Positions 1-64,000 of a DNA stretch of 64,000 nt are shown piece after piece. Source of the DNA: a bacterium. Its GTDB lineage: Bacteria > J088 > JAWLBW01. The notes below the pieces were generated by a model that saw only the letters and a program-made list of their open reading frames with translations, was not told the DNA's origin and searched no databases. Each line of letters starts with the position of its first letter. Within the stretch, counting starts at the first letter, position 1. The DNA lies in NCBI GenBank assembly GCA_041690355.1, contig JAWLHK010000021.1, positions 1 through 64,000 on the forward strand, written 5' to 3'. The translations under genes were made by a program, and so were the position numbers.

Positions 1-185
1 CCCACGCCCACAAGCCGATCTGCCTCGTCGCGGAACCGGCCGGGACACGACTCGATGGCGTAGTAGACGCCGTCGGGAAACACGGCGATGGGGGTGTCGT
101 CGGCCCGCAGCGGGGCCCCGGCGGGCCGCAGGATCCCCGCAAGCACGAAAGCGACCAGCGATGCGGTGACGGCGGCGCGCGGCAT
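1..185 (-). CDS. Hypothetical secreted protein, N-terminal part only; the gene runs off the window start
   Basis: ATG at 185 on the minus strand gives MPRAAVTASLVAFVLAGILRPAGAPLRADD..., a signal-peptide-like N-terminus. The frame stays open to position 1. Confidence 0.3.
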   Translation of the reverse strand, partial: MPRAAVTASLVAFVLAGILRPAGAPLRADDTPIAVFPDGVYYAIESCPGRFRDEADRLVGV

Positions 186-224
186 GGCCGTTACTGTATC
201 ACATTGGTCCGGGGGCTGCTCCGC

Positions 225-1424
225 TCACGCGAAGGGGAGCCCGTACTGCTGGGCGCCCGCAGAGACGACCGGCGCCGCACCGCGCGAGACCTCGCCGTGG
301 CGGTCGGGCAGCACGAGCGTGAACGTCGAGCCCACGCCGGGGGTGCTCGATGCGTCAATCGTTCCGCCGAGCCGCTGCACGATGCGTCCGGCGAGCGCCA
401 GCCCGATGCCGGTGCCGCCGACGGCCCGGGTCATGGACCCGTCACCCTGCCAGAAGGCGTCGAAGACGAGGGGAAGGTCGGATTGGGCGATGCCGCGCCC
501 CGTATCTGAGACGGTGATCTGCAGCCGTTCGGCGTCGATGCGCCTGGCGCCGACCGAGATGCTCCCCCGGTCGGTGAACTTCACGGCGTTTTCGAGCAGG
601 CACCGCAGGGCCTCCTGCAGCAGGCGCCGATCGGTCCAGGCGCCGACGGCGGCGGGCACGCCCAGGTACAGTTCGAGCCCCTTCGCCTCGACGAGCGACA
701 CGAAAGGTCGCGCCGCCTCGCGCACGACTTCGGCCAGATCGACCTTGGCGATGACCGCGCTCGAGCGATCGGCCTGCAGTTTGGCGAGCAGGATGAGCCG
801 GTTCAGCAGGCTCAGAAGCCGTTCGCCGTTATCGCGGATGCGTCCGACGCACTCTTCCTGCTTGGGCGAGAGCTGGTTGCGATCGAGCAGGATCTCAGAG
901 AACCCCAGGATCGCCGTCAGCGGCGTGCGCAGCTCGTGGCTGAGGTTCGAAAGAAACTCTTCCTTCAACCGTTCGGCATGCCGCGCCTGATCGGCGAGCA
1001 CGGCCACCCTGCGTTCGAGGTCGAGAATGCGGGCGTGGTCGGCGAGCGCGGCCGCGGCGATGCGCATCCGGCCGCTCAACTGGCGAAGCTGGTCGAGCAC
1101 CGACGCAACCGGCGCTTCGGCAAAGCAGACGCGCAGCCAACCGGCCGCGGAACCGCCGGCACCGATGGCGAAGCTCCAGACGCCGGCATGCTCGCCGACG
1201 CCGGCATGCTCGGCATCAGCGGCGGGCAGAGACTCCTCGACGTACGGAGCCAGCGGCGCGCCGCTGCGCGCCACGACCTCCTGCGTCGCCCCCCGTTGCA
1301 GCAGGACTTCAAAGGACGCCAGGCCCCAGAGTTCACACAGCTCGTTGCCGAGCGCATGCAACTCTTCAGGCGTGCGAATCGCGGCGACACGCTCCCAGAG
1401 AGAGTCAGAAGTTGGCTGCCACAT
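225..1424 (-). CDS. Sensor histidine kinase, cytoplasmic, with an N-terminal GAF-like region
   Basis: 399-aa ORF. H-box FLSNLSHELRTPLTAILGFSEIL and an HATPase_c region (DTGRGI, GGTGIGLA). Confidence 0.8.
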   Translation of the reverse strand: MWQPTSDSLWERVAAIRTPEELHALGNELCELWGLASFEVLLQRGATQEVVARSGAPLAPYVEESLPAADAEHAGVGEHAGVWSFAIGAGGSAAGWLRVCFAEAPVASVLDQLRQLSGRMRIAAAALADHARILDLERRVAVLADQARHAERLKEEFLSNLSHELRTPLTAILGFSEILLDRNQLSPKQEECVGRIRDNGERLLSLLNRLILLAKLQADRSSAVIAKVDLAEVVREAARPFVSLVEAKGLELYLGVPAAVGAWTDRRLLQEALRCLLENAVKFTDRGSISVGARRIDAERLQITVSDTGRGIAQSDLPLVFDAFWQGDGSMTRAVGGTGIGLALAGRIVQRLGGTIDASSTPGVGSTFTLVLPDRHGEVSRGAAPVVSAGAQQYGLPFA

Positions 1425-1629
1425 CGGGAAATCCGTACCCCAAAAACGGGAACCCGGTTGTTATACCGCCAACCGGAATCTCTGTCAATGCACCGACTTC
1501 TTCCCCCTTGGCAAGAACATCCCGAACTACCCTCCCCCCGTTCTGCGGCCCCCCGTCGACCGGAGCCGTCTGCCCCGCGCGGGATGCCGGCCACGGCCGG
1601 GATGTGGTACTTTGAACCTTTTTCCGGCC

Positions 1630-3560
<1,931 letters not shown>

Positions 3561-3561
<1 letters not shown>

Positions 3562-3980
3562 CGATTTACGATTGACGATTGACGAGTTACAGACACGACG
3601 ACTCCGTGCCACTCGTCACTCGGACAAGCGCCGAGCGCCAAGCACTGAGCGCTGAGCAAACAAGAGACCGTGATGGCCGAGGCTCACCTGTGAAGTGCCC
3701 CCATCGGGGGAACCCTTGCTGCAAACGCATCCATGATGGCGGGGGAAAATTCCGTCACTCGTCACTGGACAAGCGCCGAGCGCCAGGCACTGAGCGCTGA
3801 GAAAACGAGCCAACAAGAACGTGGCGTTCCTTGCCCTTGCCGGAAAACTCGTCACTCGTCACGGGATTTGACGATTGACGATTTACGATTTTCAGGCACG
3901 ACGGTCACTCGACCAACGGTCCGGTCACTTGCCGGCAAATCGCAAATCGCAAATCGTAAATCGTAAATTGTAAATTGTAA
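3561..3980. repeat. Composite intergenic repeat element. Heptamer arrays (GACGATT x4 at the left; AAATCGC/AAATCGT/AAATTGT x7 at the right, in inverted orientation) flank two copies of a ~65-bp unit: ACTCGTCACTSG-GACAAGCGCCGAGCGCCARGCACTGAGCGCTGAG.AAAC.AG
   Basis: Read directly at 3565-3600, 3600-3665, 3755-3830 and 3856-3975. It sits between two convergent gene ends. Confidence 0.85.
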
Positions 3981-3981
3981 A

Positions 3982-4659
3982 TCAGGCTGCGCCCTGGTCG
4001 CGCAGGAAGCGGCGCAGCACCGCGGCCCCCTCGCCGTTGAAGCTCACGAACTTGAGCCCCACCTGGTAGCCGTCACCCGACTGCAGGATGCGCGTGACCT
4101 CGGCCTTGCAGATGACCGGCGCCGACTCTTCGCTGACCTGCATCTTGAGCCAGAGCGCGAAGCCCGCCTCGAAATCGCAGCTCGCCATGCGCATGCGCAT
4201 GCCCGTGGCGCTGATGTCGAGCGACTCGCCGCGCAGCTCGCCCGCGTTCGACGCCCCGTCGATCTTGATGCGGATGGGTACGCGCACCGCCTTGCGCAGG
4301 TTCGTATGGAGCAGCCCCGCGAGCAGCGCCTCGAGATCTTCGACCTTCACCGGCTTGGCGAGCACGTGATCGGCCCCGGCGCTGCGCGCCCGCTCGATCA
4401 TCCACTCGTCGTCTTCGACCAGCAGCACGAGCACCGTCCCCTTCGCCGCCGGATCGGCCTTGAGGTCCCGGGCGACTTCGTCGCCGGCGATGTCGGGGAG
4501 CGCGATGTCGAGCACGGCCACCTCGGGGTGATCGAAGCGCACCGCGTTGGCGGCGGCGATGGCCGAGGTCACGCCGCGCACCTGGAAGGTGCTGCGGGCA
4601 AGCAGGTTCTGACGTAACGCCGCGACGTCCGGGTCGATGGTGGCCAGCAGTATCTTCAA
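3982..4659 (-). CDS. Response regulator receiver fused to a PilZ (c-di-GMP binding) domain
   Basis: REC domain at the N-terminus (VLDIALPDIAGDE, KP). The C-terminus carries the PilZ motifs RKAVRVPIR and DISATG. The ATG overlaps the serB stop (ATGA). Confidence 0.75.
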   Translation of the reverse strand: MKILLATIDPDVAALRQNLLARSTFQVRGVTSAIAAANAVRFDHPEVAVLDIALPDIAGDEVARDLKADPAAKGTVLVLLVEDDEWMIERARSAGADHVLAKPVKVEDLEALLAGLLHTNLRKAVRVPIRIKIDGASNAGELRGESLDISATGMRMRMASCDFEAGFALWLKMQVSEESAPVICKAEVTRILQSGDGYQVGLKFVSFNGEGAAVLRRFLRDQGAA

Positions 4660-5858
4660 CTCGTCGCCGTCCCCTGTGTCAGCTCGTCGATATCACGCTG
4701 GTTGATACCGAGCAGGTACAGAATGCTGTCCAGGCTGCCGGTGATGGTGCCGTCGGCTTCTTCGCGCACCCGTCGTTTGGCGTTGAAGGCAATCCCGAGT
4801 CCGGCCCGGGAGAGCATCTTGAGATCGTTGGCGCCGTCGCCGATGGCGATCACCTGATCCAGGCCGATCCCCTCGCGGCGGGCGATGTCTTCGAGAAGTT
4901 CGGCCTTCACGTCGGCGTCGATGATGCGGCCGCGCACGTTGCCGGTCAGGCGTCCGCCCTCGATCTCGAGCTCGTTGGCGAAGGCGTAGTCGAGGTCGAG
5001 ACGCTTCTGGATGCCGTCGGTGAAGAAACGGAATCCGCCCGAAATGACCGCCGTCGTGTAGCCGAGGCGGTGCAGGACGCTCACCAGGGTCTCGGCCCCC
5101 GGGGTGAGCGAGATGCCGGCCGCCACCTGGGCGAGCACGTCGGCAGGGAGTCCCTTCAGCGTCGACACCCGCTCGCGCAGCGAGGCCTTGAAGTCGAGCT
5201 CGCCGCGCATGGCCCGCTCCGTAATCGCCGAAACCTGCTCCTTCTTGCCGGCGGCGGCGGCCAGCTCGTCAATGACTTCGCAGGTGATGAGGGTCGAATC
5301 CATGTCCATGACGACGAGCCGCTTCGAGCGGCGGAAGATGGATTCGCGCTGCACGGCGACGTCGATGCCGAAGCGTTCGTTGGCTTCGAGCAGCATCCCC
5401 TTGAGCTGGCGCGGTTCGATCTCGCTCCAGTTCGAAACGACCAGTTCGACGGTGGTGAGCGCCCCTTCGGTCAGGCGCTGAATCTTTTCGATGTTCACGC
5501 CCGCCGACGCGATCACGCCGGCGACCCCCTGCATGGCGGCGGCCGTCATGTTCGCCCCCATGAGCGTCACGACATAACGGTGACGCTGGCGATGGCGCTT
5601 GTGCTCTTCGAGGGTCAGCTGCTTCGACTCGAAGACGAGCTCGTGGGCGTGGGCGACCTGTCGCAGCTCTTCGAGCACGCCGGCGGTATCTACCCGGGGG
5701 GCGACTTCGAAGAGAAAGGCGAGAATGAGCAGGTTGTGGATGACGACCTGTTCGACGTCGACGAGCACGGCGTCGTAACGCGCGAGCACCGCCGTCAGGT
5801 CCCGCGTGATGCCGGGGGTGTCATGGCCGCGAACGGTAATGAGAATGTGCTGAGACAA
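4656..5858 (-). CDS. serB: Phosphoserine phosphatase SerB with N-terminal ACT-like domains
   Basis: HAD motifs VVMDMDSTLI, IAIGDGANDL and GLGIAFNAK. The 400-aa length is typical of long-form SerB. Confidence 0.85.
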   Translation of the reverse strand: MSQHILITVRGHDTPGITRDLTAVLARYDAVLVDVEQVVIHNLLILAFLFEVAPRVDTAGVLEELRQVAHAHELVFESKQLTLEEHKRHRQRHRYVVTLMGANMTAAAMQGVAGVIASAGVNIEKIQRLTEGALTTVELVVSNWSEIEPRQLKGMLLEANERFGIDVAVQRESIFRRSKRLVVMDMDSTLITCEVIDELAAAAGKKEQVSAITERAMRGELDFKASLRERVSTLKGLPADVLAQVAAGISLTPGAETLVSVLHRLGYTTAVISGGFRFFTDGIQKRLDLDYAFANELEIEGGRLTGNVRGRIIDADVKAELLEDIARREGIGLDQVIAIGDGANDLKMLSRAGLGIAFNAKRRVREEADGTITGSLDSILYLLGINQRDIDELTQGTATS

Positions 5859-5980
5859 GCAGAAAATACCGGATGCGTAGCAGAAAACGTTCAGTGTACC
5901 ACTCCCTCGAATCCCGTCCAGTTGCGCCGCAGCGCTCCACTCGTCGCCTTCTCGCCTATGGGGTATGATGTGGAACCTCT

Positions 5981-7792
5981 ATGAATCGCATCCTGGACTC
6001 CGACTGGTGGCGGCGCCTCCTGTACGAGCGCACCGCGATCTTTCTCGCCATTCCCCTCGTCGGGAATCTGACGCTCTTCGGGCTCGACTGGCTGGCCCAG
6101 CCCGAGCGCTTTGCCGCGCTGGCCCGCTGGCGCATCGGGATTGAGGTTGGCCTTCTGGCCGCTCTGGCCCTGCGCAGCCGCCCCTTCGGCCGACGGCGCC
6201 CCGAGTGGGTGGTCGCGCTGGGGGTGCTCTCGCTCACCCTGCCCCTCGTCTTCATGACCCGGCTGCAAGGAGGATTCACGGGCAGCTACGTGTGGGGCAT
6301 CTCGCTGACGCTGGTCGGGGCCGCCGTCATGGTGCCCATGTCGTGGCGCCGCCATGCCGCGCTGCAGGCAGTCAGCGTGACCGCCTACCTCGGCGTGAAT
6401 GCGGAAAGCGTCGACGTCGCCGCCCAGTTCAGCGCCATGGTCAGCAACCTTTTCGCCCTCTCGTGGTTCTGCGTCGTCGCCGCCCTCGGCGTCTTCTATC
6501 AGGAACAGCTGTTGCTGCGCGAGCGCACCGCCCTGAACGCCGTCGAGAGCCTCAACCGCCGCCTGCTCGCCCACGACGCCGAGAAGGACCGCTTTCTTGC
6601 CAACGTCAGCCACGAGCTGCGCACCCCGCTCACGGTCGTGCTCACTACCTTTCGCACGCTGGCGCGCCGCAGCGACGCGGCCGGGTTCGGCCGCGAGCTG
6701 GTCGCCGGCTCGCGCAGCGCGGGGCGCCTCGCCCTGCTCATCAACGAGATGCTCGACATGACCCGCTTCGCGCGCGACGAAGCGGCCCTCGACCGGCGCT
6801 CGACCGATCTCGTCGCCCTGGCCCGCGATCTCGTCGGCTATTTCCAGCGCGCCCGCCTGCGCCGCGTCATCACCCTCGCCTCGCCGGTCGACAACCTGCT
6901 GGCCGAGGTCGACGCCGAGCAGGTGCGCAAGGTCCTGCTGCACCTGCTCATGCACGCGGTCAAGTATACGGAACCCGAGGCGGGCGACATCCGCGTCGAG
7001 CTGCACGACGAGGGGGCCGAGGTGCGCCTGCGGGTCCGCGACAATGGCCTCGGCCTGCCCGACGACCGGCTGCAGTCGGTGTTTCTCCGCTTTCTCCGCG
7101 ACCGGAATTCCCCCGGTACCGGCAACGGCGAGACGGCGCGCCCCCCGGCCGGGCCGGCCGCCCACGACGGGGGCGACGAAGACATCGGCCTCGGGCTCGC
7201 GCTCGCCCAGGAAATCGTGCGCCTGCATGGCGGTCGCATCCAGCTGGCCAGCGCCCCCGGCCAGGGGTGCACCTTCGATGTGCTGCTCCCGAAAGGCAAT
7301 CCCCGGGCGGCCCCCGAAGGCGATCCGCAGGTGCGCGACACGCTGGGCGAAATCCTCCCCGCCCTGCTTGATCCGCTCGCGCCCGAGCCGGGGATGGAAT
7401 CGCTGGCCGACGCCGACGACCGCCCCACCGTGCTCGTCGTCGAAGACGAGCCCGACATCCGCCGCTACCTCGAGGTCATCCTGCGCGACCGCTTTCGCGT
7501 GGTCGTCGCCGAAGACGGCCTGGCCGGCCTCAAGATCGCCGTCGTCGCCCGTCCCTGCCTGATCATCCTCGACGAGCGCATGCCGCGCATGAACGGCACC
7601 GAGCTCACGCAGCGCATCCGCGAAGACGTCCTGCTGCGCCGGACGCCGATCGTCATGCTCACGGCCTACGCCGACGCCGAGACCGAGCGCCGGGCCCATG
7701 CCGCGGGGGTCGACGCCTTTCTGACCAAACCCTTCGCCGATCACGCCCTGCACCGCGAGATCGACCGGCTCCTCCCTCGCGAAGCGGTCTGA
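5981..7792 (+). CDS. Hybrid sensor histidine kinase: membrane N-terminus, HisKA, HATPase and a C-terminal receiver
   Basis: Several hydrophobic segments at the N-terminus. H-box ANVSHELRTPLTVV, G-box GLGLALAQ and a C-terminal REC domain (VLVVEDEPDIRRYL, ILDERMPRMNG, TKP). Confidence 0.85.
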   Translation: MNRILDSDWWRRLLYERTAIFLAIPLVGNLTLFGLDWLAQPERFAALARWRIGIEVGLLAALALRSRPFGRRRPEWVVALGVLSLTLPLVFMTRLQGGFTGSYVWGISLTLVGAAVMVPMSWRRHAALQAVSVTAYLGVNAESVDVAAQFSAMVSNLFALSWFCVVAALGVFYQEQLLLRERTALNAVESLNRRLLAHDAEKDRFLANVSHELRTPLTVVLTTFRTLARRSDAAGFGRELVAGSRSAGRLALLINEMLDMTRFARDEAALDRRSTDLVALARDLVGYFQRARLRRVITLASPVDNLLAEVDAEQVRKVLLHLLMHAVKYTEPEAGDIRVELHDEGAEVRLRVRDNGLGLPDDRLQSVFLRFLRDRNSPGTGNGETARPPAGPAAHDGGDEDIGLGLALAQEIVRLHGGRIQLASAPGQGCTFDVLLPKGNPRAAPEGDPQVRDTLGEILPALLDPLAPEPGMESLADADDRPTVLVVEDEPDIRRYLEVILRDRFRVVVAEDGLAGLKIAVVARPCLIILDERMPRMNGTELTQRIREDVLLRRTPIVMLTAYADAETERRAHAAGVDAFLTKPFADHALHREIDRLLPREAV

Positions 7793-7876
7793 CACCCCTT
7801 GCACCCCGGCCAACCGGCCTTATATTGAAAGGGGCCCCCAGACCGGGGAATTTCAGAAAAAAAGGGGCGCGCAACG

Positions 7877-7911
7877 CTTGCATTTTCGGCGCGACGCGTT
7901 ATACTCACCCT
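7877..7911 (+). promoter_or_regulatory. Sigma70-like promoter for groESL (TTGCAT, 16-bp spacer, TATACT)
   Basis: The sequence cttgcattttcggcgcgacgcgttatactc lies immediately upstream of the CIRCE operator. Confidence 0.55.
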
Positions 7912-7915
7912 TAAG

Positions 7916-7941
7916 TAGCACTCACGTCGAGTGAGTGCTAA
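7916..7941 (+). promoter_or_regulatory. CIRCE operator (HrcA binding site) upstream of groES
   Basis: TAGCACTC-N9-GAGTGCTAA inverted repeat (tagcactcacgtcgagtgagtgctaa). It matches the CIRCE consensus TTAGCACTC-N9-GAGTGCTAA. Confidence 0.9.
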
Positions 7942-8014
7942 CAAGCCGCCCGGGCCCCCCGGGCATCACGACTGTAAACCCGTTTCTCTACAGAAACCAG
8001 GAGGTTCGTTCACT

Positions 8015-8320
8015 ATGGCAGTTGCCAAGGATCTCAAGGTCAAGCCGCTTCACGACCGCGTGCTCGTGTCGCGCGTCGCAGAAGAGTCCAAGACCAAAGG
8101 TGGCATCATCATCCCCGACACGGCCAAGGAGAAGCCGCAGGAAGGCAAGGTCGTCGCCGTGGGTGACGGTCGCGTGCTCGACAGCGGTCAGAAGGCTCCC
8201 CTCGCCGTCAAGGCCGGCGATCGCATCCTGTTCGGGAAGTATTCGGGCACCGAAATCAAGCTCGGCGGCGAAGAATACCTGATCATGCGCGAAGAAGACA
8301 TTCTGGCTATCGTCGGATAA
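8015..8320 (+). CDS. groES: Co-chaperonin GroES
   Basis: [18 protein letters not shown]...GDGRVL...[24 protein letters not shown] at 7998-8003. The ORF-track start at 7931 is an N-terminal over-extension. Confidence 0.95.
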
Positions 8321-9994
<1,674 letters not shown>

Positions 9995-10014
9995 GCGGCC
10001 TTTTCCGCTCGAAA

Positions 10015-10056
10015 CTCGAAGCCCCGGGGGTCGCCCCCCGGGGCTTTTTTCGTTTC
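10015..10056 (+). terminator. Rho-independent terminator after groEL
   Basis: GC hairpin gccccgggggtcgccccccggggc followed by a T-run (ttttttcgttt). Confidence 0.85.
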
Positions 10057-10299
10057 CGCGCGCAGAACGCCTGTACCGTTCTGCAACGCCCCGGCGCCCG
10101 AAACGCCATGCGCCCCGCGCGCCCGCGGGCCGGTGTGTCTTCTCGTTACAACCCGCCCCGATTATCGCTGTGCCGCCGCCGCACGCTGCCCTCCTGCCCC
10201 CCTCCGGGCCGCTGTCCGTGCGGTTGAGCCCAAAAATTACGATAGCAATCCGGGCATCGATCGGCTATGCTGTAAGGCGACTCCGAATACGGCCACTCC

Positions 10300-11376
10300 A
10301 TGGAACAATCCGCGGAACAATCCGCCTCGCACATCCTCGTAGTCGACGACGTCGAAATGAACCGCGACGTGCTGATGCGCCGTTTGACCCGGCTCGGCTA
10401 CCGGGTGACGCAGGCCGAACATGGCCGCCAGGCCCTCGAGCTGATGCGCCGGGAGCCCTTCGATCTCGTGCTGCTCGACATCATGATGCCCGAGATGAAC
10501 GGCTACGAGGTGCTCGAAACCCTGAAACAGGATCCGGCCCTGCGCCACGTGCCGGTGATCATGATCTCGGCCATCGACGAAATCGACAGCGTCGTGAAGT
10601 GCATCCAGCTCGGGGCCGAAGATTATCTCGCCAAGCCCTTCAACCCGACCCTGCTCAAGGCCCGCATCGGCGCCTGCCTCGAGAAGAAGCGCCTGCACGA
10701 CCAGGAGCGCTCCTACCTGGCGCAGATTGAAGCCGAAAAGAGCCGGTACGAAGATCTGCTCCACGTCATTCTCCCCTCGGAGATCGTCACCGAGCTCAAG
10801 GAAAGCAATGCCGTGCGCCCGCGCCGGTTCGAAGGGGTCGCGGTCATGTTCTGCGACATCGTCGGCTTCACCAGCTACTGCCAGGAGCACTCCCCCGAAG
10901 AGGTGGTCAGCAACCTGCAGCAGGTGGTCGAGGTCTTCGAAGAGGTGGCGCACCGGTTCGAGCTCGAAAAAATCAAGACCATCGGCGACGCCTTCATGGC
11001 CGCCAGCGGTCTGCTGACCCAGACCCCCGACCCCGTGCTGCGCAGCGTGCAGTGCGCCCTCGAGATGATCAAGGAAGTGCGCGCGCTGCCGGTGGGCTGG
11101 CAGATTCGCGTCGGGGTGCACGTCGGCCCCGTGCTGGCCGGCGTCATCGGCCGCCGCAAGTACCTCTTCGACCTCTGGGGCGACACGGTCAACGCGGCGG
11201 CGCGCCTCGAAAGCCACGGCGTGCCCGGCTACGTGAACCTCAGCCGCGAGGCCTGGGAGCACGTGGCCGATCGCTGCATCGGCGCTTCACGGGGAACGCT
11301 TGCGGTGAAGGGGATCGGCGAGATGGAGATGTTCAAGGTCGAAGGGATCAAGCCGGCGCCGACTGCCCCGGTGTGA
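10300..11376 (+). CDS. Response regulator receiver fused to a class III adenylate/guanylate cyclase domain
   Basis: N-terminal REC domain (ILVVDDVEMNRD, LLDIMMPEMNG, AKP). C-terminal CYCc motifs (VAVMFCDIVGFT, KTIGDAFMAASG, GDTVNAAARLES). Its 3' end overlaps the convergent CheY-like gene by 29 nt. Confidence 0.85.
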   Translation: MEQSAEQSASHILVVDDVEMNRDVLMRRLTRLGYRVTQAEHGRQALELMRREPFDLVLLDIMMPEMNGYEVLETLKQDPALRHVPVIMISAIDEIDSVVKCIQLGAEDYLAKPFNPTLLKARIGACLEKKRLHDQERSYLAQIEAEKSRYEDLLHVILPSEIVTELKESNAVRPRRFEGVAVMFCDIVGFTSYCQEHSPEEVVSNLQQVVEVFEEVAHRFELEKIKTIGDAFMAASGLLTQTPDPVLRSVQCALEMIKEVRALPVGWQIRVGVHVGPVLAGVIGRRKYLFDLWGDTVNAAARLESHGVPGYVNLSREAWEHVADRCIGASRGTLAVKGIGEMEMFKVEGIKPAPTAPV

Positions 11377-11731
11377 GCAGCGCCTCGATCTTGTCCACGA
11401 GCCGCTTGAAATCGACCGGCTTCGTGTCGTAGTCGTCGCACCCTGCCGCCAGCGTCTTCTCCCGGTCACCCGACATGGCATGCGCCGTGAGCGCGATGAT
11501 GGGGATCGGGTTGAGCTCCGGCTGCGCCTTGATGCGCCGCGTCGCCTCCCAGCCGTCGATGACGGGCAGGTCCATATCCATCAGAATCAGGGCCGGACGA
11601 AGTTCTCCGGCCATGCGCACCCCCTCGCCACCGTCGACTGCCATCGCGACGTCAAACCCTTTGCGCTGCAGGCGCCGCGACAGCATGTCGCGGTTGGCCT
11701 CATTGTCTTCTACGAGGAGAATCAGGGGCAT
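11348..11731 (-). CDS. Single-domain CheY-like response regulator
   Basis: 127 aa. LILLVEDNEANRD, ILMDMDLPVIDG and TKP. Confidence 0.85.
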   Translation of the reverse strand: MPLILLVEDNEANRDMLSRRLQRKGFDVAMAVDGGEGVRMAGELRPALILMDMDLPVIDGWEATRRIKAQPELNPIPIIALTAHAMSGDREKTLAAGCDDYDTKPVDFKRLVDKIEALLTPGQSAPA

Positions 11732-11734
11732 GAA

Positions 11735-13444
11735 TCAGGACTCCACGGTAGGTGCCTGGGACTGCAGAATACGCTTTACCTCGGCGAGCAGTTCTTCACG
11801 TTTGTAGGAACCTTTCTGCATGATGCGCTCGACCGAGCCGCTCAGCCTCAGGCGGTCTTCGGAGGTGAGATCCTTCGCCGTCACGACGACGATGGGCACT
11901 TCGCGCCACTGGAAGTGGCTGCGCAGTTCGCTCACAAAGGTGAAGCCGTCCATCTCGGGCATCATCAGATCGAGCAGGATGAGAGACGGCACCTGCTTCA
12001 CGACCTGCTCGAGGGCCAGCTTTCCGTTGGCGGCCTCGCGCACCGAAAGGCCATCCTTCTCGAGCATCTTGCGCATCATGTCGCGCGTGATGTTGTCGTC
12101 TTCGACGACGAGAATGTCGGTGGAGTCCTGCGAGCGATGCCGCCGGACAATCGCCAGCAGCCGGTCTTTGTCGACAGGCTTGGTGAGGTACTCCGAGACC
12201 CCCAGGGCATAGCCCATTTCCTTGTTGTCGACGATCGTCAGCATGACCACCGGAATGTCGGCGGTCTCCGGGTCGGCTTTCAGGGCGGTCAGCACCGCCC
12301 AGCCGTCCATGCCGGGCATCATGACGTCGAGCGTGATGAGCGCCGGACGCTGTTCGCGCGCAAGGCGCAGCCCTGCCTCGCCGTCGGTGACGAATTCCAC
12401 CGACACCCCCTCTTTCGACAGGTACCGGGTGAGCAGATCGCCCACGGCCGGATCGTCGTCGATGGCGAGCACGAACTGTCCGGGCGCAATGCGCACCGGC
12501 ATGGTCGACTCGGCTTTCGCGCCTTTCTGCACCTGCGCGGGAAGCCGTACGGTAAAGGTCGACCCCTTTTCGTACTCGCTGGCGACCGAAATGTTGCCGC
12601 CCATCATGATGCAGAAGCGCTGGCTGATGGCCAGGCCCAGCCCGGTGCCGCCGTACTTGCGCGTCGTCGAGGAGTCGGCCTGCGTGAATTCCTGAAAGAG
12701 CTTTTCCATCTGCTCCGGCGTCATGCCGATGCCGGAATCGGTCACGCGCATGACGATGAATTCCGGAAGGCCCGCGCGGGCAGGTTCCCGGTCGATCTCG
12801 AGGCGGATCAGCCCCTGCTCGGTGAACTTCGAGGCGTTGCTCAGCAGATTGAACAGGGTCTGCCGGACCTTGGTCAGATCGGCGTGCAGCTCGCCGACTT
12901 TGGGCGGACAGACGACCTCGAGCCGGTTCCCCTTCTTGTCGACCAGGGGCTGGATGGTGGTCACGACGTCCTGCAACATGGTCTCGACGCGGAACGTCTC
13001 GAGATAGAGCTCCATCTTGCCGGCTTCGATCTTCGAGATGTCGAGGATGTCGTTGATGAGCGCGAGCAGATGCTTACCGGCCGAGCTGATCTTGCGCAGA
13101 TCGGGAATCAGCTCTTCGGCGCCGAGGTCCTCGACCTCTTCTTCGAGCATCTCACTGTAGCCGATGATGGCGTTGAGCGGCGTGCGCAGCTCGTGACTCA
13201 TGTTCGCGAGAAAGGCGCTTTTGGCCTGGCTCGCCTGGATGGCGTGATCCCGGGCTTCGGACAACTCAGCCGTGCGATCGTGCACCATCTCTTCGAGGTG
13301 CTCGGCGATCTGCGTGAGCTCCTGATTGACGAGATGGGCCTGATAGGTCTTCTCTTCGGCGATCTTTTCAGCCGCCTTGCGCGCCGCTCGCTCGCGCTCG
13401 AGACGGCGCTTGAGAATTTCGATTTCTTTGCCCTGATCGCTCAT
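11735..13444 (-). CDS. Hybrid histidine kinase with no sensor domain (HisKA, HATPase, two C-terminal receivers); an H-NOX-associated kinase of the HnoK type
   Basis: H-box ANMSHELRTPLNAIIGYSEML and G-boxes GGTGLGLAI. Two REC domains (LAIDDDPAVGD...LDVMMPGMDG and ILVVEDDNITRD...LDLMMPEMDG). The ATG at 13444 overlaps the H-NOX stop (ATGA), so I prefer it to the ORF-track start at 13480. Confidence 0.8.
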   Translation of the reverse strand: MSDQGKEIEILKRRLERERAARKAAEKIAEEKTYQAHLVNQELTQIAEHLEEMVHDRTAELSEARDHAIQASQAKSAFLANMSHELRTPLNAIIGYSEMLEEEVEDLGAEELIPDLRKISSAGKHLLALINDILDISKIEAGKMELYLETFRVETMLQDVVTTIQPLVDKKGNRLEVVCPPKVGELHADLTKVRQTLFNLLSNASKFTEQGLIRLEIDREPARAGLPEFIVMRVTDSGIGMTPEQMEKLFQEFTQADSSTTRKYGGTGLGLAISQRFCIMMGGNISVASEYEKGSTFTVRLPAQVQKGAKAESTMPVRIAPGQFVLAIDDDPAVGDLLTRYLSKEGVSVEFVTDGEAGLRLAREQRPALITLDVMMPGMDGWAVLTALKADPETADIPVVMLTIVDNKEMGYALGVSEYLTKPVDKDRLLAIVRRHRSQDSTDILVVEDDNITRDMMRKMLEKDGLSVREAANGKLALEQVVKQVPSLILLDLMMPEMDGFTFVSELRSHFQWREVPIVVVTAKDLTSEDRLRLSGSVERIMQKGSYKREELLAEVKRILQSQAPTVES

Positions 13445-13992
13445 ACGGCAACCCGGCGCGTCAGTGCGAACTCGACGCACGTCTGCGGCTCGGTCTCGAT
13501 CGTTCTGCGCTGAATGTCGACCTGCTCGCCGAAGTGCTCAAAGCAGCCCCGGATGAGCCCTTCGGCCAGATCGGCGAACGGGCGAGCCGAGCGGTACGTC
13601 ATGATGAGCGTGTCCTCGTTCGGGCGTTCGTATTCGAAGCCCGGCAGCTCGGCATCAGGGTAGAGTTTGCGCACTTCGACATGGATATAGTTGTCGACGC
13701 CGCTCAGGAACTCGATCGCGTTCGATTTACCCTCGAAGAACTGGGGATAGCCCGAGGCGAAGCGCCCGAACAGGTATTTGCCGAAGGCCTGGAGGAGGTC
13801 GGGGATGGGCGTATTCGTTTCGGCGCTCAGATTCTTGACGAGCGCGACCATCTCTTCGTGATCGTAGGTGCCGACCGCCGTGTACACCCCGCCCGACGGA
13901 AGGTCGGCCTTGGTCACGATGTTATCGGCGACTTCGGGGGAGAAAACCTCTTCGACCATCTCGATGAACTCGGTAAAGACCATTCCCTTCAC
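13441..13992 (-). CDS. hnoX: H-NOX (heme nitric oxide/oxygen binding) domain protein
   Basis: 183 aa. N-terminus MKGMVFTEFIEMVEE. Proximal His in IHVEVRKLY. The Y-x-S-x-R heme-propionate motif is MTYRSARPF. Overall it resembles stand-alone bacterial H-NOX proteins. GTG start with RBS AAGGAGG 5 nt upstream. Confidence 0.8.
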   Translation of the reverse strand: MKGMVFTEFIEMVEEVFSPEVADNIVTKADLPSGGVYTAVGTYDHEEMVALVKNLSAETNTPIPDLLQAFGKYLFGRFASGYPQFFEGKSNAIEFLSGVDNYIHVEVRKLYPDAELPGFEYERPNEDTLIMTYRSARPFADLAEGLIRGCFEHFGEQVDIQRRTIETEPQTCVEFALTRRVAV

Positions 13993-14094
13993 GGTGACCT
14001 CCTTGGGCTATTCGGGTTATCCTTCAGCGTACCGGAAAGGAAGCCGCGCCGCCGCCCCGATTCGGTAAGATATTCCCTAGAAAGAACATGCGTC

Positions 14095-16059
14095 CTATTT
14101 GACCCGGGAACCGGGCTTCACGTCGCCCGCGGGGGTGACGACATGCAGACCGGCCTCGTCGCTGGCAGCGAGAATCATCCCCTGGCTCTCGATGCCCATG
14201 AGCTTCGCCGGCTTCAGGTTCGCGACCACCGTCACCGTCTTGCCCACGAGCGCTTCGGGGGCATAGTGGTTCGCGATGCCGGCCACGATCTGGCGCGGCT
14301 TGTCTTCTCCGAGATCGACCTGGAGGCGCAGAAGTTTTTCGCTCTTGGGCACCCGCTCGGCCTCGAGCACCTTGCCGACCTTCAGCAGGATCTTCCCGAA
14401 CTCCTCGAACCCGATTTCGGCGGGCGGCTCGACAGGGGCCTTCCCCTTCTTTTCGGGCTTCTTCTCTTTTTCGGCTTTCGGTTCCTGCGCGGCCGCGGGT
14501 GCTGCAGGCGCCGCGCCCACCCCGGCCAGGTCGACCTGGCTGCGCACCGAGACGGCCTTCAGCTTTTCTTCGGCGTCGATGCGCGGGAAAAGCGACTCGG
14601 GCTTCTCGAGAACGGCCCCGGAGGGCAATCCGCCCCATTGGAGTTCGCGCGGCGTCTCGGTCACCCCGAGGGCCTTCAGGGCCTTTTCGGCGGTGGCCGG
14701 CATGACCGGCTGGATCATGCGGGAACAGTAGCGCAATCCTTCGAGCGCCGTGTAGAGCACATCTCCGAGCTTCTCCGTTTCGCCCTGTTTCGCGAGGGTC
14801 CAGGGCGCACTCTTGTCGACGAAGCCGTTCAGCTCGCGCACGAGCACCCAGATCTTTTCGAGGGCCGTCGAGAAGGCGGCCGCCTCGATGTGCTCGCGGA
14901 ACTCGGTCCACGTGCGCTCGGCCAGCGCGCGGATCTCGCCGCCGCCGGCCGCGGGGGGTATGGTTCCGCCCAGGTATTTCTCGAGCATGCTCACCGTGCG
15001 CGAGAGCAGATTGCCCAGGTCGTTGGCGAGCTCGCTGTTGATGCGCTGGATGAGCGCCTTGTGCGAAAAGTCGCCGTCGGCGCCGAAGGGTACCTCGCGC
15101 AGCAGGAAGTAGCGCACGGGATCGACGCCGTACTCGTCGAGCAGCAGGTTCGGATCGACCGCGTTGCGCAGGCTCTTGCTCATCTTCTGCCCTTCGACCG
15201 TCCACCAGCCGTGGGCGAAGACGCTGTGCGCGGGGGGCAGACCGGCAGCCATGAGAAACGCCGGCCAGTACACGGCGTGAAAGCGCACGATGTCCTTGCC
15301 GACGAAGTGGTAATCCGCCGGCCAGTAGGTCTTGTACTTCTCGGTCCCCTCGCCGCCGAGCGCCGAGACGTAGTTCGCGAGTGCGTCGAACCAGACGTAG
15401 ATGACATGTTCCGGATCGTCGGGCACCTGGATGCCCCACTTGAAGCTCGTGCGCGAAATACTGAGGTCGCGCAGTCCCCCCTCGATGAAACTGACGATTT
15501 CGTTGCGGCGCGTGGCGGGCTGCACCGCCTGGGGGTTGGCGCGGATCCACTCGAGCAGCGGCTTTTCGAAGGCGCTCAGCTTGAAGAAGTAGCTCTGCTC
15601 CTTGAGCTTCTCGACGGGGCGCGCGCAGTGGGGGCAGTTGCCGTCGACGAGCTGCGTCTCGGGGATGTAGGTCTCGTCGGGCACGCAGTACCAGTCTTCG
15701 TACTCGTCGAGATAGATGTAGCCGTTCGCCTTGACGCGCCGCCAGAGGTCCTGCACGAAGGCCTTGTGCCGGTCTTCGGTCGTGCGGATGAAGTCGTCAT
15801 TCGAGATGTCGAGCCGCCGCCACAGCTCCTGAAAGCGCTTCACGACCCGATCGGCGAGCTGAATCGGCGTCTCGCCCGCCTCGGCCGCGCTCTTCTCGAC
15901 CTTCTGCCCGTGCTCGTCGGTCCCGGTGAGAAAGTAGACGTCGCGCCCGAGCAGACGGTGATGGCGCGCAAGCACGTCGGCGGCCACCGTCGTGTAGGCA
16001 TGCCCGATGTGCGGCACGTCGTTGACGTAGTAGATGGGGGTCGTTACATAGAACTTCAC
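14095..16059 (-). CDS. metG: Methionyl-tRNA synthetase with a C-terminal tRNA-binding (EMAP/Trbp111-like) domain
   Basis: KFYVTTPIYYVNDVPHIGHAYTT (HIGH), KMSKS, zinc knuckle CPHCARP and the C-terminal ...VGKVLEAERVPKSEKLLRLQVDLGE. Start assigned to GTG at 16059; the ORF track extends to 16620 through GC-rich sequence. Start confidence is moderate. Confidence 0.85.
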   Translation of the reverse strand: MKFYVTTPIYYVNDVPHIGHAYTTVAADVLARHHRLLGRDVYFLTGTDEHGQKVEKSAAEAGETPIQLADRVVKRFQELWRRLDISNDDFIRTTEDRHKAFVQDLWRRVKANGYIYLDEYEDWYCVPDETYIPETQLVDGNCPHCARPVEKLKEQSYFFKLSAFEKPLLEWIRANPQAVQPATRRNEIVSFIEGGLRDLSISRTSFKWGIQVPDDPEHVIYVWFDALANYVSALGGEGTEKYKTYWPADYHFVGKDIVRFHAVYWPAFLMAAGLPPAHSVFAHGWWTVEGQKMSKSLRNAVDPNLLLDEYGVDPVRYFLLREVPFGADGDFSHKALIQRINSELANDLGNLLSRTVSMLEKYLGGTIPPAAGGGEIRALAERTWTEFREHIEAAAFSTALEKIWVLVRELNGFVDKSAPWTLAKQGETEKLGDVLYTALEGLRYCSRMIQPVMPATAEKALKALGVTETPRELQWGGLPSGAVLEKPESLFPRIDAEEKLKAVSVRSQVDLAGVGAAPAAPAAAQEPKAEKEKKPEKKGKAPVEPPAEIGFEEFGKILLKVGKVLEAERVPKSEKLLRLQVDLGEDKPRQIVAGIANHYAPEALVGKTVTVVANLKPAKLMGIESQGMILAASDEAGLHVVTPAGDVKPGSRVK

Positions 16060-16127
16060 GGCGGACTCTCGGAAAATGGAATCCTTACATGATAAACCGC
16101 AGGCCGCCGCAGCGCTATGTGCGGGCG

Positions 16128-17039
16128 TCAGGTCACGCCGAGAATCCAGCCTTCTTCGGCCGCCGGCGCATGGCCGGCGGGCGCGTGGAGCCACGTCGCG
16201 AGCGACCCGTCCTCCGACGCGGAAACGAGCCCTCGCGTCACAGCGCGCACCTGCTGTTCGTCGCGGATCTCTCCCACACGAAGTTCGAGCGGAAAAAGGC
16301 CCGGCCAGATCTCGGCCACGAGCACGCACGGTTCGGGCAGGTCGGCGGAAGCGAGGGGGAACTCGAAGGGCCAGACGCGCACGTGCGCGCCAAGTTCCGC
16401 ATCGGCGCGCAGGCTGACCAGGTGATGGATGCCGAGCAGCGACTGGCTCCCCACGCATCCGGCATAGGAGAGCTGCCAGACAGAGCGCACCTTGGCTCTC
16501 GACCGCGCATTCAGCAACCGCTCGGCCAGGCGGAACTCCGCCAGCGCCCGTCCACCGGAGGCCGAGGGGAATGCGGGCTTCGTCGTGCGCAGGTGCTCGC
16601 CCGCGGCTGTCGGGGGACATCCCCAGAAGGGGCCGTCGCCCGCGAGCTCCCGGTTCAACCCCGCGGAGGCCACGAACCGGTTGTTCCCGTTGCGCTTGTC
16701 ATCTTCGAGGTCGCCTGCAAGCCGCGTCCAGAGCCGCTCCCAGGGTTCGCCGGCGAAGCGGGAGGCGGGCGCGAGCGCATCGGCCGTCCCCGCGGGGTAC
16801 CCGAAGGCGAAGTCGAACCCGGCGAGCACCGAGCGCCCGGCATCGAGGTGACGGCGGAACCGGTCGCGCAGGTCTGCCATTGCCGCCACACGCGTGCGCG
16901 GGTTCAGCGGCGGAAGATCCTCCGCTCCGCGCGCGCGCTCGTGAATCCAGATGGAATCGGCGCGCCCCTTCGGCACGCCGGCGGCACTCCAGTCCACGGC
17001 CACATAAGACGACCATTTAGCTGCGTTTTCGATTGACAT
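16128..17039 (-). CDS. Hypothetical protein (possibly DUF429-like)
   Basis: 303-aa ORF between metG and cysH with no motif I recognise. Weak resemblance to the DUF429 family. Confidence 0.35.
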   Translation of the reverse strand: MSIENAAKWSSYVAVDWSAAGVPKGRADSIWIHERARGAEDLPPLNPRTRVAAMADLRDRFRRHLDAGRSVLAGFDFAFGYPAGTADALAPASRFAGEPWERLWTRLAGDLEDDKRNGNNRFVASAGLNRELAGDGPFWGCPPTAAGEHLRTTKPAFPSASGGRALAEFRLAERLLNARSRAKVRSVWQLSYAGCVGSQSLLGIHHLVSLRADAELGAHVRVWPFEFPLASADLPEPCVLVAEIWPGLFPLELRVGEIRDEQQVRAVTRGLVSASEDGSLATWLHAPAGHAPAAEEGWILGVT

Positions 17040-17099
17040 TCCCGAGCGTAATGATTACATTAAACGGAGCAGCGCACTTCCCGGTTCCCCCGGTTCCCC

Positions 17100-18509
<1,410 letters not shown>

Positions 18510-18614
18510 TTCCCGGGAAGCCGGCCAGTTGAACCCGCTCCGCCTCGACAGCGCTCCGCACGGCCTGATACAATTCTGCAAGAGTTGTAACATTCCGCCG
18601 GGAGGAGCGCTCGC

Positions 18615-19526
18615 ATGCACATCGACCCTTCGGCCGCCCTGGGCCCCGATTCGCTCGCCTGGCGCTACGCTGGCGACAACCTCCAGTACTTTCTGGCCGG
18701 AACGATTCTGGTGCTCCAGGTCGCCCATCCGGTCGTCGGCGCGGGGGTCGGCGAACATTCCGTCTACAAGACCGACCCGTGGGGACGCCTCGAACGCACG
18801 ACGCGCATCGGCGTCAAGCTGCTCTACGGCGGCCCCGAAGTCGCCGCCCGCACCGCCCAGGAGCTGCTCACGCTCCACGGGAAGATCAAGGGGACCGACA
18901 GCCGGGGGCGCCGTTATCACGCGCTCGACCGCGAGGCCTACGCCTGGGTTCACCTGACCAGTTACTTCGCCATGGAGCAGGCGCAGGAACATTTCGGCAC
19001 CCCGCTCTCGCCTCGCCAGCAGGCGCAACTCTACCGCGAGTGGCGGCAGCAGGGGCGCGTTCTCGGCATTCGTGATGCGGACATGCCCGGCGATCTTCCG
19101 GCTTTCCGCCGTTATTTCGACGCCATGATCCGGGATCGGCTCGAAGAGAACGAGGTGGTGGGCGATCTGCTTTCGCTGTCCCGCGAAGTGCCGAAGCCGC
19201 CGCAGCTCGCCCTGCTGCCCGACGCGGCCTGGGCGCGCATGTACGCCGTGGCCGGCCGCTGGTCGCGCGCGGCCACGCTCGGGACGCTCCCCTCGGCGTT
19301 CCGCCATAAGCTCGGCCTGCGGGCGACGGCGGCCGAACGCCTCCAGTTCGAGACGCTCAAGGCGACCGCGCGCGCCGGGTATCGCTTCGTTCCCCCGCGG
19401 CACCGGTATCTTCCGGCCGCCTACCGCGCCCTGCGCGAAGCAGGTGTTCTTACCGCAACGCGCGGAAAACGCCCGCCGATCAGCGACGCGCGGGGAGCAG
19501 CACCGGCGGCGTCTCGCCCACGATGA
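18615..19526 (+). CDS. Conserved protein, probably DUF2236 (MpaB/Lcp-like oxygenase family)
   Basis: 303 aa, with RBS GGAGGA 8 nt upstream. Family assignment rests on overall resemblance only. Confidence 0.4.
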   Translation: MHIDPSAALGPDSLAWRYAGDNLQYFLAGTILVLQVAHPVVGAGVGEHSVYKTDPWGRLERTTRIGVKLLYGGPEVAARTAQELLTLHGKIKGTDSRGRRYHALDREAYAWVHLTSYFAMEQAQEHFGTPLSPRQQAQLYREWRQQGRVLGIRDADMPGDLPAFRRYFDAMIRDRLEENEVVGDLLSLSREVPKPPQLALLPDAAWARMYAVAGRWSRAATLGTLPSAFRHKLGLRATAAERLQFETLKATARAGYRFVPPRHRYLPAAYRALREAGVLTATRGKRPPISDARGAAPAASRPR

Positions 19527-20274
19527 ACGTGCAGCCGCCGTTGCCGCAGGCTTCGCGCTGCATCTTGATCGTCTCGAGCTGCAGAAACTGATCGGGCGAC
19601 AGCTGCATGGCCTGCCGGTAGGCGTTGTCGGCGTCGGCCCGGCTCTTCTCGGCCAGCTTGCGCGAGTCCTCGGCCAGCTTGCGCTGCACTTCGGTCAGCA
19701 CGCGCTGCTGCTGAGCCGCCGTCTCGATGCGCTGGCTCTTGATGGAATCGGGCGGGTTCGCCTTGCCGACCGTCACCTGGATGAGCTTGACGGGAATCTT
19801 CGCCGAGCGGATGTATTCTTCCATCGAGCTCGACACTTCGTTGTCGATGTCGTCGATGGCGGTCGTGTTGATGGCGGTCTCGTTCATGCCGTGTTTGCGC
19901 ACGGCCTGGCGCACGCGGTTCGCGAACTCCTTCTCGACATTCGAGACATACCAGTCGGGCCCGAATTCCTTGATGAGCCGCACCGAATCGGTGACTTGAA
20001 GTCGGATGATGGCGTCGAAGTCGAGGGGTACGCCGTCTGACGACATCAGGTCGTCGAAGTGCACCGCATACTGCCGGGGGAGCATGTTCACGATGACGTG
20101 CTCGGTCGTGAACCAGACGTAGCGGCGGCCGGTGTGCACGACGTCGTCACGAACCCCTTCGCTGCCGAAGAGAATCGGTTTGTCGATGAGCACCGCCTCC
20201 TGCCCCGGATCGGGGGCGATGCTGGAGCAGGCGGTGAGCAGCATGACGAAGTACAGACCGGCAAAACGCGACAT
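19480..20274 (-). CDS. SPFH/Band-7 (prohibitin-like) domain lipoprotein
   Basis: Lipoprotein signal MSRFAGLYFVMLLTAC|SS. The central region is SPFH-like and is followed by a coiled-coil tail. Internal ATG at 20274 chosen over the track start at 20337. Confidence 0.6.
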   Translation of the reverse strand: MSRFAGLYFVMLLTACSSIAPDPGQEAVLIDKPILFGSEGVRDDVVHTGRRYVWFTTEHVIVNMLPRQYAVHFDDLMSSDGVPLDFDAIIRLQVTDSVRLIKEFGPDWYVSNVEKEFANRVRQAVRKHGMNETAINTTAIDDIDNEVSSSMEEYIRSAKIPVKLIQVTVGKANPPDSIKSQRIETAAQQQRVLTEVQRKLAEDSRKLAEKSRADADNAYRQAMQLSPDQFLQLETIKMQREACGNGGCTFIVGETPPVLLPARR

Positions 20275-20452
20275 GGGCAGAACCTTGTGAGACCGGGAGA
20301 AGGAGATCACCTTACCCCACCGCGCCCCGGGCGACAAGGCGCCGGGAAGCCGGCGTGCCCACCGTTTTTCGACCCTCGCTATGGATTTCGGGACCCGATA
20401 CCGATAGGCTCATAGGCGTCGAGCCCACGAGTCGACTCCAGTTTGCAATCGC

Positions 20453-22795
20453 ATGCAGAACGATCACGACCTCCCGCCTTCCCGAGAGTCCGAGCGCGAC
20501 ATCCATGCGCTCATTCTCGAAGCCGCCGACGTCGGCACCTGGGAATGGACGATTCCCGCCAACACCGTCAGATTCCGCGGCGTGCAGTGGAGGCTGATGG
20601 GTTTCGCATCCGTCGAGCAGGACGAGATCACCCTCGAGCAAATCTTTGCGCGCATGCACCCTGAGGATCGGGAGCGGGTCGCCGCGAAGCTTCGCGATGC
20701 GCTCGAGGGTCGCAGGGACTACGAAGACGAATTTCGCATGGTCTGGCCCGACGGCAGCGTGCACTGGCTGCTCGGCAAGGGACGCACCGATTATGACGCC
20801 GAAGGCCGGCCCGTACGCATGCTCGGCGTGAACCTCGACATCACCGAACGCCGGCGCACCGAAGAGGCGCTGACCGCCAGCGAGCGCGACCTGCAGGAGA
20901 GCCGCGAGCAGCTCGAACTGGCCATTCGCACGTCACGCATCGGATTCTACGACTGGAACATCCGCTCCGACCGCCTGACATTCAGCGACCAGATGCGGCG
21001 GGACTGGGGACTGCCCGAAGACACCGAGGGCTACACGCTCGACGACGCGTTATCCCACATCCATCGCGACGACCGTGAGCGTGTCAACAATCTCATCCGG
21101 CAGGCCGTAGACGCGCGCGTACCGTACCATACGGAGTACCGGGTCGTGCAGCCCGGCGGCGACATCCGCTGGATCGAGGTCACCGGCACGGTCACGTACG
21201 ATGAAGACAGAGTCCCCGTCCGATTTTTCGGGACCTCAGTCGACATCACCGAACGGCGGGCGCTCGAAGAACTCCGCGTGAGGGCCGCCCAGCGGCTCGA
21301 GCGGTTCGCCGAAGCCATGCCCCAGATGGCGTTCATCGCCGACGCCCAGGGAAATATCACCTATTTCAATCGGCGCCATTACGAGTATTTCGGTATCAAA
21401 CCCGGCGAGAGCGAAGGGTGGCGCTGGAGAGATGCGTCCATCGTGCACCCCGACGACCTCGAACGCACCCTCGCCCGCTGGACGCAGAGCCTGCAGACGG
21501 GAGAACCCTATGAGATCGAATATCTCCTGCGGCGGCATGACGGCGCTTACCGCTGGCACCTCGGCCGCGCGGTGCCCGTCCGCGATGGACAGGGTGCCGT
21601 CGAACAGTGGTTCGGCACCAATACCGATATCGACGACCATAAGCGCAATGCGCTGGAAATCGACCGGTTGCTCAAAGCGGTCGAATACGAGAACAGCCGC
21701 TTCGAAGCCGTCATGCAGCAGATGCCCGCGGCGGTCATCATCGGCGAAGCCCCCTCGGGCAGGCTTCTGTTCTCGAACGACAAGATGTTCGAGGTCTGGG
21801 GGCACGACCTGATCCCGAGCTCGAACATCGAAGAGTATGGCAAGTGGGTCGGCTTCCATCCCGACGGCACGCGATACGAGGGTCATGAGTGGCCGCTGGC
21901 CCGCTCGATCGCCCGCGGCGAAGTCGTCACCAACGAAGACGTCGACATCCTGCGCGGCGACGGCAAACGCGCCGTGCTGCGTTTGAGCTCGACGCCGATT
22001 CGCGATCGCGCCGGACACATCATGGCGGGCGTCGTCATCTGCCAGGACGTGACGGAGCTGGTCGAGGCCATCCGCAGCCGCGACGACTTCCTTTCAATCT
22101 GCTCTCACGAGCTGAAAACCCCCTTGACGACCTTGAGCCTGCTGACCCAGTCGTCCCGGCGCGGCATCGCGCGCGGAAATCCGAAGGTTTTCTCGCCCGA
22201 AAACGTGCACAGCATGCTCGAGCAGACCGAACGCCAGGTCGACCGCCTTGCCCGCCTGGTCAATGATATGCTCGACGTTTCGCGGATCCGCGGGGGCAAA
22301 CTGCACCTGGAGATGCAACCGGTCAACCTGTGCGATCTGGTGCGCGGCGCCGTCGACAAACTGCGCCCTTTGCTGCGCGCCGCGGGAGGCGACCCTGATT
22401 TGTCGCTCTGTGAAACCGCCTGGTGTGCGGGCGACCCCTTTCGACTCGAGCAGGTTGTCGTCAATCTCCTGACCAACGCAGCCCGCTACGGAAAAGGCAG
22501 GCCGGCGTCGATCGCGGTGCGGACCGACGGGAATTCGGTTTTCATCAGCGTGCGCGATGCGGGCATCGGTATCTCGAAGGATGATCAGGAGCGAATCTTC
22601 GACCGATTCGAACGCGTGGTCTCTCGAACCGAACTCTCGGGCCTCGGGCTCGGCCTCTACATCTCGAAACAGATCGTCGACAGTCATGGGGGAACCATAA
22701 GCGTGCAGAGCGAACCGGGCCGCGGTTCGACGTTCGAGGTTCGACTGCCGGCCATCCCTCCCCCACCCGCCGACGTCGCGGCGCCGCCCGTATGA
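20453..22795 (+). CDS. Multi-PAS/PAC sensor histidine kinase
   Basis: 780 aa with four PAS/PAC-like repeats (WEW..., DITERRRTEEAL, TDIDDHK...). H-box FLSICSHELKTPLTTL. N and G boxes (NLLTNAARYG, GLGLGLYISK). Confidence 0.85.
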   Translation: MQNDHDLPPSRESERDIHALILEAADVGTWEWTIPANTVRFRGVQWRLMGFASVEQDEITLEQIFARMHPEDRERVAAKLRDALEGRRDYEDEFRMVWPDGSVHWLLGKGRTDYDAEGRPVRMLGVNLDITERRRTEEALTASERDLQESREQLELAIRTSRIGFYDWNIRSDRLTFSDQMRRDWGLPEDTEGYTLDDALSHIHRDDRERVNNLIRQAVDARVPYHTEYRVVQPGGDIRWIEVTGTVTYDEDRVPVRFFGTSVDITERRALEELRVRAAQRLERFAEAMPQMAFIADAQGNITYFNRRHYEYFGIKPGESEGWRWRDASIVHPDDLERTLARWTQSLQTGEPYEIEYLLRRHDGAYRWHLGRAVPVRDGQGAVEQWFGTNTDIDDHKRNALEIDRLLKAVEYENSRFEAVMQQMPAAVIIGEAPSGRLLFSNDKMFEVWGHDLIPSSNIEEYGKWVGFHPDGTRYEGHEWPLARSIARGEVVTNEDVDILRGDGKRAVLRLSSTPIRDRAGHIMAGVVICQDVTELVEAIRSRDDFLSICSHELKTPLTTLSLLTQSSRRGIARGNPKVFSPENVHSMLEQTERQVDRLARLVNDMLDVSRIRGGKLHLEMQPVNLCDLVRGAVDKLRPLLRAAGGDPDLSLCETAWCAGDPFRLEQVVVNLLTNAARYGKGRPASIAVRTDGNSVFISVRDAGIGISKDDQERIFDRFERVVSRTELSGLGLGLYISKQIVDSHGGTISVQSEPGRGSTFEVRLPAIPPPPADVAAPPV

Positions 22796-23190
22796 CTGCC
22801 CGAACCATCCTCTGTGTCGAGGACGACCCCGATATCCTGCACTACATGACGCTTGTGCTCGAGGAGGAAGGATACCGCGTTCTCCAGGCCGCCAACGGCC
22901 GCATCGCATACGATCTGCTGCGCCGGCTGCCCCCCGCCGAATATCCCGACTGCATCCTGCTCGATCTGATGATGCCCGAGATGAACGGACGCGAACTGCT
23001 TGCGCGATTGCAGGCAGAGCGCCCCGGCGATCTGGCGCGGATACCGGTCATCCTCGTCACGGCCGAGGGGCGCCCCGAAGAGAATCCTGCGGGCCTCGGT
23101 GAACGGCATAGCAAGATCAGCAAGCCGATGAACCTGGAGACGCTTCTCGCCGTCGTCGCCCGCCAATCGTCCGGAGACTTCGACTCCTAA
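22792..23190 (+). CDS. Single-domain response regulator
   Basis: ILCVEDDPDILHYM, LLDLMMPEMNG and SKP. Its ATG overlaps the upstream HK stop (ATGA). Confidence 0.85.
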   Translation: MTARTILCVEDDPDILHYMTLVLEEEGYRVLQAANGRIAYDLLRRLPPAEYPDCILLDLMMPEMNGRELLARLQAERPGDLARIPVILVTAEGRPEENPAGLGERHSKISKPMNLETLLAVVARQSSGDFDS

Positions 23191-23220
23191 CACGCCGAGC
23201 GGGGGGCCTGCTCTCTTGCG

Positions 23221-23345
23221 GAAATTCGTCACTCGTCACGGGGTGAAGCGCCAAGCGCCAAGCGCTGAGCGCCAACGAGGCAAGGGCAAAGTGTTCCAAG
23301 GTTCTTGCCGAAAATCGTCAATCGAAAATCGTCAATCGTCAATTT
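23221..23345. repeat. Copy of the dispersed heptamer-array element: TCGTCAC x2, GCGCCAA/GCGCTGA array, then AATCGTC/AAATCGTC array
   Basis: aattcgtcactcgtcacggggtgaagcgccaagcgccaagcgctgagcgccaacgagg...aaaatcgtcaatcgaaaatcgtcaatcgtcaat. Confidence 0.8.
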
Positions 23346-23355
23346 CTCTGACTTG

Positions 23356-23390
23356 CCCCCACCGCCCGGCCCCGGCATAATATTCGTTTA
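23356..23390 (+). promoter_or_regulatory. Sigma70-like promoter (TTGCCC, 17-bp spacer, CATAAT) upstream of the hypothetical gene at 23413
   Basis: cttgcccccaccgcccggccccggcataatattcg. Confidence 0.4.
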
Positions 23391-23412
23391 CCGTTCTCAC
23401 TCGGGACTTTTC

Positions 23413-24024
23413 ATGGCCACGCGCACCGCATACGCATACGCCCAAGGGATGCTCGAACCGCTCGACCGCGAGTACTTCAAGAACACGCTCCGCTTTCTGC
23501 CCGGGGTCGCCGGCGTCGGCGCCATCGGCACGCCGAGCCTCCCCGCCCCGGCCGGCGCCTCGCTCGGCTACGAAGTGCGCTTCGATCCGGCCAAGGTGTC
23601 GGTGGAAGAGATCCAGAAGCGCCTGATCGAGCGCGGCTTCCGTGTCGCCGCCGTGCAGGACGCCGGCGCCGACACGGCCCCCGCCAAGGTCACCGCCACG
23701 CCCGTGCAGGACATCTACTCGCCCGTGGCCCCGAACGGCACGAAGGAAGTCCTCTTCCGCGTCGAAGGGCTGGTCACGATTCTCGACGTGCGCCGCATTC
23801 GCGAAGCGCTCGACGGAACCCCCGGCATTCTCGGCTTCTTCTCGATGGTCTCCGAAGCCGCCGACGAACCGTGGGCGGGCGACACCGGCCTCGTCGACGT
23901 GCAGTACGACGCCGCCCGCCTCACCGAGCATCAGCTCAAAGATCTGATCGAGCGCGTGCAGGGGCTCAAGGTCACGACCTGGAAGTTTCTCCCGAACAAC
24001 CTGAACTTCCCCTTTCCCCTCTGA
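23413..24024 (+). CDS. Hypothetical protein with two ferredoxin-like (HMA-like, no CxxC) repeats
   Basis: Internal ATG at 23413 (MATRTAYAYAQGM...). Repeated segments VRFDPAKVSVEEIQKRLIERGFRV and VDVQYDAARLTEHQLKDLIERVQGLKV. Confidence 0.35.
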   Translation: MATRTAYAYAQGMLEPLDREYFKNTLRFLPGVAGVGAIGTPSLPAPAGASLGYEVRFDPAKVSVEEIQKRLIERGFRVAAVQDAGADTAPAKVTATPVQDIYSPVAPNGTKEVLFRVEGLVTILDVRRIREALDGTPGILGFFSMVSEAADEPWAGDTGLVDVQYDAARLTEHQLKDLIERVQGLKVTTWKFLPNNLNFPFPL

Positions 24025-24067
24025 TTCCGCCCCTGCGCGGAATTCCGCTGTCCATTCCGGCCGGCAG

Positions 24068-24820
24068 CTACTCGAGCGCCTGCGTGCGCTCGAGAAACTC
24101 GGGCCATCCTCCGGGAAACTGGTAGATCCGCTTCACGCCAAGCTCCGAGAGCCGGCGCGCCGCCTTGCGGCTGATCCCGCAGCCCGCCCCGTCGCAGTAC
24201 GCGATCACCGGCCGGTTGCCGAGCAGCTTGGCCCACGGCGACTTCTCGAGCCGCTTCAACGCGAGCATCGATTCCGGAGCCGGTTCGGCGCCCGGGATGT
24301 GACCGGCCGCGAACGCCTCGGCATCGCGGAAATCCAGAACGTACGGCCGCTCGCGCACGAGCATCTCCCATACGCCGTCCCATTCGATTTCCAGATAGCC
24401 ACCGCTGAAGGCCAACCATCCTTCGATCCCGGCCGGGTAGATGGAGACGCGGCCCCCGTTGCGCGCCTGCACGTCGGCGGCCAGTTCGACGAGCGCGAGC
24501 GTCGGCAACCCGTAGAGCACGATGGAGCGCGCCGGCGGCTGCGTGAGCAGGGCGAGCCGCTTCTTCGCGACCGTCCCGCCGTCCCACGGCACGCTCGCGG
24601 CCAGGGGCAGATGCCCGCGGACGAACTCCCCGGCCGGACGCAGATCGACGATCAGCAGATTGCCGTCCTTCTCGAGCAGCGCGGCCAGATCGACCGAATC
24701 GATGGACGGCCGGCTCTCTTCGGCGCGCGCCGCGCCGCCCGCGGCCGTCAAGAGCAGCCCCCCGGCGACGGCCGCAGAAAATGCCCGTTGGGTGAACGCA
24801 GAAAAGGACCGCATCGTCAT
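24068..24820 (-). CDS. Secreted tandem rhodanese-domain protein (sulfurtransferase-like)
   Basis: Signal peptide MTMRSFSAFTQRAFSAAVAGGLLLTAAGGAARA. Two rhodanese-like halves (LLIVDLRPAGEFVRGHLPLA... and YVLDFRDAEAFAAGHIPGA...IAYCDGAGCG). Its ATG overlaps the dtd stop. Confidence 0.6.
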   Translation of the reverse strand: MTMRSFSAFTQRAFSAAVAGGLLLTAAGGAARAEESRPSIDSVDLAALLEKDGNLLIVDLRPAGEFVRGHLPLAASVPWDGGTVAKKRLALLTQPPARSIVLYGLPTLALVELAADVQARNGGRVSIYPAGIEGWLAFSGGYLEIEWDGVWEMLVRERPYVLDFRDAEAFAAGHIPGAEPAPESMLALKRLEKSPWAKLLGNRPVIAYCDGAGCGISRKAARRLSELGVKRIYQFPGGWPEFLERTQALE

Positions 24821-25257
24821 GCCTCCAGGCGAAAGGTAACGGGACCATCGTTCCACAGCCGCACGTCCATGTGCGCGCCGAACTCGCCGGTTTCGACGCG
24901 CAACCCGCGCGCGCGCAGGGCGGCGATGACCCGCTCGTACAATTCGCGCGCCTGCTCGGGCGGCGCGGTCGGACCATAGTCCGGGCGCCGGCCCTTGCGC
25001 GTGTCGGCCCCGAGCGTGAACTGACTCACGACCAGAACCGCCGCGTCGCCGGCTTCCTCGGCGCTTCGCCCCGGACGCCCCGAGTCATCGGGAAACAGGC
25101 GCCACGTGGCGATGCGCTCGGCCATCCGGTCGGCCTGCGCGGGGCCGTCTTCGGCCAGGACGGCGAGAAAGACCAGCATCCCGCCGCCGATCGAACCGAC
25201 CGTGCGCTCACCCACCGTGACCGAGGCCTCCCGAACCCGCTGCAGCAGCGCGATCAC
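24817..25257 (-). CDS. dtd: D-aminoacyl-tRNA deacylase
   Basis: MIALLQRV..., SQFTL, and GAHMDVRLWNDGPVTF at the C-terminus. Confidence 0.9.
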   Translation of the reverse strand: MIALLQRVREASVTVGERTVGSIGGGMLVFLAVLAEDGPAQADRMAERIATWRLFPDDSGRPGRSAEEAGDAAVLVVSQFTLGADTRKGRRPDYGPTAPPEQARELYERVIAALRARGLRVETGEFGAHMDVRLWNDGPVTFRLEA

Positions 25258-25622
25258 GACCCATTCTCCGGGTCGCCGGTCACCCTGCCGGTTGCGCGTT
25301 CCGGCGCTTCACCCTTGTCGTCGGCCGCGCCGTCGGCGGCCGATTCCACCTGCGCGTTTCCGGTTCCGGCGGGGGCGTTCTCCCGCACCCAGTCGGGCGT
25401 GAATTCGTCTGCATCGACGTCTTCGATGATTTCGATCTCGAGCTGCCGCGGGTCGACCTCGCGGATACCGATCACCCGCTCGAGGGGCACGGTAATCCAA
25501 CGGCTTTCGGTTTTGAGGATGACGTCGTCTTCGTTCACCTCGATGAGGGTGCCGAAGTATCGCGTTCCGTTCCCCTCGACGCAGACGAACTTGCGGATCA
25601 ATTCGGTGACGGGATTGCGCAT
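25254..25622 (-). CDS. Hypothetical small protein (possibly Sm-like barrel) with an acidic tail
   Basis: 122 aa, GTLIEVNEDDVILKTESRWITVPLERVIGIRE. Its start/stop overlaps dtd. Confidence 0.3.
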   Translation of the reverse strand: MRNPVTELIRKFVCVEGNGTRYFGTLIEVNEDDVILKTESRWITVPLERVIGIREVDPRQLEIEIIEDVDADEFTPDWVRENAPAGTGNAQVESAADGAADDKGEAPERATGRVTGDPENGS

Positions 25623-25741
25623 GAGCGCATCATTCTACCAAAGCCCGCCGCAGGCCGGGAATCGGGCCGGCACGCCTACCGACCGGTTTGCTTTTTACCG
25701 GGGGGTGGACTAAGATACTTCTTTCCTCTCCCGATACATCT

Positions 25742-26572
25742 ATGGCGCTCTACGAGAAGGTTCTCAACCCGGACGAAATCGCCCGCATCGAAAGACTACG
25801 CATTGACGACCTCGGGTTCGGCTACGACAAGTTCGGCGCCCACCGCGAGACCCTCTTCAATACGTATTCGGTCGTCAAGCCGTTCTACGACAAGTACTTC
25901 CGGGTCGAGAGTTTCGGCCACGAGAACATTCCCCTCAAGGGCCGCGCCATACTTGCGTCGAACCACAGCGGCACCCTGCCGCTCGACGGCATGATGATCG
26001 CCATCGACATCTTTCAGCGGCTCGAGCAGCCGCGCCTCATGCGGGCCGTCGTCGATCGCTTCGCCGCCGCGCTCCCTTTCGTGGGCACCTTTCTGCAGCG
26101 CTGCGGGCAGGTCATCGGCACGCGCCGGAATTTTCAGGAGCTGCTCGAGTCAGACGAGATGGTCGTCGTCTTTCCCGAAGGGGCCAAGGCGCTCGGCAAG
26201 CTGTACAAGGACCGCTACCGCCTCTACCCGTTCAACATGGGCTTCGTCGAGCTGTCGCTGCAGCACCGCGCACCGATCATTCCCGTGGCCGTCATCGGCG
26301 CCGAAGAGCAGATGCCGGTGCTCGCCGACATCAAGCCGCTGGCGAAGGCCCTCGGGTTTCCCTACGTCCCGATCACGCCGACGATTCTGCCCATCCCCTT
26401 TCCCACGCACTACCGCATCTACTACGGCAAGCCGCTGCACTATTACAGCCAGTTCGCCGAAGACACGATCCAGTCGCCCGAGATGGTGCGCGAGCTCGCC
26501 CGCGATGTGCAGGAGCAGGTGCAGCAGATGATCGACATCGGCCTGGCCGAGCGCAAGGGGGTGTTCCTGTGA
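25742..26572 (+). CDS. Lysophospholipid/glycerolipid acyltransferase (PlsC-like, LPLAT family)
   Basis: Acyltransferase motifs ASNHSGTLPLDG (NHxxxxD) and FPEGAKA. Internal ATG at 25742. Confidence 0.65.
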   Translation: MALYEKVLNPDEIARIERLRIDDLGFGYDKFGAHRETLFNTYSVVKPFYDKYFRVESFGHENIPLKGRAILASNHSGTLPLDGMMIAIDIFQRLEQPRLMRAVVDRFAAALPFVGTFLQRCGQVIGTRRNFQELLESDEMVVVFPEGAKALGKLYKDRYRLYPFNMGFVELSLQHRAPIIPVAVIGAEEQMPVLADIKPLAKALGFPYVPITPTILPIPFPTHYRIYYGKPLHYYSQFAEDTIQSPEMVRELARDVQEQVQQMIDIGLAERKGVFL

Positions 26573-27549
26573 ACGAGCGTACCGCCCCCGGCCGCACCCA
26601 CCGGCACCGCAACGTCCTCATCACCGGCGTCACCGGCACCATCGGCCGCCAGCTGGCCCATCATCTCTACTTCGACAAGAACGTGGGAACGATCGTCGGC
26701 ATCGCCAAGGACGAGCGCCCCTACTACTTCGACGAATACGATCCGAAGAAGTTCATTTACAGCCAGGTCGACATCACGCGCGGCCGCGAGCTGAGCAACC
26801 TGTTCTTCTCCGACGCGTTCAAGGACGCGCAGATCAACACGGTCGTCCACCTCGCCTTTCAGAACCAGCCTTCGCAGCACGGGCCCCGCTCTCACGAGCT
26901 CAACGTCGTGGGGACGAAGAACATGCTCGAGAAGTGCATCGAGACGCCGGGCATCAGCAAGTTCATCTTCAAGAGCAGCGGCATCGTCTACCGCGTGCTG
27001 CCCCACGGCGACGTCGTGCTCGACGAAGAGAGCGATCTGAACTTCGACTCCGAAGCGAACCAGTGGGTCAAAGACCGCGTCGACGCCGACATGCTCTGCC
27101 GCAGCCGCATGGACAACCGCAAGGTCGACATCGTCGTGCTGCGCTTCTCGAACATCGTCGGCCGCAACGTGCACTCGCAGATCAACGAATATCTGCAGAG
27201 CCGCGTGGCCGTGAAGGTGGCCGGCTTCGACCCGATGATCAACCTCATCGACGTCAAGGACGTCATCCAGGCCATCCGGCAGTCGATGGAGCGCAAGGCG
27301 CGCGGCGTCTACAACATCGTCGGCCGCGACACGGCGCCCCTCTCGGTGTTCGCGCGGCAGGCAGGCGCGCGCCTCATGTCGCTGCCGGCGCCGGTCATCG
27401 GTCCGGTGAACACCCTGCAGCGCCGCCTGGGCATCACGACCTACGACTACCGGGTCGACAAGAGCCGCCTGCACTTCCAGGCGCTGCTCGACGGCCGCAA
27501 GGCCACGCGCGAGCTCGGCTACGAGCCGAAGCACCACGTGGAGTTCTGA
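26569..27549 (+). CDS. NAD-dependent epimerase/dehydratase family protein (SDR-extended)
   Basis: Rossmann motif ITGVTGTIG. GTG start overlaps the upstream stop (GTGA). Confidence 0.7.
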   Translation: MNERTAPGRTHRHRNVLITGVTGTIGRQLAHHLYFDKNVGTIVGIAKDERPYYFDEYDPKKFIYSQVDITRGRELSNLFFSDAFKDAQINTVVHLAFQNQPSQHGPRSHELNVVGTKNMLEKCIETPGISKFIFKSSGIVYRVLPHGDVVLDEESDLNFDSEANQWVKDRVDADMLCRSRMDNRKVDIVVLRFSNIVGRNVHSQINEYLQSRVAVKVAGFDPMINLIDVKDVIQAIRQSMERKARGVYNIVGRDTAPLSVFARQAGARLMSLPAPVIGPVNTLQRRLGITTYDYRVDKSRLHFQALLDGRKATRELGYEPKHHVEF

Positions 27550-27551
27550 GC

Positions 27552-27584
27552 GGAATTCCTGATTCCTGATTCTTGATTCCTGAG
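27552..27584. repeat. Heptamer tandem array TGATTCC/TGATTCT x4
   Basis: attcctgattcctgattcttgattcctga, immediately after the epimerase stop. Confidence 0.85.
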
Positions 27585-27687
27585 AAGCAAGGACGGGGAA
27601 CTCAGCCTCTTCAGACTCCGTTGCGGACTCGTCTTCGGACTCCTCTTCGGGTCCCCCTTCGGGGGACGACAGGGGGGCTTCCAGCGG

Positions 27688-28299
27688 CTACAGAATTCCC
27701 GGGAACCGTTCCGGCAGCTCCTCGAGCACGTACGGGCGGCGCACCCGTTCGGCCGTGATGATGGCCGCAAAACTGTTCTGCGCCGTCTCGAAATCCCGAT
27801 TCTCGATCAGGTAGTCGTAGTTCGGCATCTGGGCCAGCTCCTGGGCCGCGATGGCGAGCCGGCGGGCGATGACGTCCTCGGCGTCGGTCCCCCGCCCCGT
27901 CAGCCGCTCGCGCAGCACGCTCATGCTCGGCGGATAGATGAAGATGAGCACCGCTTCGGGAAACCGCGCCTTGAGCGAGCGCGCCCCCTGCACGTCAATT
28001 TCGATGAGCAGATCCTTGCCCGCCCTGCGGTTCGTGTCGAGCTCGACGAAGGCCGTGCCGTACAGGTTGCCATAGACGTTCGCATGCTCGGCGAAGGCCT
28101 CCTCGCGGATCATGGTTTCGAAGCGGGCCCGGTCGACGAAGTGGTACTCGCGGCCGTCGACTTCGTTCGCCCGGCGCTCACGCGTGGTGTAGGAGATCGT
28201 GAAGTACAGATTCGGCAGACGCTCTTTCACGGCCCGGCACAGTGTGGTCTTGCCGGTTCCCGACGGGGCGCTGACGACGAAGAGAATTCCCTGTCGCAC
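27688..28299 (-). CDS. gmk: Guanylate kinase
   Basis: P-loop SAPSGTGKTTL, YTTR...EVDGREYHFV. Confidence 0.9.
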   Translation of the reverse strand: MRQGILFVVSAPSGTGKTTLCRAVKERLPNLYFTISYTTRERRANEVDGREYHFVDRARFETMIREEAFAEHANVYGNLYGTAFVELDTNRRAGKDLLIEIDVQGARSLKARFPEAVLIFIYPPSMSVLRERLTGRGTDAEDVIARRLAIAAQELAQMPNYDYLIENRDFETAQNSFAAIITAERVRRPYVLEELPERFPGIL

Positions 28300-28301
28300 G
28301 G

Positions 28302-29171
28302 TTACTCCACGTTCTGCACTTGCTCGCGCACGCGCTCGAGCTCGCTCTTCATGTCGACGACGCTGCGCGCGATGTCGGCGTCGGCGATCTTGGAGCCGAG
28401 CGTGTTGATCTCGCGGTTCATCTCCTGCAGCAGAAAATCCATCTTGCGCCCCACCGGCTCGCGCTCGTCCAGATAGGCGAGAAACTGGCGGCAGTGAATG
28501 CCCAGGCGCACGAGCTCTTCGGTGACGTCGCTGCGCTCGACCAGAAACGCGGCCTCCTGCTCGACGCGGCCGGCATCGAGCCGGGCCTCGTCAAGAAGTT
28601 CCTTCAGGCGCGTGCGCAGCCGATCGTGCAGCGCCTGATTGAGCTGCGGGATGCGCTGTTCGATGCCGCCCGAGACCTCGAGAATCCGTTCGACGCGGGC
28701 GCGCAGATCGCTGCCGAGCTGGGCCCCCTCGCGCTCGCGCATGGCCTTGAGCGCCTCGAGCGCCTGGCCCACCGCGCGCAGCACCGCGTCGCGGGCCGCA
28801 TCGCTCGTGCGCCGGCCGGCTTCTTCGATGACGCCGGGCAGGGTCAGCAACGTGTCGAAGGTGACCGCCCCCTCGACGTCGAGCTCGCCGCGCAGGTTGC
28901 GCAATTCGTCGAGGTAACGCAGCAGGGTTTCGCGGTTGATCGACGAACCGCCGGCCGCGCGGGCCGTGCGCGTGACGAGAATCTCGAAGCGGCCGCGCGC
29001 GAACCGATCCTGCACGAGCCGGTTGACGTCGAGATCGAGCGAGAACATTTCGGACGGGAGTTTACTGCGGACGTCGAGAAACCGGTGGTTGACGCTTTTG
29101 GCCTCGACGAGAAAACCCTCGCCCTCGGCGTCGGCCTCGCCGCGCCCGTATCCGGTCATGGAGCGGATCAT
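28302..29171 (-). CDS. yicC: YicC family stress-induced protein
   Basis: MIRSMTGYGRGE N-terminus and C-terminal DUF1732-like region. Internal ATG at 29171. Confidence 0.8.
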   Translation of the reverse strand: MIRSMTGYGRGEADAEGEGFLVEAKSVNHRFLDVRSKLPSEMFSLDLDVNRLVQDRFARGRFEILVTRTARAAGGSSINRETLLRYLDELRNLRGELDVEGAVTFDTLLTLPGVIEEAGRRTSDAARDAVLRAVGQALEALKAMREREGAQLGSDLRARVERILEVSGGIEQRIPQLNQALHDRLRTRLKELLDEARLDAGRVEQEAAFLVERSDVTEELVRLGIHCRQFLAYLDEREPVGRKMDFLLQEMNREINTLGSKIADADIARSVVDMKSELERVREQVQNVE

Positions 29172-29292
29172 GTGCTGTTCTTTCTGCCCCTGAGCGAACA
29201 GGAGGGTAAAATAAGTCATTCTATCGAACCGGGAAAAACAGTGTCAACCGTGCGGCGGGAATGTGAAGCCTCCGCTGATATAATGGGTAGCT

Positions 29293-29997
29293 GTGTCGAA
29301 ACCTGACGTCATCATCGTAACAGGCGCCTCCTCGGGCATCGGCCGGGCCACGGCGCTGCGGCTCGCGGCCGACGGCTGGCATGTCGTGGCCGCCTCGCGC
29401 CGGGCCGCCCCCCTCGCCGCGCTCGAGCAGGAAAACCCCCGCATCCACCCTTTTCCGCTCGACGTCGACCAGCCGCAGGCCGGCGTGCTGCTGGCGCGCG
29501 CCGCCCGCGAGGTCGGGCGCCTGCGCGGCGTCGTGCACAGCGCGGGGGCGTTCTCGCGCGACCCCGTGCAGAAAATCCACTTCAGCGACTGGCACGCCAT
29601 GTTCACGACGAACGTCGAGGCGGCCGCGCGCATCCTGCAGGCCACGGTCGACGATCTGGCCGACGGGGGGGTCTTCATCGGCATCGGCAGCACCGCCGGC
29701 CTGCGCCCCGTCGCCGGCTCGTCGGCCTACTGCGCCTCGAAGGCCGCCCTCACGGCCTTTCTGCAATCGGCCGCCCTCGAGCTGGCCCCGCGGGGCATCC
29801 GCATCCACGTCGTCGCCCCGGGCATCGTCGAGACCCCCATGGTTCCCTACGCCGCCGAAACCGGCGCCATGCATCCGCTGGGGCGCCCGGGCAAGCCCGA
29901 AGAGGTCGCCCACGCCGTCAGCTTTCTGCTGACGCCGCAGGCCGCGTGGATGACGGGCGTCGTGCTGCCCGTCGACGGAGGGATCAGCCTGACATGA
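29293..29997 (+). CDS. Short-chain dehydrogenase/reductase; candidate sepiapterin/pteridine reductase given its position in the pterin cluster
   Basis: TGASSGIGRA, YCASKAAL. GTG start. Its stop overlaps the PTPS ATG (ATGA). Confidence 0.7.
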   Translation: MSKPDVIIVTGASSGIGRATALRLAADGWHVVAASRRAAPLAALEQENPRIHPFPLDVDQPQAGVLLARAAREVGRLRGVVHSAGAFSRDPVQKIHFSDWHAMFTTNVEAAARILQATVDDLADGGVFIGIGSTAGLRPVAGSSAYCASKAALTAFLQSAALELAPRGIRIHVVAPGIVETPMVPYAAETGAMHPLGRPGKPEEVAHAVSFLLTPQAAWMTGVVLPVDGGISLT

Positions 29998-30413
29998 GCG
30001 GAACGGGGAAAGAAGCGCTCCTCACGCGCAAGAAGGCCTTCGCGGCCGGCCACCGCTATCATCGGGAAGACTGGAGCGACGAGCGGAACCGGGAAGTTTT
30101 CGGCCGCTGCAACTATCCCTACGGCCACGGGCACAACTACGTGCTCGAGTGCACGGTCGCCGGCGAAATCGACGCCGAAACGGGGATGGTCATCAACCTG
30201 GTCGATCTCGACCGCATTCTCGACGCCGTCGTCGAACCCATCGACCACCGCTTTCTCAACCACGAAGTTCCCTGGTTCCAGAACCGCATCCCCACGACCG
30301 AGAACGTGGCCCTCTATCTGGGGCAAGAGATTGCGGCGAAGCTGACCGGGTGCCGGCTGGCGCGCATCCGCCTGTACGAGGATCCGACCCTGTGGGCCGA
30401 AGTCCACTACTGA
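29994..30413 (+). CDS. 6-pyruvoyltetrahydropterin synthase family protein (PTPS/QueD fold), paralog 1
   Basis: C-x5-HGH motif (CNYPYGHGHNY) and the distal HxFxxE motif IDHRFLNHE. Confidence 0.8.
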   Translation: MSGTGKEALLTRKKAFAAGHRYHREDWSDERNREVFGRCNYPYGHGHNYVLECTVAGEIDAETGMVINLVDLDRILDAVVEPIDHRFLNHEVPWFQNRIPTTENVALYLGQEIAAKLTGCRLARIRLYEDPTLWAEVHY

Positions 30414-30853
30414 TGCCCGCCGTCACGCTGACGCGCAGCTACCACTTCTGCGCGGCGCACCGGATGTGGAACGATGCCCTGCCCGAGGCGCGCAATCGCG
30501 AGCTGTACGGCAAGTGCGCCAACGACGACGGCCACGGACACAACTACGTCATCGAGGTCACCGTCGGCGGCGAACCCGACCCCGAGAGCGGCATGGTCAT
30601 GCCGCGCGCCGCGCTCGACGCCGTGGTCGACCCGCACATCGATCGGCTCGACCACCACAACATCAACGGATTTCTCCACGCCGCCGGTTATCCGGTTTCG
30701 ACCAGCGAGGCCCTGGCGGCCGCCTTCTGGGACTGGCTGGCCCCCGCCCTGGGGAGCCGTCTCGTCAAGGTGCGCGTCGTGGAGACCGACCGCAACGCCT
30801 TCGAATTTTTCGGGGAACGCTCACGGCTGGCGGATGCCCCGGCCCAACGATAG
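30413..30853 (+). CDS. 6-pyruvoyltetrahydropterin synthase family protein, paralog 2
   Basis: C-x5-HGH motif ([11 protein letters not shown]). Its start overlaps the upstream stop by 1 nt (TGATG). Confidence 0.8.
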
Positions 30854-30869
30854 ACTTGAGGAAGCGATC

Positions 30870-31448
30870 ATGCAGGAAAAAACCGTACTCACCACCCCGA
30901 TGGAAGAGGCCGTGCGCACGATGCTCGTCGAAATCGGCGAGGATCCCGAACGGGACGGCCTGCTGCAGACCCCGTTGCGTGTCGCGCGTTCCATGCGCGA
31001 ACTCACGCAGGGGTACACGATGGATCTCGACGTCGTGCTCAACAAGGCCATCTTCGACGTCGACCATGACGAGATGGTCGTCGTGAAGGACATCGAGATG
31101 TACTCGCTGTGCGAGCACCACCTGCTCCCCTTCTTCGGCAAGGCGCACATCGCCTATCTGCCGAGCGGCAAGGTCGTGGGCCTCAGCAAGATTCCCCGTC
31201 TGGTCGACGTCTTCGCCCGCCGCCTGCAGGTGCAGGAGCGCCTGACGAACCAGATTGCCGAAACGATCGAGAACCTGCTCAAGCCGCGCGGCGTGGCCGT
31301 CGTCATCGAGGCCTCGCATCTCTGCATGCAGATGCGCGGCATCCAGAAGCAGAACTCGTCGGCCGTCACGAGCGCCATGCGGGGCGAGTTCCTCACGAAC
31401 ACGGATACGCGCCGCGAATTCCTCGAGCACATCCGCTCCCGAGTCTAG
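30870..31448 (+). CDS. folE: GTP cyclohydrolase I
   Basis: 192 aa. [16 protein letters not shown] and [13 protein letters not shown] motifs. RBS GAGGAAG upstream. Confidence 0.9.
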
Positions 31449-31515
31449 AGTCTAGAGTCCAGAGTCTAGAGTCCAGAGTCGAGAGTCTAGAGTCCAGAGT
31501 CTAGAGTCTAGAGTT
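31443..31515. repeat. Heptamer tandem array AGAGTCT/AGAGTCC, about 10 units
   Basis: gagtctagagtctagagtccagagtctagagtccagagtcgagagtctagagtccagagtctagagtctagagtt, starting inside the folE stop region. Confidence 0.9.
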
Positions 31516-31590
31516 CGAGCGTCTGATAGGACCGGATGAGTCAGAGCGAAGCGTCTGGCCGACGTCCGGCGTCCGACGTCCGAAGACCGG

Positions 31591-32586
31591 TCATCGGCCG
31601 GTAAGCAGATTGCGGCGGAGGGCCGCGCAAACGCGCTCGACCCCCGCTTCGCCCAGCGACAGCGCCATCGGAAGGTACAGGATGTCGTGCGCGGCCGCTT
31701 CGGTGACCGGCAGGCTGCGGCCGCTCTCCAGCGCGCGAAAGGCGGGACGCCCCGTCTGAATTCCCTCGGCCGCCAGCAGGTCGCGCATGCCGTCGGCGTC
31801 GCCCACCCGAATCACGAACCGGTAGTAGACGTGCCGCCCCTGACGCTCGGGGAGCACCGCGCGCAGCCCCTCGAGATCGCCGAGCAGCGCGCGATAGGCG
31901 TCGGCCAGCGCTTCGCGGTCGGCGAGGTGCGCTTCGAGCCGCGCCAGCCGCGCTTCGAGACGCGCGCCCACGGCCCCTTCGAGCCGTTCCGGTTCCGCCT
32001 GCGCCGCGAGGGCCTCGGCGAGCGGCGCGTCGGACGTCACGACCGCCGCGCCCCCCTCTTCGTCGCCCAGCACCCGGCACGGGCGAAAGCAGAAGACCGC
32101 CGCATCGCCGAAGCCGCCCACCCGTTTGCCGCGGTACTCGGCGCCGTGCGCCTGGAGCGCGTCTTCGAGCACCGGCACGCCGAACTTGCGCGCCTCGGCC
32201 ACCACCATGTCGAGATGGGCCGGCCGGCCGTAGAGATGCGTGACGACAACGGCGCCGAGCGTGCCCCAGCAGGCGGGGGGAATTTCGGAACCGCGCAGAT
32301 TGAGTGTGTAACGATCGGGCTCGACGAGCACCGGCTCGAGGCCGGCGTCGCGAAGGGCGTCCCAGAGCGGCGCCGTCGCGCAGGACGAGAGCAGCACCTT
32401 GTCTCCGCGCTGCAGATCGAGCGCCGCGAACAGGGCGCGCCAGGCCGCCCGCGCGTCGGCGAAGGCCGCCGCATGCTCCGTCCCGATCCAGGCCGCCCAC
32501 TGGGGCGCGAACGGCCGCTTCGGGCGCGCGCCGGCCTTCACGGATGCGGGGGGTTCGACGAGGGGAATTTCGATCGGCTGGGGCAT
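31591..32586 (-). CDS. DegT/DnrJ/EryC1/StrS-like (PLP-dependent aminotransferase fold) protein, possibly divergent
   Basis: 331 aa with overall resemblance to the sugar aminotransferase family. The canonical Lys context is not obvious. Confidence 0.45.
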   Translation of the reverse strand: MPQPIEIPLVEPPASVKAGARPKRPFAPQWAAWIGTEHAAAFADARAAWRALFAALDLQRGDKVLLSSCATAPLWDALRDAGLEPVLVEPDRYTLNLRGSEIPPACWGTLGAVVVTHLYGRPAHLDMVVAEARKFGVPVLEDALQAHGAEYRGKRVGGFGDAAVFCFRPCRVLGDEEGGAAVVTSDAPLAEALAAQAEPERLEGAVGARLEARLARLEAHLADREALADAYRALLGDLEGLRAVLPERQGRHVYYRFVIRVGDADGMRDLLAAEGIQTGRPAFRALESGRSLPVTEAAAHDILYLPMALSLGEAGVERVCAALRRNLLTGR

Positions 32587-32672
32587 GGGCGCAGATGGAG
32601 TTCCAAAGTGGCATGCGAGCGCCCGACCAGGCGAGCCGCCGCCGGATCAGTTTATCACAGAACTCCGCCGGC

Positions 32673-32942
32673 TCAGACCTCGTCTTCGAGCCCCTCGTCG
32701 GCCTCGACGTCGTCGTCTTCGGGAAACGGCTCGGTGCTCAGGTTGCCCATACCGTCTTCGAGCAGCAGCTCGACGCGCCGCTCGGCTTCGCCGAGCTTCT
32801 CGTGACAGGTGCGCGCGAGGCGCACCCCCTCTTCGAACACCTTGAGCGACTCTTCGAGCGGGAGCTGCCCGTCTTCGAGGGCGCGCACGATTTCTTCGAG
32901 GCGCTTCAGCTGTTTCTCAAATGCTTCGGTCTTCTTGGCCAT
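32673..32942 (-). CDS. xseB: Exodeoxyribonuclease VII small subunit
   Basis: 89 aa, FEKQLKRLEEIVRALEDGQLPLEESLKVFEEGVRLARTCHEKL. Confidence 0.85.
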   Translation of the reverse strand: MAKKTEAFEKQLKRLEEIVRALEDGQLPLEESLKVFEEGVRLARTCHEKLGEAERRVELLLEDGMGNLSTEPFPEDDDVEADEGLEDEV

Positions 32943-32958
32943 CGGATTTCCTCAAAAT

Positions 32959-33813
32959 TCAGTCGACCTTCGCCTCGAGCAGCGACGCCGGATTCACGCG
33001 GGCGCCGCGGTAGCGCACCCCGAAATGCAGGTGCGGCCCCGAAGACCGCCCGGTCGAGCCCACCGTGCCGATAACGGCGCCGCGCGCGACCTTCTGACCG
33101 GCCTTCACGGCGATCGAATCGAGGTGGAAGTACATCGTGATCAGGCCGTCGCCGTGATCGACGAAGACCGAGTTGCCCGCGAAAAAGTGCTCTTCGGCCA
33201 GCACGACGGAGCCGGCGTTCGCGCTGCGTACGGGCGTGCCGCGCGGCACGCCGTAATCGGCCCCCGAGTGCGGATTGCGCGGCTGGCCGTTGATGACCCG
33301 GCGGCTGCCGAACCGTCCCCCCGCCGGAGCCGCCTCGAGCGGGTGATAGAACGACCCCGACCACTCGCGCGGCCGGCGCGAGGCGAAGAGGGCCGCGACC
33401 GCCTTCTGCTCCCGCATCGCCCGCAGGCCGTCTTCGTCGCTCAGGTTGACCTTGCTGTCATCCTTGAGGGTGATCTGCTGAACGGGGAAGTCGGCATCGT
33501 ACAGGGTGAACGCCGCCCGCCAGGGGACGGTCATCGACCCGGCCCTGCCGGCCTTGGTCACCGTTCCCGTCACCTCGCGCGGGCCGGGCGCGGCGAGCAT
33601 GTCGTAGGCGGCCACGGCCAGCCACCCTTGTTCGGTGCGCACCACGGGCACCGCCTCGCTGCCCGACCAGGCATCGAGGCTGCGGATTTCCGGATCGGCG
33701 AACCGGAACACGACCACGTCACCCTGCCGGGGGCGGGGCGGCTCGACCAGCGGCGCGACGGGTCCGATCGACGCCCCCGCGGCAAGAACCAGACTCAGCA
33801 CTACTCCGACCAC
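32959..33813 (-). CDS. M23 family metallopeptidase
   Basis: Signal-peptide-like N-terminus. HSGADYG and PHLHFGVR zinc-ligand motifs. Confidence 0.8.
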   Translation of the reverse strand: MVGVVLSLVLAAGASIGPVAPLVEPPRPRQGDVVVFRFADPEIRSLDAWSGSEAVPVVRTEQGWLAVAAYDMLAAPGPREVTGTVTKAGRAGSMTVPWRAAFTLYDADFPVQQITLKDDSKVNLSDEDGLRAMREQKAVAALFASRRPREWSGSFYHPLEAAPAGGRFGSRRVINGQPRNPHSGADYGVPRGTPVRSANAGSVVLAEEHFFAGNSVFVDHGDGLITMYFHLDSIAVKAGQKVARGAVIGTVGSTGRSSGPHLHFGVRYRGARVNPASLLEAKVD

Positions 33814-35162
33814 GTTTTCTCCACTCTTCCCTGAAAGCGTCCCTGATTCACGCGCACTTCGACGCGCGCACCTTCTCGCAGAACGGCCGCGTCGCGCACG
33901 GCGGCCCCGGATTCGTCAAAGGCGATGGCATAGCCGCGGCCGAGCACGGCCAGCGGGCTCATGGCCTCGAGCCGGGCCGCTTCGCGTTCGAGGCGCCCGC
34001 GCAACTCGACCTGGCGCAGGCGCGCGGCAGACCCGAGCGCGTCGGCGAGCCGCTGCACCTCGACGCGGCGGCGCGCGAGCGATTTGCGCGGCGACTGCTC
34101 GCGCAGCCGCTGGGCCAGCGTTTCGACTTCGCGGCGGCGGCGCGTGGCCGCCCAGCCCCAGGCGCTCTCGAGCCGGGCGAGCAGCTCGTCGACCCGCTGC
34201 GCCTTCTCCTGGAGCCGGCTCTTCGGATCGCGCAGCCGTACCCGCAGTCCCGCGAGGCGTTCGCGCCGCTCGCTGAGCATGCGCTCGAAGGCGCGCACGA
34301 TGCGTTCTTCGGCGTCCAGAATCCCCTCGCGCAGGTCCGCCTGGTTCCCCACGACGATCTCGGCGGCGGCGCTGGGGGTCGGCGCGCGAAGGTCGGCCAC
34401 CATGTCGGCGAGCGTCGTGTCGGTCTCGTGCCCGACGGCCGAGACGACGGGAACCTTCGAGGCCGCGATGGCGCGGCAGACCGGTTCCTCATTGAACGCC
34501 CAGAGGTCTTCGATGGCCCCCCCGCCGCGGCCGACGATGATCACGTCGCAGCCGCCGTAGCGGTTCAGGCCGCGAACAGCCGCCGCGATTTCGGCCGCCG
34601 CCCCGTCCCCCTGCACCCGGCAGGGGGCGATAACGATGCGCACATTGGGAAACCGGCGCCGCGTGACCGAGAGAATGTCGCGGATGGCCGCCCCGTTCGG
34701 GCTCGTGGCCACGCCGATGCAGGCCGGAAACGGGGGGAGCGGCCGCTTGCGATCCGGATCGAACAGCCCCTCGGCCGCGAGCTTCGCCTTGAGGCGCTCG
34801 AGCTGGAGCTTGCGCACCCCTTCGCCCGCGGGCTCCATGCGGTCGACCAGGATCTGATAGCTCCCCCGCGGCTCATAGACGCTGATGCGCCCGTGCACGA
34901 GCACCTGGTCACCCTCGCGGGGAACGAAGCGCAGCATCCGGTTCCACTGGCGGAAAAAGGCCGCCGACAGAGCCGCCCGCTCGTCCTTGAGCGTGAAATA
35001 GATGTGCCCCGAGCTGTGGTGCTTGAAGTTCGAGATCTCGCCCGATACCCAGACGTCGTCGAAGGTGACCTCGAGCACCCCGCGGATTTCGCGGGTGAGT
35101 TCACCGACTTCAAAGACTTTGGGGGAGCTGGCCGCGTGCATGGCGAGGGGGCGTGAAGCCAA
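33801..35162 (-). CDS. xseA: Exodeoxyribonuclease VII large subunit
   Basis: OB-fold N-terminus (VWVSGEISNFKHHSSGHIYFTLKD), catalytic core and coiled-coil C-terminus. Confidence 0.85.
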   Translation of the reverse strand: MASRPLAMHAASSPKVFEVGELTREIRGVLEVTFDDVWVSGEISNFKHHSSGHIYFTLKDERAALSAAFFRQWNRMLRFVPREGDQVLVHGRISVYEPRGSYQILVDRMEPAGEGVRKLQLERLKAKLAAEGLFDPDRKRPLPPFPACIGVATSPNGAAIRDILSVTRRRFPNVRIVIAPCRVQGDGAAAEIAAAVRGLNRYGGCDVIIVGRGGGAIEDLWAFNEEPVCRAIAASKVPVVSAVGHETDTTLADMVADLRAPTPSAAAEIVVGNQADLREGILDAEERIVRAFERMLSERRERLAGLRVRLRDPKSRLQEKAQRVDELLARLESAWGWAATRRRREVETLAQRLREQSPRKSLARRRVEVQRLADALGSAARLRQVELRGRLEREAARLEAMSPLAVLGRGYAIAFDESGAAVRDAAVLREGARVEVRVNQGRFQGRVEKTWSE

Positions 35163-35400
35163 GTTCCTTTATAGCACACAATGGGCGAAGTCTGCAAAAG
35201 GATTGAGGTTTTTTGCAGCGAATGTTCAGCCGCGCAACCAGATGGCCGCCAGCAGCACGACGAACATGACGAAAAGGGTCACGATGCTTCCGTTCTGTTC
35301 CATGGCGCTCATTCCGCAGCAAGATTGATGCCGGACGCGCCCCGGGCGAGCGCTGTGCCGGTAGAATCCGCCGACGCCGTTCTCCTACAATGGACGGGCA

Positions 35401-37575
35401 ATGGATGCGCCCCTGCTTCGCCGGATAGCGCCGGGGCTCCCCGTGGCCCGGGCCGACCACGTCAACGTGCTCGTCGACGCAGACGCCTATTTCCGCGCGT
35501 TCGCGCAGGCGGCGGCGCAGGCCAGGCACTCCCTGCTCATCCTGGCGTGGGACATCAACAGCCGCATCCGGCTCGTGCCCGACGACTCGCTGGCCCCCCT
35601 GCCGGCGACGCTGGGGCCGTTTCTCGAAGGGTTGCTCGCGCGCGAGCCGCAGCTGCACATCCGTCTGCTGCTCTGGGATTACTCGTTCATTTACCTGGCC
35701 GAGCGCGAGGCGCTCCCCGCCCTGCGGTTCGGACGCACCCACCGCCGGTTGCATTTCGCCCTCGACGACCGCCTCCCGGCAGGGGCCTCGCATCACCAGA
35801 AGATCGTGGTCGTCGACGACGCCGTCGCCTTCGTCGGCGGGTTCGATCTGACCCGCGATCGCTGGGACACCCCCGCCCATCTGCCCATCGACACCCGTCG
35901 CAGGCGCCCCGACGGCAGCCTCTACGGCCCCTTCCATGACATTCAGGTCAGGGTCGACGGTGACGCGGCCGCGGCCCTGGGCGACCTGGCGCGCCGCCGC
36001 TGGGCCCGCGCGACCGGCGAAACGCTCGAGCCGCCGCCGCGCCGCAGCCTCTCCCTGCCGGCGGCAGAAGCGGATTTCGAGGACATTCCCGCCGCCATCG
36101 CCGTGACCGCCCCCGCCTTTCGCAACGAGACGGCCGTGCAGGACGTACTCGACGTCCACGCCGGCGCCTTTCGCGAGGCGCGGCGGGCGCTCTACATCGA
36201 AAACCAGTACCTGACCTCGCGTCTGGTCGGCGATCTGCTCGCCGAACTGCTTCAGCGCGACGACGGCCCCGACATCGTCATCGTTACCCCACTGCAGCTG
36301 GCCGGCCGGCTCGAAGAAGACACGATGGGGGTGCTGCGGGCCCGCCTGTTCCGCCGGTTGCGCGCGGCAGACCGGCATGGGCAGCTGCGTATTCTCTGTC
36401 CTCTCCCGGCCGGGGGGAGCACCGCCGGCGTCATGGTGCACTCGAAGCTCTTTCTGGCGGATGACCGGCTGCTCAAGATCGGCTCGTCGAACCTCAGCAA
36501 CCGCTCCATGGGCTACGACACCGAGTGCGACCTGGTCTTCGAAGCGCGCAGCGATGCGCACCGGGAGGCATTCACCGCGCTGCGCCGCCGCCTGCTGGCC
36601 GAGCATCTGGGGACGACCGCCGCCGAGGTGATCCGCGCCGAGACGGAATCGCCGGGGCTCGCCGCCGCGGTCGACACGCTGCGCGCGCGCCATCCCGGCC
36701 GGCTGGTGGAGTTCGACGCGGGGTCCGTGGATTTCCTCGATCGTCTCCTCCCCGACTCCGCCATCATCGACCCCGAACAGGCCCTGAACCCCGAGCGCCT
36801 GATCGCGACGCTGCGCAAGGGAGAGATTCAGGCCGACTCGACCCTCATCCCACCGATCATCTGGGTCGCCGCCACGCTGCTCGGGCTGACGGCGCTGTGG
36901 GAGTGGGGGCCGCTCGAGGGGGTGGCGAAGGCCGAGGTGCTCGAGCAGGCGCTGCTCGAAGTGCGCCAGTGGCCCTTCTCGACCGCCGTCGCCCTCGCCG
37001 GCTTCACCGTGGCCGCCTCGCTGGCCGTGCCGGTCACCGTGCTCGTCGTCGCCGTCGGCGTCACCTTTCCCCCGCTCTCCGCCGTTCCCGTCACCCTCGG
37101 GGGGGCCGTGCTCTCGGCGGCCGTCACCTGGGGCGCCGGGCGCGCGATCGGCGAACGGCTCGTGCAGGGCTGGGCCGGCCCGCGGGTCGAGCGGGTGCGC
37201 GCGTGGCTGCGGGGGCGCGGCGTGCTCTCGATCGCGCTCCTGCGCAACATCCCCATCGCCCCCTTCGCCGTCGTGAACGTGGTCGCGGGGAGCGTGCCCG
37301 TGCGCTTCGGCAACTATCTGCTCGGCACCGTCGTCGGCATGGCCCCGGGCATTCTCGCCGGCAGCTTCCTGGGCAACCGGCTGCTGCACGTCTTTCGCCT
37401 CCCCCGCGCCGCCGACGTGGCCGCCGTGGTCGGCATCGGGGCCGTGCTCGGCGCCGTCGGCTGGTACCTGCGCACCCGCATCAACAGCCTGGCCGACGCC
37501 CTCGCCGAGGTACAGCCGCCGCCCCCCGGCGATCTTCGCCCCGCCGAGGGAGCCGAACCCCGGGCGGCGGAGTAG
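35401..37575 (+). CDS. Phospholipase D/cardiolipin synthase-like protein (two HKD motifs) fused to a C-terminal DedA/VTT (SNARE-associated) membrane domain
   Basis: HKD1 HHQKIVVVDDAVAFVGGFDL and HKD2 HSKLFLADDRLLKIGSSNLSNRS. The C-terminal ~220 aa are hydrophobic and carry the DedA-like motif LRNIPIAPFAVVNVVAGSVPVRFGNYLLGTVVGMAPG. Confidence 0.75.
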   Translation: MDAPLLRRIAPGLPVARADHVNVLVDADAYFRAFAQAAAQARHSLLILAWDINSRIRLVPDDSLAPLPATLGPFLEGLLAREPQLHIRLLLWDYSFIYLAEREALPALRFGRTHRRLHFALDDRLPAGASHHQKIVVVDDAVAFVGGFDLTRDRWDTPAHLPIDTRRRRPDGSLYGPFHDIQVRVDGDAAAALGDLARRRWARATGETLEPPPRRSLSLPAAEADFEDIPAAIAVTAPAFRNETAVQDVLDVHAGAFREARRALYIENQYLTSRLVGDLLAELLQRDDGPDIVIVTPLQLAGRLEEDTMGVLRARLFRRLRAADRHGQLRILCPLPAGGSTAGVMVHSKLFLADDRLLKIGSSNLSNRSMGYDTECDLVFEARSDAHREAFTALRRRLLAEHLGTTAAEVIRAETESPGLAAAVDTLRARHPGRLVEFDAGSVDFLDRLLPDSAIIDPEQALNPERLIATLRKGEIQADSTLIPPIIWVAATLLGLTALWEWGPLEGVAKAEVLEQALLEVRQWPFSTAVALAGFTVAASLAVPVTVLVVAVGVTFPPLSAVPVTLGGAVLSAAVTWGAGRAIGERLVQGWAGPRVERVRAWLRGRGVLSIALLRNIPIAPFAVVNVVAGSVPVRFGNYLLGTVVGMAPGILAGSFLGNRLLHVFRLPRAADVAAVVGIGAVLGAVGWYLRTRINSLADALAEVQPPPPGDLRPAEGAEPRAAE

Positions 37576-37578
37576 CCG

Positions 37579-38304
37579 ATGGCCACCCCGATCCGCGTCG
37601 CGACGTGGAACATTCATCAGGGGGTGGGGCTCGACGGCCGCTACAATCTCTCGCGCACCGCCGCCGTCCTGCGCGAAATCGACGCCGACCTGGTGGCGCT
37701 CCAGGAGGTCGACATCGGCTCGGGATCCCGTTCGGGGGAATGCCAGGTCGACACCCTGGCCCGCTTCAGCGGTTACCATGGCCTCGCCGGGCCGACGCTC
37801 AAGGGGGGTGGCGCCGAATTCGGCAACGCCCTGCTCTCGCGTCGGCCCATTCACCGCATCGAGCGGCTCGATCTCAGCGTTCCGGGCTACGAGCCGCGCG
37901 GCGCCCTGGCCGGCCGCACCGAGCTGGCCGGCGTCACCTGGACGGCCATCGTGACCCACTTCGGACTCAAGCGCCGCGAGCGCGAAGAGCAGGCGCAGCG
38001 GCTGCTCACCTGGCCGGTGCTGCGCCCCGCGGGCCCCGTCGTGCTCGCGGGCGACTTCAACGAATGGTTCCCCGCCTCGCCGGTGGCCATCCGGCTCGCG
38101 CTCAGCTTCGACGCCGGCGAGGCGCGGCGCACCTTTCCGAGCAGCTGGCCCGCCTTTCCCCTCGATCGCATCTTCGTGCGCCGCGCCTCCATCCGCAAAG
38201 CGGTCGCCCACCGCACGCCGCTCAGCCGCGAGGCCTCGGATCATCTGCCGCTGGTGGCCGACGTCGTGCCGGCGATTTCGCTTGCCGAAGGCACGCGCGG
38301 GTAG
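37579..38304 (+). CDS. Endonuclease/exonuclease/phosphatase (EEP) family protein
   Basis: VATWNIHQG, LVALQEVD and SDHLPLVADV motifs. Starts 4 nt after the PLD-DedA stop. Confidence 0.75.
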   Translation: MATPIRVATWNIHQGVGLDGRYNLSRTAAVLREIDADLVALQEVDIGSGSRSGECQVDTLARFSGYHGLAGPTLKGGGAEFGNALLSRRPIHRIERLDLSVPGYEPRGALAGRTELAGVTWTAIVTHFGLKRREREEQAQRLLTWPVLRPAGPVVLAGDFNEWFPASPVAIRLALSFDAGEARRTFPSSWPAFPLDRIFVRRASIRKAVAHRTPLSREASDHLPLVADVVPAISLAEGTRG

Positions 38305-38316
38305 CAGAATATTGCG

Positions 38317-38706
38317 ATGCCGCTCTACATCGACAAGGCCGCCTGGCCGCTCGTTCGCGTCGAGATGTACGATCTGACCGACGACGAGAACGCCGAATAT
38401 CTGCGGAACGTAGAAGCGTGGCTGCGCGGCCCCGAGCGCTTCGCCATCCTGATCGACACCGACAGGGCGCAGGGCAGAAACGGCGGACCGGTCACCCGCA
38501 AGGCGCAGGCTGAATTCATGAAGAAGCACGCGGCGGCCATGCAGGAGCGGGTGGCCGCGCTCGCCCTGGTCATCGCGCACCCGCTCGTGCGCTCGATCGT
38601 CACGTCCATCCTCTGGATGCAGCCGGTGCCCGCCCCGTTCGCGATCTTCAAGGATCGCGCCTCGGCCGAACGCTGGGCCCGCCGCCGTCTGGCCGGCCTG
38701 GATTGA
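38317..38706 (+). CDS. Hypothetical protein
   Basis: 129 aa, starting 13 nt after the EEP stop. No recognisable motif. Confidence 0.4.
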   Translation: MPLYIDKAAWPLVRVEMYDLTDDENAEYLRNVEAWLRGPERFAILIDTDRAQGRNGGPVTRKAQAEFMKKHAAAMQERVAALALVIAHPLVRSIVTSILWMQPVPAPFAIFKDRASAERWARRRLAGLD

Positions 38707-38712
38707 CGCCGC

Positions 38713-40080
38713 TCAGACCGTGCGCGAGAAGCGGGCCGTCTTTTCGGGCGCGTTCAGGTACTCGTCGAAGACCATGCAGATGTTGCGGATGAGAAAGCGC
38801 CCCGTCTCGGTCACGCGCATCCCCCCCGTGTGAAACTCCACCAGCCCGTCGTCGGCGAAGGTCTGCAGGGCCGTCCACTCAGGACGGAGCGCCTCCTGCG
38901 CGTCGGTTCCCATGCGCCGCGAGAGTTCCGCATAGTCGAGCGCGAAACGGCTCATGAGGGTCATGATGATCCAGCGCCGCAGCTGGTCGGCGGCGGTGAG
39001 CGTCACGCCCCGTTCGGTGGGCAGTTTTCCCGCAGTGAGCCGAGCTGAGTATTCATGCTCGGTCTTCACGTTCTGCACATAGGCGTCGCCGAGGTCGCTG
39101 ATCGACGTGACGCCGATGCCGATCATGTCGGCGCCGGCGCGGGTCGTGTAGCCCTGGAAGTTGCGGTGCAGCGTGCCGTCGTCGAGGGCGCGGCTGAGCT
39201 CGTCGTCGGGCAGCACGAAATGATCCATGCCGATGTAGCGGTATCCGGCCGCCGTCAGCCGGTCGACCGCGAGCGCGAGCATGGCCAGCTTTTCGGCGGC
39301 GTTGGGGAGTTCTTCGGCGCGGATGCGGCGCATATGGTTCTTGAGCGTCGGCAGATACGCGAAGTTGAAGAAGGCGATGCGGTCGGGGCGCAGCGTGATC
39401 GTGCGCGCCAGCGTGTCTTCGAGCGTGGCCAGGGTCTGCCGGGGGAGGCCGTACATGAGATCGAGGTTCACGCTGTTGAAGCCGAGCGCGCGCAGCTTCT
39501 CCATGCGCCCGGCCGTGAGCTCGAACGGCTGGATGCGGTGCACCGCCTTCTGCACGTCGGCATCAAAGTCCTGCACCCCCATGCTCGCGCGCGTGAACCC
39601 GATGGCCCGCAGCGCTTCGAGGTGCAGATCGCTCGCTTCGCGGGGGTCGATTTCGACGCTGATCTCCGCATCCTTCGCGAAACGGAAGCGCTCCCGGATC
39701 GCCTCGCCCAGCCGCACGATCAGCTCGGGGCGCAGAAAGGTCGGCGTCCCCCCGCCCCAGTGCAGCTGCGTCACCTCGCGTCCCGTCTGCAGCAGCGGGG
39801 CCACGAGGTCCATCTCGCGCACCAGTTCATCCACGTAGGGGTGGGCGCGCTCGCGATTGCCCGTGTAGATGACGTTGCAGCCGCAGAAGTAGCAGACCTG
39901 CTTGCAGAACGGCAGGTGAAAATACAGGGAGAGCGGGCGCGAGACGGCCCCTGCGCGCAACTTCTCGGCGTGCCGGTCGGGGCCGAACGACGGCGAGAAC
40001 TCGAGCGCCGTCGGATAGCTCGTGTAGCGCGGGCCGGGCCGATCGTACTTGCGGACGAGATGGACAGGGAGGGTAGTCAT
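38713..40080 (-). CDS. hemN: Oxygen-independent coproporphyrinogen III oxidase (radical SAM)
   Basis: N-terminus KYDRPGPRYTSYPTALEF and the radical SAM site LYFHLPFCKQVCYFCGCN. Confidence 0.9.
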   Translation of the reverse strand: MTTLPVHLVRKYDRPGPRYTSYPTALEFSPSFGPDRHAEKLRAGAVSRPLSLYFHLPFCKQVCYFCGCNVIYTGNRERAHPYVDELVREMDLVAPLLQTGREVTQLHWGGGTPTFLRPELIVRLGEAIRERFRFAKDAEISVEIDPREASDLHLEALRAIGFTRASMGVQDFDADVQKAVHRIQPFELTAGRMEKLRALGFNSVNLDLMYGLPRQTLATLEDTLARTITLRPDRIAFFNFAYLPTLKNHMRRIRAEELPNAAEKLAMLALAVDRLTAAGYRYIGMDHFVLPDDELSRALDDGTLHRNFQGYTTRAGADMIGIGVTSISDLGDAYVQNVKTEHEYSARLTAGKLPTERGVTLTAADQLRRWIIMTLMSRFALDYAELSRRMGTDAQEALRPEWTALQTFADDGLVEFHTGGMRVTETGRFLIRNICMVFDEYLNAPEKTARFSRTV

Positions 40081-40175
40081 GCCCCCTTCCTACAGCAAGA
40101 GCGGTGCCAGGGGGCCTGGCGTCCTGGAGAAATCGCGGATCTCGCGGTAAAAGTGACCCGCTTCGCTACATCGCC

Positions 40176-40526
40176 TCAGGAATGTGCGCCGGAGCGGAAC
40201 ATCCGGATGCGATTGGCGAGGCGCTCCAGCGCCCGGTCGACGTCGGATGCGAGGTCTGCTGTCGTCACGCGGAACACGCTGCGTGGCGCCTCCCCCGCCG
40301 GGGGCGCGTCACCGTGCACCTCGACGCTGAAGCCGCCGTCGAGCGTCGCGACGCGGAACTCTCGCCCGTCACGTTCTTCGCGACCCGGGCGTGCCCTGGG
40401 GCCGTACCGCCGCGCGACCGCGCTCCAGAAGATCGCTTCGGCGAGCGCTTCGATTTCGTTGCGCACGCGGGTGCGCTCATGGTTACGGGTGCGAGCGTGC
40501 GATGCGGTTTGCGTATTCATGGGCAT
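40176..40526 (-). CDS. Hypothetical protein
   Basis: 116-aa ORF that overlaps the upstream membrane-protein gene by 44 nt. Uncertain. Confidence 0.25.
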   Translation of the reverse strand: MPMNTQTASHARTRNHERTRVRNEIEALAEAIFWSAVARRYGPRARPGREERDGREFRVATLDGGFSVEVHGDAPPAGEAPRSVFRVTTADLASDVDRALERLANRIRMFRSGAHS

Positions 40527-41556
40527 CCCTTCTCCCGGTCCCGTCGGCAGGCTTCACGAACAGCGCGAAGCCGACGGCGGGAACGAGCACGACGAGAAAT
40601 AATGCGGACACGAACAGGGTCACCGCGGCCCCTTGACCGACGGGGATCCACGGAGCCAGGGCGATGGCGCCGATCATGAGGGCCAGGGCCGGCGCGTAGG
40701 CCAGCCGGACCGGCAGGGGAATGGCCGAGACGCGGCCGGCGCCCCACGCGAGCGAAACGAGCAGCGGGCCGAGAACCACGGCATGGACGCCGGCAATGCG
40801 CAGCGCCGGCCAATGGGGCACGAGCGCGCCGGCGACGAGCGCGGAGGCGAGCAGCAGCCACCAGGGGGCGAGCCCGCGGGGAAACGTGGAGCCGGCGGCC
40901 TGCTCGGCGAGGAGCCAGGCCAGGGGAAGCGCGAGCGGCAGGGCCAGGAGCGGCGAAAGGGGCACGGCCGCCGACACGGCCGCCGCGAGCCCGGCCGGCA
41001 CCCAGAGCGCGGCCGTCCGGCGCGAAGCGGCCCCGATCCACGCCAGCGTGCCCGGAACGTAGACGGTGAACACGAGTGCGGCCACGAAGAGCCGCGCCGC
41101 CGTGACCGCCAGCGGGTCGCCCCGGGCCCCGAGCACCGCCACGGGCGCGATCAGCGCGGCGCCGAGCAGCAGGCCGGCGGCCGCGGCGGCGGGAAATCCC
41201 CCTTCACGGCGCAGGAGCGTCCGTACGGCGGCAACGAGCCAGACGGCGAGGATGACGTTCGAGAGCGCGATACTGAGCCACGTGTAGCCGCCGGTCGCGA
41301 AGGCCACGACCGCCCCGGCGGCGGCCGCCAGATAGGCGAACCAGATCCGGCCCCCCGCCGGAAACCCGAGCAGCAGCAGGATCGGCACGGTGAGAAAGCC
41401 GTAGAACCCGGCGTGCGAGTGCGCATGGCGGAGGTACGGGAACGACCAGCCGGCGCTGCTCCAGGCCCCCGACGCCAGATCGGCCCGCAACACCAGCCCG
41501 AGCAGGGCGGTCACGAGCAGAAAGAGCGCGGCGGCGCGGAGGACACAGGTTCGCAT
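40483..41556 (-). CDS. Polytopic membrane protein, possibly NnrS-like (NO-response heme/copper membrane protein family)
   Basis: 357 aa with about 10-12 hydrophobic helices and a His-rich motif FPYLRHAHSHAGFYGF near the N-terminus. Lies next to hemN. The ORF-track 768-aa reading (40483..42789) is a run-through artefact; the ATG at 41556 was chosen. Confidence 0.4.
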   Translation of the reverse strand: MRTCVLRAAALFLLVTALLGLVLRADLASGAWSSAGWSFPYLRHAHSHAGFYGFLTVPILLLLGFPAGGRIWFAYLAAAAGAVVAFATGGYTWLSIALSNVILAVWLVAAVRTLLRREGGFPAAAAAGLLLGAALIAPVAVLGARGDPLAVTAARLFVAALVFTVYVPGTLAWIGAASRRTAALWVPAGLAAAVSAAVPLSPLLALPLALPLAWLLAEQAAGSTFPRGLAPWWLLLASALVAGALVPHWPALRIAGVHAVVLGPLLVSLAWGAGRVSAIPLPVRLAYAPALALMIGAIALAPWIPVGQGAAVTLFVSALFLVVLVPAVGFALFVKPADGTGRRDAHEYANRIARSHP

Positions 41557-41714
41557 GCCCCTGTCTCCAAGCAATGTCCGTGCCGAGTGCGTCTCTTGAG
41601 GGGATCCGGGTCCGCCCGGTGTGTCGAATCGACGCAGTACGGACGGGGGCGGGCGGGTCGACGCAAGCGTCGGCTCGCCGCGCCCGGTTCCCAACGCCGG
41701 AGGGGGGGAGTGGG

Positions 41715-41775
41715 GGTCGAATCCCGACTTGTGACTTACGACTGACGACTTGTGACTGAAGACTAGTGACTGACG
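41715..41775. repeat. Heptamer tandem array TGACTTA/CGACTGA/CGACTTG/TGACTGA/AGACTAG...
   Basis: ttgtgacttacgactgacgacttgtgactgaagactagtgactgacgac. Confidence 0.85.
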
Positions 41776-43517
41776 ACGGGGAGCTCGAGCCAGCCTTCGC
41801 GCCCCGGTCCCGTCAGGACCGTCTGGTTCGCGATGCGCGACTCGGCGTGCGCGTACCAGGGGGCCGCCACGTTCGGATGCACGTTGTAGGCCGGGAAGTT
41901 CGACGAGCTGACGTCGACCCGCAGGCGGTGCCCCTTCTTCACGACCCACTCGGTGGGCCACGTCTGCAGCACCAGCGTGGCGTCGCTGTGCGGCGCGTAG
42001 GGCACCGGAACGCCGTCGCCGTTGCGGTAGGCGAGCGCCATGATCGTGTCGGTGATGTTCACGGCGCGGCCGTTCGCGTCGACGTCCATGATCTTGACCG
42101 TGAAGGCGGTGTCTTCGGCGTCGGAGCGCACCGTCAGGCGGATGTTGAAGCGGCCCGCGAGGTGCAGGTCTTCCCTGAGGTACAGCGAGGTGAACGTGAG
42201 CACGTCGTCGCGCTCGCAGAGGCCGATCTGATCGCGCATGGACGGCGGCGTGCCGCTCCACCCCGGAATCGCGAAGGCGAGCAGCCCCGCGCCGCCGCGG
42301 CTCGGCACCGGGTCGGCCGGATCGTAGACGTACGAAATCGAGTCCTCGCCCTCGGGCCGCGCCGCCGCGAGGCGCCCGCCGGTGCACGCCTGCGCCCGCG
42401 CCGTCTCGGCGAAATAGAGGCGCGCGGGCTTCGCCGCCGGAGGCCAGCTTTCGCGCCGCTGCCAGCCCCCGCCGATGGCGTAGGTCTCCACCGGGCCCCA
42501 GTCGTCGAGCGGTTCTCCCTTGAGGTGATGATCGAACCAGTTGAGAAACCGGTCCATCATCGCGTGGGCCCCCTTCTTGTCGGGGAGCGGGAGCACGCCG
42601 TCGCCGCTCCCCCCCATGAGATGGGTCCACGGGCCGACGATGAGCCGGCTGCGATCCCGCGTGGCCATGCGGTTGAAGTCGTCGAGCTGCGAGCCGACGA
42701 AGATGTCGTACCAGCCGCTCACCATGAGCACGGGCACGGTGACCTTCTCGGGCATGGCGCGCAGGAGCAGGTTGTCGGGAATCTTCCACAACGGCGCATC
42801 GGCCGACGCGCTCTGCAGCCAGTCGCGGTACCAGGGGAGCGAATGGCCGATGATCTTCTCGTCGGCTTCGAGATGCGGGCGGTGGGCGATGGTCTTCCAG
42901 AACGTATTGAAGTTCAGGGCGTCGAGGGTCTCGTCGTACATCAGCGAGGCCCAGGCCGTGGCCACCTCGAAGCGGAACATGCCGTGCGAGAACGCGACCT
43001 CGCGCAGGTCAGAGCCCCAGACCATGGGGATCATGGTCTTGACCTGCGGGGGAAACCGGTCGGCCATGGCCCACTGCACCATCGACAGGTACGAGGCGCC
43101 GAAGAGGCCGATGTTACCGTCGTGCCAGGGCTGTTTCGTAATCCACGCGAGCGTGTCGATGCCGTCATTGCGCTCGTTGAAGAAGGGCATCCACGTCCCC
43201 TCGGAGGTCGCGCGGCCGCGGGCGAGCTGGTAGACGCCGACGTAGCCGTAGCGCGAGAAGAGCTTGGCGAGCGCGCCGGCGCCCCCCACAAAGTTGTACG
43301 GGTTGCGGATGAGGATGACCGGCCACGGCCCCTCGCCTTCGGGCAGGTAGACTTCGGTGTACAGTTTCACGCCGTCGCGCATGGGCAGCATGAGCGTCGT
43401 GGCCTCGCCGGCCGCGGTCTCGAAGGGGGGCAGGTCGAGGGTCAGCCGCGCGGCATCGTAGCAGGCGGTCGAGAGAAACAGGCTTGCGAGAAGCGGCAGC
43501 AGGCGGGCCAGGCGCAT
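41763..43517 (-). CDS. CocE/NonD (S15, X-Pro dipeptidyl-peptidase-like) family hydrolase, lipoprotein
   Basis: Lipobox MRLARLLPLLASLFLSTAC. Alpha/beta hydrolase core (GASYLSMVQW) and the C-terminal beta-sandwich typical of S15/CocE. Internal ATG at 43517. Confidence 0.55.
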   Translation of the reverse strand: MRLARLLPLLASLFLSTACYDAARLTLDLPPFETAAGEATTLMLPMRDGVKLYTEVYLPEGEGPWPVILIRNPYNFVGGAGALAKLFSRYGYVGVYQLARGRATSEGTWMPFFNERNDGIDTLAWITKQPWHDGNIGLFGASYLSMVQWAMADRFPPQVKTMIPMVWGSDLREVAFSHGMFRFEVATAWASLMYDETLDALNFNTFWKTIAHRPHLEADEKIIGHSLPWYRDWLQSASADAPLWKIPDNLLLRAMPEKVTVPVLMVSGWYDIFVGSQLDDFNRMATRDRSRLIVGPWTHLMGGSGDGVLPLPDKKGAHAMMDRFLNWFDHHLKGEPLDDWGPVETYAIGGGWQRRESWPPAAKPARLYFAETARAQACTGGRLAAARPEGEDSISYVYDPADPVPSRGGAGLLAFAIPGWSGTPPSMRDQIGLCERDDVLTFTSLYLREDLHLAGRFNIRLTVRSDAEDTAFTVKIMDVDANGRAVNITDTIMALAYRNGDGVPVPYAPHSDATLVLQTWPTEWVVKKGHRLRVDVSSSNFPAYNVHPNVAAPWYAHAESRIANQTVLTGPGREGWLELPVVSH

Positions 43518-43611
43518 CGGGGACCTATGGGGAAAATGTAACCGGCGTGTCAACGACCGGGCGGTAGGTGACTCATGGTACCGGGTGGTGCCTCCTGTAG
43601 CAACTTGCTCC

Positions 43612-43700
43612 CCGGCTGGTCGCTGGACGCTGGGCGCTCGGCGCTGGGCAGGAACCACAGCAAGCAGGCCACTCGTCACTCGTTACTCGTAACTTCCCTG
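43612..43700. repeat. Heptamer arrays GCTGGNC x4 (reverse orientation of GCGCCRA) followed by ACTCGTC/ACTCGTT/ACTCGTA
   Basis: ggtcgctggacgctgggcgctcggcgctgggcagg...ccactcgtcactcgttactcgtaac in a divergent intergenic region. Confidence 0.8.
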
Positions 43701-43740
43701 CTTGCGCATCCTCGCCCCCTCCGACGACAATGTGCACACC

Positions 43741-44280
43741 ATGGCCTTGCCGTCGACGATGTACAACTTCACGATCGGCCTCTCGCACGTCGACCGCGGC
43801 GTCTACGAGACGCTCGCCGTGCGCGCGGCCCGGCATCCGTCGGAATCGGAGGGGTACCTCGCGGCGCGCGTGCTCGCCTATGCGCTCGAATACACCGAGG
43901 GGATCCAGTTCGCGCCCGGCGGCCTCTCCGACACCGACGCGCCCGCGGTGCAGGTGCGCGATCTGACGGGGGCCTGGGTCTCGTGGATCGAAATCGGCAA
44001 CCCCGACCCCGCCCGCCTGCACAAGGCCGCGAAGGCCGCGCCCCGCGTCGCCGTCTATACGCACAAGGATCCGCACCTGCTGCTGCGGCAGCTCGCGGGC
44101 CAGAAGATTCACCAGGCCGAGCGCATCGAAATCTACAGCTTCGACCCCGCGTTTCTCCAGGGCCTGCTCGATCGGCTGGATCGCCGGATGAATTTCGAAC
44201 TTTCCGTCAGCGACGGGCAGCTGTATCTGGATGTCGGCGGAAAATCTTTCCAGGGTGCGCTCACGCGGCACGCGATCTGA
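43741..44280 (+). CDS. yaeQ: YaeQ family protein
   Basis: MALPSTMYNFTIGLSHVDRGVYETLAVRAARHPSESEGYLAARVLAYALE resembles E. coli YaeQ. Internal ATG at 43741. Confidence 0.7.
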   Translation: MALPSTMYNFTIGLSHVDRGVYETLAVRAARHPSESEGYLAARVLAYALEYTEGIQFAPGGLSDTDAPAVQVRDLTGAWVSWIEIGNPDPARLHKAAKAAPRVAVYTHKDPHLLLRQLAGQKIHQAERIEIYSFDPAFLQGLLDRLDRRMNFELSVSDGQLYLDVGGKSFQGALTRHAI

Positions 44281-44310
44281 AGCGCCGAGCGCTGAGCGCC
44301 GAGGAAGCAC
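44281..44310. repeat. Short GCGCCGA/GCGCTGA heptamer array copy
   Basis: agcgccgagcgctgagcgccgagg, directly after the yaeQ stop. Confidence 0.7.
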
Positions 44311-44349
44311 GTTCCCTTCCGCTCGGCGTTCCGGCGTGGGAAATGCCCT

Positions 44350-44922
44350 TCAGCCCGCGATGGTCCTGTTCGGCGGAACCTTGCCCGACACCGGCGCGCG
44401 CAGGTGGTTGGTCACGAGCAGCGTGAGCAGCGGAACGATGAGGTAAGCGCCCGCCAGGGTCGTGAACATCAGGAAGGTCGGGTCGGTCGCCGCCGGAACC
44501 GCCTTCCCCGCATGGTAGGCCGCGTGGTCGCCGATGTGATTGTACGGCCCCCAGACAGCAGCCATCACGGCGCCGAAAGCGAGCGCGCCGGTCACCATCG
44601 GAGCGAACGCCCGCCCCCAGGCCATGCGTCCGCTCGTGGCCCAGTGACACCCGAGCAGCAGCGCGAGAAACAGGAACCCCTCGAGCAGCAGCGCGCCCCC
44701 CCACCCGACCTGCGTCCAGGGGATCACGTACGCCAGGTTCCAGTCGGGATACCAGCGGAAGGCGAACAGCGAATCCGGGCAGTGAAACAGGCCGCCGAAG
44801 AGCGCGGTCTGCCGCAGGCTGCGGCGCCGCCAGGCCGCACGGTCCCCGCCGGAAGCGCGCAGGTTCGAGGCGGCGATCAATCCGCCGAACATGATGGAGA
44901 CGGGAACGTCAGGGAGAAACAT
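44350..44922 (-). CDS. Hypothetical integral membrane protein
   Basis: 190 aa with about 5 hydrophobic segments. No recognisable family. Confidence 0.45.
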   Translation of the reverse strand: MFLPDVPVSIMFGGLIAASNLRASGGDRAAWRRRSLRQTALFGGLFHCPDSLFAFRWYPDWNLAYVIPWTQVGWGGALLLEGFLFLALLLGCHWATSGRMAWGRAFAPMVTGALAFGAVMAAVWGPYNHIGDHAAYHAGKAVPAATDPTFLMFTTLAGAYLIVPLLTLLVTNHLRAPVSGKVPPNRTIAG

Positions 44923-45472
44923 GGCTCGTCCTTCCGGGGCGCCTGCGGCGCGTACCCCCTGGAAAGCCTACCCCGTGCCGCGCCGACTGTCGAAGGGCGG
45001 GGAATCACCGCCCCGGTACGCGGACGGTCGCCGACTCCGTGGTGCCCTTCACCTGGTCGCGAAGGGTGACCTCGTATTCCCCCGCAGACAGGCCCCCGAT
45101 GCGGAAGCGGAGCATCTACGGCTGGATGAGCTGGATACAGATCACCTCGCTGTCCGGGGGCGGCGGCGGCAGCAGGCGCACCTCGACAGCTTTCCCCGAC
45201 ACCTTCGCGTCCCACTCCGGAAAGGGGGCACACGGGGTCGCCTTCTCGTCGATTTCGATGACCGAGATTGTATCCCCGGCCACAGCGACCCGCTCGCGCA
45301 ACGGCGGAATCTGCGTGAAGCGATGCCGCTCGCAGACCTCGACCCGCAGATCGGTCGTTTCGGTCACCTTCTTCCACCCCGACTCCGCCGCTCACACGCG
45401 AAGATGTCGATGGGACGGGTGAGGGTCCCGTTCCGCAGCATCTGGAACTTCTCCCAGAGATGCGGTATGGGT

Positions 45473-45838
45473 TGGAAAGGGGCGAGGAGCATGAACGCGG
45501 CGAACAGTAACAGGGCCGGCCACGGCGACGGCATCGCGCTGGTCGAGTTCCTCCACGAGCGTTTTCCCCGCCTGCGGATCGTCGTCTTCTCCATGCTTCC
45601 CGAGGAAAGTTTCGCCCCGCGCGCCCTGGCGGCCGGAGCGTCGGCCTACCTGTCGAAGAACAAGCCCCCCGGCGACCTCGTCACGGCAATCAAAGCGGTC
45701 CTCGAACGCGGAAAATACGTTTCCGAGGCGCAGGAGGATCTTTTGCTCGTCCACCGCATCAAGCGCAAGCTCGGGCGAGCTCCCTGGGCGATCTGGTGGC
45801 CTACAGTCTCCGGCACAAGCTGCTCGGATCCTGACCCC
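45473..45838 (+). pseudogene. Fragment resembling the C-terminal half of a response-regulator receiver domain (possible gene remnant)
   Basis: GDGIALVEFLHERFPRLRIVVFSMLPEESFAPRALAAGASAYLSKNKPPGDLVTAIKAVLE matches the alpha3-beta5 half of a NarL/LuxR-type receiver. It shares the RFPRLRI motif with the downstream gene. No phospho-acceptor half and no HTH. Confidence 0.3.
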
Positions 45839-45968
45839 AGGCTCGTCCAGAATTCCCCGTCTCCTCGGACCACCGGGGCCGGAACCGCTCCACGCCGCGT
45901 GTAATGATTTGCAGATTGTCTTCTGGGGGATTCCCGTTAGGCTGTAGGGGAGTTCTGGAGTTCCCTGC

Positions 45969-46550
45969 ATGCCGACCGCCGTCGACCGCATCATCATTGC
46001 CGGCGCAGAGCCGATTGTCCGGTATGGCCTCACCCGCCTTCTGGCAGAGCACGGGATACCGGCCACGGCCATCGATGCACCGGCCGCGGACCTCGCCGGC
46101 CTGGACTTCTCGGGCGTCGACGTTCTGCTGCTCGCGCATCCTTGCGGAAGCGCCGATGTGAGGCCAGATGCCGAGGCGCTCGCTGCGCGGTTTCCCCGTC
46201 TGCGCATCCTTCTACACGACGACGATGCTGCGGAATCGCTTGTTCCCTCCCGCCCGACGGTGGCCCTGCTTCCCCGCTCGTCCGCCCCTGAAGCGATCGT
46301 GGCCTCGCTGCGCGAGCTTGCCGGCATTCCGGCGCCTTCTTCGGCATCGAAGCAGCGAATTTCCGGTGCGCTTTCCACCCGGGAACGAGAGATCCTGCGC
46401 CTGCTTGCCGGGGGGCGCAAACCGGTCGAGATTGCCCGCCTGATGGATCTGCGGATCGGAACGGTGACATCGCACACGCACCGCATCAAGAAGAAGCTCG
46501 GCGCGCGCTCGCTCGGCGAGCTGGTGCTGATGGGGAACCGGCTGCGGTAG
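45969..46550 (+). CDS. LuxR-family transcriptional regulator with a degenerate (probably non-phosphorylatable) receiver domain
   Basis: C-terminal HTH LSTREREILRLLAGGRKPVEIARLMDLRIGTVTSHTHRIKKKL. The N-terminal receiver-like fold lacks the conserved Asp pair (IIIAGAEPIV). Confidence 0.75.
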   Translation: MPTAVDRIIIAGAEPIVRYGLTRLLAEHGIPATAIDAPAADLAGLDFSGVDVLLLAHPCGSADVRPDAEALAARFPRLRILLHDDDAAESLVPSRPTVALLPRSSAPEAIVASLRELAGIPAPSSASKQRISGALSTREREILRLLAGGRKPVEIARLMDLRIGTVTSHTHRIKKKLGARSLGELVLMGNRLR

Positions 46551-46664
46551 CCGTCCCTTCCCTGCGACGCCCCTTCCCTGCGACGCCCTTGCCCACTGCC
46601 GCGGCCCCCACTCCGTGCTCAAGGTTGAGAAACATTGAAGTGACCGGTACGTCAGGCCAGAACT

Positions 46665-49600
46665 TCAGAAAACGGACACCAGTGTCACGTCGCTGGCCTC
46701 GAGACGACCGTTGAACCGATGCACTACTTTCAGCGACTTGCTCAGGAAGTCGTAGTAGCTGATGTACCCTCTATCCTCGCCGTCCAGAGCCAGAGCGGTG
46801 TCGGCCTGCACATAGGAGTCGCTATCGAGGATTGCCGTCACCCATCGGCCGCTCGCATTGGTGGCGTACTTCAAGTCATCGTCGGCCGACTCGATATAGC
46901 TGATGTGGATAGCGCCCCGCGAATCGACGACGATGGAGGTGTAGAGGCCATTGAATCCGAGGCTGTCTACGACGGCCACCGTCCAGATGCCACCCTGGTT
47001 CGTAGCGTACTTGAGCTGACTGCCGTCGTTTCCCCGGTAACTGATATGAACGGCTCCCTGGGCGTCGAGGGCGAGCGAAGAATACATGCCGGAGTTCGAG
47101 TCGACCGTGACGACAGACCATGTGCCGTCCGAATTCTGTGCGTATTTCAGACTGCTCGCGCTATAGAAACTGAGGTGGGCGACATCATTCGCATCAATCC
47201 CCAACGAAGGGCGGTTGTTCCACCACGACGCTACCGTCTCGACTTGCCAGAGGCCACCGGCCTGCCGGGCATACTTGACCTGCAGGTTCGTGCGATCGAC
47301 GTAGGCAATGTGAACGTCGCCGGCCGAGTCGAACGCCATCGAAGAAAATTCGCCCACGTCCCCCACGTCATCGACAGTTTCAATCTCCCAGAAGCCTGAC
47401 ACGTTCCTTGCGTATTTCAGGCTGGTGTTCGACGTGTCGTAGTAGGAAATGTGCGGATTGCCTCCCGCGTCCAAACGGAGCGACGTATGTTGTCCGACGC
47501 TGCCCGGCGAGTCGATGGTCGCAATCGACCATCCCTGCGTTGCCCCGGCAGGATAGCCTTCGGCGTACTTGAGGTCCTGCGCATCTTCATGGTAGTAGCT
47601 GACGTGGCTTCTCCCCTCTGCATCGACGGAGAGCGACGAGTATGTGCCGGCCCGGCCCGACAGGCTGAACCCGTCTACCGTTTCGGAATGAAGCGAGCTC
47701 TCGACCAGGACTACGTATTTCAGATATCGGTTGGTGGAATCCTGGTACGCGATATGCACGTCGCCGTACCGGGACACGGCCAATGAGGTGAAAAACCCGA
47801 CGCTTCCGGCAGAGTCGAGGGTCGAAACGCTGAATGAGCCGCCGGCATTCGTCGCGTACTTGAGATCCGCCCCCGCGGCCGTGTAGTAGCTGATGTGCAC
47901 ATGACCTTCGCCATCCAGGCCCAGCGACGAGTACCACCCGTTATTTCCGCCATCGACTTCGACCGAACTCCATCCGCCCCCCGCATTGGTTCCGTACCGG
48001 AGCCTGGGGCCGAAGACGCTGTAGCTGATGTGGATCTTATCCTGTGCATCGACCACGAGCGAGCTATGCTGCCCCACCAGCGAGCCGCTCTCGAGCGTAC
48101 TGACACTCCAGGTGCCGGCGGCCCGGTAAGCATACTTCAGACCGCCGTTCGTCACGTCGTAGTAACTGATATGGGGCTCGCCCGAAGAGTCGAGCGCGAT
48201 GGACGTATACCGGCCGACATCGGCGATCGTCGCGTCGACAGCTGTGGTCACCCACACGCCGCTTTCGATCGTCGCGTACTTCAGGTCACCGTTCGTCACG
48301 TCATAGTAGCTGACGTGAGGAATACCGGAGGCATCGACGGCGATATCCGTATACTGGCCGACGTTCTCAACCACGTTATCAACCGTCGTGGGCACCCAGC
48401 CCCCCGATTGATTGGTGGCATATTTCAGGTTGCCGTTGGTGGAATCGTAGTAGCTGATATGGCTCTTGCCCGTGTTGTCGACGGCAATCGAAGCGTACTT
48501 GCCGACCTGCCCGGCTTCGATATACGTCGTCTCCCATGCACCACCCGAATCGGTGCCGTACACCAGGCCGCCCGACAGATACTCGTGATAGGCCACGTGC
48601 GCGCCACCCACGGCATCCAGCCCGAGCGACATGAACTCGGGCATGTGGCTCGACGACGACTCGACCGCGATCCGTTCGCTGAGTCTAAGCGGCACGGTGC
48701 TCAACTGCACCAGTGAATTGTCCTGATTCGCCACCCTGAAGAGGAGTTTTTCATTGAAGCGCCGTGCACCGGGCGGCGTCCGTACCCATGACGTCGCGTT
48801 GGAGAGCAGCTGTTCGGTATGCGTCACGCCGGTTACGTCATCGTACTGGTATTCACCGACGATGCTGAACGTGCCCGTACCGACGAGAAAGTCGTACTGG
48901 GTGAGGCCGTCGGCGCGCCGCGTCCACGTGACGGTCGTTATCGGGCTGTTGGGCTGTGCGCTCGCGATGATCGACCAGTCTGATGCGTTGCCATAGGCAT
49001 CGATGGCCCGCGCGCGATAGTTATGCTTGAAGCCGGGCTGCGTGACACTGTCGACATAGGTCACCTGAGGGGGCACGAGAGAGGCCAGCAGCCCGAAATT
49101 CTGGTCCTTTCCGTTGACGAATCGCATGAGCTCGACTCGGCTCGCACCCGAAACCAGGCCCCAGCTCAGCTCTACCGTATTCGCACTCAGGGCAAACCCG
49201 TCGCCGTCGACGTCAATGACCTGCAAGGCAGGCGCGTTCGGCGGCGTCTGATCGAGAACGATGCTTCCGCTCGCCACCACTTCATTCCTTGCGCGGTCGC
49301 GTACCGCCATGAAGACGCTCTTCGTTCCATCCCCGTCGGGCAGGTACCAGTCGAATGACGACGCGATTGGCTCCCACGACGCGCCCGTGAAGCTGGCCAG
49401 GTTGCTGACCCGCATTTCAACGGCATCCGTCAGATCGACGCCGAGCACGGTCACGGTTACGGCCCGGCTCGCTGTCGTACCCGTGAGACCGTCGTGCCCC
49501 TGCAGGCTTACCGTAAAGGGATCAACCTGCGTATCCAAGGTGACCGTTCGCGCATAGCACGCGCTCTCGCTTCCAGCATCGTTCGCATACTGAACCGAGA

Positions 49601-52600
49601 TCGTCTTTTCTCCGTCGCCGCCGGACAGCGTCATGCTCCTTGTCGTCGTATACGCTTCGGGAACGAACGCGCAACCGCCCCCCTCTCCGACCTTGGCCTG
49701 GGTGGCGCCCGAAGAGCTGAGCTGCAGCGTAATCGCCGTGCTGTTGACCCATTCGCCCTCCAGAATCGTGAACCCACCGGCGATAGACGTCTGCGGAATA
49801 CTGGTGTCGAGCACAAGCGTGGCCTTGGTTACCGGACCGGCATTGCCGAGGGTGTCAAAGTAACGGAGGTAGACATCGTGAAAGCCGTCGTCGGCATTGA
49901 CGAGCGAATACGCAAAATCCGAAAGCGTGCATCCCATGACGGTGCCCGTCGGCGCGATAAAACCGAGGTCTTCGGAGAGTTCGGCGTAATCGCAGTCTGC
50001 GGCCAGCGTGCTGGAGGCGATCGTGAGGTTCGCCGTATTTGAATATCCTGGCTTGGCTTCTGCATTTCCGCGGACGGTAAAGATTCTGGGGGTCGGCCCC
50101 GTGCGATCAAGCGTGACCGCTGTTGCGTAACAATTTGCGCTCTCATTCAAGGCGCCGTCGCGGAAGCGGACGCTGATCCAGCTCTCGCCCTCGAGCGACG
50201 GAATGCTCCACAACGTCTGGGGCGACGCCTCAACCCAATTTCCCCCGGCACACGAGTCGCCATTGGAAATCTTCATGTGAGTCGTGTCGGCAGCATACGT
50301 GAGGTCGACCCCGACAAGCGTATCCTTGGTGCGCGAAACGCCGATCGAGACGGTTCCCGTCGGCCCCAGCGTATCATACGTAATCGTATCGAAGACCGGC
50401 GTCGACACGAGCCCGCCCTGGTCGACAGCCTGCAGCCATACGGTCTTCTGGCTTTCGAGACCCGGGCCGGTCGGTTCGGCAAGCGTCCAGATCTTCGTGG
50501 CCTCGTACGCCACGACATCCGTCGTCGCGAGCGCCGCCTCGGAGTTTGCAATACGTATGCCGGCGAGTCCGCTGCCGCCGTCGCTTGCCGACAGCGAAAG
50601 CGTCACCACGCTAGCGGATGTCCTGGCAGCGCCCTGATTGACGACGATGGCGCCGACTGGGTGCTGCGTATCGAGGATGATGGACTGGCTGAGTGCGACG
50701 CTTTCGTTACCCGCCGGATCGCGCAGTTGCAGATACACGGCTTTGGCGCCGTCCCCCACTGAAAGATCAAAACTGCGGGGAGACACGTGCGGCTCCCACC
50801 CCGACCCCTCGAAGTCGCTCCGTTCGCTGATGCGCATCTCGGCTTCCGGCTCATTGGTTCCGATGGTGAGCGTCACCGCTGTACTGCTGGTCGCGAAGCT
50901 CCCCCCATTGATGGCCAGGCTGTTATTGCCCGGGGCAATCGAATCGAATGTGATGCCGTCGGAGATAAAATTCGTGACCCAACCGGCCTCGTCCTGGAAC
51001 CGGGCGTAAACGGTCTTGGGCCCCTGCCCATTCGAGAGTACAAACGGCTTCGCAGCGGCGAATGGCTCCCAGCTCACGCCTGTGAAGCCGTTGTCCTCGC
51101 TGACCTGCATCAGTGACGCCCCCGTGGCAGTCAGGCTGAGCACGACCGTCTGCTCCCTTGTATACCCCTGACCGTTCGCGACGACGATACCCCCACCGGT
51201 CGGCGCTTCGCGGTCGAGAATGATCTCGTCACGGACGGCATCTTCCTCATTCCGTGCGGCATCGCGATACTTCACGTACACGGCCTTGATGCCATCCGTC
51301 CCGGGCAAGGGGTAACCCCTCTGGGTTGCAAACGGCTCCCAGGCGCCGAAGTTGACGCCATCGTCACTGAAACTCATCTCCGCAGCGCCGATCGCAGCCA
51401 GACTCAACGTAACCGTCGATGTTCGGGAATACTGGGCGCCATCATTGATCAGAATCTGCGGCGCCTCAGGCGCAATCCGGTCGATCTGTACCGTGTCGGC
51501 GACCGTCGCGCTCCAGTTTCCCGCCCCATCCTGAATTCTGGCATATAGGGTGCGTATGCCGTCCGGGCCCGAGAAGGTATAGGTTGTCACACCCGTCATC
51601 GCAAAGCGCACAGGATTCGAAAAGGCCGCGTTTTCGCTCAGTTCGGCCCAGCTTGCCCCCGTCGCCGTCAACGCGACGCTGACCGCCGCGTCGTTCGTCA
51701 ATTCCTCGCCGTCGGCCAGACTGATCGAGACGCCGGTCGGCCCCTGTGTATCAACGAACACCAGAAGCGGTCCGGCGTCGACGACGTGGCCGACGGCGTC
51801 ACGCACCTGGGCGTAGATGAGTCGATTCTCACCGGCGGGGTCGCTCGCCGCCGGTACCTCCCAGGCACGGGTCGGGCTGTAGGTTTCCCAGGCCGCGCCC
51901 GTGTACCCGGCATTGTTCGAAAGGCGCATTTGGAGCGGGCTCACCGCATCCTCGGCCTCCAGGCGCAAGCGGATCGTGGTGGTGTTTATCGTCGTAACGG
52001 GGTTACCCAGAGAGTCTTCGGCGCGGAAGAAATTCACCGCCGGGGGATTCAGGTCAACGATGATCGAATCGCTCACGGCCGTACCGAAGTTGCCCGCCCG
52101 ATCGCCGAATTTCACGTAGATCGTTCTGGGGCCCTCGCCCCCCGTAAACGGATGGACAAGCCCGGTCTGGTATGCCTGCGGCACCGCTCCCGAAAAATCA
52201 TTCGACTCCGAGAGCATCATCCACTGTACGCCGCTCGTATCGTCTATGGCCGAGAGTTGAAGCGCGAGATTGCTCGAGGCGACATAGTCGGCGCCGTTAT
52301 GAATCACGACCGAACCATATCCCGGCCCGGTACGATCCAGCACATACGAGTCGCTGACCGGTATCGTCTCCAGACCGCTCGTCTTACGGAACTTGGCGTA
52401 CAGGACCTTCGTGCCGTCGGGGCCGCTGAAGGAGACCGTTCTGGTCGGCGCGACGGCCTCCCAGGTCGCGCCCGAGAAATACGGGGCGGTCGAAAGCATC
52501 ATCTCGTCGACGTACGCCGCCCCCAGATTCACCTGCACCGTCGTGGCCGACGTGACCGAAGCCTGAATGTCGACGTACGGGGACGAAGGGACCTTCGTAT

Positions 52601-54152
52601 CGAGCGTGATGGTCTGCTCGGCAAGCTCCAGGAAGTTGCCTGCGTCGTCGGCAACCCGCGCGAAGAGACGCTTCGGACCGTCGCCCGGCGACAGCAGGAA
52701 CGACTTCGCCGGGGCGTAGGAGAGCCAGGGCGTTCCATCGAACGCGCTGTCTTCGCTCACCATCAGCCGCGTGGCGCCCGAGACGTTGAAAGAGAGGGTC
52801 ACCAGCGTCGAACTCGTGGCCGCGCTGCCGCCGTTGACGAGGAACGGACTGCTCCCGGGTACGGGAGCCTGGGTATCGACTGTAACCGCCAGAGTGTACA
52901 TCGCGCTTGGGTTACCGGCTGCATCGCGTACCCAGAGGTAGCGTATGTAAGCGCCGTCACTGCCCAAGGGTACCTGCAGCGTCGGCTGAAACGGCAGCGT
53001 CGCGGCCGTCGCCAGGTCGCTCGTCCCCCCCAGGCGGATATCGGCGACGCCCGACCCGGGGTCGACGGCGGCGAGATTCACGAGCACATAATCGCGCGTA
53101 ACCGAACCATTGTTGAAGAGCGGCATCACGACCACCGGCGACGGCGGGGTTGCGTCGTAGAAGATACTTTTCGTGAGCAGCCGCGAGCGGTCGCCGTTCG
53201 CACCGATGTAGGCGACGCAAACCGTCTTCAAGCCTTCGTCAGTCCCGAGCGACCAGATCTTCTCCGCCTGATAGGGCTCGGGATCGTCCAGTACGCATCC
53301 GGCGGCAGTACCGTCGCTCGACGAACCGATCTGCATCGTTTCGGCGTTGATGCCGGTCAGCTCCAGGTTGACCTGCGCCGTGGCCGTAAAGCGTTCGTCC
53401 GGGGCGCCATCAAACCGCGAACCAATGACGCCGAACAGGCCGGTGACCGGACTCAGCACCACCGGCTCGAGAACGACCCGCCCGCTACCGGTCACCTGTA
53501 CGTTCGAAATCGTCACGCCCGGCAGCCCGGCACCCGCGGCCACCAGGTCGTAGACCCCCGCCGGAACGTCCGAGAACCGGTACGAGCCGTCATCGCCCGA
53601 CACTGTCTGCATCTCGACGGTCGCCGCTTGCGTAACGTCTGCGGCGGCGGGCGCATACCGCGGCGAAGAAGCCGCGGCCGAGCGGATGGAGCCCGTTTTA
53701 CGCAGTGTGAGCGATGCGCCCCCTGAGCTCACCCGTTCGTCCTGTTCGACCCGTTCAATCAGGGCCGACCCCAGAACATCGGCGCGTAACGCCCGCAGGG
53801 TGACCGGGCCGACCGCGACGTCCTCACCGATGCCGACGGTGATCGTCTGCGTGGCCGGCTCGAAATAGCGCGTGCGCATGCTGAGCCGGTAGGTGCCCGG
53901 CACGACCCCCGTCAGCTTCGCAACGCCCTGTGCGTCGGTATCGACACTGTAGGTTCGATCGCCATTCTGAACCTCGACCGTAATCTGTGCGTGATCCGAT
54001 TCTCCCTCGAGGGCCACGCGCGCATCCAGCGTCGCTCTGGCTTGCTTTTCGTCGGGTGATTTCGGGTCGAAAGGACCTTCGTGCGGAAGTTCCGTAGAGC
54101 ACGCGGCGAGGCCAAATGCCAGCACCAGGCAAAGTGAACGAGTTCGGACCAT
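46665..54152 (-). CDS. Giant (2495-aa) surface lipoprotein. N-terminal carboxypeptidase-regulatory-like domains, a long series of Ig-like/Big-like domains, and about 16 C-terminal ~45-aa beta-propeller-type repeats (consensus G.Y.SIAVD..G..HISYYD..N..LKYA)
   Basis: Lipobox MVRTRSLCLVLAFGLAAC and RBS GGAGGGG. CarbopepD-reg-like segments (TYRLSMRTRYFEPATQTITV). Repeated segments ...HISYYDSTNGNLKYATNQSGGWV..., ...HVSYYDVTNGDLKYATIESGVWV... and so on through the C-terminal 800 aa. Confidence 0.85.
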   Translation of the reverse strand: MVRTRSLCLVLAFGLAACSTELPHEGPFDPKSPDEKQARATLDARVALEGESDHAQITVEVQNGDRTYSVDTDAQGVAKLTGVVPGTYRLSMRTRYFEPATQTITVGIGEDVAVGPVTLRALRADVLGSALIERVEQDERVSSGGASLTLRKTGSIRSAAASSPRYAPAAADVTQAATVEMQTVSGDDGSYRFSDVPAGVYDLVAAGAGLPGVTISNVQVTGSGRVVLEPVVLSPVTGLFGVIGSRFDGAPDERFTATAQVNLELTGINAETMQIGSSSDGTAAGCVLDDPEPYQAEKIWSLGTDEGLKTVCVAYIGANGDRSRLLTKSIFYDATPPSPVVVMPLFNNGSVTRDYVLVNLAAVDPGSGVADIRLGGTSDLATAATLPFQPTLQVPLGSDGAYIRYLWVRDAAGNPSAMYTLAVTVDTQAPVPGSSPFLVNGGSAATSSTLVTLSFNVSGATRLMVSEDSAFDGTPWLSYAPAKSFLLSPGDGPKRLFARVADDAGNFLELAEQTITLDTKVPSSPYVDIQASVTSATTVQVNLGAAYVDEMMLSTAPYFSGATWEAVAPTRTVSFSGPDGTKVLYAKFRKTSGLETIPVSDSYVLDRTGPGYGSVVIHNGADYVASSNLALQLSAIDDTSGVQWMMLSESNDFSGAVPQAYQTGLVHPFTGGEGPRTIYVKFGDRAGNFGTAVSDSIIVDLNPPAVNFFRAEDSLGNPVTTINTTTIRLRLEAEDAVSPLQMRLSNNAGYTGAAWETYSPTRAWEVPAASDPAGENRLIYAQVRDAVGHVVDAGPLLVFVDTQGPTGVSISLADGEELTNDAAVSVALTATGASWAELSENAAFSNPVRFAMTGVTTYTFSGPDGIRTLYARIQDGAGNWSATVADTVQIDRIAPEAPQILINDGAQYSRTSTVTLSLAAIGAAEMSFSDDGVNFGAWEPFATQRGYPLPGTDGIKAVYVKYRDAARNEEDAVRDEIILDREAPTGGGIVVANGQGYTREQTVVLSLTATGASLMQVSEDNGFTGVSWEPFAAAKPFVLSNGQGPKTVYARFQDEAGWVTNFISDGITFDSIAPGNNSLAINGGSFATSSTAVTLTIGTNEPEAEMRISERSDFEGSGWEPHVSPRSFDLSVGDGAKAVYLQLRDPAGNESVALSQSIILDTQHPVGAIVVNQGAARTSASVVTLSLSASDGGSGLAGIRIANSEAALATTDVVAYEATKIWTLAEPTGPGLESQKTVWLQAVDQGGLVSTPVFDTITYDTLGPTGTVSIGVSRTKDTLVGVDLTYAADTTHMKISNGDSCAGGNWVEASPQTLWSIPSLEGESWISVRFRDGALNESANCYATAVTLDRTGPTPRIFTVRGNAEAKPGYSNTANLTIASSTLAADCDYAELSEDLGFIAPTGTVMGCTLSDFAYSLVNADDGFHDVYLRYFDTLGNAGPVTKATLVLDTSIPQTSIAGGFTILEGEWVNSTAITLQLSSSGATQAKVGEGGGCAFVPEAYTTTRSMTLSGGDGEKTISVQYANDAGSESACYARTVTLDTQVDPFTVSLQGHDGLTGTTASRAVTVTVLGVDLTDAVEMRVSNLASFTGASWEPIASSFDWYLPDGDGTKSVFMAVRDRARNEVVASGSIVLDQTPPNAPALQVIDVDGDGFALSANTVELSWGLVSGASRVELMRFVNGKDQNFGLLASLVPPQVTYVDSVTQPGFKHNYRARAIDAYGNASDWSIIASAQPNSPITTVTWTRRADGLTQYDFLVGTGTFSIVGEYQYDDVTGVTHTEQLLSNATSWVRTPPGARRFNEKLLFRVANQDNSLVQLSTVPLRLSERIAVESSSSHMPEFMSLGLDAVGGAHVAYHEYLSGGLVYGTDSGGAWETTYIEAGQVGKYASIAVDNTGKSHISYYDSTNGNLKYATNQSGGWVPTTVDNVVENVGQYTDIAVDASGIPHVSYYDVTNGDLKYATIESGVWVTTAVDATIADVGRYTSIALDSSGEPHISYYDVTNGGLKYAYRAAGTWSVSTLESGSLVGQHSSLVVDAQDKIHISYSVFGPRLRYGTNAGGGWSSVEVDGGNNGWYSSLGLDGEGHVHISYYTAAGADLKYATNAGGSFSVSTLDSAGSVGFFTSLAVSRYGDVHIAYQDSTNRYLKYVVLVESSLHSETVDGFSLSGRAGTYSSLSVDAEGRSHVSYYHEDAQDLKYAEGYPAGATQGWSIATIDSPGSVGQHTSLRLDAGGNPHISYYDTSNTSLKYARNVSGFWEIETVDDVGDVGEFSSMAFDSAGDVHIAYVDRTNLQVKYARQAGGLWQVETVASWWNNRPSLGIDANDVAHLSFYSASSLKYAQNSDGTWSVVTVDSNSGMYSSLALDAQGAVHISYRGNDGSQLKYATNQGGIWTVAVVDSLGFNGLYTSIVVDSRGAIHISYIESADDDLKYATNASGRWVTAILDSDSYVQADTALALDGEDRGYISYYDFLSKSLKVVHRFNGRLEASDVTLVSVF

Positions 54153-54354
54153 GGCCCCTCCGGTGAGTAATCAAAAAACTACTCTAGTCGATCAGGGGAT
54201 GGAGGGCAAATACGCCCACGGAGAATATGGCCGGCCGTGGCGGCTGCATGGGCTCGGGCGCACGGAGTGTCCTATGTTCCCGAAGCGACGAGTCTCCGCC
54301 TGAAACGCCTCGACTTCACCGGGGATCACCGCGAGCCTCTTGTGGCCGCGCAGC

Positions 54355-54909
54355 TCAGAAGCTCGATCCCGGCTCCTCGAGAAAGCGCAGTTCTTCGGCG
54401 GTCGACTCGCGCCCCAGAATCCGGTTCCGGTGCGGATACCGGCCAAAGCGATCGATGATCGCCTTGTGGCGCAGCTCGAAGTCGTAGCTCTCCGCCGGCG
54501 TGTGCACGCGGAACAGTTCCGCGGCCTGCGCGTGGATCGCCCGCGACTCGCTGTGCATGTAGGGCATAAGTAGAAAGCCGCGTTCCATTTCCGTCAGCGC
54601 GTCGAGCGCCCCCGCCGCCACCGCCTCCTGGGCCAGCACGAGCGCCATCGGGTCGTGGGCGAAGGCCAGCGGCGTGTTCCGGTGGATGTTCCGCGAGAGC
54701 TGGTCGAGCAGGAGAATTTCGGCCAGGCGGCCCCGCGGCGTCGACCGCCACGCATACAGTTCCCCCTGGGCCGCCGCCCCGTGCAGACCGCCGAACCGCG
54801 TGCGGATCCGCGCATCCAGCTGCGGATCGGCCGTCCACCAGGCCGCAGGGTCGACTTCGTCGAACCAGAAGGTGAGCACGGAGTCGGGCATGGGTTGGTC
54901 AGGGGGCAT
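54355..54909 (-). CDS. DUF924 family protein
   Basis: N-terminus ...DSVLTFWFDEVDPAAWW... with typical DUF924 length (about 180 aa). Start chosen at an internal ATG. Confidence 0.5.
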   Translation of the reverse strand: MPPDQPMPDSVLTFWFDEVDPAAWWTADPQLDARIRTRFGGLHGAAAQGELYAWRSTPRGRLAEILLLDQLSRNIHRNTPLAFAHDPMALVLAQEAVAAGALDALTEMERGFLLMPYMHSESRAIHAQAAELFRVHTPAESYDFELRHKAIIDRFGRYPHRNRILGRESTAEELRFLEEPGSSF

Positions 54910-54914
54910 TACGC

Positions 54915-55031
54915 CTAGGCCTCGTTGTAGGCTCGTTCGAGCACTTCGGGGTTTGGAAACGTCGCGGTATAGAACTCGATCGCCGCTTCGAGCTGGCCGT
55001 TGAACATGAGAAAAGGGGTCACTTTGTTCAT
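54915..55031 (-). pseudogene. 38-codon remnant of a PhnB/VOC (glyoxalase-like) family gene N-terminus
   Basis: MNKVTPFLMFNGQLEAAIEFYTATFPNPEVLERAYNEA* with RBS GGAGA upstream. It matches only the N-terminal beta-alpha-beta of about 140-aa PhnB-like proteins, then hits a TAG. The DUF924 gene starts 4 nt later. Confidence 0.35.
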
Positions 55032-55215
55032 GGGAGTTTCTCCGCTGTGAGGGCGATGCACTTCTCCGCCCAACTCCGACGGTGACCGGCGGCAACCAGG
55101 TTCACCCCTTTGGTAGATGAGACCGCTTTGGTTGGCCTCCGGTCGAGTTGGTGTTAGGTGCGGTGAGCCACGGGCCGGTTCTTCACGAACACTTTTGCTT
55201 CCGCTTCCTTCACCC

Positions 55216-58200
55216 TTACCGGTAGAGCATGGCGCTCTGCAGCAGGCCCATTCCGTAGCCGCCCGCGATGAGCACGCTGCCGTCGGGCAGCGGGGTCGCC
55301 GTGTGAACGTACCGCCCCGATCCCAACGTGCCCGTGGGCCCGAAGACGCCCCCCACCGGGTCATACAGCTCGGCGGCCCAGAGCGGGGCGCCGTTAATCC
55401 CGCCCGCGATGAGCACCTTGCCGCTGGGCAGCAAGGTCGCCGTGTGTATGTAGCGCGCCGTGCCTAGCGCACCCGTGGCCATGAACGTCTCCGTGACCGG
55501 ATCGTACAGCTCGGCGCTTGCCAGGGTGCCGTTCGCCGTGTCGTACCCGCCGGCGAAGAGCACCTTGCCGGTGGGCAGCATCGTCGCCGTGTGCACGTAG
55601 CGCGACATCACGAGGGAGCCGGTGGGAGTGAAGACGCCGGTCGCCGGGTCGTACAGCTCCGCGCTTGCCAACGCCGCGGCGCCGAAGCCGCCTGCGATGA
55701 GCACGAGCCCATTGGGCAGCAGCGTCGCCGTATGGTAATACCGCGCGGTCGCCATCGAGCCCGTGGCCGCGAAGGTTCCCGCGCTCGGGTAGTACAGCTC
55801 GGCGCTCGCCAAGACGGCGCCGCCGTCGCTGCCGCCGGTGAGGAGCACATTGCCGTTGGGCAACAGCGTGGCCGTGTGGTACTTTCGCGCCGCGACCATG
55901 GCGCCGGTGGTCACGAAGGTACTCGTGGCCGGATCATACAACTCGGCGCTCGCCGCCCCGTCGATTCCGCCGGCGATGAGTACTTCGCCGTTGGGCAGCA
56001 AGGTCGCCGTATGGTTTTGCCGGGCCGCCCCCATGGAGTTCGTCGTCGCGAAGGTTCCCGCGCTCGGATCGTACAGCTCGGCGCCCGCCATGGCGGCTCC
56101 GTCGTAGCCGCCCGCCATGAGCACCAAACCGTTGGGTAGCAAGGTCGAACTGTGATCGTATCGTCCGGCGACCAAGCCGCCCGTCTCCAGAAACGTGCCC
56201 GGCGCCGGCATGTCGGGATCGTACAACTCGACGCCCGCCAAGAGACCGGCCATATCCTGGCCCCCCGCAATGAGTACCTTACCGTTGTCCAGAAGGGTTG
56301 CCGTATGAAAAAAACGGGCGTCGGCCAAGAACCAGGCGCCATGGAATGCGCCCGTTTCCGGATCGTAAATCTCGGCGCCCGCCGTGGCGGCGCTTGCGAA
56401 ATAATCGGCGCCCCCCGCCATGAGCACCCTGCCGTTGGGTAGCAAGGTCGCCGTATGAAATGCACGGACCGCAGCCATGGAGCCCGTGGGCGTGAATACG
56501 CCCGTGGCAGGATCGTAGATCTCCGAGGTCGCGAAGGAGATGTAGCCATAGCCCACGTCATAGCCCCAGCCCCCCGCAACGAGCACTTTGCCGTTGGGCA
56601 GCAGGGTCGCCGTGTGATGGGCACGCGCCGTGCTCATCGATCCCGTGGGCGTAAATGTGCCCGTCGCCGGATCGTACAGTTCGGCGCTCGCAATGAAGGT
56701 CCAGCCGGCGTCGTCAACATAGCCTCCTGAAATGAGCACCTTGCCGTTGGGCAGCAGCGTCGCCCTGGGAACTTGGCGCGCCGTGCCCATCAAACCCGTG
56801 GGCGTGAATACGCCCGTCTCCGGATCGTACAGTTCGGCGCTCGCAAGGGGCACCCAAGAATAGCCCCCCGCAACGAGCACCTTACCGTTGGGCAGCAAAA
56901 TTGCCGTGTGCTCTTCCCGAGCGCTACCCATGGAACCCGTGGGCGTGAAGGTGCCGGTCGTCGGATTGTACAGCTCGGCGCTCGCGCCCCCCCCAGAGCC
57001 CCCCGTGATGAGCACTTTGCCGTCGGGCAGCAGGGTCGCGGTGTGATTGATCCGCGCCGCGCCCATGGAACCCGTGGGCGTGAAAGTGTCGGTCGTTGGA
57101 TCGTACAGTTCCGCGCTTGCGAGGGCGGCGTTTCCGGAGTCCTGACCGCCGGCAAGGAGCATGAGACCGTTGGGTAGCAGGGTCGCCGTATGGTAGAGCC
57201 GTGCCGTGCCTGGGGAACCCGTGGGCGAAAAGGTGCCTGTGCCCGGCTCGTACAGCTCTGCCGAGGGGTCACTTAAGACGGCGCTCATGTCGGCGCCCCC
57301 CGTGATGAGCATCCATCCGTTGGGCAACAGGGTCGCCGTGTGGCCACCACGGCCGACGGCGAAAGACAAAGCGGGGATGAACCCGCCCCAATCCGCCTCG
57401 TACAGCTCGGCGCTTGCCAAGGCGGTGCCTCCGATGGAGTACCCCCCCGCGATGAGCACGCCACCATTGGGCAACAGGGTCGCCGTGTGATACATGCGCG
57501 CCGCGCCCATCGAACCCGTGGGCGCAAAGGTGCCGGCGTCCGGATCGTACAGCTCGGCGCTCGCCAAGATGGCGGCGCCGTCAAAGCCCCCCGCAACGAG
57601 CACTTTGCCGTTGGGCAGCAGGGTCGCCGTGTGAAGGGCACGCGCCGCGCCCATCGAACCCGTGGGCGTAAATGTGCCGGCGCCCGGGTCGTACAGCTCG
57701 GCGCTCGCCAAATAGCCGGCGCCTGTATTATGGCTACCCGCGATGAGTACCTTGCCGTCGGCAAGCAGGGTCGCCGTGTGGCCATACCGCGCCGCGCCCA
57801 TCGAACCCGTGGGCGCAAAGGTGCCGGTTCCCGGATCGTACAGCTCGGCGCTCGCCAGATAGTTGGACGTGCTCGGTGTATAGCCCCCCACGATGAGTAG
57901 GAGACCGTTGGGCAGCAGGGTCGCCGTGTGATCCTGCCGGCCCGTGCTCATCGAACCCGTGGGCGTGAAGGTGCCGGTGCCCGGATCGTACAGCTCGGCG
58001 CTCGCGCCCCCCCCAGTGCCCCCTGCGACGAGCACCTTACCGTTGGGCAACAGGGTCGCGGTGTGATTGCCCCGCGCCGCGCCCATGGAACCCGTGGGCG
58101 TGAAAGTGTCGGTCGTTGGATCGTACAGTTCCGCGCTTGCGAGGGCGGCGCTTCCGGAGCCCAGACCGCCGGCGAGGAGCACCTTGCCGTTGGGCAGCGG

Positions 58201-60864
58201 GGTCGCCGTATGGTTGTACCGTCCCGTGCCTAGAGAGCTCCGGGTCGACGCCGGGATCGTCTTGGCGCTCCACGCGGTCGGCCCGCTTGCGTAACCATCG
58301 GTCGGCGTCACGACTACCTTCCAGGTATCACCGGCCGTTAGCAATGCCTTGACGACGCCCATGGTCGCAGCGGCGAAGCTCTGATCGACGCCGTTCTTGA
58401 ACCACTGGTAGGTATACGTGACGGTGTCGATCGGGTCGGCGTCGGTGGAGGCCATCGAGAAGGCCACGAAGAGGTCGTCGCCGGCGGTATAGGCCTGGGG
58501 CTCGAGCGTGATGCTCGGCTGGGTTGGCACGCTGTTCTGAACGACGACGACGTTCGAATCCAGCGCGTTACCGTTGTCGGCGCCGTCGAAAGGCACGATC
58601 CGCAAGAAGACCGCGTCGCCGTGGGCGAAGGCGGCCCCCGTGAGCGTCGCGGCCGTGATGCCGCTCGCGGCGCTGTTCACGTACCACATGCGCTGATAGG
58701 TCACCGTGTCGCCGTCGTCGTCGTGGCTCGCGGAAGTAAACGCGAACGTCGAGGTCTCGTAGGCGGTCAAGGGCGTGATGCTCACCGAATCCATGACCGG
58801 CAGGCGGTTCTGAATCGTGACCACCGGCGCCGTCACGAAGCCGCTGTAGGCGGCCCCGTCGAAGGCGCGGGCCGCGACGGTGACCGTGTCGCCCCGCGCG
58901 TAGCCGGTGTTGATGCTCGCCGTGCTCGCGACGGCGACTCCATTCACGAACCAGCGGTACTCGGCCGACGGTACGTCGCCCGTGTCGGCGTCGCCGACGC
59001 CGAGCGCCGCCGCCGTGAGCGTGCTGGTGTTGTAGAAGGGGCCGCTGCCGAAGCCGACCGAGGAGATCGTCGGCGGCGTGTTGACGATGGCCACTGCATT
59101 CGAGCTCACGGCCAACCCGTAGGCTGCGCCGTCATAGGGCGTGACGAGCACGTAGACCGTGTCGCCCTTTGTGAGTAAGGCGCCCGAGAGCAAAGCGCCT
59201 GTCTCGCCCACGGCCGGCACCCCCGCGACGTACCACTGGTACGTGAGCACCGGCGCGTCGGCGGGGTCGGCGTCGGCGAGGCCGGTGTACCCGTCTACGT
59301 AGAACGTGGCGTCGATACCGTAGGCCGGCGAGCCGAGCGACGTGATCGTAGCCGAAGCGAGCGCCGGCGCGCTGTTTAGGATGGTGACGGTATTCGAGTC
59401 CAGGGGCGTGCCGGCTTGGGTACCGTCCCAAGGCGTGATCCGCAGATAGACCGTGTCGCCATGTTCGAAATTCGCGCCCGTCAGCGTCGTGCCGGTCACG
59501 CCGTTGGCCGAGCCGTTGACGTACCACATGCGCTGATAGGCCACCGTGTCGCCGTCGTCGTCGCTGCTCGTGGCCGTGAAATTGAACGTCGACGTTTCGT
59601 AGGCGGTCAAGGGCGTGATGCTCAGCGAATCCATGACCGGCAGGCGGTTCTGAATCGTGACCGCCGGCGCCGTGACGTAGCCGCTATAGGCCGCGCCGTC
59701 GTAGGCGCGGGCCGCGACCGTAACCGTGTCGCCCTTGGCGTAGCCGCTGCTGATACTCGCGGTGCTCGCGACGAGCAAGCCGTTGACGAACCAGCGGTAC
59801 ACCGCCGAGGGCGCGTCGCTCGCATCGGGGTCGGCGACGCCGAGCGCGCCCGCCGTGAGCGTGCTCGTATTGTAGAAGGGCCCGCTGCCGAAACTTACGG
59901 ATGTGATCGTCGGCGCGCTGTTCAGAATCGTGATCGTGGCGGCATACAGCGGCGCGCTCGTGGCCTCGCCGTCGCTCGCTGTGACGGCGAGGGCGATCTC
60001 GTCGTTCTTTGCGTAGGCCGTATTGGCGATTGTTGCCATCGTGGACGCGGGCACGCCGTTCACATACCACTGAAAGCCGAAGGTGAGGCCGTCGCCGTCG
60101 GCGTCGGTCGCGCTCGGCGTGGCCGTGATGGCGGTCGTCAACTCGGAGTACGGCGCCACGCCGCTCAGCGTGACGCTCGTCATGACCGGCGCGCTGTTGC
60201 CGATCGTGACGGTCGCCGACGCGACGATTTCGCTCTCGTCGATGCCGTCGTCGTAGGTGACGCGAACGACGACCTGGTCGCCTTTGTCGAAGGCGGCGCC
60301 GTCGAGGGTCTGGAACGTTGCGCCGGCACCCTTGCGCACCGACGCGCCGTTCACGTGCCAGTCGTAGGTCATGTTCGCCGGCTTGAGCGGATTGTCGGCC
60401 GGGTCGGCGTCTACGGCTGCGACGGTCGCCGTGAGGGTGCTCGTTTCGAGGTAGGGTCCGGCCGAGAGGTCGACGCGCTCGACCACCGGCGCGGCGTTGT
60501 CGATTGTCACGACCTTGCTCCAGGTCGGAGCGCCGGCGGTGTCGCCGTCCCACGGTACGACCTCGGTCTGCACCGTGTCGCCGCGGCTGAAGTCGTCGCC
60601 GGTCAGCTCGTCAGCGGTCACGCCGGCGTCCTTGCCGTTCACGTACCAGGCGTAGCGGTAGCTCGGTTCGGCGCCGCTCGGCGTCGACCCTCCCTGCGGG
60701 GTGGCCGTGATGGTCGTGTTCTCGTCGTAGGGGCCGGCGCTCAGCGCCACGCGCTCGAGGCTGGGAGCGGTGGGGAGCGGCCCGGGCTGCTTCGAATCGG
60801 TCTCGGAACACCCTGCGGCCGCCAAGAGGGCGGCGGCCAAGACGCTGATTTTTGCGAACTGCAT
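55216..60864 (-). CDS. Giant (about 1880-aa) Kelch-repeat lipoprotein. About 12 N-terminal ~100-aa Ig-like repeats (Y.WYVNG...) are followed by about 28 Kelch/galactose-oxidase-type beta-propeller blades
   Basis: Lipobox [19 protein letters not shown] and RBS AAGGAG. Blades of the form [16 protein letters not shown]...[20 protein letters not shown] are repeated throughout the C-terminal 1100 aa. Confidence 0.85.
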
Positions 60865-61774
60865 CGGTGCTCCTTCTCTTGGAAAGCCCCGTGAGTCACA
60901 CACGTGCGAGATGGAGCACCTTCGGCACGATCCGTGAAAGCCCCATGGACCGCCGACACGGGGGACCGACGAACCTCCGATATCTTATAGGAGGCGCCAT
61001 TGTACTGCAACTTGTTATGGTGGCCCTTTTTGGAGATCGCGATGTGCCGGTTGGCCAGGGAGTATCTACTGGCCTGTGCCAGGATGCGGGGGCAGGCAAG
61101 CCTAACGGTTTGCCAACCAGGGGCGCGCCTTTCTGCACATCATATCAAGTGCGCGCCCGCTATGCGCGTCCCCCTGCGTTGGCGTGTTAGCAGCTGGGGA
61201 GCCTGACCTACTTAGGACCGCACAAAAACTTGTTAAGGTCATGGACGTAGATGATGGAACTGTATACCTAAAAAATGCCGAAGATTGCGAATCCAACACT
61301 GAGCAAGATATTCTCGATTCGATTGTATTTCGCTCGGAATGCGGAGCTAAGGCTTGTTGCAATAAGTATTGCCACGTGCCATAGCTAAAGCCGACGGAAA
61401 CGCGACCAACGTCACTACATCCACGTATTCCAAAACGACAAAAGGCTTTTTCCGAGCTATTGTGACAAGCACAAAAGCAGAATAGAGAGAGCCAAAAACG
61501 CAACGTAAAGTCGTTTTATCCACATAGGCGTTGAAGGTGCAACGTTTTAGGTATGAGGGCAGCCTTTCAAAGGTTCGGGACAACGCTGTCGGCGGCTAAC
61601 ATCTACTGAACGGCTCGTCGCCGTCTTACATCCCGGCTTCGCGCCTGCCCAACGAGCGACAGCAAGTGTCCAGGAGGCCGGATTTGCTGGGCCCGGGGCA
61701 CAAGCGCGCGGGGCGTTAGGCGGCGCCAATGCTGAACACTATACCGAGCGGGCCGCCTGGCGCGCAATTGGAAG

Positions 61775-61830
61775 CGGGGGCGCGCCAAGCGCCGAGCGCC
61801 AAGCGCTGAGCGCCAACGAAACAAGAGCCA
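61775..61830. repeat. Copy of the GCGCCRA/GCGCTGA heptamer-array element with an AAACAAGAG tail
   Basis: gcgccaagcgccgagcgccaagcgctgagcgccaacgaaacaagagcca. Confidence 0.8.
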
Positions 61831-62071
61831 GGGTCAGGGCACGCGAGCAGACGTGCATACAGAGTGGTACTCGTTTCGACAACCGGAGAGTTTTCGCAGA
61901 GAATTTTCCGCGCCAGCCGCGCGGACGAGTGATTCAAGCCCCTTTGGCAGGCGTTGTGCGCAACCCTTCAGGCGCAGACCGGGTCCGCACGGGAGAAAGT
62001 CTCCGGGACTGGCCGCGCCGCTCTGTGCCGGCCGGCCCCACCCGCGTGGGTCACCCCTGGCGCGCCCCAAG

Positions 62072-62120
62072 GTAGAAAAACGAAGGCCCGGGCGCGTCGC
62101 GCCCGGGCCTGTTGATTTCT
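62072..62120 (-). terminator. Rho-independent terminator downstream of the NHL-repeat gene
   Basis: Hairpin gcccgggcgcg-tc-gcgcccgggc. On the minus strand it is followed by cttcgtttttct. Confidence 0.75.
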
Positions 62121-62207
62121 CCACGAAAACGCCGTCATCCCGACGACCAAAGCGGCGAGGGAGCTGAAGCCTCGCACCCCACCTCGAGAGGACGTGCGGT
62201 CCGTGGG

Positions 62208-64000
62208 CTATTGCACGCGGAAGATCAGCACGCGGTGATTGCCTCCGTCGGTGACGAAGAGGCGATCGCCGTAGAGAACGGCAGCATTGGGCGAAGCCAT
62301 TTTGTCTGCATCCGTGCCCGAAAAACCCGAACCCACCACCTGATCGGCGTCCACGTGGGCCGTCGGAATGCTATTCCAGATGTGCACCTGGTAGCTCGTG
62401 ATATCGCCGACGAACAGCTGGTTCCCGTTCGAGGTGATGAAGTAGGGCTTGAATCCGCTCGCACTGCTGGCGAAATCCAGCTGTCCCAGCACACCATCGG
62501 CAAGCTGGCCGCTGCTCGTCGGGAAGGTATCCCAGATGAGGATGCGGTTGTGTCCGACCTCGGCGACCAAGAGGCGCGTCCCGTCGCTCCAGATGCCTGC
62601 GGGAGCGAGAAGATTCTGCGCGTTCGGGCTCGCCGGCGTGTCACAGGTGGTCATGTCGAGCTGGCCCAGGACGATGTCGGCCGCCACGCCATTCGTCGTG
62701 GGAATGGTGTTCCAGATGAGGACGCGGTTGTTACCGCCATCGGCGACAATCAGCTTCCCATCCACGGCGAAGGCAAACTCAGGCGTGGTCATTCCCGAGG
62801 CGCTGCATGCCGCACCGCTGCTCGTGAAGTTCGCCTGACCAACGACAACGTCGGCCGCCGCCCCGGTGGTCACCGGCTGGCTGTTATAGATGAGCACGCG
62901 ATTGTTGTCGTAGTCGGCGACGAAGACCTTGCCTTCTCCCGCACTGATGCTGCCAGGCCCCGTGTAGCGGCTGGCTGAGGTTCCCGCGGCCGTACCCGTG
63001 AGCGTGTCCTGGCCGAGGACAAAGTCGGCCGTGGCCCCGAAGGTGGCGGGCACGCTGTAGAAGCCGAGGATGCGGTTGTTGAACGTATCGTTCAGATAGA
63101 ACGTACCGTTCAGCAGGAGGGCCGGGCCATAAGGGGTGTCCATCTGTCCGAGGCCCGTGCCGGATGCGCCGGACGTAAGGTTCGGCTGGCCGATGGCGTA
63201 CTCGGCCTTCACTCCACTCGCGAACGTGGCGAAGGGATAGTGGAGTTCGACACCGGCCTCATGGCTCGCCCCGCCGGTGGTCTCGGCGCGGACGATAATC
63301 AGGTTCGCCCGGTCTCCCAGGGTGACGGGGACGGTGATGGTGTCTCCGGTCAGGGTGGCCGTGATGGAATTGCCGTTGTGGGTGGCCGAGACCGTACCGA
63401 TCGTCCCGTTGACGGTGACGGCGGCGGTCACCACGATGCTCCGGGTACCGACAATCGTCGCACCGGTGGCATGGGAACCGATCGTGACCAGGACGGTGTC
63501 GGGGGTCGAACCCGAGGTATCGACGACCCACGTGAACGTCGCCGGCGTCGGATCGGCGAAGCCGTCCTGGACCGCTCGGACCGTAAAGGTGTGGCTTCCG
63601 TCAAGCAGCCCCGTGTAGCTTGCCGTGCCGCCGGTGGTCACCACAAACGGCGCGTCGTCCAGTTTGTATTCGATGGTATCGGTCTGGGGACTGCTGAAGG
63701 TGAAGGTCACATCGGCCCCCGAGGGGTCTGCCGGAGTGGTCTCGAGGGTGGTGTCGAGCTGCGGTGCCGCGGGCTCGAACTGATAGATGACCGTCTGAAC
63801 CGCCTCCTGGTTGCCGGCCTTGTCCACCGAAAAGAACTGCAACGTGGTATCGGTCGAGATGGCGATCGGTGCGGTGTAGACGGTGGAGTCGGTCGTCGGT
63901 GTGCTGCCGTCGACCGTGTAGTAGGTTTCGGCACAGCCGGATCCCGCACCATCGTCGCAAGTCAGCGCGACCTGCTGGGGCTCGTTATACGTGCCGCCCT
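62208..64000 (-). CDS. NHL-repeat (six-bladed beta-propeller) surface protein with upstream Ig-like and chitobiase/hexosaminidase-C-like (CHB_HEX_C) domains; its N-terminus lies beyond the window end
   Basis: NHL blades (NNRVLIYNSQP..., GGNNRVLIWNTIP..., HNRILIWDTFP..., NHRVLIFRVQ). The upstream motif YYTVDGSTPTTDSTVYTAPIAISTDTTLQFFSVDKAGN is typical of CHB_HEX_C. The frame stays open to position 64000; the ORF-track start at 63842 is a TTG inside the gene. Confidence 0.75.
   Translation of the reverse strand, partial: GGTYNEPQQVALTCDDGAGSGCAETYYTVDGSTPTTDSTVYTAPIAISTDTTLQFFSVDKAGNQEAVQTVIYQFEPAAPQLDTTLETTPADPSGADVTFTFSSPQTDTIEYKLDDAPFVVTTGGTASYTGLLDGSHTFTVRAVQDGFADPTPATFTWVVDTSGSTPDTVLVTIGSHATGATIVGTRSIVVTAAVTVNGTIGTVSATHNGNSITATLTGDTITVPVTLGDRANLIIVRAETTGGASHEAGVELHYPFATFASGVKAEYAIGQPNLTSGASGTGLGQMDTPYGPALLLNGTFYLNDTFNNRILGFYSVPATFGATADFVLGQDTLTGTAAGTSASRYTGPGSISAGEGKVFVADYDNNRVLIYNSQPVTTGAAADVVVGQANFTSSGAACSASGMTTPEFAFAVDGKLIVADGGNNRVLIWNTIPTTNGVAADIVLGQLDMTTCDTPASPNAQNLLAPAGIWSDGTRLLVAEVGHNRILIWDTFPTSSGQLADGVLGQLDFASSASGFKPYFITSNGNQLFVGDITSYQVHIWNSIPTAHVDADQVVGSGFSGTDADKMASPNAAVLYGDRLFVTDGGNHRVLIFRVQ

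Follow-up and report, generated by a model that had tools for sequence, protein, structure and literature searches.

In the majority of bacterial genomes, heptanucleotide repeats are the most abundant class of long SSRs, and their origin has been ascribed tentatively to polymerase slippage (Mrazek 2007, as reported in PMC4679880 and PMC4692102). In Xanthomonas, 186 GGGAATC arrays have been described, of which 89-93% are intergenic (Rehm et al. 2015, PMC4692102). Their mean distance from the end of the preceding ORF is 28 nt, about 70 cases are convergent inverted pairs, the arrays vary among species at the same sites, and no function was found for them (PMC4692102). The same paper cites STRR heptamers for the cyanobacterium Calothrix PCC 7601 (PMC4692102). 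A further unit, TAACTGA, is patchily distributed among marine Beggiatoaceae, some Cyanobacteria and Bacteroidetes (MacGregor 2015, PMC4679880). TAACTGA repeats are present in 2-6 copies at considerably more than a hundred intergenic sites. Most of them closely precede start codons, and inverted pairs are nearly absent (one indirect repeat in 170 sets). Control by a binding protein has been proposed for the TAACTGA repeats of Beggiatoaceae (PMC4679880).

Here, we focus on a 420-bp gap (3562-3981) between two convergent genes in the window, by which we mean the whole 64-kb stretch of DNA that was analyzed. On the + strand, positions 1630-3561 encode a 643-aa ABC-F family ATPase (Pfam ABC_tran twice, ABC_tran_Xtn, and ABC_tran_CTD). 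On the - strand, positions 3982-4659 encode a 225-aa protein with a response-regulator receiver and a PilZ domain (Pfam Response_reg and PilZ). Both products are represented in the database by a 100%-identical protein (P0023, likewise of 643 aa, and P0001, respectively). The gap is a patchwork in which heptanucleotide tandem arrays of the intergenic kind have accumulated, and not a discrete mobile element. It belongs with the intergenic heptanucleotide repeats (long SSR/STRR), which it fits in every feature tested.

The earlier note on this DNA had stated that the region contains no ORF. This is approximately true. The gap is crossed by mechanical ORFs of 67-79 aa, but their third-position GC is 0.51-0.72 as compared to 0.89-0.92 in the flanking genes, and the three ORFs located inside the gap have no Pfam match. 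Based on codon-position GC and Pfam, a hidden small gene was rejected. A known structured RNA family was rejected as well because the Rfam threshold was never reached: no covariance model matched at its gathering score in the whole 64-kb window, and the best match within 3400-4100 had E = 0.83, which is below threshold. Similarly, a canonical intrinsic terminator was rejected, as 3400-4150 contains 0 sites with a GC stem-loop and a T-run versus 0.9 expected in shuffles. Across the window, hairpin and T-run terminators show no enrichment.

Two heptamer families build almost all of the gap. Family 1 has the unit ATTKACG (= GACGATT), with the reverse complement AATCGTC and the variant ACTCGTC. 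Its left array (3557-3587, + strand) is sense to the ABC-F gene and consists of the units ATTGACG, ATTTACG, ATTGACG, and ATTGACG followed by AGT; Tandem Repeats Finder (TRF) reports ATTGACG x4.1 at 3557-3585 with a period of 7 and 90% matches. The right array (3934-3983, - strand) is sense to the response-regulator/PilZ gene and is composed of TGATTTA, CAATTTA, CAATTTA, CGATTTA, and CGATTTG x3 (TRF: AAATCGT x6.7, 3937-3983, period 7, 92% matches). Hence, the GACGATT x4 array on the left and the seven-copy AAATCGC/T-type array on the right that were noticed before are both recovered. The right array had also been recognized as the reverse complement of the left type, in agreement with a complementarity of 78-82% over 28-40 nt. 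More precisely, its unit is ATTTACG read on the opposite strand, a variant that is present once in the left array.

The earlier note placed the region at 3561-3980, but the arrays extend over 3557-3983 and include both stop codons. The TGA stop of the ABC-F gene (3559-3561) lies within the first ATTGACG unit, so that the 3' end of the gene reads AAT TGA CGA TTT ACG. Likewise, the TGA stop of the response-regulator/PilZ gene (3982-3984) lies within the first unit of its sense-strand array, which reads TGA TTTACAA TTTACAA TTTACGA in the sense direction. Both outer arrays are thus (ATTKRCR)n in the sense of their own gene, and each gene-proximal array is then followed by a shorter, partial inverted copy. 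The outer arrays look inverted because two sense-oriented 3' modules of convergent genes face each other. Each of the two genes has a module of its own, and the outer arrays are not the ends of one element.

In the ABC-F module, the inverted copy is ACTCGTC ACTCG (3611-3622, + strand), a family-1 variant and the reverse complement of GACGAGT. Its partner in the left array is 3573-3588, within which 3576-3587 forms a 12-nt inverted repeat with it (92% complementary, 23-nt gap). The corresponding predicted 3' hairpin (fold of 3552-3630) has an energy of -20.4 kcal/mol, which is not significant versus shuffles (z = -1.4). In the response-regulator/PilZ module, the inverted copy is a third array, TTGACGA x3.3 at about 3867-3893 (+ strand, TRF), which provides the 3' arm of the hairpin in the - strand reading; 24 nt at 3868-3891 pair with 3944-3967, the complementarity to 3944-3974 being 88%. 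According to TRF, the matches in the three family-1 arrays with 4.1, 3.3, and 6.7 copies amount to 90-93%. Folding of 3862-3990 on the - strand yields -43.3 kcal/mol (z = -4.2), and 0 of 200 shuffles are as stable. For the whole gap, the fold of the - strand gives z = -4.9. In addition, ACTCGTC x2.3 at about 3846-3863 (+ strand, TRF, 100% matches), another inverted family-1 variant, is a direct repeat of 3752-3768. The repeat inventory drawn up previously was accurate for the arrays it listed but missed the array at 3867-3893 and all three ACTCGTC doublets (3611-3622, 3752-3768, and 3846-3863), which are family 1 in the opposite orientation.

Family 2 has the near self-complementary unit AGCGCYR. 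Its first array (3625-3665, + strand) comprises AGCGCYR x4 and the tail GAGCAAACAAGA (TRF: AGCGCCG x4.4, 3627-3657) and represents copy 1 of the core of what had been called a 65-bp element. It is followed by an unrepeated spacer (3666-3751) with a short GC hairpin, CCCCC ATC GGGGG, at about 3691-3703. Copy 2 of the composite unit (3752-3810, + strand) contains CGTCACT x2, AGCGCYR x4, and the tail GAGAAAACGAG. The two middle copies, previously estimated to be about 85% identical, are 93% identical over 43 nt (3622-3664 versus 3767-3809) and 81-88% identical over 57-68 nt, the latter in line with the earlier estimate. The 65-bp element is indeed a duplicated unit, but it is itself built of heptamers, namely ACTCGTC x2 and AGCGCYR x4. 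The order of the composite unit is (ACTCGTC)x2, (AGCGCYR)x4, and a short tail such as GAGMAAACRAG. The description of the region as built from 7-bp modules with inverted arrays able to fold back is supported. The AGCGCYR array folds weakly (z = -0.8 to -1.1).

The modules are dispersed, which refutes the possibility that they occur only here. In another intergenic region (23224-23344, + strand), a third full composite copy (23224-23285), with TTCGTCACTCGTCAC and AAGCGCC x4, is followed by a hairpin spacer of ~43 nt and an (AATCGTC)n array. This third copy is 71% identical to copy 2 (23222-23285 versus about 3750-3815), and short matches extend into the non-repeat spacer beyond. AGCGCCG x3.3 at 44281-44303 (+ strand, TRF) begins on the base that directly follows the stop of a gene of the YaeQ family (Pfam YaeQ). 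Another AGCGCYR x4 array at 61782-61830 (+ strand), identified by pattern match, carries the same tail as the copies in the gap (AACGAAACAAGAGCC) and lies in a 1.3-kb gene-free stretch, and an inverted AGCGCYR array is found at 43615. In the 64-kb window, AGCGCYR arrays start at 3626, 3771, 23246, 44281, and 61787. ATTKACG-type arrays are present in two intergenic regions of the window (3557-3983 and 23309-23343). A family-1 pattern search of the window gave 5 matches versus 0.00 expected from shuffles, and a 28-nt AGCGCYR pattern gave 4 versus 0 expected. Among species-representative genomes, the latter pattern was found in one Variovorax MAG only, and it was found in none of the metagenomes. 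For each of three motif patterns, dinucleotide-preserving shuffles of the window contained 0.00-0.06 matches, while 4-5 were observed. The heptamer arrays and the duplicated unit are not due to chance.

The period of seven extends to the intergenic DNA of the whole window. Heptamer self-matches at lag 7 amount to 26 per kb in intergenic and 2.8 per kb in coding DNA, and self-matches at lags other than multiples of 7 amount to 2-6.6 per kb, all across the 64-kb window. Period-7 enrichment in intergenic DNA of the window is about tenfold. TRF identified further array units in the window (ATTCCTG, GAGTCTA x10.6, CCGACGT, GACTKRY, and GCTGGGC), and at least eight different units are present together in the 64 kb. 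Six window arrays are located between -9 and +11 nt from a stop codon (3557, 3983, 27554, 31440, 41725-41777, and 44281). An array at 43615-43694, on the other hand, is located upstream of a gene. Most of the remaining heptamer arrays in the window are single and lack an inverted counterpart.

How does this locus compare with the described heptamer repeats? The GGGAATC repeats of Xanthomonas and the GGGGAYT repeats of Nostoc are alike in their tandem 7-nt units, typically in about four copies, and in their intergenic bias. Moreover, many loci share one unit, the arrays are closer to the ORF that precedes them than to the one that follows, inverted pairs in convergent orientation are common, and length and sequence vary among related genomes at corresponding intergenic sites. 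In contrast to these repeats, the units found here (ATTKACG, AGCGCYR, GAGTCTA, and others) are devoid of G-tracts. Hence, an explanation by G-quadruplexes is not applicable. Furthermore, several unrelated units coexist in one genome here, and a composite module that recurs combines two of the families. The cyanobacterial STRR resemble the window in having several heptamer units per genome, dispersed in non-coding DNA, with lineage-specific units. However, the source here is an uncultured bacterium of a different phylum with ~65% GC, and the units appear to be unrelated. TAACTGA repeats share the patchy spread, given that ATTKACG arrays occur in contigs of 32-68% GC, but the arrays here are mostly found right after stop codons and often form inverted pairs.

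This spread became apparent from a search with the pattern GACGATTKACGATTKACGATT, which matched at least 120 metagenome contigs and 41 viral contigs, many of the latter being related contigs. Among the 161 matches listed, the GC content of the contigs ranges from 0.32 to 0.68, and at least 42 contigs contain an inverted pair of the form (ATTGACG)n, a spacer of 5-177 nt, and (CGTCAAT)n, as compared to 4 contigs with the reverse arm order. The contigs with inverted ATTKACG pairs that were inspected have 41-67% GC. Of 87 adjacent ORF 3' ends among the matches listed, 53 lie between -24 and +13 nt from the array, and in 41 of these 53 stop-abutting arrays the GACGATT strand is the sense strand. 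Several arrays in the metagenome loci adjoin gene 5' ends. Among the 75 inverted pairs of any unit that have a G/C bias in the loci retrieved, 67 carry the G-richer arm on the 5' side and 8 on the 3' side, and pairs outside family 1 show the same preference (28 versus 6). Arm copy numbers vary freely from locus to locus, and the spacers, 5-177 nt in length, share no sequence among loci. The predicted stems of most pairs have energies of -27 to -83 kcal/mol. Two loci (L075 and L088) carry perfect palindromic pairs with mirrored unit variants and loops of 4-10 nt, whereas in a third (L041) the arms are homogenized separately (ATTGTCG x4 versus ATTGACG x3). Searching the literature for the array sequences as text strings yielded no match.

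ATTKACG as a unique unit was rejected, as permuted heptamers form arrays, too. Three permuted control heptamers gave arrays in 18, 4, and 23 viral contigs versus 41 for ATTKACG, and some of the control arrays in viral contigs are also inverted pairs. These sequence comparisons indicate that the ATTKACG unit is common and not exceptional.

The nearest available contigs (L003 and L004) are syntenic with the locus, and their ABC-F proteins are about 62% identical to the one encoded here. Directly behind the stop codon of the response-regulator/PilZ gene, L003 has an ATCTGGG x6.6 array and L004 a CCTCTAG/CCGCCAG x13 array. Both units are unrelated to those of the window and recur behind the RNase PH gene of the respective contig. 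L002, a more distant relative, has no arrays. The common array position behind the response-regulator/PilZ gene could be a coincidence given the few sites. Another contig of the same assembly as L003 (L212) is syntenic to the window at 25.7-35.1 kb with 70-78% nucleotide identity. The epimerase and folE genes, which in the window are followed by (ATTCCTG)4 and (GAGTCTA)10.6, have no array behind them in L212. At both array-free sites, L212 has ordinary GC hairpins, with 5-20 nt between stop codon and hairpin. On this evolutionary time scale, arrays are therefore not only gained and lost but also replaced. The named database matches have identities of 50-68% (Desulfuromonas, Vicinamibacterales, and Acidimicrobiia). 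P0143 was considered as a near-identical strain and rejected, since it comes from a different organism and has a duplicated FolE domain.

Taken as a whole, we slightly favor the view that the gap is a repeat mosaic which arose from slippage and fold-back duplication and which might play a role as a 3' hairpin. Arrays would be seeded in the few unconstrained bases directly behind a stop codon. With so few neutral bases there, an array born behind a stop codon would adjoin it, and no targeting would be needed. Slipped-strand mispairing in steps of 7 nt would then lengthen and homogenize the arrays. Fold-back (template-switch) duplication would give rise to inverted partners, after which the arms would drift independently; the perfect palindromes of L075 and L088 suggest such a fold-back origin. 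Once transcribed as a 3' UTR, the arms may fold into a long imperfect stem-loop (predicted at -43 kcal/mol behind the response-regulator/PilZ gene), which might serve as a REP-like barrier at the RNA 3' end or as a bidirectional terminator or insulator. This functional part is possible, but we are less confident in it than in the statement as a whole, and it is the weakest link. The tests run gave no sign of selection on RNA pairing, and the predicted ABC-F hairpin is no more stable than shuffles.

Further observations argue against the mosaic of slippage and fold-back products. First, slippage alone leaves unexplained why one unit family is common to many loci and to unrelated contigs. Second, it leaves unexplained why the G-richer arm is 5' on both strands (67 of 75). 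Stop codons in all three frames were tried and rejected as the cause of array orientation, as the effect is weak for ATTKACG (37 versus 18) and not significant for other units (17 versus 10). Third, in five contig pairs that are 97-99% identical and do not represent the source strains, four arrays are unchanged and one has a 15-nt indel. For these pairs, hypervariability of the arrays was rejected, and the four unchanged arrays fit rapid slippage poorly.

Alternatively, the pairs might be selected, bidirectional RNA 3'-end stem-loops that act as terminator, insulator, or mRNA stabilizer in place of a hairpin and U-tract, with heptamers being merely the mode of stem growth. We regard this as unlikely. 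In its favor, arrays are found directly behind stop codons, and symmetric inverted pairs read alike from either side, which would suit convergent genes. The very stable predicted stems, both here and in most pairs elsewhere, the lack of enrichment of canonical terminators in the window, and the GC hairpins that L212 has at the two syntenic sites of window arrays point in the same direction. Most Xanthomonas heptamer repeats are transcribed as well, yet Rehm et al. saw no regulatory effect of these repeats (PMC4692102). Moreover, neither the sense nor the antisense strand is favored in folding energy (9 versus 9), and RNA-level selection as detectable via G-U wobble was rejected for this reason. 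Compensatory mirroring of unit variants between the arms of ATTKACG pairs is not significant either (mean z = 0.18), and the separately homogenized arms of L041 likewise speak against strong selection on pairing. Finally, many arrays have no inverted partner, and some are situated upstream of genes, such as 43615-43694, or beside 5' ends in the metagenome loci.

We consider it rather improbable that the pairs constitute a widespread, undescribed class of stop-proximal palindromic heptamer pairs with the G-richer arm 5' on both strands. Such pairs would represent a direction-independent signal for transcription or RNA processing or the footprint of a new foldback element, and lineages would swap the unit while keeping the position.

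The earlier note had likened the whole region to a MITE-like or foldback element. A single MITE-like element bracketed by terminal arrays is not supported, since the outer arrays are two different gene-proximal modules and direct repeats flanking 3557 and 3983 were not seen by eye. In a broader form, a non-autonomous foldback or MITE-like mobile element could have heptamer-array ends that act as repeated transposase-binding sites and could spread within and between genomes. We judge this to be improbable. The dispersal of modules in the window, the wide GC range of contigs with the ATTKACG inverted pair, the strongly fixed arm order (42 versus 4 among the matches listed), the identity between composite copies that reaches into the spacer, and the presence of window arrays where L212 has none are all compatible with such an element. 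However, 40 ATTKACG pairs elsewhere show no excess of target-site duplications over a control with mismatched partners, flanking direct repeats of at least 5 nt being observed in 2 cases versus about 7 in the control. Neither sequence nor length of the spacer is conserved, copy numbers of the arms differ freely among loci, most window arrays are single, relatives have other heptamers at the same spot, and permuted control heptamers also form arrays and some inverted pairs in viral contigs. Within the window, the arrangement at 3557-3983 is unique as a whole. Its outer arrays are 78-82% complementary, as terminal inverted repeats would be, but they vary in copy number and so lack fixed ends, and each pairs with a closer array. 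Among the window proteins scanned, which cover part of the window, no transposase-like or Y1-transposase domain was found.

Eukaryotic foldback (FB) elements have ends made of short tandem repeats and a variable loop. The locus resembles MITEs and FB elements in its inverted ends and its lack of coding capacity, but it has no target-site duplication, fixed length, or conserved interior, and its arrays overlap stop codons and belong to separate modules. A REP is one imperfect 20-40-nt palindrome that carries a conserved 5' GTAG and is mobilized by a RAYT transposase, and a REPIN is an inverted doublet thereof. Proteobacterial REP, BIME, and REPIN sequences are alike in being short intergenic hairpin repeats that are found behind genes or between convergent genes and form mosaics. 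In contrast, the arrays here are tandem 7-nt repeats without a GTAG head, no GTAG-headed palindrome of 20-40 nt being visible in the gap sequence, and no Y1-transposase domain accompanies them in the proteins scanned.

Lastly, the arrays could be bound by a protein that recognizes 7 nt of nucleic acid (for example, a cold-shock-domain, S1, or KH protein on RNA) and exerts post-transcriptional control. Such a footprint would match the 6-7 nt or so contacted by cold-shock domains, one unit family is used repeatedly at many loci of a genome while relatives have other units at the same sites, as would fit co-evolution with a genome-specific factor, and the variable position in ATT[G/T]ACG is alike in many unrelated contigs, albeit in a biased sample as the search pattern allowed G/T at this position. 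S1, Csp, and CsrA-like candidates have been named for such a role (MacGregor 2015, PMC4679880). Nevertheless, we consider this highly improbable, as at least eight units in the 64-kb window are difficult to reconcile with a single binding protein, the analysis yielded no candidate for it, and the arrays are absent at the syntenic sites of L212 with no visible consequence.

We know of no explanation, after about 35 years, for the 7-nt unit of heptamer repeats or for their role. The locus adds an example without G-quadruplex units from an uncultured high-GC lineage. It also draws attention to three regularities, namely arrays that start close to stop codons, a G-richer arm that comes first on both strands, and unrelated units at the same site in relatives. 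If these regularities apply genome-wide, they would narrow the choice between slippage debris, 3'-end RNA structure, and a mobile element. In genome annotation, repeat mosaic is the appropriate label for regions of this type, and MITE is not.

Downstream of genes in the window, two sites of heptamer arrays are occupied by different elements in L212, a relative that is syntenic to window 25.7-35.1 kb at 70-78% nucleotide identity. The longest array of the window, (GAGTCTA) x10.6 at 31441-31514, furnishes the TAG stop codon of the GTP cyclohydrolase I gene (folE) and is followed by a (CCGACGT) x3.6 array at 31559-31583. At the corresponding site, L212 lacks any array and carries an 11-bp GC hairpin. 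The gap between the convergent epimerase and guanylate kinase genes (27554-27687) holds three features, namely an (ATTCCTG) x4 array that begins 4 nt past the stop codon, a period-12 repeat (TCTTCGGACTCG x3.6) and a GTCCCCC-TTCG-GGGGGAC hairpin. L212 carries a bidirectional terminator of the classic A-tract/hairpin/T-tract type in this gap.

Within the first 40 kb of the window, the sole convincing canonical intrinsic terminator lies at 10018-10047, where a GC stem of 13 bp leads into a T-run. It sits behind a gene for a 547-aa protein (8351..9994) that probably encodes GroEL, judging from the GGCGGCATG (Gly-Gly-Met) repeats at its 3' end. Separately, the folE catalytic domain occurs twice in tandem in a 303-aa GTP cyclohydrolase I encoded on a JGI metagenome contig (L211, 1703-2614), and both copies share 73-74% nucleotide identity with the single folE of the window.

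Inverted heptamer pairs, in which an array is followed by a spacer and its reverse complement, show a preferred arm order. Among adjacent pairs of any unit in the window and the fetched loci L005-L210, the G-richer arm lies 5' on both strands in 67 and 3' in 8. The same order prevails for units unrelated to GACGATT (28 pairs vs 6 in the same loci and the window). Two of these fetched loci contain near-perfect palindromes of ATTKCGG heptamers (L075 712-782 and 1209-1279; L088 1958-2034), with loops of 4-10 nt and with the G/T unit variants in exact mirror order across the arms; these palindromes look like recent fold-back duplications. TTTAGGG is the plant-type telomere unit, and TTTAGGG/CCCTAAA heptamer arrays adjoin GACGATT arrays at several sites (L131, L133, L144, L147, L150, L157 and L160-L162), all on IMG/VR 'viral' contigs of a single cluster that are related to each other.

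For the AGCGCYR heptamer, a 28-nt pattern has its sole match in public genomes at 4408-4452 of L001 (Variovorax MAG JAYUSD010000193.1), where an unrelated betaproteobacterium carries AAGCGCC x3 / GAGCGCT x3 as an intergenic array. In the window, one AGCGCYR array copy (61782-61816) lies inside a 1.3-kb stretch without a convincing gene (60904-62207), where GC reaches the window minimum of 0.56 and an Rfam search gave no match. Two giant adjacent genes are also present, both on the minus strand: the product of one (46665-54152) is 2495 aa long and has matches to CarboxypepD_reg, Big_13 and BNR, and that of the other (55216-60903), 1895 aa long, consists of Kelch repeats, which TRF detects in the DNA as repeats of 141-153 nt.

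Finally, GCTGGNC x5 and CACTCGT x3.6 arrays are located in a divergent promoter region (43615-43694), on the 5' side of a YaeQ-family gene. Hence, heptamer arrays are not restricted to the 3' ends of genes.

Follow-up and report, generated by a model that had tools for sequence, protein, structure and literature searches.

A bacterial H-NOX gene beside a hybrid-kinase cassette with a receiver-cyclase: a candidate route from nitric oxide to cAMP

In a 64,000-nucleotide (nt) stretch of bacterial DNA (contig JAWLHK010000021.1, positions 1 to 64,000; hereafter the window), we found four adjoining genes that encode a stand-alone H-NOX protein, a hybrid histidine kinase, a CheY-like protein, and a receiver (REC) fused to a class III cyclase. 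The reading that an H-NOX-controlled, sensor-less kinase would feed both the CheY-like protein and the receiver-cyclase is supported by membership of the kinase in a recurrent gene cassette, by a relative in which all four genes are conserved, and by the unusual pairing of these genes with H-NOX. The four genes probably form one NO-responsive phosphorelay with a cAMP output, whose wiring, ligand, and enzyme activity we infer from the sequences. Our confidence is evenly divided on a wider interpretation, that this would be a bacterial NO-to-cAMP pathway running through H-NOX, a His-Asp relay, and a class III cyclase, a split, phosphorelay-linked functional analogue of animal soluble guanylate cyclase (sGC) that arose when H-NOX took the place of the built-in sensor in an exchangeable cassette whose outputs include cyclases, PP2C phosphatases, Ser/Thr kinases, and HD-GYP proteins.

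Three of the genes lie on the reverse strand: the H-NOX gene (hnoX; 13441-13992, 183 amino acids [aa]), the hybrid kinase gene (11735-13444, 569 aa counted from the ATG), and the CheY-like gene (11348-11731, 127 aa). The ORF coordinates bear out the ATGA stop/start overlap between hnoX and the kinase gene given in a preliminary description of this DNA (13441-13444, reverse strand; kinase ATG at 13444-13442, H-NOX TGA at 13443-13441), and the CheY start follows the kinase stop after 3 nt. Through this overlap and gap the three genes are translationally or otherwise tightly coupled. A GTG at 13480 is an alternative open start for the kinase; the 569-aa form is the one annotated in the public protein collection, where all four proteins are singleton entries with identical boundaries from one 83-kb NCBI contig. 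The REC-cyclase gene (10300-11376, forward strand, 358 aa) converges on the other three, and its 3′ end overlaps that of the CheY-like gene by 29 nt (11348-11376), again as first described. A strong terminator-like hairpin 3′ of groEL (10018-10047, forward strand; 13 pairs, 10 of them G-C, with a T run after) stands between groESL and the cyclase gene, so that the latter requires a promoter of its own within 10048-10299; a sigma-70 scan found no cyclase promoter. The cyclase gene is not co-transcribed with the kinase and CheY genes. All parts of the cluster are small soluble proteins, amenable to in vitro work.

The assignment of the 183-aa protein to H-NOX holds: it matches Pfam HNOB (PF07700) over model positions 1-162 of 163 (E = 3.6e-46; 157.5 bits, cutoff 25.5), 4731 homologues were found, and its best relatives of solved structure are bacterial H-NOX proteins (6ocv, 6bde, and 6bdd; E values of 1e-42 to 1e-44). 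In an alignment to Tt H-NOX (1U4H/1U55), the proximal heme ligand His104 corresponds to H102, and Tyr133, Ser135, and Arg137 of the YxSxR motif correspond to 131, 133, and 135; Pro117 is also present. Trp9, Asn74, and Tyr140 form the O2 hydrogen-bond network of Tt H-NOX. This triad of the O2-binding protein is absent here, the aligned residues being Phe9, Leu74, and Leu142, and an apolar distal pocket is characteristic of NO-selective H-NOX proteins. The pocket is thus predicted to be apolar and of the NO type, with NO as the presumptive ligand. The H-NOX proteins of Shewanella and Vibrio have a four-ligand zinc/redox site, which is unlikely in the present protein since it contains two Cys only. 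Sequence does not reveal ligand selectivity with certainty, and a haem-independent redox mode has been reported for Vibrio cholerae H-NOX (PMC7108781). These points favor a system wired as described whose H-NOX senses O2, CO, or redox state (in a haem-free or oxidised form) rather than NO. We consider this quite improbable in view of the residues at the three distal positions, the intact haem-binding residues, and the small number of Cys.

The kinase has the architecture first described, with HisKA (4.6e-20), HATPase_c (1.7e-27), and two Response_reg domains in Pfam; its H-box His84 is intact, and the phosphoacceptor positions of the receivers are Asp373 (REC1) and Asp492 (REC2). Residues 1-73, before the start of HisKA at residue 74, form a charged helical stretch, and neither a Pfam sensor domain nor a transmembrane segment was detected. 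The adjoining hnoX, the lack of a sensor domain of its own, and the intact His84 are the traits of an HnoK-type kinase. No NCBIfam equivalog matches the protein at its cutoff; the NahK/ErcS "near_NosP" model scores 200 bits, half its cutoff of 400. The CheY-like protein that follows, as had been noted, is a single Response_reg domain match (1.9e-25) with Glu8/Asp9, Asp52, Thr82, and Lys104, and is 50-75% identical to the products of CheY genes that follow related kinases.

The cyclase protein combines a receiver (Response_reg, 9e-32; Asp16/Asp17, Asp60, Ser90, and Lys112) with a Guanylate_cyc domain (PF00211, 9e-46; 156 bits, cutoff 21.9), joined by a helical linker (residues 124-170). Six catalytic residues are kept: the metal-binding Asp186 and Asp230, the substrate-specifying Lys226 and Asp291, and the transition-state residues Asn298 and Arg302, all of which align with the C1/C2 residues of mammalian AC5, AC8, and AC9. 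Lys226 and Asp291 align with the Lys and Asp of the mammalian C2 domain, not with the Glu and Cys of guanylate cyclases, and so the predicted product is cAMP rather than cGMP. Of the two messengers to which NO sensing had initially been linked, it is therefore cAMP that the residues favor. PF00211 spans both adenylate and guanylate cyclases, and guanylate cyclases are also found among the PDB matches, as would be expected if the domain made cGMP or were a non-catalytic regulatory domain. Such a non-cAMP output appears very improbable given the Lys/Asp pair and the presence of Asp186, Asp230, Asn298, and Arg302; moreover, the best PDB matches are adenylate cyclases. The alignments also included 4p2f, 7yz9, and 5o5k (deposited as "Adenylate cyclase"), which are entries for mycobacterial Cya.

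A connection between the kinase and the cyclase comes from the relatives of the kinase. We collected its 80 closest metagenomic relatives (L034-L113), all of HisKA-HATPase-REC-REC architecture, and from loci L034-L118 defined a cassette in which this kinase is followed by CheY and then by a REC-X output gene. Downstream sequence of at least 2.3 kb was available for 50 of the kinase genes. A CheY gene follows in the same direction at 36 of these, and at 28 a co-directional REC-X gene, its receiver sharing 48-73% identity with that of the window cyclase. The 44 complete REC-X outputs comprise Guanylate_cyc (29), SpoIIE/PP2C (10), Pkinase (two), and HATPase_c (two) proteins, among others. Identities between the window and the cassette are 52-68% for the kinase core, 50-75% for CheY, and 48-73% for the output receiver, and the output proteins have in common the receiver and an "LEKKRL(R/H)D" linker. 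The proteins most similar to the cyclase itself (65-68%) include those encoded at L033 and L118, where the gene comes immediately after CheY and a hybrid kinase gene and the overlaps are 4 nt long; another of this group (L117) opens with a partial upstream gene. By these comparisons, the kinase belongs to a widespread HK(REC-REC)-CheY-REC-output cassette, in which class III cyclases are the most frequent outputs, and the cyclase in the window is therefore not a chance neighbor.

The window departs from the typical cassette in several respects. Most cassette kinases have large N-terminal sensor regions of their own, which the window kinase lacks; H-NOX occurs at only two of the 80 cassette loci; and where the cassette usually has all three genes on one strand, the cyclase gene is inverted and convergent in the window and at L031 and L032. 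In addition, 19 of the 44 cassette outputs have an extra N-terminal HisKA-only domain that is missing from the window cyclase protein. Since the cluster and its surroundings likewise showed no Hpt or DHp-only phosphotransfer protein, it is not obvious how phosphate from the hybrid kinase would reach the cyclase receiver. At one locus (L115), a cassette with an H-NOX input (H-NOX 62%, sensor-less HK-REC-REC 61%, CheY 71%, and REC 57% identical to the window) has an output of the HD-GYP type (HD_5/HD), and so both input and output can be swapped around a constant core.

The complete four-gene arrangement recurs in one relative. Two contigs of JGI sample 3300048837 (L002 and L031) meet within the kinase gene, with a gap of one nucleotide between them, and together encode an H-NOX (78% identical), a kinase (79-86%), a CheY (80%), and a convergent REC-cyclase (81%); the 29-nt overlap is found in L031 and also in L032. 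The flanks of L002/L031 match nothing else in the window, and the four genes and their overlap are thus kept in a relative of about 80% identity despite unrelated surroundings. The metagenome-assembled genome with the closest H-NOX (GCA_041687475.1, 80%) has an H-NOX/kinase pair with no CheY or cyclase after it (L001), and its CheY/REC-cyclase pair is on another contig, behind a different kinase (L033). Conservation of the cyclase beside hnoX therefore holds for the first relative and not for the second, and H-NOX and cyclase are not obligatorily linked. Elsewhere the pairing is rare. No cyclase was found at approximately 34 other H-NOX loci examined; for the 27 genomic H-NOX loci that served as a control, most of which have an adjacent one-receiver kinase, this holds to a distance of 10 kb. 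At the sampled loci these kinases are only 35-48% identical to the core of the window kinase. The view that a receiver-cyclase is an unusual H-NOX partner is borne out by these counts, and the pairing has no apparent description in the H-NOX literature retrieved, judged mainly from titles and abstracts.

It is conceivable that hnoX, the kinase gene, and cheY alone make up the system, with the cyclase fed by other kinases and its location a relic of an ancestral cassette. The convergent orientation and separate transcription unit of the cyclase gene fit this explanation, as do the two pairs with different kinases in GCA_041687475.1 and the several other kinases encoded in the window (225-1424, 5981-7792, and 20453-22795), which could also feed the cyclase receiver. 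We nevertheless regard it as unlikely, because the four genes stay together in identical geometry between unrelated flanks and because the kinase, CheY, and cyclase receiver each match members of one recurrent cassette. The preliminary description had further placed the cluster in a wider NO or low-oxygen response. The REC-PilZ protein (3982-4659) and hemN (38713-40080; Radical_SAM and HemN_C) that it listed are present in the window, but for the supposed NnrS-like membrane protein, an ORF at about 40.5-41.6 kb, Pfam gives no hit even with the threshold relaxed to E ≤ 1. With that identity unsupported, the other genes 6-27 kb away, and the flanks of the related loci matching nothing else in the window, we do not retain the wider response.

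In the single relay that we favor, H-NOX would bind NO and, through direct contact, alter autophosphorylation of the sensor-less kinase made from the same mRNA. Phosphate would pass from His84 to Asp52 of the CheY-like protein and to Asp60 of the cyclase receiver, while Asp373 and Asp492 of the kinase may compete for phosphate or tune its flow; the CheY-like protein might be a sink, a branch, or an intermediate. The phosphorylation state of the receiver would then act through the helical linker on a homodimeric class III catalytic domain that makes cAMP from ATP. The H-NOX/kinase contact, the phosphotransfer partners, the CheY role, and the sign of the cAMP response are all inferred. In every characterised H-NOX/kinase pair that we know of, the kinase is inhibited by NO-bound H-NOX. 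In the cyanobacterial CyaC, cAMP synthesis is switched on when phosphate is transferred to the receiver (Kasahara & Ohmori 1999, J Biol Chem 274:15167, as cited in PMC1183210). If phosphorylation likewise activates the cyclase here, NO would lower cAMP, which is a guess from analogy.

Current accounts of bacterial H-NOX signaling have it act on c-di-GMP enzymes, quorum-sensing relays, or chemotaxis receptors. If our reading is correct, cAMP would be an additional second messenger in the bacterial NO response, and the partnership of NO sensor and class III cyclase, best known from animal sGC, would have come together separately in bacteria, by another means of coupling. The three-gene phosphorelay cassette, with its swappable inputs and outputs, is common and apparently unstudied, and is a natural test bed for receiver-driven class III cyclases.

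Among known systems, HnoX/HnoK of Shewanella oneidensis and Vibrio cholerae likewise places a stand-alone H-NOX beside a sensor-less kinase, and as in our reading one kinase addresses several response regulators (HnoB, HnoC, and HnoD) so as to change a nucleotide second messenger. HnoK is not hybrid, however, whereas the window kinase has two fused receivers, and the HnoK regulators have EAL, degenerate HD-GYP, and DNA-binding outputs (c-di-GMP) in place of a class III adenylate cyclase; Pfam finds no GGDEF, EAL, or HD-GYP domain in the four cluster proteins. HahK (Vibrio fischeri and Pseudoalteromonas) and HqsK (Vibrio harveyi/parahaemolyticus) resemble the window in joining H-NOX to a hybrid kinase that brings NO into a phosphorelay, but each has a single receiver and relays phosphate via an Hpt protein (LuxU, HptB-like, or SypF) to quorum-sensing or Syp biofilm regulators, where the window has two receivers, no Hpt nearby, and a cyclase output. 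The statement that known H-NOX circuits use c-di-GMP is right for HnoB/HnoD-type networks and not as a description of the sole route, given these quorum-sensing and Syp biofilm routes. CyaC and the CyaB of Stigmatella/Myxococcus share with the window a receiver fused to a class III cyclase; CyaC differs in that its single polypeptide also contains a kinase and two receivers, and we know of no link between such receiver-regulated adenylate cyclases and a haem NO sensor. In animal sGC, as in the relay proposed here, NO regulates a class III cyclase by way of an H-NOX haem domain, and the helical segment before the catalytic domain of the window cyclase aligns with that of sGC and of mammalian adenylate cyclases. 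The animal enzyme is a fused heterodimer (H-NOX-PAS-coiled coil-cyclase) that makes cGMP, whereas in the window sensor and cyclase are separate proteins, with no HNOBA domain and with Lys/Asp in place of Glu/Cys, that would be linked by a His-Asp phosphorelay to a predicted output of cAMP. The resemblance to sGC is one of function, not of family membership.

The receiver-cyclase gene (10300-11376, + strand, 358 aa) converges on three genes of the opposite strand, which encode, in order, an H-NOX protein (13441-13992, - strand, 183 aa), a hybrid histidine kinase (11735-13444, - strand, 569 aa), and a CheY-like protein (11348-11731, - strand, 127 aa). The ORF coordinates bear out both overlaps reported in the preliminary description: The H-NOX TGA is overlapped by the kinase ATG in the sequence ATGA, and the convergent cyclase and CheY genes share 29 nt at their 3′ ends (11348-11376). 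The kinase stop lies 3 nt from the CheY start. The cyclase gene forms a transcription unit of its own; a scan for sigma-70-like promoters, uninformative for this kind of organism, found none in 9900-14300. The cluster lies between metG and groES-groEL, with a strong hairpin resembling a terminator (10018-10047) after groEL. All four products, with identical ends, are singleton protein entries from one 83-kb NCBI contig. The host is probably an uncultured member of the Myxococcota, the sole taxonomic basis being GroEL, which is 79%-81% identical to proteins named Sandaracinaceae, Polyangia, Myxococcales, Sandaracinus, and Vulgatibacter.

A Pfam search recovered every domain that had been named from the sequence. 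The H-NOX protein matches HNOB (3.6e-46), the kinase contains HisKA, HATPase_c, and two receivers, the CheY-like protein is a single receiver, and the cyclase protein combines Response_reg with Guanylate_cyc (9e-46). The solved structures closest to the H-NOX protein are bacterial H-NOX domains (6ocv, 6bde, and 6bdd; E 1e-42 to 1e-44). In an alignment with the Tt H-NOX reference sequence, verified against 1U4H, His104 corresponds to the proximal His102 and Pro117 to Pro115, and Tyr133, Ser135, and Arg137 form the Y-x-S-x-R motif, so the heme-binding residues described earlier are present. The O2-stabilising triad of Tt H-NOX (Trp9, Asn74, and Tyr140) is replaced by Phe9, Leu74, and Leu142; NO-selective H-NOX proteins are distinguished by an apolar distal pocket.

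The kinase is indeed a sensor-less hybrid with two receivers: HisKA is preceded by a charged helical segment (residues 1-73), the protein has His84 together with the N-box and G-box motifs, and each receiver retains the acidic pocket, the phospho-accepting Asp (373 or 492), Thr, and Lys. Canonical receiver residues are likewise found in CheY (Asp52) and in the receiver of the cyclase (Asp60). The cyclase domain can be aligned with either half of mammalian adenylate cyclases and has the metal-binding Asp186 and Asp230, the substrate pair Lys226/Asp291, Asn298, and Arg302. Since this is the residue pattern of adenylate cyclases, cAMP is the predicted product; of the two outputs offered in the preliminary description, cGMP is disfavoured by the Lys226/Asp291 pair.

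We scanned metagenomes with the window kinase and retained the best 80 relatives (47%-61% identity), all of which are HisKA-HATPase-REC-REC proteins, most with long N-terminal sensor regions. For 50 of these kinase genes the contig extends 2.3 kb or more downstream; a co-directional CheY gene follows in 36 of the 50, and in 28 of the 50 there is a gene joining a receiver, 48%-73% identical to that of the window cyclase, to an output domain (hereafter REC-X). The window CheY is 50%-75% identical to the CheY genes near these kinases, and the receiver and linker of REC-X are conserved whatever domain comes next ("...VVRCIxLGAEDYLxKPFNPxLLxARIGACLEKKRLRD..."). Among 44 complete REC-X genes searched with Pfam, 29 carry Guanylate_cyc, 10 SpoIIE/PP2C, two Pkinase, and two HATPase_c, and 19 have HisKA, which may accompany any of these. 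The nearest relatives of the window cyclase protein are 65%-68% identical. Two of the REC-cyclase genes (loci L033 and L118) lie directly behind CheY and hybrid kinase genes, with overlaps of 4 nt, in the order PAS-kinase, CheY, REC-cyclase; at a third locus, L117, the contig starts within a partial 118-aa gene of unassigned family that lies upstream of the REC-cyclase with a 4-nt overlap. The window kinase, CheY, and cyclase thus represent the three parts of a recurring cassette, in which the output is most often a cyclase. These statistics, together with the related metagenomic cluster described below, oppose the reading of the cyclase as a chance neighbour of the H-NOX operon.

The 19 HisKA-only domains precede the receiver (e.g., L034:5035-6828, L040:7891-9519, L044:6420-7955, L036:2662-4368, and L050:7837-9828); the window cyclase lacks this domain. 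They have an intact H-box (RHELRTPLN), occur sometimes in two copies, and are 47%-55% identical to the DHp of the window H-NOX-linked kinase. The domain resembles a phosphotransfer module of the Spo0B kind that has been joined to the terminal regulator, in which case those cassettes would be four-step relays. The receiver-plus-linker clade of the window cyclase is also found on the 10 SpoIIE/PP2C proteins and the two Ser/Thr kinases (examples are L048:12127-13512, L070:4355-6082, L036:2662-4368, L085:5092-6474, and L050:7837-9828).

The closest relative of the whole cluster lies on two contigs of JGI sample 3300048837. On one (L031), genes for a REC-cyclase (81%) and CheY (80%) converge and overlap by 29 nt, as in the window, and kinase residues 246-569 extend to the contig end; the other (L002) encodes H-NOX (78%) and, up to its own end, kinase residues 33-244. 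The two kinase ends ("...GMTPE" and "(Q)MEKLF...") adjoin with one nucleotide missing, and we read the contigs as a single locus split by assembly. A tblastx search of all 64 kb of the window found no match to its flanks, which contain transglutaminase-like and CoaE genes on one side and, on the other, genes for a MazG-like protein and for a 557-aa protein without annotation. The four genes are therefore kept amid unrelated flanks and travel as a unit, inverted cyclase included.

A sister system at locus L115 encodes H-NOX (62%), a sensor-less HK-REC-REC kinase (core 61%, REC1 60%, and REC2 56%), CheY (71%), and an output protein with the architecture HisKA(weak)-REC(57%)-HD_5/HD. Here the same cassette again takes H-NOX as its input, with an output of c-di-GMP-phosphodiesterase type, a kind already known for H-NOX circuits. 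With cyclase, PP2C, Ser/Thr kinase, and this HD-GYP output, at least four output kinds therefore occur under one receiver type. The window system is most readily understood as a constant kinase/CheY/receiver core on which the output has been exchanged or, just as well, the input.

Surveying H-NOX in one genome per GTDB species gave 27 loci (43%-57% identity), most of which have hnoX followed directly by a kinase, usually with one receiver. A tblastn search found no class III cyclase within 10 kb of hnoX in any of the 27, and none is present at four more H-NOX loci on long contigs (L114, L115, L116, and L120). A cyclase partner is therefore not a general feature of H-NOX loci. A different layout recurs in L114 (5455-10525) and L120 (8001-14750), namely H-NOX, PAS-kinase-REC, CheY, and GAF-kinase-REC, with a sigma-54 activator (REC-AAA+) divergent upstream in L114 and downstream in L120. 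At L094 (1-5512), H-NOX (57%) and its kinase (core 62%) are divergent from a 1033-aa sensor-containing HK-REC-REC followed by CheY (66%), an arrangement in which two kinases may share a single downstream relay; the contig stops short of the third cassette gene.

The most similar single H-NOX (80%) belongs to the metagenome-assembled genome GCA_041687475.1, where the next genes after hnoX and the kinase (locus L001) are a 158-aa ORF without annotation and a peptidase gene, with neither CheY nor cyclase. Its kinase (L001:2156-3899) is split into overlapping frames (2156-2839 and 2601-3899), through either a frameshift/pseudogene or an assembly error. On another contig of this genome (L033), a kinase C-terminus (58%), CheY (67%), and REC-cyclase (68%) follow one another co-directionally. 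As these loci lie apart, H-NOX and cyclase are separable, and any link between them in this genome would be in trans or via a second kinase.

Within the window, no Hpt or DHp-only gene was found among the ORFs of 0-24 kb or seven more at 38.3-43.7 kb, and a window-wide tblastn with the cassette DHp-only domains returned known kinases only. The window also encodes other kinases. The case for cyclase membership is weakened by these two observations and by the gene's own transcription unit. One multi-PAS histidine kinase (20453-22795, +) overlaps at its 3′ end a single-domain receiver ORF (stop-to-stop 22585-23190, +) that is 51% identical to the cyclase receiver.

The preliminary description had also suggested a wider NO or low-oxygen response. 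Its REC-PilZ (3982-4659, -) and hemN (38713-40080) genes stand, and the "NnrS-like" ORF (about 40483-41560, -) matches no Pfam family, even at E ≤ 1; the latter encodes a very hydrophobic protein of ∼357 aa with N-terminus MRTCVLRAAALF... None of the three adjoins the cluster or is matched in related-locus flanks, and such a regulon is therefore unsupported. REC-PilZ possibly belongs to a c-di-GMP-linked module, positionally unrelated to the H-NOX cluster, together with a SerB-like phosphatase of ACT-ACT-HAD architecture (4656-5858, -) and a HisKA-HATPase-REC hybrid kinase that is divergently encoded (5981-7792, +). Two giant ORFs lie within a slightly lower-GC stretch: one of 2495 aa (46665-54152, -) with CarboxypepD_reg, Big_13, and BNR matches, and one of 1895 aa (55216-60903, -) that consists mostly of Kelch repeats and matches a glyoxal-oxidase-like N-terminal domain.

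In the mechanism we propose, NO would bind the H-NOX haem, and H-NOX would then alter, probably inhibit, autophosphorylation of its partner kinase, as happens, to our knowledge, in every characterised H-NOX/kinase pair. Phosphate would pass from kinase His84 to CheY Asp52 and to cyclase receiver Asp60, the kinase's own receivers being competing acceptors, and CheY could serve as sink, branch, or intermediate. Relayed by the helical linker, the receiver state would alter cAMP synthesis by the dimeric catalytic domain. In CyaC, phosphorylation activates the cyclase (Kasahara and Ohmori 1999, as cited in PMC1183210). Were the window cyclase activated likewise, NO would lower cAMP, a sign of change that is a guess by analogy.

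REC-cyclase homologues are common (>8000 found). CyaC and CyaB are precedents for this architecture. Full-text literature on H-NOX with adenylate cyclase or cAMP yielded no such circuit, only unrelated uses such as a two-hybrid assay, and in our sample the H-NOX plus REC-cyclase circuit occurs in this clade only, namely in the window and a single metagenomic relative. The likeness to sGC is functional only. The HnoX/HnoK networks and HahK/HqsK hybrid-kinase relays resemble the window system, which differs from them in its kinase family, its lack of an Hpt, and its output.
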